DNA of 64,000 bases from assembly GCA_040954595.2 (NCBI GenBank), contig CM082595.2, forward strand, positions 8,042,317 to 8,106,316, in the 5' to 3' direction. The position numbers were made by a program, and so were the translations under genes. The notes below the pieces were generated by a model. It saw nothing but the letters and a program-made list of their open reading frames with translations, was not told the DNA's origin and did no database searches. This document shows positions 1 to 64,000 of this stretch, in pieces. The number at the start of each line of letters is the position of its first letter. Within the stretch, counting starts at the first letter, position 1. Source of the stretch: Balanoglossus misakiensis. Its lineage: Eukaryota > Animalia > Hemichordata.

Positions 1-1407
1 CAATAATATTTGTTCACTTTATTTCTTGCTATTTCTCCCTTTTTATTATTTGCATTTAATCAGTAATCAATTTATTCAGCTATTTATTTTTATCATAAAA
101 CAATTGTATCCAGAAAATATGTAACTTTGTCCCCGTACAAGAAATTGCTTCCTGCACCCCTGAAAAAGTGAAAATGTGCAAATCTAAGCAACAAAATATC
201 ATTAAGGAAATTCAACTTTTTGGTGCATTTAATCTCTTTTATTTAGTACTGTCTTTATGAAATTACATTCTCTAGTGAGAGCAGCGCAGAGACACAGGAG
301 AACAGAACTTTTGTCTCTCTTTTCGAGCGTCCACATCGCTTCATATATTGCTGTGGCGTTAAAGTCGGCTGTTACAATAACATTGATTGTGTAACAACGA
401 ACTACAAATTCTCACCAATATTCATAAGCTTGTCCATGCCATCGTCAATGAAAACGGCACTGGCATTCTGATTTGTAGATCATACGGCGGAGTTGGTATT
501 CCCTGGAGAAAGTCGCTGTCGAGAATAGCCGATCTTGGTATTGGGAACATAGTCGAATAATGGATTTTGATAACAGCGGTATGCCATAGAAGCCTGCTCT
601 GTAGAAATATGTTTTGTCGGGACTGCAAAATCTGCCCGACACAAGTCCGACATTTGGCCGTCGTGCATTACCATGATAAACATGACAAGGCAAAGTTGTG
701 AAAAACCGACTTTGTCATCTCAAAAAAACCTGCCGGTGTACATGATGCAGAATTCCGGCATGCCAGTCGAAACTTTCCCGGTACCTTTTTGTTGATGGCG
801 AATACCGTTTGCCACACGAAATTTCGACGTGTCATTTGTGAAGTCACAACAGACCTGGCTGTATGATGCGACAATCTACGACAAGAATCACGTGGTTCTC
901 AGTTGCATTTAAATTTTTATTCGTAATCTGCTCTTTAAAAACTGTATATCATGTTCTGACAGACTTCACCTTTACCAGAAAATGCATTTAGTTAAATCGT
1001 ATAGATTTTCGAAGTTCTAAGTATCAATCACAATTTCGGAAAAAAATGCATGGTTGTCTCTATACATGGTTTCTATATATCTACCCAGTGCCCGTCAGTA
1101 GCCAAAACCACTTAACTGTGCAACCCGGTCGGGCATTTTTTTTCTATCAAACACAAACAAAAATCTATTCATGGATGCGTCAATGAAGCACGCCAAAACA
1201 GGATCCCAACCAATCACAACGATGTACTATTTCTGGCCATGTTACACCGATGTTTTTACGTGATATGGCGGCAGATGTATGACCTGTCATACTGTCCCTA
1301 CGTTCCAACAAGTCAGCTACTGACCGGAAAATTAATTTTTTGGTGAAAAAACATTTTATTGTTTATATTGTTTAACGTTAAAATTTTACTCTGTCTCTGG
1401 GCATGCA

Positions 1408-1608
1408 AGCCTTACCCTATGTGCAGCGCAATATATTATTAGCATGCTTGTCGCACATCACCAATCAAGTATGCCTAGGTTGGCATTATATGCAATAATT
1501 GAAGCATTGGTGGCCTAGTTGGGTGGCTAGATGGTGGGCCATCCAGCCACCCAACCAGCCCAACAAGGCTACAATTATTGCAGCTAGGCAGGCATGGAAT
1601 GTAAGGCT
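1408..1608. mobile_element. Small palindromic (foldback/MITE-like) element
   Basis: Nested inverted segments: agccttac/gtaaggct, tgcaataatt/aattattgca, and a central gttgggtggctagatgg/ccatccagccacccaac hairpin. Confidence 0.55.
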
Positions 1609-2094
1609 AATTGAATTCAATTACTCAGAATGACTATCCTCGAATCGTATAGCACAACGCAATTCGCTGATCGCGGTTTCGGCGGTCAAATCATAGAAAG
1701 CTCGTACAGCAATTTTGTAACCAATCCAATAAGGGACCGTTCAGTTTTTACGGCTGGGGGGGGGGTTGGCAAGTTTGTGTCATCGGTTTTCAAAATCAGG
1801 CCAACCCCCCCTTCACCCAGGACCCAAAAAACGACGACACCCCCCCTTGACAGGCCTAACAATATGATGACCCCCCCCCCCTCTCCGAAAACATTCGCCG
1901 TCATGATCCTATGTACACTGTATGCAATAAAGGGAATGAGGCTCCTCAACACGTCAATTATAATTTTCTTAAAGTAATTGAAGTATATAATAGTATATCG
2001 TTGCAATAAAGAAATCTATGAATAAATTAAAATGACAAGTCAATACAATAGTTGGTAGGATTGGTAAAGCAAGAAAAGTGTCGGGGTTGGGCGT

Positions 2095-2560
2095 GGGAGG
2101 GGGTGTCCCCCTCCCACATAAGAAAATTTTGTAAAATACGGTGCTCAAAGTTGCATTTTAATGAACTCAAAAGCAAATTAACTCAATGTTAGGGAGGAAT
2201 TTTTTTTTAATTTTGCCACTCCACTCAAAGTAAGCATCGGGGATGGGCCTGGCAAGAAGCGTGCCCTGGTACACTAGACAAACCAGCGAATAAATGCAAT
2301 GTGGTGAAGAATGGAGGGGGTGTCCCCCTCCCACATAAGAATTTTTTTTGTAAAATACGGTGATCAAAGTTGCATTTTAACGAACTCAAAGGCATATTAA
2401 CTCAATGTTGGCGAGGACAAATTTTAATGTTGACACTCCACTCAAAGTAAGCATCGGTGGGGTGGGGTGGCAAGTAGTCTGCCCTGGTACACTAGACAAA
2501 CCAGCCAATAAATGAAATGTGGCGAAGAATGAAGGGGGTGGGTTCGGGAGGGGGTGTCCC
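2095..2560. repeat. Imperfect ~220-bp tandem duplication
   Basis: tgtccccctcccacataaga...gtaaaatacggtg...ccactcaaagtaagcatcgg...tacactagacaaaccagc occurs twice. Confidence 0.8.
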
Positions 2561-2982
2561 CAATCTGATTAAAATCAGATGTAGGGAACGGCGACGTGGT
2601 TTTTTATGCTGTCGCCTCACACTACATCTGACCAACTCTCACTGGAGCTCCCGTTGAAATCGACGGGATTTACTGGGCGAATAAACCAATCAGAAGGCGC
2701 CTTATAGCAAACGATAGGCATCCCACAATCACATGACCTAGCCCCTTGGGTTGTTACCATGGAGCCACCACAATCTGATTAAAATCAGATGTAGGGAACG
2801 GCGACTTGTTTTTTTATGCTGTCGCCTCACACTACATCTGACCAACTCTCAATGGAGATCCCGCTGAACTCTACGAGATTTACTGGGAATATAAACCAAT
2901 CAGAAGGCGCCTTATAGCAAATGATAGGCAACCCACAATCACATGACCTGGCCCCTTGCGGTTGTTACCATGGAGCTACCAC
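2561..2982. repeat. 210-bp tandem duplication
   Basis: caatctgattaaaatcagatgtagggaacggcgac starts at 2561 and again at 2771; both copies end gttgttaccatggagc. Confidence 0.9.
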
Positions 2983-3231
2983 AGACATATATCCCGGGCG
3001 CGAGAGTCGAATCAGCGTGGGGAATGGTTTCGAGCCAGTTCAGCGTGACGACTGAACCTCTATATTCCACCGGTCAACGAAATGTATAAGACGTGGCAAC
3101 AAGTCGCAGTAAAATTGTTAGACAATCGATTAAATTTGTGTAAGGCCGTCCCAGGGAGAGATTCTGTCGCCACGATCGTTTGTATACACCAGCAGAGTGT
3201 ACCGACCGACTGCACAGTGCACTGATTTGAC

Positions 3232-3472
3232 TAGCTCTGCGTGCAGGTCTGTGTGTTCCCGGCGTTACACGGACGTTAGAAGAAGTTAAACGCATCATAT
3301 TTGGGGTCGGTTGAAGTAATAAGGGAAAGGATTTTGCTTCGATAAAATCGAATTTCGACAGAAAAAGCTGCGGTCGGGCGTCCGGGTCCGGACCGCAGGC
3401 GCACCAGTTTTGTCTATGGGGCCTTATGCAGGGCTGTGGTGCGTCGGGAACACACAGACCTGAACGCAGCTA
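3232..3472. mobile_element. MITE with TAG...CTA termini and 4-bp TSD (Academ-like ends)
   Basis: ~30-bp TIRs tagctctgcgtgcaggtctgtgtgttcccggcg / cgtcgggaacacacagacctgaacgcagcta, with tgac on both flanks. Confidence 0.75.
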
Positions 3473-3974
3473 TGACTTGACATTCCTTAGCCGAAGTTAG
3501 TGTTCTTTTTAAAAATCTGTCACATAAATTGTTTTGGGATACATGGCAGTGAAATTTGGTTTATTTTTTATAAACTTTTACATGAAGTACGTCATTTTCC
3601 CCGACTGGCAGCATGACTACGAGGGCGAACATGACGACTTGTTAGGAGAGCGCCAGGCTTATAAATTCCGGCAAACATTATTTGGGCGATACCATTTTGT
3701 GGTAGGTATCACTACACGCCAGTCATGCAAACATGCACTGACTGGCCTTCGGATTACTACTACGGTCTCACTTGTTGCAAAAATCGAACGGTTTTAGCCG
3801 GTAAACACAGATGGATTAACTCTTAAATCTATCCTGCGCCCAAACGCGCTCCAGTCGGTTTAGTCATTGTTTATGCAAAAGGAAATGCAAAATGTAGCAG
3901 AAGCTTCATATAACATAATATAGAATACACAAACAGACAGACAAATAAACAAGCAAACAAACAAACAAAAGTTA

Positions 3975-4230
3975 GGGACTGTTCAGATTTTACTTCCAGG
4001 GTGGGGCCGGAGGATTTTTTATTTTCCTGGTGATTGTTTTTTCCATGGACGTACCCCCAGTAAATTGTGGAGGAAATCTGTTGTACCCCTTAAATTTCCT
4101 GGGGGTTTTCCATGGTCCCCCAAAAGGATTGTGATTTTTATGTCTATTCCTCCCTAAATTGTTCTTGGAGAAAATGGGCGGTCCCTCCTGAAAATCCTCC
4201 GCCCCCCGGAAGTAAATCCCGAACAGTCCC
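3975..4230. mobile_element. MITE, probably PIF/Harbinger-type
   Basis: TIRs gggactgttcagattttacttcc / ggaagtaaatcccgaacagtccc; left flank is tta, right TSD not preserved. Confidence 0.7.
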
Positions 4231-5297
4231 AGCTAGCACCCTTGCTTCACTGCCAGAGGAGCGACAGCATCAACAAAATGCAGATACACAAGAAATAAGC
4301 AGTATATTCCACAAGTGAAGAATCCCAGTTACAGACGTTACGAACAAACAAACTACCAACAACAAAGCTGGTCTCTGTTACCCATTCGCCTTTGCAAAGG
4401 CATCTGGGTAACCAAGACTACAACAAAGCAAGAAAAGGGTCAAGCGTCGTCAAAGAAAACGTAAAAAATCCAGCATGGGTGGTAAAAGTTATTGGTATAA
4501 AACGAATAGGGCCTTCTAGAAATGACGTCTCAGACCCGCAAATGCCACCAGAACACAAAACTTATGTACAGTATAAGCCGGTTGTTGTATGGAGCAGCAA
4601 TAATCTGCGGTTGGGCCGTCGTAGATTTTCGTTGGTGGTGAAAATAAAATAAAAAACGCGATCAAGGCTCAATTTTATTCCGGATCACATGCGGTTACGG
4701 CCAGAAGAGAGCATCAAAGTCTTCAAATGACCATGTGGTGGCGCACTTTTTTCGATTGGCTGTATTTCAATTTGTCCGTGGTAAATTTAATTTTTGCAGG
4801 TGACTGGCACGGAAACTCTTAGCAAGGTTGAGGTAGGATGAAAAAATGCCCCATTGACTCATTTTGGCTATTTTAAAATATGCAGTTTCATGGGGATGGA
4901 CTACTCGACTATCCCAGAGGGGTCTGGAAAATTGAGACTAGGGTGGACTTTTTACCAGATGTCTCCGTAAAATAGACTTTTATTTCATATCCCAAAAATG
5001 AGGTGATGTTCTCACCTGCTTTTCCCCCGACGATTTTTTCATGTCTTCTTGAGATCAAAACACTACATGAAACACTACATATACATTTTGTGAGTTGTCT
5101 TTTTTCGTTTTATGTTGGCATTAATTCAATCAGAATTTTTAATTCCTGTATTGTAAAAAGCTTGGGTTTTATGTTTCAGTTGCAGAGTGCTTAAATTTGG
5201 ACAATATGCTCGACTTGCGTGGCAATTCTGCAAATATATTTGAATTATTCTTTGGGATCCCCATCTATATTGTTTAATGCAATGAGTTGCGACCGTC

Positions 5298-8200
5298 ATT
5301 GGTTTGGACATGAGTTTGTTGTTTGCTGTTTGGTTGGTCATGGAGCAACAGTCATGGAGCAACACGTAACATTGCCTGGGGTGTTCAATTCTGTAAATGG
5401 CATGAGATAGTTGCATGTACCCGAGTCTAGTGAAACATCGTTTTTGGCGATGTGGATTTCATTATTGCGTGACTGTGCGGTGGGTCTCGATTCGTTCCTG
5501 TCAGACAGCCCAACAAGGACATACGCTTGACGTGCCTTAAAGGTATACGGTAACCTATGCAAATTTAGCTACAGTTACCATGGCAAATTGAGATACAGCC
5601 AATCACAAATATTCAGGAGGTGGCACACGCGACAATAAGAGCGCCACCATTTGTTCTTTAGAACACTAGGATACGCAAGTTTAGCCATTTATGGACATAT
5701 GCAAATTGGAGGGGATCGTGTATTAAGTTGTAGACTTTGTCCGACATCGTCCGGTCATCACGGCTGAAATACTCCCATTGCGCATTGCTTATAGATATTT
5801 TAGGTCGACCCCGGTGTAGTCTACTCCAATAGAAATGAAGAAAGTAAATATAAGATTACCGCCCGAAGTCTCAAACGTGAAAGCTATTTCAGTGGCACTA
5901 CAGTGGATAAACATTTAATCCGTGTATACTTCATGAAACTGAATCAGATAACTTTTATTCAAACCAAATAAATGAAACATATGAAGAGAGGCCTATCTTG
6001 ATTAAACACATAAATCTGATATTTTATCATATTAGGTAACTCAATATTTTACACTTGACGTATTTTACCAATAACACAATGTTTCAGCGAACCCGTCAGA
6101 AGCAACTTTAGCAGAATACATTTCCTTGATTTACGTTACATGGTTTAATTCGAGAGACATTTCTCAATAAAATCAAAAGTCACAGTTCATATATTTTATA
6201 GAAACGGTCCAATTTGTCGAGTGCGCACTGACAAGACATGCATCGTGCATAGACCACTACGCGGATAGGGTATCTGCAATGCATGATGGTATAATTTGCG
6301 TTCAACATAGCGTCTACTGCATGGCTAACGCACGCGCTCAGAACGCAAACTATCCCACAACACCCTGTGTTATGCTATCCGCGAAGTGGTCCATGGCAGT
6401 GACAACAATTCCTATGGAGCAGTTAAGAAATAAACCGGCCGGCCGTAAATTCATTGGCTGTATTTTTTGTATTTATTTGATTTGAAAGGTCGCGTTTTCC
6501 CTGTTGCATGCGATTAGTTCAGGGCCAGTTTCAGCAGTGCTCTATTGAGTACTTTCGTATCGATGGATTGAGCTCTCGTCCAATCAGAATGGCGGATGGT
6601 AGCATGATCTGACATATTGCGTATTGCAATAGGCCTTCCCCAGATAGGTCAGAACGGAGAGGTCATTCCCCTGAGCTTCTTTGTCTTTTCTATTATTTTT
6701 TGACAAATGCGGATTGACGTTCCGTTTCTACATGGCCATGACTGATATTTATTTACGTTTCATAGCGTAAGCGCTTGCTATTCGTTTCGCAATTGTTTTC
6801 GTAGTACAAACAAATTGAAGAAGACGAAATATATTATCTATGTCCCTAATGAGATAATCGGGGTTACATAATCGCACTTCCAAAGAACGCCGTGACAGAA
6901 TTCATCAGTTGGCGAGGCGCATTCTCCACCCGCACACAATTGGTTTGGACATGAGTTTGTTGTTTGCTGTTTGGTTGGTCATGGAGCAACAGTCATGGAG
7001 CAACACGTAACATTGCCTGGGGTGTTCAATTCTGTAAATGCCATGAGATAGTTGCATGTACCCGAGTCTAGTGAAACATCGTTTTTGGCGATGTGGATTT
7101 CATTATTGCGTGACTGTGGGTCTCGATTCGTTCCTGTCAGACAGCCCAACAAGGACATACGCTTGACGTGCCTTAAAGGTATACGGTAACCTATGCAAAT
7201 TTAGCTACTGTTACCATGGCAAATTGAGATACAGCCAATCACAGATATTCAGGAGGTGGCACACGCGACAATAAGAGCGCCACCATTTGTTCTTTAGAAC
7301 ACTAGGATACGCAAGTTTAGCCATTTATGGACATATGCAAATTGGAGGGGATCGTGTATTAAGTTGTAGACTTTGTCCGACATCGTCCGGTCATCACGGC
7401 TGAAATACTCCCATTGCGCATTGCTTATAGATATTTTAGGTCGACCCCGGTGTAGTCTACTCCAATAGAAATGAAGAAAGTAAATATAAGATTACCGCCC
7501 GAAGTCTCAAACGTGAAAGCTATTTCAGTGGCACTACAGTGGATAAACATTTAATCCGTGTATACTTCATGAAACTGAATCAGATAACTTTTATTCAAAC
7601 CAAATAAATGAAACATATGAAGAGAGGCCTATCTTGATTAAACACATAAATCTGATATTTTATCATATTAGGTAACTCAATATTTTACACTTGACGTATT
7701 TTACCAATAACACAATGTTTCAGCGAACCCGTCAGAAGCAACTTTAGCAGAATACATTTCCTTGATTTACGTTACATGGTTTAATTCGAGAGACATTTCT
7801 CAATAAAATCAAAAGTCACAGTTCATATATTTTATAGAAACGGTCCAATTTGTCGAGTGCGCACTGACAAGACATGCATCGTGCATAGACCACTACGCGG
7901 ATAGGGTATCTGCAATGCATGATGGTATAATTTGCGTTCAACATAGCGTCTACTGCATGGCTAACGCACGCGCTCAGAACGCAAACTATCCCACAACACC
8001 CTGTGTTATGCTATCCGCGAAGTGGTCCATGGCAGTGACAACAATTCCTATGGAGCAGTTAAGAAATAAACCGGCCGGCCGTAAATTCATTGGCTGTATT
8101 TTTTGTATTTATTTGATTTGAAAGGTCGCGTTTTCCCTGTTGCATGCGATTAGTTCAGGGCCAGTTTCAGCAGTGCTCTATTGAGTACTTTCGTATCGAT

Positions 8201-10212
8201 GGATTGAGCTCTCGTCCAATCAGAATGGCGGATGGTAGCATGATCTGACATATTGCGTATTGCAATAGGCCTTCCCCAGATAGGTCAGAACGGAGAGGTC
8301 ATTCCCCTGAGCTTCTTTGTCTTTTCTATTATTTTTTGACAAATGCGGATTGACGTTCCGTTTCTACATGGCCATGACTGATATTTATTTACGTTTCATA
8401 GCGTAAGCGCTTGCTATTCGTTTCGCAATTGTTTTCGTAGTACAAACAAATTGAAGAAGACGAAATATATTATCTATGTCCCTAATGAGATAATCGGGGT
8501 TACATAATCGCACTTCCAAAGAACGCCGTGACAGAATTCATCAGTTGGCGAGGCGCATTCTCCACCCGCACACAATTGGTTTGGACATGAGTTTGTTGTT
8601 TGCTGTTTGGTTGGTCATGGAGCAACAGTCATGGAGCAACACGTAACATTGCCTGGGGTGTTCAATTCTGTAAATGCCATGAGATAGTTGCATGTACCCG
8701 AGTCTAGTGAAACATCGTTTTTGGCGATGTGGATTTCATTATTGCGTGACTGTGGGTCTCGATTCGTTCCTGTCAGACAGCCCAACAAGGACATACGCTT
8801 GACGTGCCTTAAAGGTATACGGTAACCTATGCAAATTTAGCTACTGTTACCATGGCAAATTGAGATACAGCCAATCACAGATATTCAGGAGGTGGCACAC
8901 GCGACAATAAGAGCGCCACCATTTGTTCTTTAGAACACTAGGATACGCAAGTTTAGCCATTTATGGACATATGCAAATTGGAGGGGATCGTGTATTAACT
9001 TGTAGACTTTGTCCGACATCGTCCGGTCATCACGGCTGAAATACTCCCATTGCGCATTGCTTATAGATATTTTAGGTCGACCCCGGTGTAGTCTACTCCA
9101 ATAGAAATGAAGAAAGTAAATATAAGATTACCGCCCGAAGTCTCAAACGTGAAAGCCATTTCAGTGGCACTACAGTGGATAAACATTTAATCCGTGTATA
9201 CTTCATGAAACTGAATCAGATAACTTTTATTCATACAAAATAAATGAAACATATGAAGAGAGGCCTATCTTGATTAAACACATAAATCTGATATTTTATC
9301 ATATTAGGTAACTCAATATTTTACACTTGACGTATTTTACCAATAACACAATGTTTCAGCGAACCCGTCAGGAGCAACTTTAGCAGCATACATTTCCTTG
9401 ATTTACGTTACATGGTCTTAATTCGAGAGACATTTCTCAATAAAATCAATAGTCACAGTTCATATTTTTTATAGAAACGGTCCAATTTGTCGAGTGCGCA
9501 CTGACAAGACATGCATCGTGCATAGACCACTATGCGGATAGGGTATCTGCAATGCATGATGGTATAATTTGCGTTCAACATAGCGTCTACTGCATGGCTA
9601 ATGCACGCGCTCAGAACGCAAACTATCCCACAACACCCTGTGTTATGCTATCCGCGAAGTGGTCCATGGCAGTGACAACAATTCCTATAGAGCAGTTAAG
9701 AAATAAACCGGCCGGCCGTAAATTCATTGGCTGTATTTTTTGTATTTATTTGATTTGAAAGGTCGCGTTTTCCCTGTTGCATGCAATTAGTTCAGGGCCA
9801 GTTTCAGCAGTGCTCTATTGAGTACTTTCGTATCAATGGATTGAGCTCTCGTCCAATCAGAATGGCGGATGGTAGCATGATCTGACATATTGCGTATTGC
9901 AATAGGCCTTCCCCAGATAGGTCAGAACGGAGAGGTCATTCCCCTGAGCTTCTTTGTCTTTTCTATTATTTTTTGACAAATGCGGATTGACGTTCCGTTT
10001 CTACATGGCCATGACTGATATTTATTTACGTTTCATAGCGTAAGCGCTTGCTATTCGTTTCGCAATTGTTTTCGTAGTACAAACAAATTGAAGAAGACAA
10101 AATATATTATCTATGTCCCTAATGAGATAATCGGTTACATAATCGCACTTCCAAAGAACGCCGTGACAGAGAATTCATCAGTTGGCGAGGCGCATTCTCC
10201 ACCTGCACACAA
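5298..10212. repeat. Three head-to-tail copies of a ~1636-bp unit
   Basis: attggtttggacatgag starts at 5298, 6939 and 8575; the same 68-aa ORF recurs at 6279, 7915 and 9552; copies are near-identical. Each holds one end of the TTAA MITE seen complete at 47786. Confidence 0.97.
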
Positions 10213-10297
10213 ACGTTGCACTGCATACTTTGACTAATTAGAATGCGAAAGCAAGATTCTGATTGAGTAGTAACTAATTTGCATAATTGACGAGCAG

Positions 10298-10412
10298 GTG
10301 CTGCCTCGTTCTCGTACCGCTGACCGTTGCATTTGAAAAATCATTGCAGCTTCGACGTTCATCAAGCATGGAGGTCCCGGTCGCCTCCATGCTTGATGAT
10401 GTCGTTTCTCTG
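10298..10412 (+). ncRNA. Putative non-coding exon A0 containing a pre-miRNA-sized hairpin
   Basis: Branch-like ctaat, acceptor gcag|, donor |gtaagcatg (same context as exons A1-A3); perfect 16-bp stem 10359-10374 / 10384-10399. Confidence 0.5.
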
Positions 10413-10657
10413 GTAAGCATGGCATTTACTGTAATTTTACAAGTACATGTACACTCCTTCTAGCAAAAACTGGTCGTGGTAGGGCGAGAGTGTCCTCCCA
10501 ACATCGAAATTCTGACTTAGGGAAGCGTTACAGCGCCAAACAGTAAACTCACAGTCGCATGGAATTCATGCGTTGTTTTACACCGTGCGAGTAAATTGTA
10601 CGTCGTTCGTGGCCTCGAGTCAGCTTTGTCATTGTGGGGCAGGTGGTACCGTAACAC

Positions 10658-11071
10658 CACAGGGGGCTCTCCCTCCGCAATTTTATTGTGTGTTTGTTTG
10701 TTGTTGTTGTTGATTGGCATTATAAACAAATACATATTTCTTTGTCAATAAATATGGTTTGTTGACATGTAAGGGTTAGGTTATTAGGGTATATTTGACA
10801 GGTTATGGTATATTCAACTGTTAGTATTAGTGTTGGCATTTTTGCGATCCACGGCCAGCATCACCCTCTCTTCGTGGCTTAGTGATGCCCGGGGCCGTGG
10901 ATCGAAAAAAGTGCCAACACTAATGCTAACCGTTGAATATTCCCTAACACTTACATGTCAACAAACCATATTTATTAATAAAGAAATATGTATTTGTTTA
11001 TAATGCCAATCATCAACAACAACAACAACAAACAAACAAACAATAAAATCGCGGAGGGAGAGCCCCCTGTG
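10658..11071. mobile_element. 414-bp foldback element with 7-bp TSD
   Basis: Almost fully palindromic (cacagggggctctccctccgc...gcggagggagagccccctgtg); gtaacac duplicated at 10651-10657 and 11072-11078. Confidence 0.9.
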
Positions 11072-11274
11072 GTAACACACTACAGTATAACTTTTAAGGC
11101 AAAGCGATAGCGAATAAACTGACCAGAATTAGTTTTGTTGTTGGGGAGATTTTTGGCACCATCGAGACTGTTATAAGCTACCAGTGTCAGCTATGGCATA
11201 GCTGTTAACACGCAGCCCTGCCACGCAGAGCTACAATGACTGGTTACTAACTTCTATGTCTATTTGATTCACAG

Positions 11275-11349
11275 ATGCTGCCTGAAAATGTCTGCGTTTC
11301 AACTCGGGATTCTCTTCCTCGTCCGAGGCGAGTTTAAGACCGCTCAATG
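11275..11349 (+). ncRNA. Putative non-coding exon A1 (75 nt)
   Basis: ctaac branch site, tatttgattcacag| acceptor, |gtaggc donor; splice signals conserved in three paralogous copies. Confidence 0.6.
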
Positions 11350-11922
11350 GTAGGCATGACTTGCTATATATTTGCTTTTATCACGCGTTGCAAACGGTAC
11401 AATAGGAAGCAATGTATGTCTACGAACTAATTTACACATTCCAGCTTTCAATACTTGTTTTTTCCCCTTCGAATTCTGGCCTTGATTGCCTGTGATATGG
11501 TAGTGATGACATGAATTAAATGGACAACTCACAAGTTCAAATCTTCACATGGAGCATAGAATACATTTGGATGCATTTCATTAAACATATAGCTAAAATT
11601 ACTCCCATACCAATACACAGGGAGATACTGTAGCTTTGGCTGAACATGCGCTAGTCCAACACCATGCTTAATCAAACTGGCTAAGAAGTCTATTATCATA
11701 TTAGACTTATGAAGGACAGTAATGAGTAATGTTGTTTAAAGTGACAAAAACAATAATTTAGGTCAGAAAGAAAAATGTAAATCATGACACAAACAGGCTG
11801 GATATTTTTTCTGACCCTATATTATACCATGTTTTGCATATTTTCACTATTTAGTATTGCCCACATAATTCTAAAGCAAGGTTGATTGGTTACTTATTAA
11901 TATGCATATATTTGATTCACAG

Positions 11923-11995
11923 TCTTAAACACAGCATTTCAACGTATGCCGGAGGAGGGAGAGAATACCTAGGCCTGATCCAAGACCGCTTTCCG
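11923..11995 (+). ncRNA. Putative non-coding exon B1 (73 nt)
   Basis: tatttgattcacag| acceptor, |gtaagc donor; complementary to exon A1. Confidence 0.6.
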
Positions 11996-13307
11996 GTAAG
12001 CACAACTTGCTGTATACATGCTCCATAGCTTGTTTGTAAAGGCTACCTTTTCCCATCAAACAGTGAAGTCGCCCTTTCAAAATTATGGTGGTGGCAAGCC
12101 ACAACTGGTTATCATGAAGAGTTGGACACCACTAATAATCATTTTAATATTTTCCAATGGGTAACCTTTATGTAACACTATCCTCAACAATTTCAGTCAA
12201 CAAGATTTATATTTCGCTGTATAGCAAGGCCGAACAAATATGACTGATTGATAGGGATTTATCTGAAAATATGACAAAATCAACAAATACAGAATAATAA
12301 GTCACCAAACATGTATCATGTTTTATTCGAGGGAACATGAGCAGGGTCCCATAAACCTGCCAACCCATGCTACCCATGACTTTACAAATGTTTCCGTCAT
12401 ACTATGCAGAAAATTCTGGCTGCTTTAAATAGGTTTTCACTTTGCGCTAGGGGGTCAAATCCCATTGCATTCTGGGCGAAAAGTTCACAACCAACTGTAG
12501 TAAGAGATAGAAGAAATGATATGTTTACTGTATTTCATGACTTCCTTTGGTCAAACATGTCTGTCTCTGTAGTTAGCATATTAAACCCATTAAACTGTTT
12601 TTCACATTTTGTTATTTTTTCTGTTAAAAAGTTCCAGAATGACCCATCATCACTTTAGCATATGAACTCCCATTTCTTTAACATGGCAAAAATCGGCCAT
12701 CTTGAAATTGTCGACCGTATGAGATTTTCATCGCTCACTTAGGGTAGCTTAAAACGTATTTCAGGGGAGAATTGTATAGGCATGACTTGGTCTGTAAATT
12801 TGATGAAATACCTACCTGCAAATTGTTCACAAGCAGCTGACTGTACTGAAAGACTGGAAGTGTTGTGTACTTATTTTACATATTCAATATTTGTAATTAG
12901 ACCATGTCATGTATATCTTGGGGATTGCTCGATCGCAATGTCTCTGCTGGTACAATGTCCTTTTAACTTGTACAGTAATATGGTAGTGATTGTAAGTTTG
13001 TGTGCAGCATTTGTAAATTATTTTCAATTTATAAATTATTTCTAAGTTTCTTCATTCTCAAATTGCTTGCCCAACTGCATTAAAATTTAAATTTTGGTAT
13101 GATTTTGAGTAGGCTTTCTGTTTCAAATTTATTTTCTACAATTTTTGCAATTTTTTGGTAAAATGATTTTCCATGGAAAATCTGATTTCCCTGTAATTCG
13201 GTTGACAGGATTTTCACCAGATCTCTAAATCATGAAGTACATGTATCAGAATTGCATCGCCCCCTCCCCCCCAAAAAAAAATTCTAGTCACCCTTGGCAT
13301 GTAGTAT

Positions 13308-15905
13308 TAGTGGAGCGGCCAAACCCCAATTTTCATCGCGATTGTGCATTTTGTGATAAAAACACCAAACTTGGCTCAGATGTGTGTTACTGTGTACTAA
13401 GCAAATTCAGATAGCGAGCCACTTAATATCTGTTAACGGGTAGCCATGGCAACCATTTTTCAAAATGGCCGCCACTACATTAATCTTTCACACAAAATAA
13501 CGACTAAAGAACACCAAGGTACTTTCAGATTATGATATTTGAAACCAGAAACTATAGAAAGGGTATTTGTGGTCACCGAAATAGTTCTGAATATAGAATA
13601 AAGGATAAAACACAGTTTAACGTCTACAGTACAGCGGCATAACAAATCGATTGTGCATTTTGTGATACAAGCACCAAACTTGGCTATGTGCATTAATGTG
13701 TACTAAACAAATTCAGATAGTGAGCCACAATATCTGTTGATGAGTTTCCATGGCAACTATTTTTTCATTTTTTCAAAATGGCCGCCAATACAGATAATCT
13801 CACCCACAAAATAACAATTATAAAACTCCAAAATAAATTCATATTACAAAATTTGAAACAAGAAACTGCTCAAAGAGTAATTTCTAAAATTTTTATCATC
13901 ACTAAACTAGTTAAAGGGGTAAATACAGGATCGAGATTCAGTCGCTAAAGAAATTCAAGTTTGGTAATAACCACGATTACAACAAACTTAGTTAAAACAC
14001 TGTATAACCATAGATATATTATAATAGTGACCTGGCATAAACAACATTTTCATAAAATTTGGGCATTTTGTGATAAAAGTTTAACAGGTAAACCTCAGTT
14101 GATTCGTTATTTTCCCCATAAAAATATCTTTCATGAACAAAATTCCAAATTTAGTCAACCCAGGAAAAAACGGCATCTTGTTTCTCAACTTTATAAATTG
14201 ATCTGACCAGTTTGAATCAGTGCAGAATCTAGCTTTTCTATTTTAGCTTCATCAAATGATTCATGCAAATAAAGAATCACTTCCCCATAAAATGATGGCA
14301 GAAAGCCAGTATCATGACAGTCGATTGGTTTGTTAAAGTTACTATAGAAACTAACTATGTCTAGGTTGTATGTACATAGATAGATGTTAGGAATCAAAAT
14401 CAAAATCTGTTTCAAACTTTTCATCCAATACTTGTCCTTCGGAAAGCGTTTTGATGAAGTCGCTTGAAGTGCTTTGTATTGCTCATGTTATCGATAATTT
14501 TAATCGCACCTTGATGATAGTCAGCAGTTCTATTTTGACATGTTATTTTGTGTTTTTTGAAACCCCAAAATCAAAGAATAAAATGATAAAGTGAAAATAA
14601 GCTTCAAAACACCAAAAGTCTTCAGGATCACAGCTTTTCTGTAAAGAGTAAGATTTCGCTTACTTCATGCTATTAAATGAAATGAAGTTTTCCTAATATC
14701 TCTTGCAAAGTCGGATCTTTACACATTGAGATATTAGAATGAAAGTACATTCCAAGTGACTTGTTGGGAGCATTGGGCCACCTAATCCCAGAAAATTGCA
14801 ATAATACCTGTTTTTCCATTTACCAATCTAAAGGCCAACTGCTTGTATCTTTAGTTGGGTTTCTATAATTAACACACATTTTTGACAATATTTATGGCAT
14901 GATGAACACTATTCTCGACAAATAAAATAATGTTGTGTCCCCCGGTGTAATTTTTATGAGTTTGGAATCATAGACATCATTTATCTTTTGGTCAACTCTG
15001 TTAACAGTCGCCAAAATTGCTGGAGTCGAACTGATACATGATCTAAAGTATCAAGACATATGGTCGATTATTAACGTTTCAGCAATTCGACTTAAGTTTC
15101 TTTAATTTCCTATGGCATTTTGACAAACATCAACGCCCTGAAAAAACGTTGTCAACGCTGCGGTCGCGATTGTGGTCGAAACAAAGCCAACATTTTCGCA
15201 TGGTTTGTTACCCGGGGTCCATTTAGATTGCATTGCGTTTGAGGCCCTATGTGTATGTCTGTCGACCAATAAACGCGACGACCGTGGACTCAGTTTGGAT
15301 CAACGTCTATTTCGGGCAGTGGACTCTCAGTTGATAAGGAAATTTTACCAGTCACGAGTAAGCTAAGCCCGCATCCGTGTGCAATTCGAATATATCGGTG
15401 ATCTGTTAATATGATTATCATTGGCTAAGGTGGTAAACTGTTGTGATTCATATGACGTGTAATTTATGTACTGCAAGTTAAATATCGCAATTAGCCTAAT
15501 GTTTGACGATAGACAGTATGGTTTCACTTCTAGAGGAGCACCTATTAATCCGAGAACAAAGGGATTAAAAGTTGCGCCTTTAAATTGTGTTTTGATAACT
15601 TACTTACCCCTATAAGTAGTTTAGTAACCATAATATCTTTGCAAATCATTCTTTACACAGTTCCTTGTATCAAATATAGTAATCTAAATTTATTTTGGTG
15701 TTTACAGTTGTTATTTGGTGGGTGAAATTATCTGTATTGGTGGCCATTTTGAAAAATCGGTTGCCATGGAAACTCATCAACAGATATTTAGTGGCTCGCT
15801 ATCTGAATTTGTTTACTTCACATTAACACACATCTGAGCCAAGTTTGATGCTTTTATCACAAAATGCACAATCGCTATGAAAATTAGGGTTTGGCCGCTC
15901 CACTA
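13308..15905. mobile_element. 2.6-kb non-autonomous DNA transposon, Academ-like
   Basis: Long TIRs tagtggagcggccaaac...gattgtgcattttgtgataaaa; TAG/CTA ends; 3-bp TSD tat (13305-13307, 15906-15908); the empty site is seen in the paralogous copy near 20036. A second terminus-like copy lies inside at ~13627. Confidence 0.85.
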
Positions 15906-16007
15906 TATTAGCCATTGATCTGGGAAAGTTACAAAAATGTGTTGTCCAAGCACGTTGAAGGTACAAGTGGTTTTTACACTAGCTATGAAGGCATTTTATT
16001 AAAATTA

Positions 16008-17600
16008 TTAGGTCCCGTTTGGTATATGTATTTATACCATGGGACCTTACAGGATCAGTTGCACCTGTATGTATGGATGTCTGTATGGATGTTTGTCTGT
16101 ATGTCCATCAACATCAAACATTTGGAAACTACTGGCGTGTGACCTTGATATTTAGTGTGGAGATGCAGGCAAGGCAGTAGGGGGGAGTTTGTCTAAATGA
16201 AGTTGTCATTGCCAAAATATGCAAGTGAGCTGGGAAAGTGTCAAATTTGTCAAAACTGAGGAACTCAAAAACTACTGGGTAAATTGCTTTAAAAATTGAA
16301 AATTGATATGCATGTACCTTATAGTAACCTCACACAGCCCTTTATGTTGTCAGCTTATGTGAATTTCCAATGTTTATGCATTTTTTGTCTCCACATTATC
16401 GGTAAAAAATCTACTTTTCTGGAATTGATCAGCTGACTTGTTTGAAATTTAGTATGAAGCTTCGCAGGTGATCTGAGTTACCATAGTTTTGATTAAAGTG
16501 TTGCAAAATTTGTGTATTTTAATTGTGTAGCAATTTTTAGGTCCCATGGCATTTGGTTTGTGTATATATATATATACGATTGGGACCTTATGGAATGACT
16601 TGCATCTGTATGTATGGATGAACGGATGAAAACTGCTGTGCATATCACTTCCATATTTAGTGTGTAGATGAAGGCCGGGCTGTAGATGGGATTTTGTTCA
16701 AATGAGGTTGCCATTGCCAAAAGTATTACCTGTGAAAATGTGAAATTGGTCAAAAGTCAGAAACTCAGCAACCACTGGTCAGATTGATCTGAAAACTTGT
16801 ATGTCAATAAACCCCATACAGTCCTGTATGCTTTGAGCTAATATTATGAATTTTCTAATGTTTATTAATTTTTTGTCTTTTTCCAAATTATTGGTAAAAA
16901 AATCTTCACTTCTGAAAGCGATAGTCCGACTCCTTCGAAATTTAGTATGAAGCTTCCTATAGGTGGTCCGAGTTACCATATTTTTTGTTCAGATTGTTGT
17001 AAAATAGGCATATTTATAATTTTGAGCAATTATGCCAATTTTGGTCAGAATGCTTTGCAATTTGGTAGGCAGATTCCCAGGGGTAACCCAAGTGAGATGT
17101 CTTAAAAATGGTTAAAACTTCATCTTTGTCTTATTTGGAGATATTTTATGCAATCTTTGTCAAAAACTGTTTTCTCTGAAAACGTTCAAACCGTTGTCTG
17201 GTTGCTTTGAACTTTGGCAGGAATGTTCCTTGTAGTGATTGAAGTAAGATGGTGTACAATTATAGTGATTTTTGCATATTTGTGTTTTTGCCACTTTTGA
17301 ACAAATGTGTTTTTCTTTGAAACTGCTTTTTTGATGGCTTTGAAATATGGTAGGAAAATTCCTAGGGGTAACCCAAATTTTTTTTCTGATTGCTTTAGAA
17401 GTTGGTTTACAATTTCATAACACATGTACCTGTATGTGCGACTTTTATTAAAGTCTGGTTTTTAATATTTAGGTAGTTTTGTTGTAATTTCTTTGTTTTT
17501 GGATAGCAAATCTTCTCTTGAACCAATTGCCCAGTTTCTTTGAAAGTTACTGTTAACAAGGTGAGTTGGTACACCCAACTTAGACTTTTACATCCAACTT
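16008..17600 (+). mobile_element. Second, older HINE-like family (head aggtccc...gggacct plus TGTA/TGGA microsatellite); copies start near 16008, 16538, 20138, 20647, 23402 and 26024
   Basis: Repeated 5' inverted repeat followed by a microsatellite and a shared core; matching 3' ends gggacc-ac-agtgtc(c/t)ctgacgc-like at ~24488 and ~29156. Confidence 0.6.
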
Positions 17601-17648
17601 AGAGCTACTATGACTGGTTACTAACTTCTAGGTCTATTTGATTCTCAG

Positions 17649-17723
17649 ATGCTGCCTGAGATTGCCTGCATTTCAACTCAGGATTCTCTTCCTCGTCTGG
17701 GGCGAGTTTAAGACCGCTCAATG
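17649..17723 (+). ncRNA. Putative non-coding exon A2 (75 nt)
   Basis: tatttgattctcag| acceptor, |gtaagc donor; paralog of A1. Confidence 0.6.
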
Positions 17724-18905
17724 GTAAGCATGACTTGCTATATATTTGCTTTTATCGGGCGTTGCAACCGAAGCAATAGGAAGCAATTTGTATGTCTACG
17801 AACTAATTTACACATTCCAGTTATCAATACTTTTTTTTCCCTTCGAATTCTGGCCTCGATTGCCTGTGATATGATCGTGATGACATGAATTAAATGGTCA
17901 AGTTCAAATCTTCATGTGATGCATAAATTAAATTTGGATGCATTTCCTTAACCATATAGCTAGAAATTACTCCCATATCAATACACAGGGAGATACCGTA
18001 ACTTTGGCTGAAAGTGTGCTAGTCCAACACCATGCTTAATCAAACTGGCTAAGAGATCTATTATTATGTATAGACACATGAAGGAAAGTAATGTTGTTTA
18101 GAGTGAAATAAAACAATACCTTAGGCCGCAAAGAAAAATATAAATCATGACACAAACAGGCTGGATTTTTTTTTCAAAAATGTGTGCGTAAGATCACATT
18201 GGCTGATGGTGACCAAAGCCAGAGAAGCGCAGTCCTGAATTCGGAAATCTGATCAGTACCAGAAACTTGCTCAAAGCTACTAAATGCACAAAAAGTTTTG
18301 AGAATCTTTATAAAGATAAAAAATCACCAAGCGACTATTGGGCTTGTCTGTGTTCAATATGTCTTCCCTGGTAACAACATCTACTTCCGCCACCACGCCA
18401 TGAGATATACTGACAGCCACGTTTGAAACATTTTAGTATACTGATATTTAAAGTTTAAATTTTAAGGCTTACTTTTCTATACTTAAATAAATGTTTTATA
18501 ATTGCCAACAATGTACATTCTTATGCTAATCAGTTGTATGAAAAGTGAGATGGATCAAATGCAAGTTTCATTTTCACAACAAACAAAGAAATCATTGTAC
18601 AGTGTTACATAGATGTCAAAGTGCGTGTACACCTTCTGTCATTTACAGAATCTGATATCATGTCAGTTTCAGTTGTCACCTAATTGCAATGTTTGGGGTA
18701 TATACCCATGTGGACCACTTTACTGCAGTACTGATGTAAATGGAGTTTTAAGATCGACGTATTCCACTGTTGTACATTATCGCAGCACAGTCTGACCGTA
18801 CATTATACCATGTTTTGCATATTTTCACTAATTAGTATGGCCCACATAATTCTAAAACAAAGTTGATTGGTTACTAATTAATATTTGCATATATTTGATT
18901 CACAG

Positions 18906-18978
18906 TCTTAAACACAGCATTTCAACGTATGCCGGAGGAGGAAGAGAATACCTAGGCCTTTTCCAAGACCGCTTTCCG
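18906..18978 (+). ncRNA. Putative non-coding exon B2 (73 nt)
   Basis: tatttgattcacag| acceptor, |gtaagc donor; complementary to A2. Confidence 0.6.
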
Positions 18979-21900
18979 GTAAGCACAACTTGCTGTATAC
19001 ATGCTCCATAGCTTGTTTGTAAATGCTACCTTTTCCCATCAAACAGTGAAGTCGCCCTTTCAAAATTATGGTGGTGGCAAGCCACAATCGGTTATCATGG
19101 AGAGTCCCATAAACTTACCAGCCCACGCTAGCCATGACTTTACAAATGTTTCCCGTCATACAGTGCAGAACATTCTGGCTGCCTTAAATAGGTTTTCACT
19201 ATGTGCTAGGGGGTCAAATCACATTGCATTCTGGGCGAAAAGTCCACAACCCACTGTAGTAAGAGATGGAAGAAATGATACATTTTTTGTATTTCATGCT
19301 TTGGTCAAACATGTCGTTCTCTGTAGTTAGCATATTAAACTCATTAAACTTTTTTCACATTTTGTTATTTTTTCTGTTAAAAAGTTCAAGAATGACCCAT
19401 TATCACTTTAGCTTATGAACTCCCATTTCTTTAACATGGCAAAAATCGGCCATCTTGAAATTGTCGACAATATGAGATTTTCATCACTCACTTAGGGTAG
19501 CTTAAAACGTATTTCAGGGGAGAATTGTATAGGCATGACTTGGTCTGTAAATTTGATGAAATACCTACCTGCAAATTGTTCACAAGCAGCTGACTGTACT
19601 GAAAGACTGGAAGTGTTGTGTACTTATTTTACATATTCAATATTTGTAATTAGACCATGTCATGTATATCTTGGGGATTGCTCGATCGCCATGTCTCTGC
19701 TGGTACCATGGTAGTAATTGTAAGTTTGTGTGCGGCATTTGTAAATTATTTATAAATTATTTTGTAAATTTCCTCATTCTCAAATTACTTGCCCAACTGC
19801 ATTAAACTTTAAATTTTGGTATGATTTTGAGTAGACTTTTTGTTTCAAAATTATTTTCGACACTTTTGACATGTTTGGGTGATATGATTTTACATGGAAA
19901 ATCTGATTTCCCTGTAATTTGGTTGACAGGATTTTCACCATATCTCTAAATCATGAAGTACATGTATCAGAATTTGCATCAGGCCCCCCCCCCCCCACCC
20001 CCCACCCCCAAATTTTAGTCGCCTTTGGAAAGTCATATTAGCCATTGATCTGGGGAAGTTACAAAAATGTGTTGTCCAAGGGCGTTGAAGGTACAAGTGT
20101 TTTTACACTAGCTATGTAGGCATTTTATCAGAATTGTTAGGTCCCATTTGGTATTTGTATTTATACCATGGGACCTTATTGGATCAGTTGCACCTGATGT
20201 ATGTATGGATGTTTGTATGTCCGTCAACATCAAACACTTGGAAACCTTGATATTTAGTGTGGAGATGCAGGCACAGGGGTAGATGGGAGTTTGTCTAAAT
20301 GAAGTTGTCATTGCCAAAATATGCAAATTAACTGGGAAAGTGTCTAATTCGTCAACTCTGAAACTCGACAACTACTGGGCAAATTGCTTTCAAAATTGAA
20401 AATTGGTATGCATGTACCTTACGTTAACCTCACACAATTCTATATGTTTTGGGCTAATAATGTGATTTTTTTTTATGCATTTTTTGTTTCTTTCCACATT
20501 AGCAGTAAAAAATCTACTTTTCTGGAATTGATCAGCTGACTTGTTTGATAATTAGTATGAAGCTTCATAGGTGATCTGTGTTACCAACCTTAGTTTTGTT
20601 TAAATTATTGCCAAAATTTGGGTATTTATAATTTTGGAGCAATTTTTAGGTCCCATTTGGTTTATGTGCATGTATATGATTGGGACCCGAGGAATCAGTT
20701 GCATTTGTATGTATGGAGTGAATGGATGAAAACCGCTGCGCGTATCACTTCCATATTTAGTGTGTAGATGCAGTCGGGGCTGTAGATGGGATTTTGTTCA
20801 AATGAGGTTGTCATTGCCGAAAGTATTACCTGTGAAAATGTGAAATTTGGTCAAAAGTCAGAAACTCGACAACCACTGGTCAGATTGATCTGAAAATTGG
20901 TATGTCAATGAACCCATACAGTCCTGTATGTTTTGAGCTAATATTATGAATTTTCTAATGTTTATTAATTTTTTTTTCTTTTTCCACATTATTGGCAAAA
21001 AAAATCTTCACTTCTGAAAGCGATAGTCTGAATCCTTCTAAATTTAGTATGAGGTTATATTACATATGCTGGAGTATGATAAGCTGTAGAACATTCATTT
21101 GGTGGCCATATTGAATTTATTCAAAATATAAGTGCAAACGTAAATTTTTTTTTTTTCAAAATTGTTCTAAATGTCATAGAGATAGTTTTGAATAAAAACA
21201 CTAAAATAGCTTGTGTAATACCCAATATACAGCCCAAATATGGGACTCTAGGAATACTGTTCAGCATATTGAATTTATGCAAATTATGAAATCTGCCCAT
21301 GTCAAATATTACTTCAAGATGGTTCTTAATGTACATGAAATATTTTTATACTTTAAAATCATAGAAAAGGTCGTGTTTATTTCTTGATATTTGGCCCCAA
21401 AATTTTCAATATTAAATGTATGCAAATTAGAAATATTTCTACAAGGTGGATTCGGGTTCAATTAATCTAGACACCTCTCCAAAATATATTCTGAAGAAAA
21501 AAATTCTGTTGCAATTTATGGTGGGTTAGGTCCCCAAATCTCAAACTTTGGCAGAAATGTTCCTTGTAGTGATTAAAATAAGATGGTGTACAATTATAGT
21601 GATTTTTGCATATTTGTGTTTTTGCCACTTTTGAACAAATGTGTTTTTCTTTGAAACTGTTCTTTTGATTGCATTGAAATTTGGTAGGAATATTCCTAGG
21701 GGTAATACTATTTTTTCTGATTGCTTTGGAAGTTAGTTTACAATTTCATAACACATGTACCTGTATGTGCGACTTTTATTAAAGTCTGGTTTTTAATATT
21801 TAGGTAGTTTTGTTATAAATTCTTTGTTTTTGGATAGCAAATCTTCTCTTGAACCAATTGCCCAGTTTCTTTGAAAGTTACTGTATGTTAACAAGGTGAT

Positions 21901-24722
21901 GGTATACCCAACTTAGACTGTATTCACCACATGTTTACGTAAATTTAATATGCCAGCTTTTACACAGACCCCCAGCTATTCTATTTTGAATTACCCAGTG
22001 GCAGGTCACTCAAAATTTTTGAGCAGGTATTCCATGGTTTCTTGATATCACAAAATCGTCTCGAACAGGTCTCCCATTAGACACGTTTAGCCCCTTGATT
22101 AGCCGATGTCCAAAAACATTTAGGCATTTCAGAGATCATTAGTCAGTTCATCAGTCCACTTGTTATGTTGGGTTGAAAAACACACACTTGAATTACTTGC
22201 TATTTACAGTCCTGCAAGCTGCTTAAAACTTGTGTGGACACTGATTTTATCATGTTGGGTATCTTCAAACTTTGATACCACCCCTAGCAATTTTTTATAC
22301 TGACATGGTTTCTCTCCAGTGATTTCAACATCCTACTAGGAATACAACCCCTCCTCAACTTCATAATATAGGGCATGAAATTGCAGGTTTTTGAGAACAC
22401 TATTCAAAATCATCCCCATCAAGTCTGTAAACGTCTTTGGACAGATTTCTCTCCAGAGTAAAACGAAACATGCAATAAAGAGACTTTATGCAATAAAAAC
22501 ATGTTGATCATAACTCCAAACAATAATTTGCTATGTACAACATCTCAATCGCTAATAGTAGGTATGGCCATAAGCATAAACCTGTTTGTTTTGCTATCTT
22601 CACTATTCATGTTATCTGACTATATTAATACATTTGCAAGCATACTGTTTCAGACGTAGTGAAGTTGATAAACATTTACGGGTATATTTTTACCTGTTGA
22701 AACTTACGGAAGTTGATCAAAAACTGGACACTTCACATAGGATTTTTCATCCCCTCTGTAGATTGATAGTCTAACATAGCAGGCAATCTTTCTTTCAAAA
22801 CTGCAGAGGCCTTTATAAAAAGTTGTTGGCAAGAATGAAAGCTTGGGGGGGGGGGGGGGGTGGGGGGGGGGTGTAGGATTTCCTACATTTTAGGTTATTT
22901 TTTTATATGCCCCCCAAAAGTTATGACAAAAAATTGATGACACCCTCAGAATTTATACTCCCTCCCCCATCATACGCTATCCATATTCATATAAATATGT
23001 CAATAAACGCCATACTGTCCTGTAGATTTGAGCTAATATTATGGATTTTCTATTTTTTATCGTTTTGTCTTTTTCTGCATTATTGGTAAAAACATCTTCA
23101 TTTCTGAAAGCGATAGACTGACTCCTTCAAAATATAGTATGAAGCTGCCTATAGGTGGTCCGAGTTACCATAGTTTTGTTCAAATCGAAATTGTTGTAAA
23201 ATTGGCATTTTTAATTTTGAACAATTTTTGCCATTTTTGCTCAGAATGCTTTGAAATTTGGTACGCAGATTCCTAGGGGGTAACCCAAGTAAGATGTAAA
23301 ATATGCTTAAAATTGCGTGCTTGTGTTATTGGGGAATTTTTGTACAATTTTTATCAAAAACTTTTTTCTCTGAAAGCGCTTGTCAGGTTGCATTGAACTT
23401 TTAGGTCCCATTTAGGACCTAATGGAATCAGTTGCGTCTGTATGTATGGATGGATGTATGTCTGTATATCCGTCCACATCAAAAACTTGAAAACCGCTGC
23501 GTGTATCACCTTGATATTTGGTGTGTAGATGCATGCTGGGCTGTAAAAGGGAGTTTCTTCAAATGGAGTTGTCATTGACTTTAAAAAATATGCAAATTAG
23601 GTGGAAAAATTTGAAATGGGTCAAAACTCAAACTCACCAACTACTAATCAGATTAATTTGGAAATTGGTATGCAGGTACCTTATGTCTACCTCAAACAGT
23701 CCTGTATGTTTAGAGCTAATATTGATTTTCTATTTTTGATGCATTTGTTTATATTAATTTTTCAACATTATTGGTAAAAAATCTTCATTTCTGAAAGTGA
23801 TCGGCCTACTTCTTTGAAATTTAGTATGAAGCTTCTTATAGGTTGTCTGAGTAACCATGGTTTTGTTCAAATTATTGCAAAAAATTACATATTTATAATT
23901 TTGATGATAATTTTTTTGTTATTTTTCCCCTCTGAAACCGCTTGTCAGATTGCTTTGATTGATTCGCTTTTTGGCAGGCATGTTCCTTGTGGTGATTGAA
24001 GTTAGGATTTTGAACAATTTTGGTGATATTTGCTTGTATGATTTTTTGCCACTTTTGAACAAATATTTAGCGAGTTTTTTGCAAATTATTGATTTTGGTT
24101 AGCAAATCTTCTAAACTCATGTCCAGTTGCATTGAAAGTTACTGTTTACAAGGTATTGGTACCCCGAGACTGTTTACACTACATGTTTACATAACTTAAT
24201 AGGCCAGCTGTTACAGAGACCATTAGCTATTGAATGTCTGTCAGTCTGTCCAAGGGCTGACTGTAAGAAGTTGCTTGTCATGTGTGTTTCTACACACAAT
24301 TTTTGGTCAAACATAAATTTTTCTTGCATCACTTGTAAGACTGCCATGACACATGACAGTCTATTGGGTATGGTCCTTGTTAATTTTTTTACATTTTCAT
24401 ATTTATATATGGTTAGGTCATATCTGCTTGCCAGTGTCGCATGTGATTTTTATTCTTGTCTATAACTAATTCCGTGTAATCCTCAAATGGGACCACAGTG
24501 TCCTTGACGCTATTTTTTCATAGTCATCCCTAAAAGTCTGGTGTTATGTGCCCCCCCCCCCCCAATTTCTCATGTAAAAAAACCGATGGCCCCCTGGAAA
24601 TCCTACAGCCACCTCAATTCCTGGGGAAGTATATTCTCAACACTCCCTTATATCACATCCCATATATTGCGACCTACAGGTTTATGATTTGTTACTAACT
24701 GCTATGCATATTTCATTCACAG

Positions 24723-24807
24723 ATGGAAGCCATGATTGTCGCAATTTCAACTGGTCCAGGGTTTCTCGTTCTCCTGTGCGCTGAAGCTTGGTTAAGACTA
24801 CTTTCTG
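24723..24807 (+). ncRNA. Putative non-coding exon A3 (85 nt), diverged
   Basis: ctaac branch site, tatttcattcacag| acceptor, |gtaagcatga donor retained despite divergence. Confidence 0.6.
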
Positions 24808-25320
24808 GTAAGCATGAGTTCATCTATATTTGCTTTTTTAGGGCATTATTGATTTCCTGTAATGTGATTATGATGAGGTGAATGAACTGGACATAAATTC
24901 AGTTTGGACACATTTAGAATTGGCAGAATTACCCATAGCTATAATTGTATATAGGCGCCTTGAATTTAATTATTTGTTTGCCGTCCATGGGTGGGTATGT
25001 TTTAGGTACAGTGTTATTAAGTCTGTGTGCATGTTTTTGTTGTTTACACATAAATATCATTTGTCACCTGATTGCCATGTAAGAGAATACCCATATGGAG
25101 CTTCTATACTCTGCAGTACTATTACTTAGTCAGATGTAAATGGAGTTTCAAAATTGCTGTTTCACAGATTTATCTGCTAAGTATTCTATTGTTATGCGTT
25201 GTCACAACACAGCCTTGACCCTACATTATACCATGTTCTGCATATTTTGACTTATTAGTATGACATAATGCAAGTTTGTGATTGGTTACTTATAAACATG
25301 CACGTATATTTGATTCACAG

Positions 25321-25422
25321 GTGGACTGTCTTAAATGGTCATCATTAGGCTGTGCAGGAGGGGGAGAAGACCTTGGACCCTATGTTAAAGACCCTTGCGG
25401 CCCCGTCAAGTACCTTTTTCTG
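25321..25422 (+). ncRNA. Putative non-coding exon B3 (102 nt), diverged
   Basis: tatttgattcacag| acceptor, |gtaacc donor; ~27-bp complementarity to A3. Confidence 0.55.
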
Positions 25423-28400
25423 GTAACCACAACTTGTTGTATACATGCTTCATAGCCAGTTTATATGTTACTGTTTTTAATCAAATAGTTAATTCACCCT
25501 CTCAATTTTATTGGGGCAGCAATCCACCGTTGGTTTATTATGCACACCTCTAATAATCACTTGTCGGATGAATATTCTCCACTTGGTAACCTTTATGTAG
25601 TGCTATCCTCCACGATCAAGAAGTGGGTTGATTATGACTATTTGAATAGGGTACCTAATTGTATTAAGGGTATAGGGGAAGTATTTCACAAATGTTTGTG
25701 TACATGGATTTCTCATTTCAACTCATTGGAGATTTTTTTCCTTCATTTTGTGATCTTAGTTAGTTTGGCGCAAATTGTTGCCAGTTTTGCATATTTGTAA
25801 TGTTTGGTCAATTTTTGCCATTCCGAGTCGAAAATCGTTTTTCTGAAACTTTTTGTCAGATAGCTTTGAAATTTGGAAGGCATGTTCCTACTCAGGCGAG
25901 GGGTGTAAACCTAAGTAACTGTTGGTGTGAAATTTGGTGAAACTTTTGGGAAATTTTGCAACTTTTCATCAAAAATTGTTTGAAACTACTTGTCAGATTG
26001 ATTGTAAATTTAGTCAATCTTTGTAGGCCCCATTCAATATATGTGTATACCACTGGGACCTTATGCGATTCAGCTGCTTCTGTATCTATGTCCATCCACA
26101 ACAAAAACTTATAGCCGCAATATTTGGAGTGTAAAGGCTGTTCTGTAGATATAATTTTGTTTAAGTTGTCATGGCCAAAAATGTGCAAATGAGCTTGAAA
26201 AACGTTAAATGGTCTAAACTCATCAACTACTGGGCAAATTGCTTTATAAATTTGTATGCATGACGACTTCAAAGTCCTGCATGTTTTGAGCTCATATCAT
26301 GAATTTTCTATTTTTTATGCTTGTTTGGACTTTTCCATATTTTTTGTAAATAAACAATTTATGGAAGTGATAGCCAATTTCTTTAAAATTTAGCATGAAG
26401 CTTCCTATATTTGATCTAAGGTGGCTTTTGTAAATTGCCTATTTGTAAGTTTGGGAGATTTTTACCAATTTTGCTCAAAAATCATTTTCTCTGAAATCCC
26501 TCGTCAGATTGCTTTTAAATTTGGTTGGAACGTTCCTTGAGGTTACCCAAGTATGATGTTGTAAAATGTTAGTGAAATTTGTGTTCTTGGGGCAATTTTT
26601 GCAATTTTCCATCAAAATTCGTATCCTTTAAACTATTTGTTGATAATAGCTGGTAGCCGATCAAAACTCTGGTTGTACTCAGCTTGTGACTGTCGATAAA
26701 ACTATTATTTTCAATAAAAATCTGCCGAGAAAATGCAGACTGATTCCAAAGGATTCTTATCTTAAATAGTATAGGCTGAAACTATTTCCGTCATAACAGA
26801 AGGGTTCAAAACGTAATAATCTAATGCTGTAAGTCGCAATCTCGCCTTCCTATCTCCAGTGAAAAATGATAAGACAACACCAATGGTATGAGTAATGATA
26901 TAACCCATATTTATTTCAAGTTAACTAAACTGTGATAAAAGCAGTGATAGAACTGGTTTCAATTTAGAAGGTATTGCTTGGACCACGAAAAAAGACAATT
27001 AATACTGACAGTAATGAAACGCATCCCATCCATGCATTCATCAAAAGTAATTTCTTCATGCTTTTTGAGCAACTTGGCCTATGTATAGTACCCTATTGTC
27101 TCTCAATGCAAGCCACTTGCTTTCACAAAACAATCCCATTTTGCCACTTTGTACTGTTCTTTATATTTTGATCTGAATCTAAAAATACCATCGACTCATC
27201 CAGTGTGAGTTAGCACTGTAATGAGCCAAAGTTATAAATCCACAGTTACCCAGCAAATTTGATTTAATGCTTCCCAAAGGTATTGGTTTTGAACTCTCTT
27301 CTGAAATAGGTATGAAAATTTTAAAATTTCTACTGTTTCAACCCAGACTAGTTTATTTCTGAGTAAACAGAGAAATGACAACTGATAGATTATTCCTCTG
27401 TAATAAAGACATATGCAGACACAAGAAAAAGTCTGAACATAATCAGTACATTACTAAAACAGTGTAGGTACATTGTACTATAAACTCAGGAAGATAAGTG
27501 ACTATTGTTTGCCAAAAATGGTCCCAAGTCATTTCTCAAGCAGAGCAGAATAGTAGCTTAGAGAAGCAAAGTGTGATGATTTAAAATGTGAAAAGGCAAC
27601 ACCAATCTCTAGCTCTGCTCTTAGCACTGCAAATGTTATCAGACAGGTAGATAGATGTTCAGTCATCCTATGTCTGTCAACACTTTTTCTTTTCTGAAAT
27701 CACTGGTGCAAGTGCTTTCAAATTTGGTATGCAGGTTTCTGGGGGTAGCGAAGTAATGCGTGTTCAAATTGTGTTGAATTCTGCATATTTGTAGTTTGAA
27801 ACGAGTTTTTGCTGTCTTTGGAAGAAGAAGTAAGCTTGTAGGATTTCTTTGACTATGCAAGTTTCTAGGGATAACGCAAGTTGTTTCTTCAAAATGTGGT
27901 GAAATTTGCATTTTTTTTTTGGGGGGGGGGGAAGTTTCTCTGAAATTTAGTATGTATCTCCATGAGGTTTGTGACATAACTTGCAATTTTGTATTTTGGG
28001 GGCAGTTGCCTTTTTATTTGGACTTAAAATCATATTAGAATATGCATATCTGATTGTCATGTCCACAGGGGTGATATTATTTGTTTACATTATGACCGAA
28101 TCTGTAAAGTTTTCATAATGATCTTTAAAATTGGTACGTCTAATTGTTTCGATCTTTGTTGTGAATTGTCCCTGAGTGATCTTAGTCATTTTTTTAAAAT
28201 TCTGCTGAATATTGCATTATTATTTTATGTCTGAGTCTGAAGAGTAGTCCTCTTCTCTGAAACCCCTTGCCCTAAAGTCAGGTGTCAAATAGTATAATTT
28301 GCATATTTGTTGCATATGGGATATTGTTGCAGTTTTTTGAAGTTCAAGATGGCTGCCAATCTTTGTTTTAACTCTTTGGAAAAACATTTATTTAAATACT

Positions 28401-28629
28401 TTTCTGAAAACAAGGTGGTGAACATCACATGTTTTCAAACAGTAATTGATATAGCTATCATTGTTTCTGAAAATCTTAACTTGTAGGATTCTTTTTTAAT
28501 CTCTAGCATCTGCAAAGACCACTAAAACAGCAACTCTATAAAAAGTCTTATTGCTTAGTACTGACACAAGGTGGTAAAAAGATATGCAGCTTTTGACTTC
28601 TTACAGGCTTACATTTTGTTAGTGATATC

Positions 28630-29318
28630 AGTCCCTTTTTGGTATTGTGCTGTTTTTTTCAGGAGCTTGGGCCCCATTCCCTGGATTTTTTTTGCACACC
28701 TGGCTCTGAAAAGCTGCCACACCTAGGCTTCTCAAATTTGTCACAGCTGTCCTTGCCAACGAGTGTGCACCTTGAAATTCAAATCAGTTATTTGACCTGG
28801 CAGCCATATTCAGTTAAACTTTTTGAATTAATGCAAATTAGCTGGGACAATTTGAAATTGGTCAAAACTCAGAAACTCGACAACCACTGGTCAGATTGAT
28901 TTGACAATTGGTATGCAAGTACCTTATGTCAACCACATACAGTCCTATATTTTTTTGAACAAATAGTTTGAATATTCTATTTTTATGCATTTTTTCATCA
29001 TTTTTGGCAAAAAGTCTACTTTTCTAGAATTGATGAGTCGACTTCTTTGGGCGACGGCAAAGGCTAGGGGGGAATTTAAACGGATTTTATTGCCTCTATG
29101 TGTGTGTCTGTCTGTCTGTACTCCTGTGTAGACTTCTTTTAGTGTAATCACTAAATGAGACCACAGTGTCCCTGACGCGATTTTCAGTGACCCCAGGGTA
29201 ACCTTTGACCAGCTTTCCTATATCTTAGTATTCACAGCAGAATACAGCCTTGGCATACTAACCCTGGTAACCATGGGAACTGTTTGGGCCCCACCAATGG
29301 TGCTGGCAGCTTTAATTT
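28630..29318 (+). mobile_element. Degenerate solo relative of the nested HINE family
   Basis: cttgggcccc near 28667; the 3' end gtttgggccccaccaatggtgctggcagctttaatt resembles the nest tails gcttgggccc...aatgctgcttgcagctttaat. Confidence 0.45.
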
Positions 29319-29444
29319 TTAAATGATTTCTTCTTATCATTGTTTTTTTATCAATGATGATGACTTGATCTAATCAGTTTTTTAAAATAATTTCATTCTT
29401 TTTTTACATTAGGTTCATTGGTAACACTGCTGCTAGAGGGAGTG

Positions 29445-30063
29445 TAATACTTGTAACGACGCCGCCACCTAATACTGTACTGGAGAGATGAACTTAATAC
29501 TTGTAACGACGCCGCCACCTAATACTGTACTGGAGAGATGAACTTAATACTTGTAACGACGCCGCCACCTAATACTGTACTGGAGAGATGAACTTAATAC
29601 TTGTAACGACGCCGCCACCTAATACTGTACTGGAGAGATGAACTTAATACTTGTAACGACGCCGCCACCTAATACTGTACTGGAGGGATGAACTTAATAC
29701 TTGTAACGACGCCGCCACCTAATACTCTACTGGAGGGATGAACTTAATACTTGTAACGACGCCGCCACCTAATACTGTACTGGAGGGATGAACTTAATAC
29801 TTGTAACGACGCCGCCACCTAATACTGTACTGGAGAGATGAACTTAATACTTGTAACGACGCCGCCACCTAATACTGTACTGGAGGGATGAACTTAATAC
29901 TTGTAACGACGCCGCCACCTAATACTGTACTGGAGGGATGAACATAATACTTGTAACGCCGCCGCCACCTAATACTGTAACTGGAGGGATGAACTTAATA
30001 CTTGTAACGACGCCGCCACCTAATACTGTACTGGAGGGATGAACTTAAACTTGTAACGACGCC
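29445..30063. repeat. 50-bp minisatellite, ~12 copies
   Basis: Unit taatacttgtaacgacgccgccacctaatactgtactggag(a/g)gatgaact. Confidence 0.97.
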
Positions 30064-30247
30064 AGATGATGCTTCTGTGACCAGAGGGATGAACAACGCC
30101 ATGATTTGTTGATCTGATCTAATTAATAATATTCATTCTTTTTTTTTTCAATAGGTTCATTGGTAATATCATCGCCGGAGGGAGTCTAATCAATATCTAC
30201 AACAACGCTGCGACAGATAACAATATCATAACCAGAGGGATGCTGTC

Positions 30248-30437
30248 AATAGGTTAGGTTAATAAAAATGGTTTAATCTGAGGGAATGGTAAAGGGTTGG
30301 TGTATGAATATGTTAGGGTAATAAAAAATGGTATAATCTAACGGAATGGTGAAGGGTTGGTGTATGAATAGGTTAGGCTAATAAAAAATGGTATAATGTA
30401 ATGGAATGTAATGGAATGGTGAAGGGTTGGTGTATGA
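30248..30437. repeat. ~60-bp tandem repeat, ~3 copies, each with AATAAA
   Basis: aataggttagg..aataaaaa..tggt..aat..ggaatggt.aagggttggtgtatg repeated. Confidence 0.75.
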
Positions 30438-30845
30438 TGACAGTGTGCACAAGGGTACTGTAACAAAACTGTCTGCATGGGTATAATATTATGGTTTCAA
30501 GGGTATGATAAGTAATTAAAATACTATAAAAACAAGGGTAATGCCACATGGTAAATAAAAACTGTACATGTACAGAGGGTAAATACCGGTATAATATATA
30601 AGGGTGTAAACATCAATGGTGTAATAATAAAAAATGGGTAACACAAGGTTTTGGTGGTATAATAATAATAAAATGGTATTAACTTGATGGTATAAACATT
30701 ATGGGATGTGTATAAATGGTGTTAATATTACAAAGGTATGATGATTAATTGGGGTGTAATAATAAGAAATTTAAAATCATTGGGTAATTTATTAGTGTCA
30801 GGTTGGGTAAAATAATTTTTGCTATGCATTCGTGTAATTTGTCTG

Positions 30846-31045
30846 CCGATTTTTTGCAGCGTTACCCGCGTTCGCGTTCTTCATTGCAGGTCACTCGTCG
30901 TGTAATCGAATTTCGCCGTGTGCCCGTTTGATTCGCCGATGGATTTTTTTACAACGTTACCCGCGTTCGCGTTCTTCATCGCAGTTCGCTCGTCGTGTAA
31001 TGGAATTTCGCCGTGTGCCCGTTTGATTCACCGATGGATTTTTTG
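30846..31045. repeat. CpG-rich ~95-bp tandem duplication
   Basis: cgttacccgcgttcgcgttcttcat...ctcgtcgtgtaat...aatttcgccgtgtgcccgtttgattc occurs twice. Confidence 0.85.
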
Positions 31046-31996
31046 CTTTCGTCATCGTAATTCCCGCATCAACACGAATCCTCAATCTCACGTAACAACA
31101 ATACATCAAAATGTACACAGAAAAATAGGAGTCGGCAAGACAATTCTGGTTAGTGTGAGCCCCAACCTTTTAAAATTCACAACGGGGGAGGGGGCAGTTT
31201 TTCCTCATTTTATATTTGGCTCGAGGTTTTTAACTGTCCCCAGGCGCGTAAAGTTAGTTAGTTTATCACACAGAATGTAATTATCTTGCTTGATTTAAAA
31301 AAACACTAAAATTGTATGGGGAGCTTCTTGCGATTTGTACTTAAGAAACTGATGGTTTTTACCCATAGGTAATAATTAGTATTAACACATAATTGCCTAG
31401 AAATAAAAATTAACTCAAGGGTAGAATGCAACAGTTTATTTTGTGCAATATCAACAGGAGCTATTTTGGCACATTATTTCAGTTTGATAAACACTGTTTT
31501 TGCTCATTGTTTCATTTCGACCACATTATTTCAGTTTGATAAAAACTGTTTTTGCTTATTGTTTTATTTCAACCACTTTTGTCACCTTGTTTTAAATTGA
31601 ATGCAAGCATTGTTTCTGTTTGACCACTACTTGGGGTAATTGTTCCAAATTGGTATGCAAGATATTTTACATCAGCAGTTAGCCATCTAGCCACACTTTA
31701 GCTGCACAGCATATGAAAAATAATGAAATTCATGCAAAAAGCAAAAAAGTATTATGGGTATAATGCCATTGCAGCATTGGCGGTTCGACTCCGTCGATAC
31801 TTACTTTGAAGCATAAGTCTTCATTATTTTTCATATGTAATAAATAAAACTATTCCAAATTCATATCTTTGTTTTCAGTTTGTGCTTTTGCTTCAGTTAG
31901 GGGGCCCACACTTACCAAACCTGTCTTGCCATCTTTTCACATTTCTTTAAATATGCAGCGCCAGCAGTAGGCAGTATTTGATCAAATTGACCAACA

Positions 31997-34900
31997 AATC
32001 ACTCAAAATTAATAGGCAGGATACTGTCCACTCTGGCCTGGTTACTGTCTGGCCTGGTTAATGTTGACGCAAAGGTTGACTCCACCAAACACTCAAAATT
32101 AATGGACAGGATACTGTCCACTCTGGCCTGGTTACAGTGTGCTCTGGTTAATGTTGACGCAAAGGTTGTCCACCAAACACTCAAAATTAATGGACAGGAT
32201 ACTGTCCACTCTGGCCTGGTTACTATCTGGCCTAGTTAATGTTGACGCAAAGGTTGACCCCACCAAACACTCGAAATTAATGGGCAGCATACTGTCCACT
32301 CTGGCCTGGTTACTATCTGGCCTGGTTAATGTTGACGCAAAGGTTGACCCCACCAGACACTCAAAATTAATGGACAGGATACTGTCGACTCTGGCCTGGT
32401 TACTATCTGGCCTGGTTAATGTTGACGCAAAGGTTGACCCCACCAGACACTCAAAATTAATGGACAGGATACTGTCGACTCTGGCCTGGTTACTGTCTGG
32501 CCTGGTTAATGTTGACGCAAAGGTTGACCCCACCAAACACTCGAAATTAATGGGCAGAATACTGTCCACTCTCTGCCTGGTTACTTTCAGGCCGGGTTAA
32601 TGTTGACGCAAAGGTTGACCCAACCAAACACTCGAAATTAATGGGCAGGATACTGTCCACTCTAGCCGTGTTACTGTCTGGCCTGGTTAATGTTGACGCA
32701 ACGGTTGACCCCACCAAACACTCGAAATTAATGGGCAGAAAACTGTCCACTCTCAGCCTGGTTACTGTCTGGCCTGGTTAATGTTGACGCAAAGGTTGAC
32801 CCAACCAAACACTCGAAATTAATGGGCAGAATACTGTCCACTCTGGACATGTTACTGTCTGGCCTGGTTAATGTTGACGCAAAGGTTGACCCCACCAAAC
32901 ACTCGAAATTAATGGGCAGAATACTGTCCACTCTGGCCTGGTTACTGTGTGCTCTGGTTAATGTTGACGCAAAGGTTGACCCCACCAAACACTCGAAATT
33001 AATGGGCAGAATACTGTCCACTCTGGCCTGGTTACTGTCTTGCCTGGTTAATGTTGACGCAAAGGTTGACCCCACCAAACACTCGAAATTAATGGGCAGA
33101 ATACTGTCCACTCTGGCCTTGTTACTGTCTGGCCTTGTTAATGTTGACGCAAAGGTTGACCCCACCAAACACTCGAAATTAATGGGCAGAACACTGTCCA
33201 ATCTCTGCCTGGTTACTGTCTGGCCTGGTTAATGTTGACGCAACGGTTGACCCCACAAAACACTCGAAATTAATGGGCAGGATACTGTCCACTCTGGCCT
33301 TGTTACTGTCTGGCCTGGTTAATGTTGACGCAAAGGTTGACCCCACCAAACACTTGAAATTAATGGGCAGAATACTGTCCAATCTCCGCCTGGTTACTGT
33401 CTGGCCAGGTTAATGTTGACGCAACGGTTGACCCCACCAAACACTCGAAATTAATGGGCAGGATACTGTCCACTCTGGCCTTGTTACTGTCTGGCCTGGT
33501 TAATGTTGACGCAAAGGTTGACCCCACCAAACACTCGAAATTAATGGGCAGAATACTGTCCAATCTCCGCCTGGTTACTGTCTGGCCTGGTTAATGTTGA
33601 CGCAACGGTTGACCCCACCAAACACTCGAAATTAATGGGCAGGATACTGTCCACTCTGGCCCTGTTACTGTCTGGCCTGGTTAATGTTGACGCAAAGGTT
33701 GACCCCACCAAACACTTGAAATTAATGGGCAGAATACTGTCCAATCTCCGCCTGGTTACTTTCAGGCCTGGTTAATGTTGACGCAAAGGTTGACCCAACC
33801 AAACACTCGAAATTAATAGGCAGAATACTGTCCACTCTCCGCCTGGTTACTGTCTGGCCTGGTTAATGTTGACGCAACGGTTGACCCCACCAAACACTCG
33901 AAATTAATGGGCGGAATACTGTCCACTCTCTGCCTGGTTACTTTCAGGCCAGGTTAATGTTGACGCAAAGGTTGACCCCACCAAACACTCGAAATTAATG
34001 GGCAGGATACTGTCCACTCTGGCCGTGTTACTGTCAGGCCTGGTTAATGTTGACGCAACGGTTGACCCCACCAAACACTCGAAATTAATGGGCAGAATAC
34101 TGTCCACTCTCCGCCTGGTTACTGTCTGGCCTGGTTAATGTTGACGCAACGGTTGACCCCACCAAACACTCGAAATTAATGGGCAGAATACTGTCCACTC
34201 TCTGCCTGGTTACTTTCAGGCCAGGTTAATGTTGACGCAAAGGTTGACCCCACCAAACACTCGAAATTAATGGGCAGGATACTGTCCACTCTGGCCGTGT
34301 TACTGTCAGGCCTGGTTAATGTTGACGCAACGGTTGACCCCACCAAACACTCGAAATTAATGGGCAGAATACTGTCCACTCTCCGCCTGGTTACTGTCTG
34401 GCCTGGTTAATGTTGAGGCAAAGGTTGACCCAACCAAACACTCGAAATTAATTGGCAGAATACTGTCCACTCTGGCCTTGTTACTGTCTGGCCTGGTTAA
34501 TGTTGACGCAAAGGTTGACCCCACCAAACACACAAAATTAATGGGCAGCATACTGTCCACTCTGGCCTGGTTATTGTGTGCTGTGGTTAATGTTGACAAA
34601 CAGGTTGACCCCACTAAACACTCAAAATAAATTGGCAGCATACTGTCCACTCTTGCCTGGTTACTGTGTGCCCTGGATAATGTTGACGCAAAGGTTAACC
34701 CCTACCAAACACTCAAAATTAATGGGCAGAATACTGTCCACTTTGGCCTGGTTAATGTGTGCTCTGGTTAATGTTGACACAAAGGTTGACCCCTACCAAA
34801 CACTCAAAATTAATGGGCAGCATACTGTCCACTCTGGCCTTGTTACTGTGTGCTCTGGTTAATGTTGACAAACAGGTTGACCCCACCAAACACTCAAAAT

Positions 34901-35890
34901 TAATGGGCAGAATACTGTCCACTTTGGCCTGGTTAATGTGTGCTCTGGTTAATGTTGACGCAAAGGTTGACCCCTACCAAACACTCAAAATTAATGGGCA
35001 GCATACTGTCCACTCTGGCCTTGTTACTGTGTGCTCTGGTTAATGTTGACACAAAGGTTGACCCCACCAAACACTCAAAATTAATGGGCAGCATACTGTC
35101 CACTCTGGCCTGGTTACTGTGTGCTCTGGTTAATGTTGACACAAAGGTTGACCCCACAAAACACTCAAAATTAATGGGCAACATACTGTCCACTCTGGCC
35201 TGGTTACTGTGTGCTCTGGTTAATGTTGACGCAAAGGTTGACCCCACAAAACACTCAAAATTAATGGGCAACATACTGTCCACTCTGGCCTGGTTACTGT
35301 GTGCTCTGGTTAATGTTGACGCAAAGGTTGACCCCACCAAACACTCAAAATTAATGGGCAGCATACTGTACACTCTGGCCTGGTTACTGTGTGCTCTGGT
35401 TAATGTTGACGCAAAGGTTGACCCCACCAAACACTCAAAATTAATGGGCAGCATACTGTCCACTCTGGCCTGGTTACTGTGTGCTCTGGTTAATGTTGAC
35501 GCAAAGGTTGACCCCACCAAACACTCAAAATAAATGGGCAGCATACTGTCCACTCTTGCCTGGTTGCTGTGTGCTCTGGTTAATGTTGACGCACAGGTTG
35601 TCCCCACCAAACACTCAAAATTAATGGGCAACATACTGTCCACTCTGGCCTGGTTACTGTGTGCTCTGGTTAATGTTGACGCAAAGGTTGACCCCACCAA
35701 TCACTCAAAATTAATGGGCAGCATACTGTCCACTCTGGCCTGGTTACTGTGTGCTCTGGTTAATGTTGACGGAAAGGTTGACCCCACCAAACACTCAAAA
35801 TTAATGGGCAGCATACTGTCCACTCTGGCCTGGTTACTGTGTGCTCTGGTTAATTTTGACGCAAAGGTTGACCCCACCAAACACTCAAAA
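31997..35890. repeat. 90/91-bp satellite array, ~43 copies
   Basis: Unit aaacactc(a/g)aaattaatgggcag.atactgtccactctggcctggttactgt.tg..ctggttaatgttgacgcaaaggttgaccccacc; it produces the 30-aa periodic ORFs on both strands. Confidence 0.98.
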
Positions 35891-36076
35891 CCAGATATTA
35901 ACTGAATATGCTCACGTGCAGTACTGTGATTGGTTGACAGAATAACAAGATAAGAAAAACCAGTGTTAAACCATGTTGGTTTATAGTGTATATGGTGCAA
36001 GGGTTGTGTGTTGCACCATTGTGAAATGTAAACATGTTTGTGGAATTGTTGCCTTGTCAATTTTTGTAAGGGGTTA

Positions 36077-36463
36077 GGGACGATGTCAAATAACAAAAAA
36101 TAAGTTTAGCTTGAAACCCCTGCACTCCCCCTTGTAACCTAATTGTTGAATACTGATCAGTGCCTCTTATTATTTCATTATTGTGACAACTCCATATTTA
36201 AACCATAACCAGGATAGAAAAGTACACTATCACACATATTGATATTTCGACAATATTTGAATGAAAACATTTCTTTTCAATTCTGAGTTTACATCAGGTC
36301 TTGATTGATTTTTCTGCTTATAGAATAAGAATATGCAATGTAAAGAATTCTCGACTTACTCAACTATTTTGTTCGATGGAACACTTTTTTGGGTCAAAAC
36401 CCCCACCCCCTAAACTTCAAGAAGTAAGATTTTTATCAGACCTGAATCCTTTGACATCGTCCC
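36077..36463. mobile_element. PIF/Harbinger-type MITE
   Basis: TIR gggacgatgtcaaa / tttgacatcgtccc with tta on both flanks (36074-36076, 36464-36466). Confidence 0.8.
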
Positions 36464-37669
36464 TTAACTTGGCAAGGGGTACTGGAAATTGAGGTGGTTG
36501 TGATGCAACAGGTGTGCCCTCGTGTGTTAATAGAAGAGAGGATGAAGTCAGTGGGCTAACCATTGCTGTTGAGGGCGCTCTTACATATTCGAGGTTGCAG
36601 GTTGAGCTTTGTATCGTTTGCATTTTAAATAAAATGTGTAGAGCTATGGATGAGATCTAATATCCAACATGGAATAGTAAAAAAGGAGTCTTATACCAGT
36701 TCCTGAACAAAAAAAATTAACGTCAGATTTGTTTTCTTGATAAAATTTCACTACAGATTGATACGAAATGTGAGAAAAATTGTCCTCTGCTTTCATTATG
36801 GTCTTGCATCATACCCAGGGTTAGTGTTGGTCATTCAAGTTTAATGAGAAAATTTCCTAAAACACCAATTTGAGGTTTCGTAACACATAACACCCATAGG
36901 GACTTTAACACCAAATTTCAGACACAGCAGACAAATACTTTTAGAGAAGTTTTATTGATCAGAACTAACAATTTCCCCAAATAGGGATAAAACACCAAAA
37001 AATAGAAAACTAAAGATCTCTTCACAACAGGTGGTCTACTCAAGGTACTGCATACCAATTTTCAAAGCAATCCGAACAGCAGTTCTGGAGTCAATTTTCC
37101 ACATTTGAGCTTAGTATAATTTGGGCAATGTCACCTTCATTTGAATGAAACTACAGCAGTTCTCAAGTTTTTTTGCAATATATCGATGCTGAATTGTGCT
37201 ATAAACCTGCATTGGTATGTGTACCGAAACAGATGTAGAAAATATCGCTGTTCTACACTAGTGGTTGTAATAATTCAAACATCTGGTAAGAAAATGAATG
37301 TGTCCTACATTGGCAACAGAATCAGATATCTGGTAGGTAAAAGCTCACATTGGTGTGGATACAAAGTGTGAAGTTGCGTTAATTTTAACAGACACAAGAA
37401 CAGGAACAAAGTAAACAAATTTAAAAAAAGCAACAATTGTCTTAGAACTTACTATGGATGAGAATGGTCTGGAAGACGTACACACCACATATTTTATGCC
37501 AGCTATATAAGTGTAGCTCGTATTAGAAATATTGCTGAAAATGGTCTCTCCCCCCCCCCCCCCCAAATACAAATTTGTGGGTTTTCCTACACCTCGATCA
37601 AATGATTCATCTCACATCCCGAAAAATGTGCATAGTAAATTTTAAAGCTATTAGGAGTACTCTGATAGA

Positions 37670-38270
37670 AAAGTGAACTTGACAAAAAATGCCTTAAAAC
37701 ATAACTTTGCATATTTTAAGCACATTTAATAAAAACAATCTGATTACTGTTATCCCTGGGTTTCTGAATGCCAAATATCAAAGCCATCCCATGTACAGTT
37801 TTTAGGAAGATTTGAAAAGAATTTCTGAACAAACTGCTTTAAAACACAAATTATTACTTTTAAAGGACACTTAAAAAAATCTATTTACTGTTATCCCTAG
37901 GCTTCTGAATACCTAATATCAAAGCCATCTGATGTGCAGTATTTTAGGAAGATTTCAAAAGAACTGAGCAAACAGCCTTAAAACACAAATTTGCATATTT
38001 TAAGCACACTGAAAAAAACTCTATTCACTGTCATTCCTGGGCTTTTGAATACCTAATATCAAAGCTGTCCAATGTGCATTTTTTTGGAGGAGAGTTCAAA
38101 TGAATTAATGAACAAACTGCCTCAAAACACAAATGTACATATTTTAAGCACACTTTTAAAAAATCTTATTACTGTCATTCCTGTGTCTGAGTACCAAATA
38201 TCAAAGTCGTCTGATGTGCACGTTTGATGAAAAAGACTTCTAAAATATTTTTGAAGAAACTATCTTAAAT
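37670..38270. repeat. Degenerate ~140-bp tandem repeat, ~4 copies
   Basis: actgt(t/c)at.cct.ggc/tt.tgaatacc.aatatcaaagc recurs near 37745, 37887, 38027 and 38171. Confidence 0.75.
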
Positions 38271-38405
38271 TCTAATGTCCAACGAGTTCGTGTGGGTAAC
38301 AAAACTGAAACTATTCACCACTCTAATAGTGGCTGAAAACATTGAAATCCTAGCAATGCGCCTGCAGAGTCATTGTAAAAGAATGTGATGTATGGTAGGG
38401 AAAGC

Positions 38406-38439
38406 TCAGCGTTTGCCCTTGCTAGGTTTGGTTCTGTAC
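38406..38439 (-). CDS. Tandem OB-fold (HIN-like) gene, probable last coding exon: (R)YRTKPSKGKR*
   Basis: Acceptor cttatttccag|, phase 2 matches the upstream exon; alternatively the protein stops by read-through at 38965. Confidence 0.5.
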
Positions 38440-38968
38440 CTGGAAATAAGAGGCAAATAATTACATTGTAAGAATGGGTGATAAAAATAATCTAATGTTT
38501 GCAACCTGACTGATATTCATTGTCAAGCAACTTTAAGATGTCTGGAGATCTTGAAATATTTTTTTCAGGACAATTTGGTTACATCTTACTAATACAATCT
38601 CCAAGATCCTACACACCAAACTTGAAAGAAATCTGATAAGTGGATTCAGAGAAAATGATTCGGTCAAAAAACGGAAAGAATTGCCCTCAAGAGAGAATTA
38701 TTCAAAGTTCACTACAATTTTAAGCGAGTAAGGAAATCTCTAGGAAGCTTGCAAACGAAGTTTCAAAGCAATTGGACCATTGGTTTCAGATATTTTTAAC
38801 AAACAAAGAATGGCAAAATTTGCTCCAAAAATCCAATCATGCATATGTCAGGACAATCTGAATACATGTTACTGAAAATATCCATAGAAACCTGTACACC
38901 ATGACAGACATTCCACCAATGTGATGAGCTCAGTTGTCACCGACAGCAGACCGAAAAAGTAGTTTTAC

Positions 38969-39103
38969 CTCAATTGTACAACTGTTCCGTTGTCTTTCTT
39001 GTATACAATCTGCACTGGCAGTTTGGATATAATGTCCTCTTCAGAGCCAAGGGAACTGATATCTGCCTTGTATGGCGTGTACACACCATCTATGACCAGA
39101 CAT
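38969..39103 (-). CDS. Tandem OB-fold gene, coding exon 5: (K)CLVIDGVYTPY...NGTVVQL
   Basis: Acceptor ttttttctcttccacag|, donor |gtaaaa, 135 nt, phase 2/2, open. Confidence 0.8.
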
Positions 39104-39493
39104 CTGTGGAAGAGAAAAAAAAGTTCGTGCATTTTTTGGATGAACTTTTTGAAAGGGGAAGACAACACAGCTATGATTTTCTTCACATGTCCCAAGGAAA
39201 GCCAAGTTGGTTTGTGCCAAATACTAAAATGTTATGATTTAAGTATTTTCAATGGATGTGAAATTGACAATATACAACTTGGTTGTAAAAGTGACATTTT
39301 TAATCATAACCAGGTTATACTACTGGTCAGAACAGAGTGCATGCTCGTGTATTAATAGTATTTTTGGCAGATGAGATCACCATCAGACGTTGTCCAATAT
39401 GAAGAATTTAAATTTGGTGTCGTTTGTCAAGTAGTTTAGCCAAAGATAACGCCACACTGACATGTGTGGAAGTGATAATGAAGATGTACTAAC

Positions 39494-39561
39494 TTCTCGT
39501 CTGTGTCTATTACTTGAAGTGTACCATTTGCCTCAAGAATTTCAGCATCATCTTCTATAGT
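39494..39561 (-). CDS. Tandem OB-fold gene, coding exon 4: TIEDDAEILEANGTLQVIDTDE
   Basis: Acceptor ttattttcag|, donor |gttagt, 68 nt, phase 0/2. Confidence 0.8.
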
Positions 39562-40197
39562 CTGAAAATAAGTATGAGACATATTAGTGAATCTGAAATA
39601 TCTGTATAGTAGTGTTGATAGTGTGTAGTGACTGTTAGAAAACACATTAAAGCCCCAGTATTTCTCATTTTGACAATTTTTCATCATCAAAAATTTCCTG
39701 TTTTTTCCGCATTCATCTTGGAATACTAGATAATGAAGATATTAGCAAGATTTGTGCTGCTGTAACTATGTGCAAACCCTAAATATTGCCTGTAAAATTT
39801 GAAATGACCGACAGGTTTGTTTACAACAGAAATGGTGCATATGTGAATTTTTGCGAGTTTCTTCAAAAATTTACTAGATTTGCGACAATCAAACCTCTTC
39901 AGTGTGGGTTCTATAAATGTTATGCATGGCTGAATCTGTGTACATTTAGTTGTATAGGCACAGCAGGGGTTAGATTGGATTCCATGTGTCAACAAAGCCT
40001 GACTTTCTGTCCGGACAGAAAGTCATTTTCAATTGTTATATTGAAAAGTATATACATTTGTGAGCAGGGCTGGTCATAAAAACTGTGAGAGTCATTATCA
40101 ATTATTATCTACTTTTAGAAATTGAAGATATTTCAAACAAAAATATGTCGAAACAAGAAATACTGAGGCTGAATTTTGACAGTGGATGAATACTGAC

Positions 40198-40404
40198 CTT
40201 TAATTTTGTGGAGACTGTGCTATTGACATGATTGACATCCTTGTACTTGTCTACGATTACTGGTCCAATTTTCCCTTTTGCACCTTCTCTGACTTGCAGG
40301 TCACACTGTTTGCCCCAAAGGTTCATTTGCATTGACCTCAAACCATCTGTTAAAACGATATCTCTTCTACGTGTTTTATTTGTTGTTTGCTGTTCGTGCG
40401 AAAC
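40198..40404 (-). CDS. Tandem OB-fold gene, coding exon 3: VSHEQ...RRRDIVLTDGLRSMQMNLWG...STKLK
   Basis: Acceptor tttctttacatttag|, donor |gtcagt, 207 nt, phase 0/0; RDIxLxD...LWG is a typical RPA-like OB-fold motif. Confidence 0.88.
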
Positions 40405-40771
40405 CTAAATGTAAAGAAATTAAATTCCAAGGTGATACTGTGCAATGGAAATGTGTCTTGACTGGTACAAGTAATGCTAGTCAATTGGTGAAATAAGAGT
40501 AAGAAAAGGTGTTGTTTAGTATGGTAAGTTTACAGTTATTGATGTGAAATTAAATTATTCTTACCGAAGCATTTTCTGCCTGTATAATTTTGGATGACAA
40601 TCAGAAATCATCAAGATAAGAATTTTAACCTGCAATGTTGTAGAAATTAGTCATCACTGTGAGGAATCATGGGGAGAACAGTCAATTTGCATAGAAATCT
40701 ATTGGGGGAAAGTAGGCGTTATTGTCTGAGTAAACAAAATATTTTGTCATAATGTGTGCATATGTGATTAC

Positions 40772-40912
40772 CTTATCAATTCTAGCCACAACACTGACCC
40801 TCCTTTTTCGAGGCGAGTGCTGTAAATCAGCTAGTGGGACCTCCTCTGGTTCATTGAATAGTTTCTCCTGTTCTTTTTCAACTTTGAATGCATTGTTCCC
40901 AGTACGGGCAAT
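40772..40912 (-). CDS. Tandem OB-fold gene, coding exon 2: IARTGNNAFKV...RVSVVARIDK
   Basis: Acceptor ttttttcctttttgccgtag|, donor |gtaatc, 141 nt, phase 0/0, open. Confidence 0.85.
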
Positions 40913-41480
40913 CTACGGCAAAAAGGAAAAAAAATCAATTAAAATGTAAAGCGATATTATTTGAAGATTACAACATGTAAGTGAAAATTCGGGAATGGGT
41001 CATGAAATAAATCTCGTTTTTGAATAAATTAGGGGCAAGATCTAAAGTTCAATAAAAGTAACTTAATTGTTTAAAAGTTTGGTCTCAGACCCACCCCCCC
41101 ACTCTAACTAAACAGACCGAAAATTGAAAAACATTCGAAGCGTACCCTGCATTAATTCTTTCAGACAGCGTACTATTACATTGAGTGAAAACAGAAAACC
41201 ATTATTAATTGACAAAAATATTCATATTGCAACACAACAAAAAGCAGTCTTGAAATCTTTCGTTTTGCCAAAAAGTCGAATCGTTTTTGACTGCAGACAT
41301 GAATTTGGCCCAAAAACCCAACCCCCAAACTTGATCATTTTTTTGTAAACATCAATCTTTTGACGTTGCCGTTTAGTAGAGAGAAAAGACGAGATCTATC
41401 GGAATTGTAATATCATGCGATGTCGAGTTTTGAGGTTTATAGAGGGAACTGACGATTAAAGGGTCAAGACAAGTGTTCAC

Positions 41481-41720
41481 CTTGGTATATTTGTTGACGC
41501 CAATCCCACCGTCTCGACAATTAGTGAACCGCCGTAGTTCCAGAAATGTGCCTTTTGTGAATTTATCGACGCACCCGTCTTTCCAGATTTTAATTTCATG
41601 GAAGTGGCCGTTGTCGTCGATTGCTGTTAAGTTGTAGAAGGGTCCAGTTGCGGCGTAACGCTCTTCAGGTTCTTCCAGAACCTTTATTTTTATGGCTAGA
41701 TCTTGACTGTTGGTTGCCAT
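41481..41720 (-). CDS. Tandem OB-fold gene, coding exon 1: MATNSQDLAIKIKVLE...VNKYTK
   Basis: aaaATGG Kozak context, acceptor ttcacag| at 41744, donor AAG|gtgaac; 80 aa with a beta-rich OB-fold pattern. Confidence 0.85.
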
Positions 41721-42065
41721 TTTCAGACTGGGATCTGATGCAACCTGTGAACAAGTGGATAATGGTATTTATGAGTTCATGAAAACAGTAGACAGTTGCA
41801 GCGAAGTTAGACAATTTCTCCTGAGAGCTGTGATTGTGTTAATGATGATTGCGTCGAACGCTAGACGAATGATTCTTGTACACATTGATATGTCTATGAT
41901 AATAAATCATAATACCGACTGGTAACGTATTCAGGCAAAACTGGTGAAACGGTTGTCATGCAATCTTGTCCTGAATAAAATTTGAAATGCTGTGACATGG
42001 TTTCGCAATAACGCAAAGGCATTCCTTTTAGTATTACCATACAAATAGGAAAAAACTTTACTCAC

Positions 42066-42320
42066 TTGCTTATTTAATGATTCCTTGTGGACGACAGGCA
42101 CTTCTGGGTGTCGGACACATTTTCAGTACACGTCACTGAGACGCACTTCTGGATGGCGGACACTTTTTTTCCAAGTATACGTCACTGAGACGCACAGGAC
42201 AGAAACTTTTCTCCTAGCAGGTTTCCGTAAAAATGACCCACGCCAGAGCACGAGGGTGGGTTTATATACTGCTCATGAATATTCAGTGGATTCTGAGCCT
42301 GCAAAGTCCGAACCAATGGC
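42066..42320 (-). promoter_or_regulatory. Core promoter and 5' UTR exon of the OB-fold gene
   Basis: TATATAAA at 42268-42261, Inr-like TCATTTT with +1 near 42234 (~32 nt downstream), CCAAT at ~42313, donor |gtgagt at 42065. Confidence 0.65.
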
Positions 42321-45300
42321 AGGTATGGGAAAGAAGAGATCGAACGTAAAAGTGAGCAAGGGAGTGGGTGTGTCCAAGTGTTGTTTCCAAAAATGTTGCA
42401 AGTTTGAAGATGGGCCAATGACAATTCAAAATCGAAATGCATACACAATTAGGTGAGCAGGATCCTATTAGAATGAAAAGGTATTCGATCTGAACCATGC
42501 AGAGTATTCTCGTTAATTGTGTTGAAACTTTAACCGAGAATCAGTGTTTTGGTCACTTTTCATTTGCAGATGCGTACGCAAGTTGAGGCGTTGTACTAGT
42601 GTTGAAAAATCTTCACCATCGTTATGTATAGTATAATGTAAAGTTTGATAGGTATTATTTTTCCCGCTGAATATTTGATGAAATGTTCGATATCATTTTT
42701 CAAGATTTCATGAAACTACGCAGAGCCGTCGTAGCGGGCGCCGTACGGGCACCTGTGCAACATGATACGCATACACTGACGTTTTTTTGGAACAAAACAC
42801 ACAAAATAAAGGAAGTCGAAGACATACCGCCCATAGAAATTTTTAACTGCTAATCAAACAAAAGTATCAAAATGTATCGTTAAAATGTTTGTAATTTATA
42901 AACACGGTGTTCGTTGGGTCAAAACTGTACCATCAGACTATGTACAAAAACGGCAATAAAACGTTGAAATTTGATGTATCCTGTGATTATAAGTCCGACT
43001 TTGTAGATTCTACACCAGCAGGCAGAATGAAAAACATCTTATTTCACACTAAACTTATAATCGAAACTTTATGATAATGAACTGGGCTTCAATAGTAACA
43101 ATTCAAAGACAGATTTACTGCGCGAAAGCTATAACTTTGTAGTTTTAGTTACAAAAACAAAGCTTGTTCGAAAACGACTTTTAATGAATGTCTACTTTTT
43201 GTCCGGTAAATTTTCCAGTTGGCCTACTACTTTCAAAATTTAAATGAATACAGAAATGGAAGCATGAGTTTCACATTTTAGAGAATTTGAACGAACAGTG
43301 AGAAAGGGTGACAACAACAACAACTTGTAGAAATTATGGCTTTAGTCGTTTTATATTGAAATTTATGTTTCGTTTGTAGTGGAGGCTGGTCGTTTACGCC
43401 AAACGTTTTTTTATGTTACACGCGGTTCAGAAATAGGTTAGGCGAATTAGATTTGTTTTGTTCATATTATTCTAAATCAAAGGAGTATGCGATAAATTAC
43501 ACCACGGAAACATGTTTGCGATTGGAAAAGAGGAGCTTATCATACATGCAACGCCTGTATGCCACTGCGCTATTGCTGTATTGTTCTCAGAGCGAAGATT
43601 AAGACAGAGTATTTTCACATGTGAGAATAGATAATTTTAGAACGTGTGCCGAGAGACGCCCACTACAGTTTTCTCTTCACGGCAAAGATCGAGAAATACA
43701 CGAAAAATGATGTTTGAATAGACCAAGACCGATAAAAAGTAATGTAAAATCACATTATTTTGTGGAATGAAATCAAAATTCGCTCATCACACTGAAGTCA
43801 GCCAGCCACAACTTGCAACATTTGTCGCGTTATCAAGAGAGAGTTGTAGCAGGCGCCGTGTGAGCACGCGCAAGTTGGTTGTCCTATTCCTGGCAAACTG
43901 TGTTAGGATGTCATCGAAATTCCCCTTTATCGTCCACAATTCGACCTGAGTTAATAATCGAGTTAAAAACTGAGCTGATTCTAAAAAAAATGTATCCGGA
44001 AACCAGCGACATATCGTTTTGAGTTGACAGCAGCGAAAAGAAAGTTAGTGGTCAGGGGTTTGAAGTACGTCGGGTTACCGGAAATGTCTTTTTTTTCTTA
44101 GCATAATATTCTATTTTTGTTTTCAAAACATTAGTAGCCATCTTAGTTCTATTTTTGACACTTTCATTGGAATGCTTCGCATACAACCATGCTTAGGTAT
44201 TAAGATATGTCGTCTGGTGTGTGTTCTTCTGAATGTTATTTCACGGAAACTACCTCAACGGGACATAGAAATAGGTAATGTTCACGAAGCAAAGTGATGG
44301 CTGCTATCGTGCCTTCGTTCACATTCCGAACAATGTAGCGTTCTGTTGATCCTTCAACTGCGGTTGCAGTGCCGAATGTTTATGTTTAGCGCCCTCACTG
44401 TCTGGAGTATGCATCCATGATGAAGCAAGTAGGACAGTCTTGTACAGTCTATCAAGTGCAGTTTTTATATGACTGAATAGATTCTGGTGAAGTGAAACAA
44501 CATTTGCGCTTTGAGAATTCTGTTAGAGAGGAAATGATGGAACTGTTTGGTATTGAAATCATGATCTTTTGTATATTAATGTTCTTGCTAGTGTATTTGA
44601 GTAATAGAAATAAAATGAATATAACTGTCCAAAATATTACTGCATATTCTGTAGCGCACAAAAGTTCTAAAAATTGAAACTTTTCATTGCTTTTTTTTCC
44701 ATGTTTTCTGTTCATCAAGAAAAAGTGGACAGAAGTTGGTAAAAACCAAAACTTTCACACTAGTATGTTTAACATCCGGGCAAAATTATCTTTAAAATGA
44801 GAAACATGACACTTTACAATCTGTCCTGTACAATTGTCATCAAGATTTGCGATTGATCATATACTTCTTTCCGTTTTTGCTATGTACAAAGAAAATCTGG
44901 ATAGAAATTGGAGAAAACAAACGACTTTGAACAGTTCAATTTGTACATCAGGCGAAAACTATCAAAAATGGTAGATTTACAGATAATCTTAGGAGTTGAT
45001 TTGAAATAATGTATCCTTTTTTAATCAAAAGTCATATCAAATAAGGTCATATTAGTATTATTTTTATTCTTTAATTGACTGAGGTACCAGAATTTTCTGT
45101 TACCAATACCGCTGATGATACATCTTACACTGAGTTAGGTGTTTTCAACTAATTGTTAAATCTGTAGCTATTTAGCAATCTTTTTTCCAGTCTTTTTGAC
45201 AATTTTCTAGTAAGCCTTGATATTTTGAATGGTTTTGTTGTTAAATGATTAAAAATTATGTTCCCATTAAAAGACTTGGACTAAAATAGTCAGTTTTTAC

Positions 45301-45600
45301 AAAGTTTTATATTAATTAAACTGTTTTGACAAGTGCTCTACATATCAGACAAAATTGTTTGTTAATCTTTCAAATGTTAAATTTTATCAAAAGCCAAATT
45401 TAAAATGGTAAAAACATGCTTCTTGAGGGTCTTTTTTCAGGTCATACACACAATAAGAAAACTGTATTTTGATGCATAGATGCTGTTTTTTTTTAAATAT
45501 ATATTTGATGAACAGAGAATATCATTTGTAAAAAATTGGCCATTATCAAGTGAAACTATGTATTACTATATGTTACTTTTGGAAGCTTGTGCAAAATTTT

Positions 45601-48600
45601 TTAGGGCACAAGCCCAGCAGGCTTGTGCCCTATTGTTTTTACTGGAGTTTTTAGGGCACAAGCCCAGCAGGCTTGTGCCCTATTGTTTTTACTGGAGTTT
45701 TGAGGGCCCAAGCCCAGCAGGCTTGGGCCCTATTTAGGGCCCAAGCCAAGCAGGCTTGGGCCCTATTGGTATTACTGGCTTTTTTCTTCTTCTTCTTCAG
45801 TCGTTTTTTCGGCCAGCTAGATCTGGAAAACGGCCAAACCTACCAATTTCAAACTTGGCACAATGGTGCAGGCCTATGAGAGCATGATCTGTACCCTTGT
45901 GAATGTTTAATTATTCACGTGACCTAATGACCATATATGGGCAAAATTTTCAAATCGGCCTTATTTGCATATGAATGGAGATATCAAAATTCTGTTAAGA
46001 TACTTTGTGGGCCATATGGCCAGGGTTCTACATGCCAAATGTCAAGGCCATAGGCCATGTCAATTTTGAGAAGAAGATTTTTAAGTATTATTTTTCATAT
46101 TTTTTCGCCCAAGCCATCGGCCTATACTTTACATAGTAAAGCTATGACCACATATTATTTTGGATAAATATGCATACATATCTCAAAATCTGTAAGGCCG
46201 ATCATCTCCAACTTTGGTGTGCAGCTAGCCTAGCATTTGTCGATAATTTTAAGCGAAAAAAAATAATATGAAAAATCGACCGATTTTTTTATATTAATTT
46301 CTTTATTAAATTTATACCTTTACTTATACCTCTATGGTTAAGCTATGTCCATGTCTTATTGTGGAATTCTGGTCTGTGCAATAGTCCTGTACAGTGACTG
46401 TCTATTGGTCAGTGAGTACAATGGCACCAAAATAAAAGCCAACATTTTAGGCTCACCTGTAACACCTGCTTAACTCATTAATTATGTGCATACCTAATTC
46501 TGGGCTAACTAAGAGGGCTATAGGTTTCGTTCTTGTGGGGCATGGACCAGTAAAGGGTCAAAATTTCTTGCCCGAATTTTGGGTGACCTCAGGTGACCTT
46601 TGACCTACTTTCCTATATCTCGGCATCTAGAGCAGGTACAGACTTGGCGTTTGGAGGGTTGGGACTAAAATTGAAAAGCCAAAATGGGGGTCACCTGTGA
46701 CACCTGCCTATCTCATTAATTATGTGCATACCTAATTCCAGGCTAACCAATAGGGCTATAGGTTTGGTTTTTGTTGAACATGGACCAGTATAGGGTCAAC
46801 ATTTCTTGCCCAAATTTTGCATGACCTCAGGTGACCTTTGACCTGCTTTACCATTTCTTGGCATCCAGAGCAGGTACAGACTTGGCGTTTGGAGGGTTGG
46901 GACTAAAATTGAAAAGCCAAAATTAGGGGTCACCTGTGACACCTGCCTACCTCATTAATTATGTGCATACCTAATTCCAGGCTAACCAATAGGGCTATAG
47001 GTTTGGTTTTTGTTGAACATGGACCAGTATAGGGTCAAAATTTCTAACCCAAATTTTGCATGACCTCAGGTGACCTTTGACCTACTTTACCGTATTTTGG
47101 CATCCATAGAAGATATGCTTATTGCTATTTTGCTATGTGCTATGTTGGCTTGGGCCTGCTATTGCTGCTTGCAGCTATATTGTTTTTACTGGAGTTTTTT
47201 AGGGCACAAGCCCAGCAGGCTTGTGCCCTATTGTTTTTACTGGAGTTTTTCTTCTTCTTCTTCTTGTGCCGTTTTTTTCGTCAAGTACATCTTGAAAATG
47301 GCTGAACCTACAAATCTCAAACTTGGCACAATGGTGCAGGCCAATAAGAGCATGAGCTGTACCCTTGTGAATGTTTAATAAGTCATGTGACCTGACGACC
47401 ATATTTGGGCAAAAATTTTCAAATCGGCCTTATTTGCATATGCATGGAGATATCAAAATTCTTTTAGCAACTTTTGCTGACCATGGGGTCATTGTCCTAC
47501 ATGCCAAATTTCAAGGCCATAGGCCATGTCAATTTTGAGAAGAAGATTTTTAAGTATTATTTTTCATATTTTTCGCCCAAGCCATGGGCCTATACGTTAC
47601 ATAGTAAAGCTATGACCACATATTATTTTGGATAAATATGCATACATATCTCAAAATCATCTCAAACTTTGGTGTGCAGCTAGCCTAGCATTTGTCAATC
47701 ATTTTAAGCGAAAAAAAATAATATGAAAAATCGACCGATTTTTTTATATTAATGTTTTAAATTAAATTTATACCTTTTTACTTAAAGGTATACGGTCACC
47801 TCCAATTTACATATCGCCATATATAGTTGAAATGGCGTATTTGAGTGTTCTAAAGAACGCTTTATGTTCGCGTGTGCCACCCACTGAAAATATGTGATTG
47901 GTTAGATCTCGATTTACCATGGTAACTGTGGCTAAATTTGTATAGGTGACCGTATACCTTTAATATACCTCTATAGTTAAGCTATGTACACGTCTTAGTG
48001 TGGAATTCTGGTCTGTGCAACGGTCCTGTACAGTGACTGTCTATTGGGCAATGAGCACAATGGGACCAAAATAACAGGCAAAATTTCGGGCTCACCTGTA
48101 ACACCTGCTTAACTAATGAATTATGTGCATACCTAATTCCGGGCTAACTAATAGGCCTAGAGGTTTTGTTCTTGTGGGACATGGACCAGTATAGGGTCAA
48201 AATTTCTTGCCCAAATTTTGGGTGACCTCAGGTGACCTTTCACCTACTTTACCATATCTTGGCATCCAGAGCAGGTACAAACCTGGCGCTTGCAGGGTTG
48301 GGACTAAAATTGAAAAGCCAGAATGGGGGTCACCTGTGACACCTGCATATCTCATTAATTATGTGCATACCTCATTCCAGGCTAACCAATAGGGCTATAG
48401 GTTTGGTATTTGTTGAACATGGATCAGTATAGGGTCAACATTTCTTGCCCAAATTTTGCATGACCTCAGGTGACCTTTGGCCTACTTAACCAGATCTTGG
48501 CATCCATAGCAGGTACAGACATGGCGTTTGGAGGGTTGGGACTAAAATTGAAAAGCCAAAATTGGGGGTCACCTGTGACACCTGCCTACCTCATTAATTA

Positions 48601-51600
48601 TGTGCATACCTAATTCCAGGCTAACCTATAGGGCTATAGGTTTGGTTTTTGTTGAACATGGACCAGTATAGTGTCAAAATTTCTTGCCCAAATTTTGCAT
48701 GACCTCAGGTGACCTTTGACCTACTTTTCCATATCTTGGCATCCAGAGCAGATATGCTTATTGCTATGTTGCTATGTGCTATGTTGGCTTGGGCCCGCTA
48801 TTGCTGCTTGCAGCTATATTTAGGGCCCAAGCCCAGCAGGCTTGGGCCCTATTGGTATTACTGGGGTTTTTACGGGCCCAAGCCAAGCCAGGCTTGGGCC
48901 CGTATTGGTTTCGTTGGGGTTTTTCTTTCTTTCTTTCTTTATTCTTGGTTCATTTCTTTCGCGCTCTAGATCTCAGACACCGCTGCAGGTACAGTTCTCA
49001 AACTTGCTACAGTGGTCAAGGTCAATGAGTAGATGTGCAGTGACTTGTGAATACTTAATTAGTCACGTGACATGGCGGCCATATTGGATTTTCTGAAAAA
49101 TGCAAATCTCAGATCTCAGAAACTACAAGTCAGATCGACTTCAGATTTGGCGTGCTGGTAGTATACCCTCTGCCCATCATTTTTGTAATTGGATATTTTG
49201 CTGTCAATGTTGCAGTTTTTTTGCTACAGTTGTTTTTCTGAAATCTGGTCAAAATTTCAAAAATCTTCTTCTCCAGAACCGGTGATAACCGAGACACGCC
49301 GTTTGGGTTATGTGGTCACCTAACTGATGTCTATCAAGTTTGCGAAGATCATTGTGATTGGTCAAAGATTATGGCGGCCATATTGAATTTTCGAAAAACC
49401 ATAGTAAAACTTCAAAAATCTTCTCCTCCAGAACGGGCGATAACCGAGTCACAAGATTTGGTGTGTGTGGTCATTAAACGGATGTCTATCAAGTTTGCGA
49501 AGGGGAATGTGATTGGTTGAAGATTATGGCGGCCATATTGGATTTTGTGAAAAACGATTAAAAAGTAAAAATTCCTTTTCTAGCCTAAAAATTGATAGCA
49601 CAGAAATTCTTTTTATGGATATGAATCATCATATGACAAGAATAAGCTATAAATATTTTAGTAATTTTGGCAATGACCTTTGACCTTCTTTTGACGAATC
49701 ATTTTTCTGCATATCTAATTCCAGGCTAACCAATAGGGCTATAAGTTTGGTTTTTGATGTATGTGGATTTGTATGTGATCAAAAAATTTTGCTACTTTTC
49801 ATGACCCCTTTGACCTCTGGTGACCTCATTAAATATGCATATACCTAATTACAGATGAACCAATAGACCTAGAGGTTTTGTTTTTGTTATACATGGACCA
49901 GTATGGGGTCAAAATATTTTGCCCAAATGTTGGGTGACCTCGGGTGACTTTTGACCTACTTAACACTATATTAGCATCAGATCAGATAATAGAGCTTGGG
50001 CCCGGACAATGCTGCTTGCAGCTTTAATTCTTCTACTTCTTCTTCTTCTTCTTCTTGTGTCGTTTTTTTGTCCAGCTACATCTTGAAAACGGCTGAACCT
50101 ACAAATCTCACATTTGGCACAATGGTGCAGGCCTATGAGAGCTTGTGCAGTACCCTTGTGAATGTGTAATTAGTCATGTGACCTGATGACCATATATGGG
50201 CAAAATTTTCAAATCGGCCTTATTTGCATATGCATGAAGATATCAAAATTCTTTTAGCAACTTTTACGGACCATATGGCCAGGGTTCTACATGCCAAATA
50301 TCAAAGCCATAGGCCATGTCAATTTTGAGAAGAAGATTTTTAAGTATTATTTTTCATATTTTTCGACCAAGCCATGGGCCTATACTTTCCATAGTTAAGC
50401 TAAGACCACATATTATTTTGGATAAATATGCAAACATATCTCAAAATCTGTTGGGCCGATCAAGTCCAAATTTGCTGTGCAGCTAGCCTAGCATTTATCA
50501 ATCATTTTAAGCAGAAAAAATTAATATGAAAAATAGACCGATTTTTTTATATTAATTTTTTTATTAAATTTATCCCTTTTCTTATACCTCTATGGTTAAG
50601 CTATGTCCATGTCTTATTGTGGAATTCTGCTCTGTGCAATAGTCCTGTACAGTGACTGTCTATTGGTCAGTGAGCACAATGGCACCAAAATAAAAGGCAA
50701 AATTTTAGGCTCACCTGTAACACCTGCTTAACTCATTAATTATGTGCATACCTAATTCTGGGCTAACTAAGAGGGCTAGAGGTTTCGTTCTTGTGGGACA
50801 TGGACCAGTATAGGGTCAAAATTTCTTGCCCAAATTTTGCTTGACCTCAGGTGACCTTTGACCTACTTTACCAGATCTTGGCATCCAGAGCAGGTACAGA
50901 CTTGGCGTTTGGAGGGTTAGGACTTAAATTGAAAAGCCAAAATGGGGGTCACCTGTGACACCTGTATATCTCATCAATTATGTGCATACCTAATTCCAGG
51001 CTAACCAATAGGGCTATAGGTTTGGTTTTTGTTGAACATGGACCAGTATAGGTTCAAAATTTCTTGCCCAAATTTTGCTTGACCTCAGGTGACCTTTGAC
51101 CTACTTTACCAGATCTTGGCATCCAGAGCAGGTACAGACTTGGCGTTTGGAGGGTTAGGACTAAAATTGAAAAGGCAAAATGGGGGTCACCTGTGACACC
51201 TGTATATCTCATTAATATGTGCATACCTAATTCCAGGCTAACCAATAGGGCTATAGGTTTGGTTTTTGTTGAACATGGACCAGTATAGGTTCAAAATTTC
51301 TTGCCCAAATTTTGCTTGTCCTCGGGTGACCTTTGACCTACTTTACCAGATCTCGGCATCCAGAGCAGGTACAGACTTGGTGTTTGGAGGGTTGGGACTA
51401 AAGTTGAAAAGCCAAAATGGGGTTCACCTGTGACACCTGCATATCTCATTAATTATGTGCATACCTAATTCCAGGCTAACCAATAGGGCTAGAGGCTTCG
51501 TGCTTGTGGGACATGGACCAGTATGGGGTTAAAAATAATTTGCCCAAATTTTAGGTGACCTCAGGTGACCTTTGACCTACTTTACCATATCTTGGCATCC

Positions 51601-54600
51601 AGAGCAGATATGCTTATTGCTATGTTGCTATGTGCTATGTTGGCTTGGGCCCGCTATTGCTGCTTGCAGCTATATTCTTCTTCTTCTTCTTCTTCTTGTG
51701 CCGTTTTTTTCGTCAAGTAGATCTTGAAATCGGCTGAACCTACAAATCTAAAACTTGGCACAATGGTGCAGGCCTATGAGAGCTTGAGCTGTACCCTTGT
51801 GAATGTTTAATTAGTCATGTGACCTGATGACCATATATGGGCAAAATTTTCAAATCGGCCTTATTTGCATATGCATGAAGATATCAAAATTCTTTTAGCA
51901 ACTTTTACGGACCATATGGCCAGGGTTCTACATGCCAAATGTCAAGGCCATAGGCCTTGTCAGTTTTGAGAAGAAGATGTTTAAGTATTATTTTTCATAT
52001 TTTTCACCCAAGCCATGGGCCTATACTTTCCATAGTAAAGCTATGACCACATACTATTTTGGATAAATATGCATACATATCTCAAAATCTGTTAGGCCAA
52101 TCATCTCCAACTTTGGTGTGCAGCTAGCCTAGCATATGTCAATAATTTTAAGCGAAAAAAAATAATATGAAAAATCGACCGATTTTTTTATATTAATTTT
52201 TTTATTAAATTTATACCTTTACTTATACCTCTATGGTTAAGCTATGTCCATGTCTTATTGTGGAATTCTGGTTTGTGCAATAGTCCTGTACAGTGACTGT
52301 CTATTGGTCAGTGAGCACAATGGCACCAAAATAAAAGGCACAATTTTAGGCTCACCTGTAACACCTGCTTAACTCATTAATTATGTGCATACCTAATTCT
52401 GGGTTAACTAAGAGGGCTATAGGTTTCGTTCTTGTGGGACATGGACCAGTATAGGGTCAAAATTTCTTGCCCAAATTTTGGGTGACCTCAGGCGACCTTT
52501 GACCTACTTGCCTATATTTCGGCATCTAGAGCAGGTACAGACTTGGTGTTTGGAGGTTTGGGACTAAAATTGAAAAGCCAAAATGGGGGTCACCTGTGAC
52601 ACCTGCATATCTCATTAATTATGTGCATACCTAATTCCAGGCTAACCAATAGGGCTATAGGTTTGGTTTTTGTTGCACATAAACCAGTATAGGGTCAAAA
52701 TTTCTTGCCCAAATTGTGCATGACCTCAGGTGACCTTTGACCTACTTTACCATATCTCGGCATCCAGAGCAGGTACAGACTTGGCGTTTGGAGGGTTGGG
52801 ACTAAAATTGAAAAGCCAAAATTGGGGGTCACCTGTGACACCTACCTACCTCATTAATTATGTGCTTACCTAACTCCAGGCTAACCAATAGGGCTATAGG
52901 TTTGGTTTTTGTTGAACATTGACCAGTATAGGGTCAAAATTTCTTGCCCAAATTTTGTATGACCTCAGGTGACCTTTGACCTACTTTACCATATCTTGGC
53001 ATCCAGAGCAGGTACAGACTTGGCGTTTGGAGGGTTGGGACTAAAATTGAAAAGGCAACACTGGGGGTCACCTGTGACACCCGCCTACCTCATTAATTAT
53101 GTGCATACCTAATTCCAGGCTAACCAATAGGGTTATAGGTTTGGTTTTTGTTGAACATGGACCAGTATAGGGTCAAAATTTCTTGCCCAAATTTTGCATG
53201 AACACAGGTGACCTTTGACCTACTTTACCATATCTTGGCATCCAGAGCAGATATGCTTATTGCTATGTTGCTATGTGCTATGTTGGCTTGGGCCCGCTAT
53301 TGCTGCTTGCAGCTATATTTACGGGCCCAAGCCAAGCCAGGCTTGGGCCCGTATTGGTTTCGTTGGGGTTTTTTACGGGCCCAAGCCAAGCCAGGCTTGG
53401 GCCCGTATTGGTTTCGTTGGAATTTTACTTTCTTTCTTTCTTTCTTTCTTTCTTTATTCTTGTGTCAATTCTTTGACCCACGAGATCTCAGACACCGCTG
53501 CAGGTACACTTCTGAAACTTGCTACAGTGGTCAAGGTCAATGAGTAGTCGTGCATTGAACCCTTGAATTTTTAATTAGTCACGTGACCTGGCGGCCATCT
53601 TGGATTTTCTGAAAAAATGCAAATCTCAGATCTCAGAAACTACAAGTCAGATCGACTTCAAATTTGGCATGCTGGTAGACTACCTTCTGCCCATCATTTT
53701 TGTAATTGGAAATTATGCTGACAAAGTTGCAGTTTTTTGCTACAATTTTTTTTCTGAAATCTGGCTTAAATTTCAAAAATCTTCTTCTCCAGAACCGGTG
53801 ATAACCGAGACACAGGGTTTGGTGTATGTGGTCACCTAACTGATGTCTATCAAGTTTGCGAAGATCATTGTGATTGGTCGAAGATTATGGCGGCCATATT
53901 GGATTTTCGAAAAACCCTAGTAAAATTTCAAAAATCTTCTTCTCAAGAACCGGCGATAAACGAGTCACAAGATTTGGTGTGTGTGGTCATTAAAAAGATG
54001 TCTATCAAGTTTGCTAAGAAGAATGTGATTGGTCGAAGATTATGGCGGCCATATTGGATTTTGTGAAAAACCATTAAAAAGTAAAAATTCCCTTTCTGGC
54101 CTAAAAATTGATAGCACATAAATTCTTTTTAAGGATATGAATCATCATATGACAAGAATAAGCTATAAATATTTTGGTAATTTTGACAATGACCTTTGAC
54201 CTACTTTTGACGCATCCTTTTTCTGCATATCTAATTCCAGGCTAACCAATAGGGCTATAAGTTTGGTTTTTGATGTATGTGGATTTGTATGTGATCAAAA
54301 AATTTTGATACTTTTCATGACCCCTTTGACCTCTGCTGACCTCATTACATATGCACATACCTAATTACAGATGAACCAATAGACCTAGAGATTTTGTTTT
54401 TGTTATACATGGACCACTATGGGGTCAAAATATTTTGCCCAAATGTTGGGTGACCTCGGGTGACCTTTGACCTACTTTTCCATATCTTGACATCCACAGC
54501 AGATACAGCCTTGGCGTTTGGAGGTATGGGGCCATAATGAAAAGCCAAAGTTTTTGGTCACCTGTGACACCTGCTTAACTCATTATTTATGTGCATACCT

Positions 54601-57600
54601 AATTACGGGCTAACCAAAAGGGCTAGAGATCTGGTTTTTGTTGAACATGGACCACTATGGGTCAAAATTTTCTGCCCAAATTGTGGGTGACCTCTGGGTG
54701 ACCTTTGACCTACTTAACACTATATCAACACCAAACATAGATATAAACTTGATATTTCATGGGATAAAACACAGCATTATGTTTCTACTCATTAATTATG
54801 TGCATATCTAATAATCAGATCAGATAATAGAGCTTGGGCCCGGACAATGCTGCTTGCAGCTTTAATCTTTCTTTCTTTCTTTCTTTATTCTTGGTTCATT
54901 TCTTTCGCGCTCTAGATCTCAGACACCGCTGCAGGTACAGTTCTCAAACTTGCTACAGTGGTCAAGGACAATGAGTAGATGTGCAGTGACTTGTGAATAC
55001 TTAATTAGTCACGTGACATGGCGGCCATATTGGATTTTCTGAAAAAATGCAAATCTCAGATCTCAGAAACTACAAGTCAGATCGACTTCAGATTTGGCGT
55101 GCTGGTAGTATACCCTCTGCCCATCATTCTTGTAATTGGATATTTTGCTGTCAATGTTGCAGTTTTTTTGCTACAGTTGTTTTTCTGAAATCTGGTCAAA
55201 ATTTCAAAAATCTTCTTCTCCAGAACCAGCGATAACCGAGTCACGCCGTTTGGGTTATGTGGTCACCTAACTGATGTCTATCAAGTTTGCGAAGATCATT
55301 GTGATTGGTCAAAGATTATGGCGGCCATATTGAATTTTCGAAAAACCATAGTAAAACTTCAAAAATCTTCTTCTCCAGAACGGGCGATAACCGAGTCACA
55401 AGATTTGGTGTGTGTGGTCATTAAACGGATGTCTATCAAGTTTGCGAAGGGGAATGTGATTGGTTGAAGATTATGGCGGCCATATTGGATTTTGTGAAAA
55501 ACGATTAAAAAGTAAAAATTCCTTTTCTAGCCTAAAAATTGATAGCACAGAAATTCTTTTTATGGATATGAATCATCATATGACAAGAATAAGCTATAAA
55601 TATTTTGGTAATTTTGGCAATGACCTTTGACCTACTTTTGACGCATCATTTTTCTGCATATCTAATTCCAGGCTAACCTTTAAGGCTATCATTTTGGTTT
55701 TTGATGTATGTGGATTTGTATGTGATCAAAAAATTTTGCTACTTTTCATGACCCCTTTGACCTCTGCTGACCTCATTAAATATGCACATACCTAATTACA
55801 GATGAACCAATAGACCTAGAGGTTTTGTTTTTGTTATACATGGACCAGTATGGGGTCAAAATATTTTGCCCAAATGTTGGGTGACCTCGGGTGACCTTTG
55901 ACCTACTTAACACTATATCAGCATCAGATCAGATAATAGAGCTTGGGCCCGGACAATGCTGCTTGCAGCTTTAATTAGGGCCCAAGCCCAGCAGGCTTGG
56001 GCCCTATTGGTATTACTGGCTTTTTAGGGCCCAAGCCCAGCAGGCTTGGGCCCTATTGGTATTACTGGCTTTTTTTAGGGCCCAAGCCCAGCAGGCTTGG
56101 GCCCTATTGTTTTTACTGGAGTTTTTAGGGCCCAAGCGCATGCAGCGCTTGGGCCCTATTGGTATTATCCTGGTTTTTACGGGCCCAAGCCAAGCCAGGC
56201 TTGGGCCCGTATTGGTTTCGTTGGGGTTTTTCTTTCTTTCTTTCTTTCTTTCTTTCTTTATTCTTGGTTCATTTCTTTCGCGCGCTAGATCTCAGACACC
56301 GCTGCAGGTACAGTTCTCAAACTTGCTACAGTGGTCAAGGTCAATGAGTAGATGTGCAGTGACTTGTGAATACTTAATTAGTCACGTGACATGGCGGCCA
56401 TATTGGATTTTCTGAAAAAATGCAAATCTCAGATCTCAGAAACTACAAGTCAGATCGACTTCAGATTTGGTGTGCTGGTAGTATACCCTCTGCCCATCAT
56501 TTTTGTAATTGGATATTTTGCTGTCAATGTTGCAGTTTTTTTGCTACAGTTGTTTTTCTGAAATCTGGTCAAAATTTCAAAAATCTTCTTCTCCAGAACC
56601 GGCGATAACCGAGTCACGCCGTTTGGGGTATGTGGTCACCTAACTGATGTCTATCAAGTTTGCGAAGATCATTGTGATTGGTCGAAGATTATGGCGGCCA
56701 TATTGGATTTTCGAAAAACCATAGTAAAACTTCAAAAATCTTCTTCTCCAGAACGGGCGATGACTGAGTCACAAGATTTGGTGTGTGTGGTCATTAAACA
56801 GATGTCTATCAAGTTTGCGAAGGGGAATGTGATTGGTCGAAGATTATGGCGGCCATATTGGATTTTGTGAAAAACGATTAAAAAGTAAAAATTCCTTTTC
56901 TAGCCTAAACATTGATAGCACAGAAATTCTTTTTATTGATATGAATCATCATATGACAAGAATAAGCTATAAATATTTTGGTAATTTTGGCAATGACCTT
57001 TGACCTACTTTTGACAAATCATTTTTCTGCATATCTAATTCATGGCTAACCAATGGGGCTATAAGTTTGGTTTTTGATGTATGTGGATTTGTATGTGATC
57101 AAAAAATTTTGCTACTTTTCATGACCCTTTGACCTCTGGTGACCTCATTAAATATGCGCATACCTAATTAATGATGAACCAATAGACCTAGAGGTTTTGT
57201 TTTTGTTATACATGGACCAGTATGGGGTCAAAATATTTTGCCCAAATGTTGGGTGACCTCGGGTGACCTTTGACCTACTTTTGCATATCTTGACATCCAC
57301 ACCACATACAGCCTTGGCGTTTGGAGGTATGGGGCCATAATGAAAAGCCAAAGTTTTGAGTCACCTGTGACACCTGCTTTACTCATTATTTATGTGCATA
57401 CCTAATTCCGGGCTAACCAAAAGGGCTAGATGTCTGGTTTTTGTTTGACATGGACCACTATGGGTCAAAATTTTCTGCCCAAATTTTGGATGACCTCAGA
57501 TGACCTTTGACCTACTTTTGCATATATCGGCATCCAAAGCAGGTACAGCCTTGGCATTTGGAGGTATGGGGCCATAATGAAAAGCCAAAGTTTTGGGTCA

Positions 57601-60600
57601 CCTGTGACACCTGCTTTATGCATTATTTATGTGCATACCTAATTCCGGGCTAACCAAAAGGGCTAGAGGTCTGGTTTTTGTTGGACATGGACCACTGTTG
57701 GTCAAAATTTTCTGCCCAAATTGTGGGTGACCTCTGGGTGACCTTTGACCTACTTAACACTATATCAACAACAAACATAGATATAACCTTGATATTTCAT
57801 GGGGATAAAACACAGCATTATGTTTCAACTCATTAATTATGTGCATATCTAATAATCAGATCAGATAATAGAGCTTGGGCCCGGACAATGCTGCTTGCAG
57901 CTTTAATTCTTCTTTTTTTTCTTGTGTAGTTTTTTCGGCCAATAGGATCTTGAAAACGGCTGAACCTACAAATTTCAAACTTGGCAAAATGGTGCAGGCC
58001 TATGAGAGCTGGTGCAGTACCCTTGTGAATGTTTAATTAGTCATGTGACCTGTTGACCATATATGGGCAAAGTTTTCAAATGGGCCTAATTTGCATATGA
58101 ATTGAGATATCAAAATTCTGTTAGGATACTTTCTGGACCATGTGGTCAGTATCCAACATACCAAATATCAAGGCTGTGGGCCAAGTCTATTTTGAGAAGA
58201 AGACTTTTAAATATTATTAGTTTTTCATATTTTTGGACCAAGCCAAGGGCCTATACTTTCTATAGTTAAGCTATGACGCTATGTCCACGTCTGTGCAATG
58301 GTCCTGTACAGTGACTGTCTATTGGCCCGTGAGCAGAATGGGACCAAAATAAAAGGCAAAATTTTGGGCTCACCTGTAACACCTGCTTAACTCATTAATT
58401 ATGTGCATACCTAATTTTGGGCTAACTAATATGGCTAGATGTTTTGTTCTTGTGGAACCTGGACCAGTATGGGGTCAAAAAATTTTGCCCAAATTTTGGG
58501 TGACCTCAGGTGACCTTTGACCTACTTTCCTATATCTCTGCATTCAGAGCAGGTACAGACTTGGCGTTTGGAGGGTTGGGACTAAAATCGAAAAGCCAAA
58601 ATTGGGGGTCACCTGTGACACCTGCTTATCTCATTAATTATGTGCATACCTAATTCAGGGATAACTAATAGGGCTAGAGGTTTTGTTCTTATGGCACATG
58701 GACCAGTATAGGGTCAAAATTTTTTGCCCAAATTTTGGGTGACCTCAGGTGACCTTTGACCTACTTAACCATATCTCAGCATCCAGAGCAGGTACAGCCT
58801 TGGCGTTTGGAGGGATGGGTTGAAAATGAAAAGTGAAATTATTAAGTCACCTGTAACACCTGCTGAACTCATTAATTATGTGCATACCTTATTCCAGGCT
58901 AACCAATAGGGCTAGAGGTTTGATTTTTGTTGAACCTGGACCAGTATGGGGTCAAAATTTCTTGCCCATCTTTTGGGTGACGACATATGACCTTTGACCT
59001 TCGGCTTAAGCTTGGGCCCGTCATCGCTGCTTGCAGCTATATTTCTTTTTCTTCTTCTTCTTCTTCTTCTTCTGTCGTTTTTTCGGCCAGGTAGATCTGG
59101 AAAACGGCTAAACCTACCAATTTCAAACTTGGCACAATGGTGCAGGTCAATGAGAGCTAGTGCAGTACCCTTGTGAATGTTTAATTAGTCATGTGACCTG
59201 ATGACCATATATGGGCAAAATTTTCAAATTGGCCTTATTTGCATATGAATGGACATATCAAAATTCTTTTAGCAAGTTTTACGGACCATATGGCCAGGGT
59301 TCTACATGCCAAATGTCAAGGCCATAGGCCATGTCAATTTTGATAAGAAGATTTTTAAGTATTATTTTTCATATTTTTCGCCCAAGCCATGGGCCTATAC
59401 CTTACATAGTAAAGCTATGAACACATATTATTTTGGATAAATATGCATACATATCTCAAAATCTGTAAGGCCGATCATCTCCAACTTTGGTGTGCAGCAA
59501 GCCTAGCATTTGTCAATAATTTTAAGCAAAAAAAAATAATATGAAAAATCGACCGATTTTTTTATATTAATTTTTTTATTAAATTTATACCTTTACTTAT
59601 ACCTCTATGGTTAAGCTATGTCCATGACTTATTGTGGAATTCTGGTCAGTGCAATAGTCCTGTACAGTGAGTGTCTATTGGTCAGTGAGCACAATGGCAC
59701 CAAAAAAAAAAGGCAAAATTTTAGGCTCACCTGTAACACCTGCTTAACTCATTAATTATGTGCATACCTAATTCTGGGCTAACTAAGAGGGCTAGAGGTT
59801 TCGTTCTTGTGGGGCATGGACCAGTATAGGGTCAAAATTTCTTGCCCAAATTTGGGGTGACCTCAGGTGACCTTTGACCTACTTTCCTATATCTCGGCAT
59901 CCAGAGCAGGTACAGACTTGGCGTTTGGAGGGTTGGGACTAAAGTTGAAAAGCCAAAATAGGGGTCACCTGTGACACCTGCATATCTCATTAATTATGTG
60001 CATACCTAATTCCAGGCTAACCAATAGGGCTATAGGTTTGGTTTTTGTTGAACGTGGACCAGTATAGGGTCAAAATTTATTGCCCAAATTTTGCATGACC
60101 TCAGGTGACCTTTGACCTACTTTACCATATCTTGGCATCCAGAGCAGATACAGAATTGGCGTTTGGATGGTTGGGACTAAAATTGAAAAGCCAAATTGGG
60201 GGGTCACCTGTGACACCTGCCTACCTCATTAATTATGTGCATACCTAATTCCAGGCTAACCAATAGGGCTATAGGTTTGGTTTTTGATGAACATGGACCA
60301 GTATAGGGTCAACATTTCTCGCCCAAATTTTGCATGACCTCAGGTGACCTTTGACCTACTTTTCCATATCTTGGCATCCAGAGCAGATATGCTTATTGCT
60401 ATGTTGCTATGTGCTATGTTGGCTTGGGCCCGCCATTGCTGCTTGCAGCTATATTCTTCTACTTCTTCTTCTTTTTCTTCTTCTTCTGTCGTTTTCTTTG
60501 GCGAGGTAGATCTGGAAAACTGCTAAACCTACCAATTTCAAACTTGGCACAATGGTGCAGGCCAATGAGAGCTAGTGGAGTACCCTTGTGAATGTTAAAT

Positions 60601-63600
60601 TAGTCACGTGACCTGATGACCATATATGGGCAAAATTTCCAAATCGGCCTTATTTGCATATGAATGGAGATATCAAAATTCTTTTAGCAACTTTTGCGGA
60701 CCATGTGGTCAGTGTCCTACATGCCAAATGTCAAGGCCATTGGCCATTCCAATTTTGAGAAGAAGATTTTTAAGTATTATTTTTCATATTTTTTACCAAG
60801 CCATGGGCCTATACTTTCCATAGTAAAGCCATGACCACATATTATTTTGGATAAATATGCATACATATCACAAAATCTGTTAGGCCGATCATCTCCAACT
60901 TTGGTGTGCAGCTAGCCTAGCATTTGTCAATAATTTTAAGCGAAAAAAAATAGTATGAAAAATCGACCGATTTTTTTATATTAATTTTTTTATTAAATAA
61001 TACCTTTACTTATACCTCTATGGTTAAGCTATGTCCATGTCTTATTGTGGAATCCTGGTCTGTGCAATAGTCCTGTACAGTGACTGTCTATTGGTCGGTG
61101 AGCACAATGGCACCAAAATAAAAGGCACAATTTTAGGCTCACCTGTAACACCGGCTTAACTCATTAATTATGTGCATACCTAATTCTGGGCTAACTAAGA
61201 GGGCTAGAGGTTTCGTTCTTGTGGGACATGGACCAGTATAGGGTCAAAATTTCTTGCCCAAATTTTGGGTTACCTCAGGTGACCTTTGACCTACTTTCCT
61301 ATATCTTGGCATCCAGAGCAGGTACAGACTTGGCGTATGGAGGGTTGGGACTAAAATTGAAAAGCCAAAATGTGGGTCACCTGTGACACCTGCATATCTC
61401 ATTAATTATGTGCATACCTAATTCCAGGCTAACCAATAGGGCTATAGGTTTGGTTTTTGTTGAACATGGACCAGTATAGGGTCAAAATTTCTTGCCCAAA
61501 TTTTGTATGACCTCAGGTGACCTTTGACCTACTTTACCATATCTTGGCATCCAGAGTAGGTACAGAATTGGCATTTGGAGGGTTGGGACTAAAATTGAAA
61601 AGGCAACACTGGGGGTCACCTGTGACACCTGCCTACCTCATTAATTATGTGCATACCTAATTCCAGGGTAACCGATAGGGTTATAGGTTTGTTTTTTGTT
61701 GAACATGGACCAGTATAGGGTCAAAATTTCTTGCCCAAATTTTGCATGACCTCAGGTGACCTTTGACCTACTTAACCATATCTTGGCATCCAGAGTAGGT
61801 ACAGAATTGGCGTTTGGAGGGTTGGGACTAAAATTGAAAAGGCAACACTGGGGGTCACCTGTGACACCTGCCTACCTCATTAATTATGTACATACCTAAT
61901 TTCAGGCTAACCAATAGGGCTATAGGTTTGGTTTTTGTTGAACATGGACCAGTATAGGGTCAAAATTTCTTGCCCAAATTTTGCATGACCTCAGGTGACC
62001 TTTGACCTACTTAACCATATCTTGGCATCCAGAGCAGATATGCTTATTGCTATGTTGCTATGTGCTATGTTGGCTTGGGCCCGCTATTGCTGCTTGCAGC
62101 TATATTTTTAGGGCCCAAGCGCAAGCAAGCGCTTGGGCCCTATTGGTTTCGTTGGGGTTTTTCTGTCTTTCTTTCTTCTTTCTTTCTTTCTTTATTCTTG
62201 TGTCAATTCTTTGTCGCTCTAGATCTCAGAGACCACTGCAGGTACACTTCTGAAACTTGCTACAGTGGTCAAGGTCAATGAGTAGTCGTGCATTGAACCC
62301 TTGAATTTTTAATTAGTCACATGACCTGGCGGCCATCTTGGATTTTCTGAAAAAATGCAAATCTCAGATCTCAGAAACTACAAGTCAGATCGACTTCAAA
62401 TTTGGCGTGCAGGTAGACTACCTTCTGCCCATCATTTTTGTAATTGGAAATTATGCTGTCAATGTTGCAGTTTTTTTGCTACAATTTTTTTTCTGAAATC
62501 TGGTCAAAATTTCAAAAATCTTCTTCTCCAGAACCGGTGATAACCGAGACACGGGGTTTGGTGTATGTGGTCACCTAACTGATGTCTATCAACTTTGCGA
62601 AGATCATTGTGATTGGTCGAAGATTATGGCGGCCATATTGGATTTTCGAAAAACCATAGTAAAACTCAAAAAATCTTCTTCTCCAGAACGGGCGATAACT
62701 GAGTCGCAAGATTCGGGGAGTTTGGTCACTTCACTGATGTCTATCAAGTTTGCAAAGAGCATTGTGATTGGTCGAAGATTATGGCGGCCATATTGGATTT
62801 TGTAAAAAGCAGTGAAAAATTGAAATTCCTTTTCCTAGTCTAAAAATTGATAGCATACAAACTCTTTTATGGATATCAATCGTCATGTGACTAAAATATG
62901 TTACAATTTTTTGGCGATTTTTCACATGACCTTTGACCTACTTTTCACACGTTATTATTTTTGCATATCTATTTCCAGGCTAACCTATAGGGCTAGACGT
63001 TTGGTTTTTGATGCATGTGGATTAGTGTGTGATCAAAATATTTTGCTACTTTTCATGACCCCTTTGACCTCAGCTGACCTCATTAATTATGTACATAGCT
63101 AATTACAGGCGGACCAATAGAGCTAGAGGTTTGGTTTTTGTTGGACATGGACCAGTATGGGATCAAAATTTTTTGCCCAAATGTTGGGTGACCTCTGGTG
63201 ACCTTTGACCTACTTTCGCATATCTCAGCATCCAGAGCAGATACAGCCGTGGCATTTGGTAGGATGGGACCAAAATAAACAGCCACATTTTTGGGTCACC
63301 TGTGACACCTGCTGACCTTATTAAATATGCACATACCTAATTACAGGCGAACCAATAGAGCTAGAGTTTTGGTTTTTGTTGGACATGGACCAGTATGGGA
63401 TCAAAATTTTTTGCCCAAATGTTGGGTGACCTCTGGTGACCTTTGACCTACTTTCGCATATCTCAGCATCCAGAGCAGATACAGCCGTGGCATTTGGTAG
63501 GATGGGACCAAAATAAACAGCCAAATTTTTGGGTCACCTGTGACACCTGCTGACCTTATTAAATATGCACATACCTAATTACAGGCGAACCAATAGAGCT

Positions 63601-64000
63601 AGAGTTTTGGTTTTTGTTGGACATGGACCAGTATGGGTAAAAAAAAATTGCCCAAATGTTAGGTGACCTCAGCAGTAATACTACACACATCCTTGTTATG
63701 TCATGCGATAATACATCCGATAGAAAATTCTGTTTCTTCTCATTCATACTGTACATATATAATTCAAGATCAGCGCTTGGGCCCGACAATGCTGCTCGCA
63801 GCTTTAATCTTCTACTTCTTCTTCTTTTTCTTCTTCTGTCGTTTTCTTTGGCGAGGTAGATCTGGAAAACTGCTAAACCTAACAATTTCAAACTTGGCAC
63901 AATGGTGCAGGCCAATGAGAGCTAGTGCAGTACCCTTGTGAATGTTAAATTAGTCACGTGACCTGATGACCATATATGGGCAAAATTTCCAAATCGGCCT
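45601..64000 (+). mobile_element. Nested cluster of at least 15 non-autonomous Helentron-like (HINE/DINE-1-type) elements, two main families
   Basis: Each element has a 5' hairpin gggc(c/a)caagc..gcttg(g/t)gccc, a (TTC)n or (TTTC)n tract, a core, ~240-bp internal repeats, a 3' subterminal gcttgggccc and a terminal stem-loop gctgc-tt-gcagc; insertions are in T runs with no TSD. 15 heads and 12 tails lie in the window. Confidence 0.85.
47786..47959. mobile_element. 174-bp MITE flanked by TTAA (Kolobok-like AG...CT ends) inserted in a HINE body
   Basis: Perfect 16-bp TIR aggtatacggtcacct / aggtgaccgtatacct with ttaa on both sides; absent from sister HINE copies. Confidence 0.9.

What the first reader, a model, noticed from the sequence alone, without database searches (positions are those of the whole stretch)
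11275..25422. Repeated exon pairs that fold into a conserved hairpin after splicing
Seen: three A/B pairs of short segments with strong splice signals (11275-11349/11923-11995; 17649-17723/18906-18978; 24723-24807/25321-25422), separated by 0.5-1.2 kb introns. Each A is complementary to its B: attctcttcctcgtccg with cggaggagggagagaat (pair 1); an 18-bp equivalent in pair 2, where the differences within the stem all keep or improve pairing; and ggtccagggtttctcgttctcctgtgc with gtgcaggagggggagaagaccttggacc (~27 bp, pair 3) despite very different sequence. An apical stem gtttaagac-cgctcaat-g|tcttaaac crosses the splice junction in pairs 1 and 2; ttaagac/gtcttaa persists in pair 3. No reading frame runs through all exons. 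Inference: a structured lncRNA or small-RNA precursor (loosely analogous to Drosophila hpRNAs or a spliced pri-miRNA cluster) expanded by duplicating a two-exon module; alternatively the pairing could bridge splice sites in the pre-mRNA.
Basis: partly seen in the sequence, partly recalled or inferred. Interest (0 to 1): 0.88.

Follow-up and report, generated by a model that had tools for sequence, protein, structure and literature searches.

The report
Hairpin halves split across duplicated exons
Seven short copies of one exon-like unit lie in a row in an apparently animal genome, and in three places neighbouring copies are near mirror images predicted to zip into a double-stranded hairpin across the intron between them, likely as part of a non-coding RNA whose expression has not been shown.

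Summary
The six segments, their splice signals and the A:B complementarity are real and beyond chance: the duplexes were matched by 1, 1 and 0 of 1000 shuffles. New points: A and B are paralogues of one exon, with shared flanks and ends but mirror-image middles. A seventh copy upstream (E0, 10298-10412) holds its own 22-bp hairpin, the longest perfect hairpin in the window. Pairs 1 and 2 are a recent duplicate, so only two modules are independent. The core helix is predicted in the unspliced RNA too, so splicing is not needed to form it. Signs of selection are moderate. Splice flanks are better kept than exon bodies, module 3 has 7 G·U against 0 A·C mismatches on the spliced strand, and cognate pairs beat swapped pairs (neutral P 0.006-0.22). 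One inversion in a duplicated exon could have created the pairing. No protein, Rfam or relative match was found, and expression could not be tested. Best reading: a likely spliced non-coding RNA with 17-27-bp inter-exon duplexes, most likely Dicer-type substrates (0.4). It resembles intron-split miRNAs and short hpRNAs but fails tests for both.

The parts
10298..10412 (+).
   Evidence: Best donor-profile hit after the six (12.9 against 6.7 for the next on this strand). nhmmer: A profile E 0.0021 over 10253-10424; B upstream flank E 2.6e-5 over 10217-10285. Alignment. The acceptor position is inferred.
10353..10404 (+). 22-bp hairpin inside E0 (16 perfect pairs at 10359-10399, 7-9-nt loop)
   Evidence: z -5.93, 0 of 200 shuffles; longest perfect hairpin with a loop of up to 20 nt in the window
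11275..11349 (+). Exon A1 (75 nt); core arm 11309-11325, apical arm 11332-11339; branch point at 11245
11923..11995 (+). Exon B1 (73 nt); apical arm 11923-11930, core arm 11950-11966
17649..17723 (+). Exon A2 (75 nt), recent copy of A1; core arm 17683-17700; branch point at 17619
18906..18978 (+). Exon B2 (73 nt), recent copy of B1; core arm 18932-18949
24723..24807 (+). Exon A3 (85 nt); core arm 24753-24779, apical arm 24792-24798; branch point at 24693
25321..25422 (+). Exon B3 (102 nt); apical arm 25328-25334, core arm 25352-25379; donor has C at +5
11227..29050 (+). Tandem array of module units about 6.4-7.1 kb apart (A + intron + B + repeat-rich spacer); CpG-poor and T-rich on the plus strand
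   Evidence: Self-BLAST. CpG o/e 0.43 and AT skew -0.082 over 11400-29000, against 0.98 and -0.011 over 2900-11200.

Best explanation
Seven paralogous exon-like segments likely belong to one spliced non-coding transcript, in which each A exon is predicted to pair with the next B exon as a 17-27-bp helix that selection likely maintains, most likely as a substrate for Dicer-type small-RNA processing. Shown: the paralogy, the splice signals, the complementarity, E0's self-contained hairpin and the absence of a common reading frame. Inferred origin: one exon with short complementary ends was duplicated; the middle of one copy was inverted (or each copy kept one arm of an older hairpin), giving A and B; the A-intron-B module was then duplicated twice. 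Inferred action: the helix can form before splicing, and splicing would shrink its 0.5-1.2-kb loop to 49-59 nt, giving a compact hairpin close in size to E0's unsplit one. The Dicer step is untested and is the weakest link; it rests only on helix lengths of 17-27 bp.
For: (1) The complementarity is beyond chance. A3 aligns to the reverse complement of B3 along its whole length (58 identities, 0 of 1000 shuffles). (2) Strand bias: the transition mismatches in module 3 are 7 G·U against 0 A·C (P 0.008); pooled with module 1 they are 8 against 1 (P 0.02). The best ungapped helix score of A3:B3 is 17 on the spliced strand and 7 on the other. (3) Cognate pairs beat swapped pairs by 13-20 kcal/mol. 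(4) Between module 3 and modules 1/2, the 50 nt before the acceptors (0.73-0.81) and the 25 nt after the donors (0.80-0.92) are better kept than the exon bodies (0.49-0.59, gaps counted). The intron after A falls to 0.44-0.53, the level of random pairs (mean 0.44). Splice signals and pairing persist while the exon sequence drifts. (5) A seventh copy carries a hairpin of similar size and different sequence. (6) CpG depletion and T-richness begin near the first exons, as expected of a transcribed gene body (the interpretation rests on recalled knowledge of invertebrate methylation). (7) No protein match.
Against: There are no expression, junction or small-RNA data. Only two modules are independent. 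In the ungapped register of the cores of modules 1 and 3 (read by eye), 10 of 16 positions are unchanged, 1 changes on both sides, 3 change on one side and still pair, 1 breaks and 1 is repaired; this register depends on how the indels are placed. Modules 1 and 2 alone show no strand bias (G·U against A·C 1:1 and 2:2). Neutral simulations from a perfectly complementary ancestor reach the observed cognate advantage in 5-22% of runs. They keep helices this good in 2-24% of runs at matched divergence and in 60-82% at lower divergence. In the full spliced RNA, B1:A2 and A1:B2 compete with the cognate pairs. The arms are not conserved as a mature miRNA would be and match nothing else in the window. 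The CpG and skew pattern also occurs in the repeat array at 44-64 kb.
Confidence: 0.4

Rival explanations
1. Neutral relic. A duplicated exon had its middle inverted between its short complementary ends, which created a perfect A:B duplex in one step. The duplex has been decaying since, inside a spliced or dead gene that does not use it.
For: A matches the reverse complement of B along its length, while the flanks and exon ends are direct repeats. Simulations from such an ancestor give the observed cognate advantage in 5-22% of runs and helices this good in up to 24% at matched divergence. Modules 1/2 have lost part of the outer stem that module 3 keeps. The exon bodies are less conserved than the intron next to B.
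Against: 7 G·U against 0 A·C in module 3, which a strand-symmetric decay does not predict. E0 has a separate hairpin in the same exon family. With A1/B1 or A3/B3 as the ancestor, the cognate advantage has P 0.006-0.05.
Confidence: 0.25
2. Splicing control. The duplex acts in the pre-mRNA by looping out the A-B intron, so that A and B are included together as one cassette, possibly as alternative modules of a small protein-coding gene.
For: The core helix forms in all three unspliced modules. E0, A1+B1, A2+B2 and A3+B3 are 115, 148, 148 and 187 nt, all 1 modulo 3. The same offset is open in E0 (chance 0.26), in modules 1 and 2 (0.10 for a given frame, 0.28 for any frame) and in B3 (0.19). The E0 and module-1 peptides align globally better than all but 31 of 3000 shuffles.
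Against: A3 has two stops in that frame and is frame-shifted against A1 in its middle. A1 pairs with B2 as well as with B1 (difference 0.5 kcal/mol), so the pairing cannot choose a module. No Pfam or database protein matches (weak evidence for such short queries). The local E0-module peptide alignment is not significant (301 of 3000). No flanking constitutive exons were identified.
Confidence: 0.2
3. Structured lncRNA without dicing. The helices and junction stem-loops are repeated binding or editing sites for double-stranded-RNA proteins (Staufen or ADAR type), or a localisation signal like the oskar SOLE.
For: It shares the structural evidence of the best explanation. The 7-8-bp apical stem is invariant and brackets the junction. 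The branched 49-59-nt top is unlike an animal pre-miRNA loop (the geometry is recalled).
Against: No direct evidence. The apical stem shows no covariation, and it is lost in the unspliced folds of modules 2 and 3 but present in module 1.
Confidence: 0.15

Closest known systems
Intron-split miRNA genes: plant miR444 and miRtop14 (PMC11706861, passages read); nematode inc-miRs (Zhang, Maniar and Fire 2011; paper not held, seen only as described in PMC4307256 and cited in PMC12219410)
   Same: An intron lies between the two arms of a hairpin, and splicing shortens the loop.
   Different: Here there are three tandem modules and one unsplit hairpin exon, all from one ancestral exon. The arms are not conserved between modules, the top of the hairpin is branched, and no small RNA has been shown.
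Drosophila hpRNAs, above all the tandem mini-Tmy complex (10.1101/2021.08.05.454923, passages read)
   Same: Fast-evolving inverted repeats, amplified by local tandem duplication (four copies in mTmy-C).
   Different: Those arms are nearly perfect and about 130 bp or longer, and they match a target gene. Here the cores are 17-27 bp, split by introns, and match nothing else in the window.
oskar SOLE (PMC10484445, passages read)
   Same: A stem-loop made from the end of one exon and the start of the next.
   Different: The SOLE is one 28-nt element in an mRNA and needs splicing. Here it is repeated, sits on a long helix, and can form unspliced in module 1.
Competing RNA structures at duplicated, mutually exclusive exons (PMC6071210, abstract and outline read)
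   Same: Duplication of stem-loop arms together with exons yields competing pairings (B1 with A1 or with A2).
   Different: Those docking and selector sites go with duplicated introns and coding exons. Here the arms are the exon bodies, and one module has no open frame.

Membership tests
Intron-split miRNA (miR444, miRtop14, inc-miRs) | Intron between the 5' and 3' arms of the hairpin | tested here: met
   573, 1182 and 513-nt GT-AG intervals between the arms; splicing itself is inferred
Intron-split miRNA (miR444, miRtop14, inc-miRs) | Discrete 21-22-nt miRNA/miRNA* reads that depend on splicing | not testable with these tools
   No reads could be laid on the locus
Intron-split miRNA (miR444, miRtop14, inc-miRs) | Mature arm more conserved than its surroundings | tested here: not met
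   Exon identity 0.49-0.59 against 0.73-0.92 for the splice flanks, module 3 against modules 1/2; paralogues only, no orthologues
Canonical animal pri-miRNA | About 35-bp stem with a short unbranched loop (recalled) | tested here: not met
   Cores of 17-27 bp with a 49-59-nt top; E0 has 22 bp and no continuous basal stem
Drosophila-type hpRNA | Long, nearly perfect inverted repeat (about 130 bp or more in the paper read) | tested here: not met
   The longest near-continuous helix is 27 bp
Drosophila-type hpRNA | siRNAs made by the endogenous RNAi pathway | not testable with these tools
   No small-RNA data
Drosophila-type hpRNA | Arms complementary to a target gene elsewhere | tested here: inconclusive
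   No match outside the exons within the window at up to 25% mismatches; no genome held
Any Rfam 15 family | Score at or above the gathering threshold | tested here: not met
   0 matches in 64 kb; at E up to 5 only sub-threshold matches, the one touching an exon being mir-135 at E 1.5, 18.5 against 59.2 bits
Mutually exclusive coding cassettes | Same length modulo 3 in all modules | tested here: met
   115, 148, 148 and 187 nt
Mutually exclusive coding cassettes | Open frame in every module | tested here: not met
   Two stops in A3 in the shared frame
SOLE-like junction element | Stem-loop forms only after splicing | tested here: inconclusive
   Apical stem p 0.97-1.0 spliced in modules 1 and 2 and 0.6-0.8 in module 3; unspliced 0.74 in module 1 and below 0.3 in modules 2 and 3

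The most novel reading that the evidence does not exclude
A polycistronic, intron-split small-RNA gene in an animal. One exon was copied and internally inverted, so that alternate exons became the two arms of a hairpin. The module was amplified, and splicing now gates the release of several fast-evolving small RNAs from one transcript, next to an unsplit sister hairpin in a paralogous exon.
Probability: 0.2. Interest if true: 0.8.

Novelty: new variant of a known kind. Interest (0 to 1): 0.55.

Why it matters
If expressed, the locus shows a simple route to a structured RNA: exon duplication plus inversion makes a hairpin at once, and tandem duplication multiplies it. Intron-split hairpins are described as rare (miR444 and miRtop14 in plants, inc-miRs in nematodes). 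A tandem cluster of them, with split and unsplit versions in one gene and pairing kept while the sequence drifts, would be a natural test of whether splicing gates dsRNA processing in animals. If the pairing is a relic, it is a caution: one inversion can mimic a conserved structure.

Tried and rejected
Expression: no RNA holder was listed for 11200-12130; this is no evidence either way, and no reads could be laid. No whole genome is held.

Relatives: two pattern scans of metagenome contigs gave 0 matches. One scan of viral contigs gave 1 match, which has no exon-like sequence behind it. Earlier findings: none by place, by sequence (two look-ups) or by the first set of words.

Coding: Pfam found 0 families for 7 exon frames, for 8 long ORFs and for 95 ORFs of 75 codons or more outside the 90-bp satellite. 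The B3 frame gave 4 hits among 1.84 billion proteins, all sums of stretches of 6 bits or less in repetitive proteins. The B1 and E0 ORFs gave none against longer proteins. A1, A2 and B2 were not searched in these large databases.

A MITE-like unit with inverted ends was considered because the branch-point and donor regions around B look complementary. It was rejected: the best case is B3, at 32 of 500 shuffles, and the rest are at 161-462 of 500. Opposite-orientation insertion of a whole element was rejected because the asymmetric flanks are direct in A and B. The exon body of E0 alone is not significantly similar to A3 or B3 (149 and 804 of 2000), so its membership rests on the flanks. An internal alternative acceptor in E0 near 10350 was considered; the flank homology favours 10298. 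snoRNA or ribozyme readings: no Rfam support.

The organism was not identified: the best ORF of the window had no homologue, and a paper search on a guessed lineage listed nothing on this locus. Formal covariation testing is not possible with two independent modules.
Full report
Context. The window is AT-rich and dense in repeats, with no Pfam hit in 95 ORFs and no Rfam match. Spliceosomal signals, patchy CpG depletion and the repeats suggest an animal, probably an invertebrate. This is an inference; the organism was not identified. No genome is held, so every structural test below uses paralogues inside the window.

The six segments sit between CAG and GT at the stated places, with introns of 573, 1182 and 513 nt. 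Each A has TACTAAC 30 nt upstream. The core helices have 17, 18 and 27 positions, each with one mismatch and with 1, 1 and 5 G·U pairs. The duplex energies were matched by 1, 1 and 0 of 1000 shuffles. The spliced modules fold with z -3.2, -3.5 and -2.5, while single exons do not fold better than shuffles.

They share about 45 nt before the acceptor, about 25 nt after the donor and both exon ends. A profile of the A exons with their flanks finds the B exons on the same strand at E 8e-11 to 6e-5. A profile of the A exon bodies alone finds B1 and B2 on the opposite strand at E 0.03 and 0.002. A3 aligns to the reverse complement of B3 from end to end. The simplest history is duplication of an exon with short complementary ends, inversion of the middle in one copy, and two duplications of the A-intron-B module. 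Retention of opposite arms of an older hairpin would look much the same. Modules 1 and 2 are recent copies, so only two modules are independent.

A seventh copy, E0 (10298-10412), lies 862 nt before A1. It has the family's donor and a B-like upstream flank. It contains a 22-bp hairpin of its own (z -5.9), whose 16 perfect pairs are the longest in the window. The same exon family thus carries one unsplit and three split hairpins of similar size.

Is splicing needed? Not for the core. In folds of the unspliced modules most core pairs have probabilities of about 0.9-1.0. The apical stem takes only one G from across the junction, and the intron's last G can replace it: it forms unspliced in module 1 (0.74) but not in modules 2 and 3. 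Splicing would shrink the loop from 0.5-1.2 kb to 49-59 nt. In the full spliced RNA, module 3 folds on itself, whereas A1, B1, A2 and B2 share partners.

Is the pairing under selection? The evidence is moderate. In favour: module 3 has 7 G·U against 0 A·C mismatches on the spliced strand (P 0.008; 8 against 1 with module 1, P 0.02). Cognate pairs beat swapped pairs by 13-20 kcal/mol. The splice flanks are kept at 0.73-0.92 while the exon bodies are at 0.49-0.59 and the intron after A is at random level. Against: modules 1 and 2 alone show no G·U bias. Only one clear two-sided change is visible, and it depends on the alignment. The neutral P for the cognate advantage ranges from 0.006 to 0.14 and from 0.05 to 0.22, where the ancestor is a perfect inverted copy. 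Helices this good survive neutrally in 2-24% of runs at matched divergence and in 60-82% at lower divergence (250 runs per setting, with mutation parameters of my own choosing).

Is it coding? No frame crosses all the exons. However, E0 and the three modules are all 1 modulo 3 in length, and one offset is open in E0, modules 1 and 2 and B3, as alternative cassettes would be. A3 has two stops and a shifted middle in that frame, and no database protein matches. I keep this reading, together with a splice-bridging role, at 0.2.

Mechanism. Shown: the anatomy, the paralogy, the complementarity and the strand bias. Inferred: transcription on the plus strand from upstream of E0 (CpG o/e falls from 0.98 to 0.43 and T-richness begins there, though the repeat array at 44-64 kb looks similar), splicing, and maintenance of the helices. 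Guessed from helix length alone: Dicer-type cutting into small RNAs. Odds: diced non-coding RNA 0.4, neutral relic 0.25, splicing or coding cassettes 0.2, undiced protein-binding or editing scaffold 0.15.

Comparison with what is known. It works most like the intron-split miRNA genes. PMC11706861 (passages) states that such genes were known in plants only for miR444 before miRtop14, and that a non-spliceable gene gave almost no miRNA. Nematode inc-miRs are described in PMC4307256 (passage); the original paper is not held. It also resembles the tandem mini-Tmy hpRNAs (10.1101/2021.08.05.454923, passages), the oskar SOLE (PMC10484445, passages) and competing structures at duplicated exons (PMC6071210, abstract and outline). 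It is not shown to belong to any of these: the arms are too short for an hpRNA, and they are neither conserved nor shaped as canonical miRNA arms are. Eight searches (listings and abstract starts only) listed no tandem cluster of intron-split hairpins in an animal. The library lacks most subscription papers, and I read no supplements (those of bioRxiv are closed), so small-RNA catalogues of this organism could already list these arms. Earlier notes of this scan describe other duplicated intron-plus-exon modules in other genomes (unchecked), which suggests that the duplication itself is not rare. The mirror-image exon pairs are the unusual part.

Verdict. A real and unusual piece of gene anatomy, with moderate support for a functional RNA duplex and no expression evidence. 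New variant of a known kind; interest 0.55.

Noticed in passing
window 10656-11073: Long fold-back element (nested inverted arms of 57, 92 and 42 nt, 88-96% complementary) in the intron between E0 and A1; looks like a MITE.
   Followed up: no
window 5298-10212: Three tandem copies of a 1.64-kb CpG-rich unit, 98-99% identical, ending about 85 nt before E0. A very recent duplication or an assembly artefact; it may cover the promoter.
   Followed up: no
window 41376-41768 (-): 131-codon ORF whose ESM Atlas neighbours score 0.93-0.95 and include OB-fold clusters. No Pfam family and no homologue among proteins of similar length.
   Followed up: partly
window 29413-30252 (+): Two related exon-like segments behind strong T-rich acceptors (starting at 29413 and 30155). 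The first is interrupted by a 50-bp tandem array (29445-30063, 12.4 copies). The second has one open frame of 33 codons with no Pfam hit and low Atlas recognition. They could be the 3' part of the same gene.
   Followed up: partly
window 24663-24748 (+): The intron end before A3 can pair with the start of A3 across the branch point and acceptor (weak Rfam mir-135 match, E 1.5), in competition with B3. The other exons show no matching structure.
   Followed up: partly
window 25270-25445 (+): Around B3, and less well around B1 and B2, the branch-point region is complementary to the donor region. B3's non-consensus +5 C improves this pairing. Not significant (32 of 500).
   Followed up: yes
window 31991-35890: 90-bp satellite, 43 copies, 92% matches.
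   Followed up: no
window 45600-64000: Higher-order repeat array built of 238-bp and 155-bp subunits, separated by short 13-14-bp palindromic hairpins.
   Followed up: no

Follow-up and report, generated by a model that had tools for sequence, protein, structure and literature searches.

The analyzed window, a 64-kb stretch of Balanoglossus misakiensis DNA, carries on its minus strand (41720-38406) a gene whose six GT-AG exons join into an open frame of 825 nt encoding 274 aa (Table 1). The five introns are all of the GT-AG type and lie in phases 0, 0, 0, 2, and 2. This chain of phase-compatible exons, put forward in the original prediction, was obtained again when recomputed and is matched independently by P0003, a RefSeq protein of Ptychodera flava (288 aa). 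Indeed, P0003 aligns exon by exon over exons 1-5 (57-81% identity per exon), its tblastn segments end at the predicted exon junctions, and overall these five exons are ~75% identical to the P. flava paralog, with all splice sites intact. The gene is thus real, and a chance exon chain is ruled out by the paralog match. The sixth exon is a candidate: its acceptor is the sole pyrimidine-rich YAG (at least 0.75) within 2.5 kb, no better last exon resembling the tail of the paralog was found within 11 kb, and the frame would, without this splice, reach a stop one codon beyond exon 5. A non-coding first exon probably lies upstream of the ATG exon, and the predicted TATA/Inr promoter is represented by a TATA-box-like element with an Inr-like TCATT ~34 nt downstream, near 42234. 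The surroundings of the gene are rich in repeats.

Table 1 Features of the OB-fold gene and its putative promoter, in window coordinates
Feature	Position	Strand	Description
TATA-box-like element	42260..42269	-	Sequence only
Predicted non-coding first exon	42066..42234 (start approximate)	-	Called from sequence; GT donor 42066/42065, acceptor 41745/41744
Coding exon 1	41481..41744	-	ATG at 41720; encodes residues 1-80, the bulk of OB1 (HIN-like fold); 62/80 identical to P0003
Coding exon 2	40772..40912	-	Residues 81-127; remainder of OB1, linker with two helices, SPxKRR motif, OB2 first strand; 38/47 identical to P0003
Coding exon 3	40198..40404	-	Residues 128-196, phase 0-0; OB2 core with W157 and Y181; 50/69 identical to P0003
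Coding exon 4	39494..39561	-	Third beta domain begins; 13/23 identical to P0003
Coding exon 5	38969..39103	-	Remainder of third domain; 31/45 identical to P0003
Candidate last coding exon 6	38406..38439	-	10 residues and stop; uncertain; good acceptor, 1/10 identical to P0003

The gene belongs to an unnamed animal family, present in hemichordates, echinoderms, bivalves, nemerteans, priapulids, and teleosts, whose members are mostly 260-300 aa long, share 17-26% identity between lineages, and are predicted to combine two OB folds with a third beta domain. The tandem OB fold that had been proposed was recovered in the predicted structure of a P. flava paralog, while the extra beta-rich tail turned out to be more than a mere tail, namely a conserved third domain modeled with confidence (residues 201-260, pLDDT 84-92). 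The strand-helix order of this third domain in the predicted model appears OB-fold-like. As anticipated, there is no pyrin domain: according to the paralog model and Pfam, OB1 begins at about residue 8, and Pfam gave no PYRIN match in the window pieces or the paralogs. The N-terminus of the teleost member P0021 looks pyrin-like, but sequence searches of Pfam and PDB did not support this.

With single exons as queries, exon 1 retrieved no relative among 19 candidates and no informative match in PDB or Pfam, while exon 3 retrieved nothing in PDB and a weak REPA_OB_2 match in Pfam. A profile search of a large protein set recovered just two members among 6663 candidates, both already known, and the size of the family is therefore under-sampled. 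Locus searches found P0003 in 0/10 stretches of viral contigs and P0011 in 0/113 from metagenomes; P0007 was found in 1/86, on a 1449-bp contig that is too short for context. Among the feature-based atlas neighbors listed for the family, archaeal RPA clusters occur but HIN clusters do not.

We compared structure models of the P. flava paralog, rather than of the window protein, with known structures; AlphaFold has seen HIN structures, and the input alignments of both models (OB1 with the linker, and the whole protein) contained zero mammalian sequences. For OB1 and the linker (pLDDT 78.7), the top three of 48,161 chains were HIN domains (Z 13.7, 13.4, and 12.6; rmsd 2.5-2.6 Å over 94-100 of 103 residues), and the best RPA70 came next with a Z of 10.5, which places OB1 2-3 Z units nearer to HIN than to any RPA. 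In a Foldseek-seeded rerun, HIN filled the first 22/50 rows, and the Foldseek TM by query was 0.68-0.76 for HIN (0.59 for p202 HIN2) vs 0.52-0.61 for SSB/RPA. With the whole model (pLDDT 86.2), the Foldseek rows listed were all HIN as far as rank 36 and RPA70 first appeared at rank 38; in VIA-align, HIN (Z 14.6, at an rmsd of 5-6 Å) was tied with RPA70AB-ssDNA (14.4) and Teb1 (15.0-15.3). HIN was thus first or tied in the structure searches, and RPA did not rank clearly above it. The two linker helices span residues 93-100 and 107-112 of the paralog model.

Sequence comparisons gave a more divided picture. The family profile matched mouse AIM2 at profile positions 8-196 with an E of 1.1e-4, which dropped to 0.042 once teleost P0021 was removed from the alignment, and in the search giving the former value all matches with their best stretch confined to OB1 were HIN proteins. 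SSB and RPA outscored HIN in all three family profiles, chiefly via OB2, and in one family-profile HMMER search HIN was absent from the top five. The Pfam HIN profile (PF02760, gathering score 22.7) matched none of eight window pieces or three paralogs; weak OB1 matches were seen in 2/33 relatives (E 3.3e-4 and 0.1), the best relative reaching 20.9 bits. The HIN motifs named in the original prediction are borne out by Cridland 2012 (Supplementary Figs 3 and 5); the MFHATVAT motif seen across the HIN alignment is absent from the window exon and the family alignment. The predicted HIN resemblance is supported, with its HIN-specific signal in OB1 and the linker, which are HIN-first in structure searches; the sequence of OB2 is nearer to those of crenarchaeal SSB and RPA. 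We consider a specific kinship with HIN likely, and the family is the closest known non-mammalian relative of HIN. It is not a member of PYHIN, because it has no pyrin domain and scores below the Pfam HIN cut-off; a true PYHIN ortholog is ruled out by the missing PYD.

In OB2, W157 is found in 28/28 family rows and an aromatic residue at position 181 in 26/28, and both motifs align with their counterparts in an RPA1. In RPA DBD-B, the aromatics for ssDNA are W361 and F386 (PMC4937323), while HIN domains bind the dsDNA backbone without base recognition (PMC7969034). The net charge is 0 for OB1 and +9 for OB2. The family protein probably binds ssDNA. It should be noted that Rep-A_N and Rep_fac-A_C have no Pfam match in P0001-P0003 and that both match P0029, a true RPA1; an RPA1 ortholog is ruled out, as RPA1 domains are missing.

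The exon ends named for AIM2 (QK/VTE and IK/VIK) also agree with the Cridland figures, where FVVQK closes the first HIN exon, in phase 0, and HSTIK the second. When aligned by eye, these ends appear to coincide, without gaps, with the points where exons 2 and 3 of the present gene stop (introns 2 and 3), although moving the first OB2 strand by two residues, with the glycines aligned, would undo the first match. The rough probability that both matches arise by chance varies with the null model between 2e-5 and 2e-2, the strictest null giving 0.02. The proposed coincidence does not extend to intron 1, between residues 80 and 81, which has no HIN counterpart and divides the equivalent of the first HIN exon in this gene. 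In truncated gene models of relatives, the breaks are at the same three positions.

Three P. flava copies are 95-96% identical and lie on three different chromosome-scale contigs, and two Lineus copies, 98% identical, lie on two contigs. In a published list, the stable cargo of HLE2 includes Pfam HIN and Ssb-like_OB (PMC11417382); we assume that the HIN cargo is the same family as this gene. The near-identical dispersed copies and the Helentron cargo list with Pfam HIN suggest a mobile-element ssDNA-binding protein, and on balance we lean toward the family protein being mobile-element cargo. The idea of a mobile-element-borne progenitor thereby has indirect support. In the window, RepHel or other transposases had 0 Pfam matches in 136 frames and no open frame exceeds 255 aa, which would still be compatible with a non-autonomous element; the family gene is single copy, and no convincing pair of element ends was found among the 25 longest of 750 inverted repeats. 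Among relatives, the gene model P0031 links an HTH_Tnp_4 fragment (E 3.7e-7, above the cut-off) to a member of the family, and P0054 continues, by eye, into a Cys-rich SWIM-like stretch.

The explanation that we narrowly favor is that the family is an ssDNA-binding helper on mobile DNA, most likely of the Helentron-type rolling-circle kind, and the sister group or source of mammalian HIN. OB1 and OB2 would coat the displaced single strand, with OB2 possibly stacking bases on W157 and Y181 by analogy with RPA70 DBD-B. The basic SPxKRR patch may serve in backbone contacts or nuclear import, and the acidic third domain could conceivably act in oligomerization or partner binding, the weakest step of the scheme. 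HIN could then have arisen in a therian ancestor by fusion of a pyrin exon with the OB1-OB2 part, which ends at a phase-0 intron, with loss of domain 3 and of the OB2 tryptophan and a shift to binding the dsDNA backbone. More tentatively, the HIN domains of AIM2 and IFI16 might be a domesticated transposon protein, a Helentron-borne family gene having given its OB1-OB2 exons to the therian pyrin exon; at least one teleost protein, P0021, may then be an independent fusion to a death-fold-like domain and a fish counterpart of the AIM2-like receptors.

It is unlikely, although less so than the readings that follow, that the gene is a host gene, expanded by duplication, whose HIN-like product binds DNA in genome maintenance or innate immunity, such as a sensor or antagonist without a pyrin domain, comparable to mouse p202. 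The TATA promoter, the probable non-coding first exon, the introns common to several phyla, the single copy and lack of transposase in the window, and the charge of OB2 would all suit a host gene, for which p202, an existing HIN-only protein (PMC3478938), offers a precedent. Such a role sits poorly with the absence of a signaling domain, with identities as low as those between lineages when near-identical copies are scattered within species, and with the retention of RPA-type aromatics, unlike in HIN. The HIN kinship would also be kept if the carriers were of several element types or if the carrier were a DDE-type transposon resembling ISL2EU/Harbinger, whose second gene encodes a SWIM-exonuclease, the protein then handling resected ssDNA and not rolling-circle intermediates. 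ISL2EU/Harbinger-like elements carry HTH_Tnp_4/SWIM-type genes, and P0031 and P0054 could be read in this way. We regard this as quite improbable: these are the only two such fusions among 62 proteins and each is probably a mis-joined model, SWIM in P0054 was not confirmed by Pfam, no DDE gene was found in the window, and the published link found is to HLE2 only (PMC11417382).

A similarly low probability attaches to a paralog family derived from RPA70, in which the HIN likeness would reflect convergence or model bias and the intron matches would fall at proto-splice sites. OB2 does match REPA_OB_2 and SSB first, and the archaeal RPA clusters among the listed atlas neighbors, the two-domain VIA-align tie, and the strictest intron null agree with such an origin; the distance of OB1 from any RPA, the exclusively HIN matches of the family profile in OB1 alone, and the absence of the RPA N-terminal and zinc-ribbon domains argue against it. 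Lastly, the copy might be silent or decaying, with an intact frame in an unexpressed gene, as the unsupported last exon and repeat-rich surroundings would allow, but five open exons, intact splice sites throughout, and the close paralog make this very improbable.

Among the vertebrates searched by Cridland et al. 2012, HIN or close relatives could not be traced outside mammals, and the origin was left at 'an OB fold' (PMC3458909). The family offers a concrete candidate ancestor of HIN, with three links: the OB1 structure, the shared exon ends, and the published but unexplored Helentron HIN match. If this is true, a protein with which a mobile element bound its own DNA became a mammalian sensor of foreign DNA. 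The change from ssDNA to dsDNA binding could then be followed in extant proteins, and fish members carrying additional N-terminal domains would be DNA-sensor candidates.

Several known systems resemble the family in part. Baculovirus LEF-3, an ssDNA-binding protein with several OB folds, accounts for most of the top viral Foldseek rows (best E 7.5e-11), but a TM of ~0.3 and an rmsd of ~13-16 Å indicate that the fold alone is shared; a viral LEF-3 origin is ruled out by the poor TM. RPA70 DBD-A/DBD-B, Tetrahymena Teb1, and crenarchaeal SSB (PF16900, PF21473) share the OB2 sequence pattern with its aromatic pair, the tandem OB layout, and a tied Z for the two-domain model, whereas their fit to OB1 is 2-3 Z units below that of HIN; unlike RPA70, the family protein (274 aa here) has neither an N-terminal protein-interaction OB nor a zinc-ribbon DBD-C. 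With HIN-200 (AIM2, IFI16, MNDA, p202, p204; PF02760), the family shares two OB folds, a two-helix linker, the best structural match of OB1, and an OB2 core on a single exon with apparently coincident ends. It differs in lacking the pyrin domain and MFHATVAT, in having a third domain and an extra intron in OB1, in retaining the OB2 tryptophan, and in an identity of 10-17% with a score under the Pfam cut-off. The Helitron/Helentron accessory ssDNA-binding genes (RPA, Ssb-like_OB, and HIN cargo, PMC11417382; RPA ORF, PMC4067079) differ from the present locus, where RepHel and element ends were not detected, but have in common with the family a stand-alone OB gene in dispersed, near-identical copies.

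The six minus-strand exons, joined across five GT-AG introns (phases 0, 0, 0, 2 and 2), give an uninterrupted 825-nt reading frame (274 aa) that agrees over exons 1-5 with P0003, a full-length Ptychodera flava RefSeq paralog. This upheld the exon chain of the original prediction and, by sequence, its TATA promoter. The tblastn segments of P0003 stop at the predicted exon junctions. The last ten residues are uncertain because exon 6 agrees so little with P0003; its acceptor is the sole strong in-frame acceptor within 2.5 kb. A non-coding first exon likely lies upstream. The gene is present once in the 64-kb window. A Ser/Thr/Pro-rich open stretch ~1.8 kb beyond its stop, with a GT donor at its end and no Pfam match, may be an exon, either of this gene or of a different one.

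Features of the window gene and its surroundings (window positions)
Feature	Position	Strand	Remark
TATA box	42260-42269	minus	sequence only
Coding exon 1	41720-41481	minus	62/80 residues identical to P0003
Coding exon 2	40912-40772	minus	38/47 residues identical to P0003
Coding exon 3	40404-40198	minus	50/69 residues identical to P0003
Coding exon 4	39561-39494	minus	13/23 residues identical to P0003
Coding exon 5	39103-38969	minus	31/45 residues identical to P0003
Candidate exon 6	38439-38406	minus	1/10 residues identical to P0003
Open stretch	36420-36656	minus	Ser/Thr/Pro-rich
Downstream tandem array	31991-35890		90 bp x 43
Downstream tandem array	37686-38225		144 bp x 3.8
Downstream tandem array	29445-30063		50 bp x 12
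Upstream array	45597-64000		about a dozen related non-coding units
Three repeats of a unit	about 5300-9760		~1.64 kb per unit

A search with exon 3 returned one relative among 436 candidates, a P. flava RefSeq protein (77% identity) whose cluster holds three such proteins, only P0003 (288 aa) being full length. Using P0003 as a phmmer query against 1.84 billion representatives gave 34 matches at E <= 0.001. Three of these, P0005, P0029 and P0034, are plain RPA judging by their Pfam domains; the remaining matches are mostly about 200-300 aa. Host names, taken for 20 of the 33 new matches (some clusters carry none), include oysters, scallops, Priapulus, two nemerteans, a sea star, a sea urchin, a sea cucumber and two teleosts, along with more distant P. 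flava paralogs; a second urchin relative came from a separate search. Nearly all named relatives are annotated 'uncharacterized'; a HIN-like label may already be attached, by automated annotation, to some proteins of fish or invertebrates. Family members are 17-26% identical to P0003, its near-copy excepted, and have in common an SPxKRR patch, an invariant tryptophan and a C-terminal beta domain (domain 3). In the ESM Atlas, unnamed mollusc and chordate clusters were nearest by features (0.96 and 0.95), followed by archaeal RPA-like clusters; by structure, an IFI16 cluster stood at row 7 among the 10 matches listed. One member occupies a single uninterrupted frame (L001:433-1236), which would be an intronless copy or else a transcript-derived contig. 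Another, P0021 of the teleost Centroberyx affinis, belongs to the family across the whole OB region (hhalign 99.4%) and has a helical-looking N-terminal domain followed by a charged linker (residues about 14-100). This layout resembles PYD-linker-HIN; the pyrin-like look is a visual impression only, and a pyrin identity was not borne out by sequence searches of Pfam and the PDB.

Structure models were made of P0003, not of the window protein. The full model (pLDDT 86.2; 28-sequence alignment with no mammalian or teleost row) is predicted to contain OB1 (about 8-103), two linker helices and OB2 (about 104-198). The extra beta-rich tail noted originally is present, and is modelled in P0003 as a compact domain 3 (200-262), in which three strands are followed by two short helices and then two further strands, as in the strand-helix order of an OB fold. 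Foldseek, proposed at the outset as a check on the likeness to the HIN-200 domain (HIN) of mammalian PYHIN proteins, returned HIN chains exclusively through rank 36 (E 6e-12 to 5e-10), RPA70 first appearing at rank 38 (1.6e-9). VIA-align of the two-domain unit gave Z 14.6 for p204/p205 HIN (187 residues, 6 A), 14.4 for human RPA70AB on ssDNA (189 residues, 6.2 A) and 15.0-15.3 for Teb1. Since this failed to separate HIN from RPA70/Teb1, OB1 and the linker were folded alone (pLDDT 78.7). Against 48,161 representatives, the top three were HIN (Z 13.7, 13.4 and 12.6; about 2.6 A across 94-100 residues), and the best non-HIN structure was RPA70 (Z 10.5). With this comparison confined to Foldseek's top 1000, rows 1-22 were all HIN; Foldseek's own TM score also favours HIN, although a crenarchaeal SSB is fourth by E-value. 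The HIN likeness is therefore specific to OB1 plus linker, while OB2 is, in the model, a generic SSB/RPA-type fold.

Sequence profiles gave a weak signal that agrees with the fold result. Pfam HIN, which the original prediction had proposed searching, matched neither the window gene pieces nor three P. flava paralogs, but did match OB1 weakly in 2 of 33 relatives; OB2 matches REPA_OB_2 below cut-off. The family profile matched mouse AIM2 across both OB folds (E 1.1e-4, weakening to 0.042 once the teleost protein is omitted) and p202, IFI16, MNDA, p204 and p205 in OB1 only, and a 12-sequence profile matched p202 at positions 9-187 (E 0.0013). SSB and RPA outscore HIN proteins in the family profile, chiefly via OB2.

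AIM2-like intron positions had also been proposed. In the available text of Cridland et al. 2012 (PMC3458909), the first HIN exon of human AIM2 ends in frame after ...FVVQK, and an alignment made from the two HIN exons terminates at ...HSTIK. The 24 residues before the first end align gaplessly, by eye, with the end of exon 2, and a linker hydrophobic residue lies 12 steps ahead of the first strand in HIN and the window protein alike; the first OB2 strand could, however, be displaced by two residues. The second HIN exon, whose end is taken to be phase 0, likewise aligns by eye, over its last 10 residues, with the end of exon 3. In this by-eye register introns 2 and 3 would fall at HIN exon ends; intron 1 has no counterpart in HIN. 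The chance of two of three introns falling at both places is 2e-5 (any base), 1.6e-4 (phase 0 only), 1.5e-3 (one codon allowed), 3e-3 (AG| sites) or 2e-2 (MAG|R sites). Incomplete gene models of relatives, judged from proteins rather than genomic DNA, break where the window gene has its introns 1 to 3, at 80|81 (oyster, sea cucumber, Lineus), 127|128 (P0014, P0028) and 196|197 (P0027, P0028, urchin P0017; one codon later in sea cucumber).

RPA70 DBD-B contacts ssDNA through W361 and F386 (PMC4937323, available part), and at the aligned places the family retains a tryptophan in 28/28 and an aromatic residue in 26/28. The mammalian HIN alignment has, unlike the family, no conserved tryptophan there; HIN is described as contacting the dsDNA backbone through basic residues (PMC7969034, available part). 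Because the RPA-type aromatics are kept and HIN has no such tryptophan, ssDNA binding would be the likelier activity.

The idea of a mobile-element-borne ssDNA binder fits the dispersal of the family: in both P. flava and Lineus, copies 95-98% identical are scattered over separate chromosome-scale contigs. In the available text, the HELIANO survey counts Pfam HIN and Ssb-like_OB as stable cargo, confined almost entirely to its Helentron-type HLE2 elements (PMC11417382), and RPA genes are among the known cargo of Helentrons (PMC4067079). Locally, no element ends were found around the window gene, and no open frame in the window exceeds 255 aa. Of 174 frames of at least 58 aa listed outside the satellite and upstream array, 135 were Pfam-scanned with one more (the rest are 3 of the window gene and 36 from the first 10 kb), and these 136 gave 0 matches. 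All this, together with the single copy of the gene in the window, counts against a local mobile element. Two gene models, both probably mis-joined, hint instead at DDE-transposon neighbourhoods and so at DDE-type elements as the carrier: P0031 fuses a family member to an HTH_Tnp_4 fragment, and P0054 fuses one to a SWIM-like Cys motif. The upstream array begins 3.3 kb from the promoter; its units (roughly 1.2-1.6 kb) combine palindromes bounded by GGGCCC with TTC/TTTC microsatellites and with repeats of 238 bp or 155 bp inside the unit, an anatomy that recalls HINE/DINE-1 non-autonomous Helentrons. Each ~1.64-kb repeat holds one same ~104-codon open frame, whose first copy has no Pfam match.

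Cridland et al. found no HIN or closely related domain in non-mammalian vertebrates (PMC3458909, available text). In the accessible literature on where HIN came from, on HIN outside mammals and on what Helitrons carry (including PMC3478938, PMC7433898, PMC4764838, PMC13076529 and PMC4588145, most subscription papers being outside scope), the family is undescribed, as is a transposon origin of HIN; the sole contact is the one-line HELIANO listing of HIN in HLE2. The family is the closest non-mammalian HIN relative found in these searches, and the interpretation first suggested is partly supported. Through this family, the origin of the HIN domain can be tested directly. Membership tests ruled out both PYHIN and RPA1. 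The window protein probably binds ssDNA and travels as cargo of mobile DNA; it is predicted to work like an SSB/RPA domain pair and, in the model, is built most like HIN.

Follow-up and report, generated by a model that had tools for sequence, protein, structure and literature searches.

Introduction

The elements reported here are closest in layout to HINE/DINE-1 and the oyster Cg_HINE (PMC4067079, PMC2374699, PMC7492417), and the comparisons below apply to the accessible parts of the sources cited. Those elements carry, as ours do, a 5' subTIR with a complementary inverted repeat, a microsatellite, central tandem repeats and a 3' subTIR, are non-coding and insert at T-rich or TT sites; their 3' subTIR is joined by a palindrome, to which a short, weak stem may correspond here. 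Unlike the copies described here, which occupy a fixed site in the head of their own family, they are reported as solo, clustered or lying in other repeats, and their terminal T count is variable, whereas a constant gain of two T was found here at the checkable sites. Elements of the Helitron2/HLE2 type have asymmetric TIRs of 8-15 bp, of which the 5' TIR lies 0-2 bp from the end, in a hairpin, and the 3' TIR lies 20-30 bp from the end, with TTTT^T/C or T^T as the target (PMC3627910, PMC11417382). The elements here have this layout of the termini and may belong to the subgroup with or to that without an endonuclease domain.

Insertion of such elements into one another has been described before. 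FoHeli Helitrons, which are HLE2 elements of Fusarium, have inserted shortly after a relative's 5' end, giving stacked 5' termini for which self-insertion has been proposed as the cause, and a three-copy case is given for Metarhizium (PMC5148889). As presented in the accessible text, these cases show a small number of copies, or termini stacked two to three deep, and come without a target rule, whereas the present locus holds 15 copies of three families, nested to a depth of seven at one site, with the inner bodies retained. Nested maize Helitrons with multiple termini are canonical Helitron1, for which the text available gives no fixed internal site (PMC3288121), in contrast to the HLE2-type copies and fixed site found here, and nested insertion has been invoked for Paramecium Helitrons (PMC13085455). 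MITE multimers (PMC5172404) and SaTar arrays (PMC5907723) resemble our locus in preferring their own kind, but the former move by cut-and-paste and the latter are explicitly non-nested. For Xenopus Helitrons, tandem arrays and nested TEs are described, and no case of self-insertion was found in the accessible portion of the report (PMC12001565). A search of open-access full texts returned neither a deep HLE2 stack at a fixed site nor a spacing rule in the portions available. Self-insertion is thus already known for Helitrons, and the present locus differs from the cases available in its precise landing spot and its depth.

Target choice and end definition of HLE2 elements are unsettled questions, and the biochemistry cited here concerns the HLE1 element Helraiser. 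A locus at which parent and insertion are both known allows the cut position relative to the hairpin, the gain of two T and the order of family activity to be measured, and its precise landing spot makes target choice testable. Such a stack also suggests how multi-headed chimeric Helitrons and long HINE/satellite blocks could arise, and repeat annotators will miscount stacks of this kind as fragments. The finding does not point to a new gene, host function or element class.

Results and Discussion

Heads, tails and composition of the window

The window, by which we refer to the whole 64,000-nt stretch of DNA analyzed, is repeat-rich (about 33-48% GC in 2-kb bins). A scan of the whole window revealed no long reading frame outside a satellite, no stop-to-stop frame of at least 150 aa was found in the stack, which hence has no coding capacity, and Rfam gave no matches in the window. 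Motif scans of the entire window on both strands placed 15 heads and 12 tails in 45603-64000. The heads start (first A) at 45603, 45653, 45703, 45736, 47201, 48822, 48872, 53321, 53375, 55977, 56026, 56077, 56127, 56179 and 62110, exactly the set that a first-pass annotation of the window had listed. All 12 tails lie on the + strand, and their ends agree to within 1 nt with those given in that annotation (47179, 48818, 50027, 51674, 53317, 54865, 55974, 57906, 59041, 60453, 62104 and 63807); upstream of 45603, the scan found no tail on either strand.

The stack mixes three families, namely A (E3-E6, E10-E12), B (E7-E9, E14, E15) and C (E13), with closed copies of family A being 85-94% alike and those of family B 83-98%. 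Exact repeats in the stack reach at most 234 bp. The features are as follows (depth refers to the nesting described below):

H1, 45603..45652, + strand: outermost head (hairpin and T-run), its insertion site being a T6 run in unique flank; not closed within the window
H2, 45653..45702, + strand: head like H1, parent of E3, E8 and E10; open at the window end
E3, 45703..53318, + strand: family A, depth 3; E4 interrupts the head; contains E4, E5 and E6; own body about 51676-53318
E4, 45736..47180, + strand: family A, depth 4, uninterrupted; in TT 3 nt behind the H3 hairpin, the sole exception to the distal T-run
E5, 47201..48819, + strand: family A, depth 4; hairpin changes matched on both arms; contains an unrelated MITE
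MITE-like insert in E5, 47782..47963, no strand assigned: 182 bp, 20-nt perfect inverted arms, TTAA at both extremes, likely a target duplication
E6, 48822..51675, + strand: family A, depth 4; contains E7; own body about 50028-51675
E7, 48872..50027, + strand: family B, depth 5, uninterrupted
E8, 53321..55974, + strand: family B, depth 3; contains E9; own body about 54866-55974
E9, 53375..54865, + strand: family B (second subfamily), depth 4, uninterrupted
E10, 55977..64000, + strand: family A, depth 3; contains E11 and E15; body from about 63808, past the window end
E11, 56026..62105, + strand: family A, depth 4; contains E12; own body about 60455-62105
E12, 56077..60454, + strand: family A, depth 5; contains E13; own body about 59043-60454; head and body types differ
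E13, 56127..59042, + strand: third family (C), depth 6; contains E14; own body about 57907-59042; distinct tail
E14, 56179..57906, + strand: family B, depth 7, uninterrupted
E15, 62110..63807, + strand: family B variant, depth 4, uninterrupted; 12-nt inverted repeat of head and tail

Anatomy of the elements

Each head consists of a hairpin of 13-16 bp, followed after 16-18 nt by a run of 4-6 T and then by a (CTT)n or (CTTT)n microsatellite. The hairpin motif, situated near the 5' end and with a downstream inverted repeat, was matched in all 15 heads, and all four heads that were folded yielded stems of 13-16 bp (z about -5 to -5.8). The bodies are composed of tandem units of 237-239 bp, to which family B adds units of 155 bp. 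Near the other end, a tail repeat is complementary to the left arm of the head, with 10-12 nt being perfect in 11 of the 12 closed elements; the repeat of E5 has one mismatch and a longest perfect run of 6. The element core ends 23-24 nt after this 3' subterminal repeat. Between this repeat and the end, a short, weak palindrome was seen in the three tails that were folded; its stem of 4 bp is conserved (7 bp when a mismatch within the A tail is allowed), and its stability is no better than that of shuffled sequences (z of -1.25, 1.54 and 0.89). Behind a T-run, cores open with A(C)GGG, and they end in ATAT or TTAA, with 2-7 T preceding every one of the 15 heads (one run ends in G) and T following all 12 tails.

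Given the hairpin, the complementary 3' repeat, the microsatellite and tandem repeats, the insertion into T-runs and the lack of coding capacity, the elements are likely non-autonomous HLE2 (Helentron/Helitron2-type, HINE) rolling-circle transposons, a membership assigned by anatomy only. Two other classes were considered and rejected. Canonical Helitron1 (HLE1: 5'-TC, CTRR-3', A/T insertion) is ruled out by the A(C)GGG starts, the ATAT or TTAA ends and the T-run sites, and a cut-and-paste MITE by the 3' repeat, which lies 23-24 nt inside the end and is not terminal.

Nesting and restoration of the parents

When heads are taken as opening and tails as closing brackets, the stack reads H1(H2(H3(H4,H5,H6(H7)),H8(H9),H10(H11(H12(H13(H14))),H15)..., with no underflow and a depth of seven, and H1, H2 and H10 are still unclosed where the window stops, by which point the body of H10 has begun. 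The last-in-first-out (LIFO) order and the depth of seven claimed in the first-pass annotation were thus reproduced by a stack parse of the scanned heads and tails. Excision from the inside out, which that annotation had offered as a check, cleanly restored all 12 closed elements at 1157-1729 bp. With H4 excised, the two halves of the H3 head rejoin as a head of the H5/H12 type, and a head split in this way requires a real insertion. Parent and child often differ in family (A>B, A>C, C>B, and B inside an A-type head), so that the copies came from elsewhere. We hold with high confidence that the stack is made of nested, self-targeted and independent insertions of HINE-like elements.

The shape of the tree is consistent with random growth on existing heads, with a probability of 0.13 for a height of at least 7 and of 0.18 for at most 6 leaves; a preference for the newest head was also considered and is unneeded, since such random growth suffices. 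That the locus records insertion order holds for parents, which precede their children, but the brackets do not fix the order of siblings; one junction, at which H8 precedes H10, points to a later arrival of the sibling on the left. The expectation that inner copies would be closer to consensus was not borne out, as private changes show no gradient with depth: in family A (611 columns), they number 8 in E3 (depth 3), 10 in E12 (depth 5) and 14-25 in the copies at depth 4, and in family B the highest number, 18 of 977, belongs to E14 at depth 7. Given the mixed subfamilies and few copies, which confound it, this comparison neither supports nor refutes an age order.

T counts and the pairing of heads with bodies

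For counting T, the core was defined as extending from the first A through four bases past the conserved tail motif, and native T-run lengths (5, 6 and 5) were taken from childless copies, with 1-2 copies for each length and T-runs being mutable. The H4 site shows a net gain of two T, and each insertion adds exactly two T at all six checkable sites. At the five remaining checkable parents, among them H3 and H10, each with two children in one T-run, the T totals are exactly those predicted by strict LIFO order; as the constant was derived at the H4 site, only these five sites are true tests. For the two uncheckable sites, H6 and H13, the native run works out at 5 T. Among 28 parses in which one or two heads are orphaned, 27 violate the gain of two T; the only one to pass leaves H2 orphaned, the closure of which lies outside the window. 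A duplication of TT is excluded for E9 and E15, which have a single T after the tail. As judged from sequence, the end models that would be compatible are a TT-core into T^T, a T-core-T and a 1-nt duplication, which the T count does not distinguish.

The resemblance between heads and their assigned bodies is a second line of evidence. B-type heads close with family-B bodies in all five cases, as had been claimed, with H8 providing the only non-adjacent test. Other matches noted in the first pass also stood: after restoration, E7 and E8 show 97.9% identity across 1163 columns, the bodies of E10 and E11 are 1.4% apart over 139 columns, and the E15 head and tail have a common 12-nt inverted repeat. 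The observation that H12 fits its body less neatly was also correct, for the H12 head is of the H3/H5 type and the body groups with those of E4 and E11 (support 84/93, in a tree drawn open). E12 is likely a chimera.

We compared head distances with body distances for the 12960 order-valid assignments of headless bodies (7) to free heads (9). Assignments scoring at least as high as LIFO numbered 952 (Pearson) and 2020 (Spearman), which places LIFO in the top 7-16%. The congruence of heads and bodies with LIFO order that had been set as a test is thus present but only moderate, with H12 mismatched. The top-scoring assignments hand the body of E3 to H1 or H2, and all parses weighed by hand retain at least one mismatch of head and body. 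First-in-first-out pairing, tried separately, ranks 7956 of 12960 and was rejected. As a test of the pairing, we weigh the T count above this concordance.

Landing site of the nested copies

After restoration, 13 of the 14 nested copies lie in a T-run 16-23 nt behind the hairpin of the parent; the exception is H4, in a bare TT 3 nt behind the hairpin and away from the microsatellite. For the eight heads that lie directly behind a parent head at its T-run, 21-24 nt separate the first A from the hairpin arm, which under the TT-core reading places the cut 19-22 nt behind the arm. Head windows and element ends account for 28 of the 453 runs of at least four T on both strands of the 12 restored elements; all 14 landings fall in these windows or ends (nominal P near 1e-17, a figure that assumes independent events and disregards the choice of the locus for its striking look). 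In parents of the H1, H2, H3 and H12 type, a hand count of the two equal T5 runs gives no insertion in the near one, 5-10 nt from the hairpin, and seven in the distal one; runs of T6-T8 at 27-56 nt, and some 30-45 further T-runs in each element, were likewise unused (hand count). The integration proposed in the first pass, in the same orientation and in the T-run just 3' of the 5' hairpin of a relative, is supported by the clean excision, the split H3 head, the gain of two T and additional joints in sequencing contigs (see below).

Proposed mechanism and alternative explanations

In the mechanism that we propose, a transposase supplied in trans would home on the hairpin in the head of a resident copy, and each copy would arrive in an event of its own, specific to one strand and probably involving a circular intermediate, as judged from Helitron biology and the HLE1 element Helraiser, in which one strand is moved through circles and the end junction is cleaved precisely (PMC5876387, accessible text). 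The single orientation would follow from the T-run target lying on one strand. The right arm of the hairpin is a copy of the 3' subterminal 10-mer, identically oriented, and the cut lies about 19-22 nt behind this arm, near the 23-24 nt of true ends, so that the head is likely mistaken for an element end and the T-run nicked. A newcomer would spare the hairpin and T-run of its parent and add a head of its own, so that targets would multiply and the stack would feed itself. The fit to an end is imperfect (19-22 as against 23-24 nt) and was examined in this window only: the head cut spacing is 1-5 nt shorter than that of true ends, and the position of the T-run itself constrains the cut. Mistaken ends also predict landings at true tails; no insertion here requires that reading, all four tail-head junctions being equally readable as later arrivals in the T-run of the parent. 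As the cause of landing-site choice, guidance by the hairpin is modestly favored, and we lean, by a similarly slight preference, toward the statement as a whole, namely that HLE2-like copies were nested in one orientation at the T-run through a hairpin-homing transposase acting in trans.

The nesting could also be real and the hairpin irrelevant, with the T-run at the 5' edge of the microsatellite being the best ordinary TTTT^T/C target. This passive reading, a possible one that we consider rather doubtful, draws on the 13 of 14 insertions at the microsatellite-edge run, which is present in every copy and which, in nested chains, still adjoined the microsatellite when hit. It is also in line with what accessible text reports of Helitron2, which inserts between TTTT and T or C (PMC3627910), of HINEs, which favor T-rich sites (PMC4067079), and of plant transposons of another class, which build mixed arrays by microsatellite targeting (PMC5907723). 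However, H4 lies in TT 3 nt from a hairpin and away from the microsatellite, and none of the T6-T8 runs within the tract or immediately 3' to it was ever used. Furthermore, by a hand reading of one case, T^T fits the H8/H10 junction only if H8 came later, into an H2 run already severed from its microsatellite.

Two further explanations question the nesting itself. Heads and bodies might not be true pairs, the stack having arisen from multi-headed chimeras, for which copying would start at an outer head and stop once a tail is reached (a model put forward for Fusarium Helitrons), and from recombination between tandem heads or bodies, so that the parse would be partly accidental. Multi-5'-terminus Helitrons that transpose as units are known (PMC5148889, accessible part), H12 is mismatched, the best-scoring assignments pair the E3 body with H1 or H2, H1 and H2 are near-identical 50-bp tandem copies, and an H2 orphan fits the T count; H1 and H2 may be orphan heads of a multi-headed element. 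Nonetheless, orphaning H6, H8, H10, H11, H12 or H13 violates the T count in all parses tested, the split H3 head demands a real insertion, and multi-headed units themselves presuppose nesting; the explanation is viable for H1 and H2 only and for the stack is improbable. We give still less credence to the block having arisen by rolling-circle concatemerization, by tandem duplication in place or by faulty assembly. Tandem arrays of Helitrons have been described (PMC5876387, PMC4067079, available text), the region is highly repetitive and, among the contigs listed, none spans the 2-kb stretch compared. Concatemers and single crossovers should, by reasoning, yield repeats of head, body and tail rather than runs of heads followed by headless bodies, and the bodies alternate among three families, mostly several percent or more apart. 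Misassembly is unlikely, as the longest exact repeat is 234 bp, and would not be expected to leave an exact T count. Nested insertion at the T-run behind the hairpin is the reading that we retain.

We suggest only tentatively that HLE2 transposases in general choose targets by their own 3' end signal (the subterminal repeat, about 20-24 nt and T), which would amount to a general self-homing rule in animals. If this were true, the 5' hairpin arm with a T-run at that distance would be a built-in landing pad and a self-multiplying safe haven, with deep stacks growing by positive feedback, and stacks would serve as a ledger of HLE2 end chemistry (the gain of two T) and of family chronology.

Sequencing contigs and other sequence comparisons

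Contigs from two runs of one sample were aligned, at 85% likeness, to 44400-46430; another run, X3, contained almost none of the words looked for and was left out. The summed contig depth over the element is roughly 100 to 600 times that of the flank; this is not a copy number, and the excess points to a large element family. Three head-into-head joints, in which a T-run leads onto another head, are found in the contigs and are absent from the window; one is present in both runs at about flank depth and two in one of these runs, X2, only, and their spacing is about 22-23 nt (hand count). They may represent other loci, another allele or a continuation of the same stack. A fourth, low-depth joint was seen in the head region of the contigs, as were five more within the body.

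In metagenomes, the head motif matched at two loci, which were rejected as having short hairpins, unrelated sequence, a match of 28-34 bp and no tail motif. One X2 contig tracks the flank up to 45603 and has 50 further letters, which by our reading of the coordinates lie past the junction and might represent either an unoccupied site or another head.

Possible hairpin constraint

In the two outermost heads of the nested stack, H1 and H2 (45603-45680), and in H5 (47201-47228), the head of the family A element E5, paired changes are present on both hairpin arms, such that pairing is preserved. The 3' repeat of E5, a subterminal tail repeat complementary to the left hairpin arm of the head, however, retains the common form, in contrast to the changed arms of H5. 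As the arm changes are matched while this 3' repeat is unchanged, the data hint that hairpin structure is more constrained than is head-tail pairing.

An 8-nt stretch of the unique flank (45585-45592) matches the hairpin arm of H1 itself. It lies upstream of the insertion that founded the stack, at a distance of 10 nt, and is a single case that may be due to chance.

Related and other repeats in the window

Features considered here, by window position
5298-10212: 1.64-kb unit, three tandem copies, 98-99% identity
5537-5728, 7173-7364 and 8809-8994, minus strand: relatives of the E5 insert, ~78% identity
28665-28693: hairpin arm remnant, then a T8 run
near 29180-29257: match to the 238-bp tandem repeat unit of the stack element bodies, 74-81%
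near 29285-29320: degenerate tail
29445-30063: 50-bp array, 12 copies
31991-35890: 90-bp satellite, 43 copies
47782-47963: MITE-like insert inside E5, 20-nt perfect arms, TTAA at both bounds

The E5 insert, which may be Kolobok- or piggyBac-like, has three relatives elsewhere in the window, all on the minus strand, and one is present in each of the three copies of the 1.64-kb unit.

A single diverged relative of the stack elements occupies 28650-29320, with arm remnant, unit match and degenerate tail as listed; its head T-run contains no insertion.

All six long open frames of the window originate in the 90-bp satellite. Several interspersed repeat pairs, of 66-95% identity and in both orientations, are found at 11227-26566.
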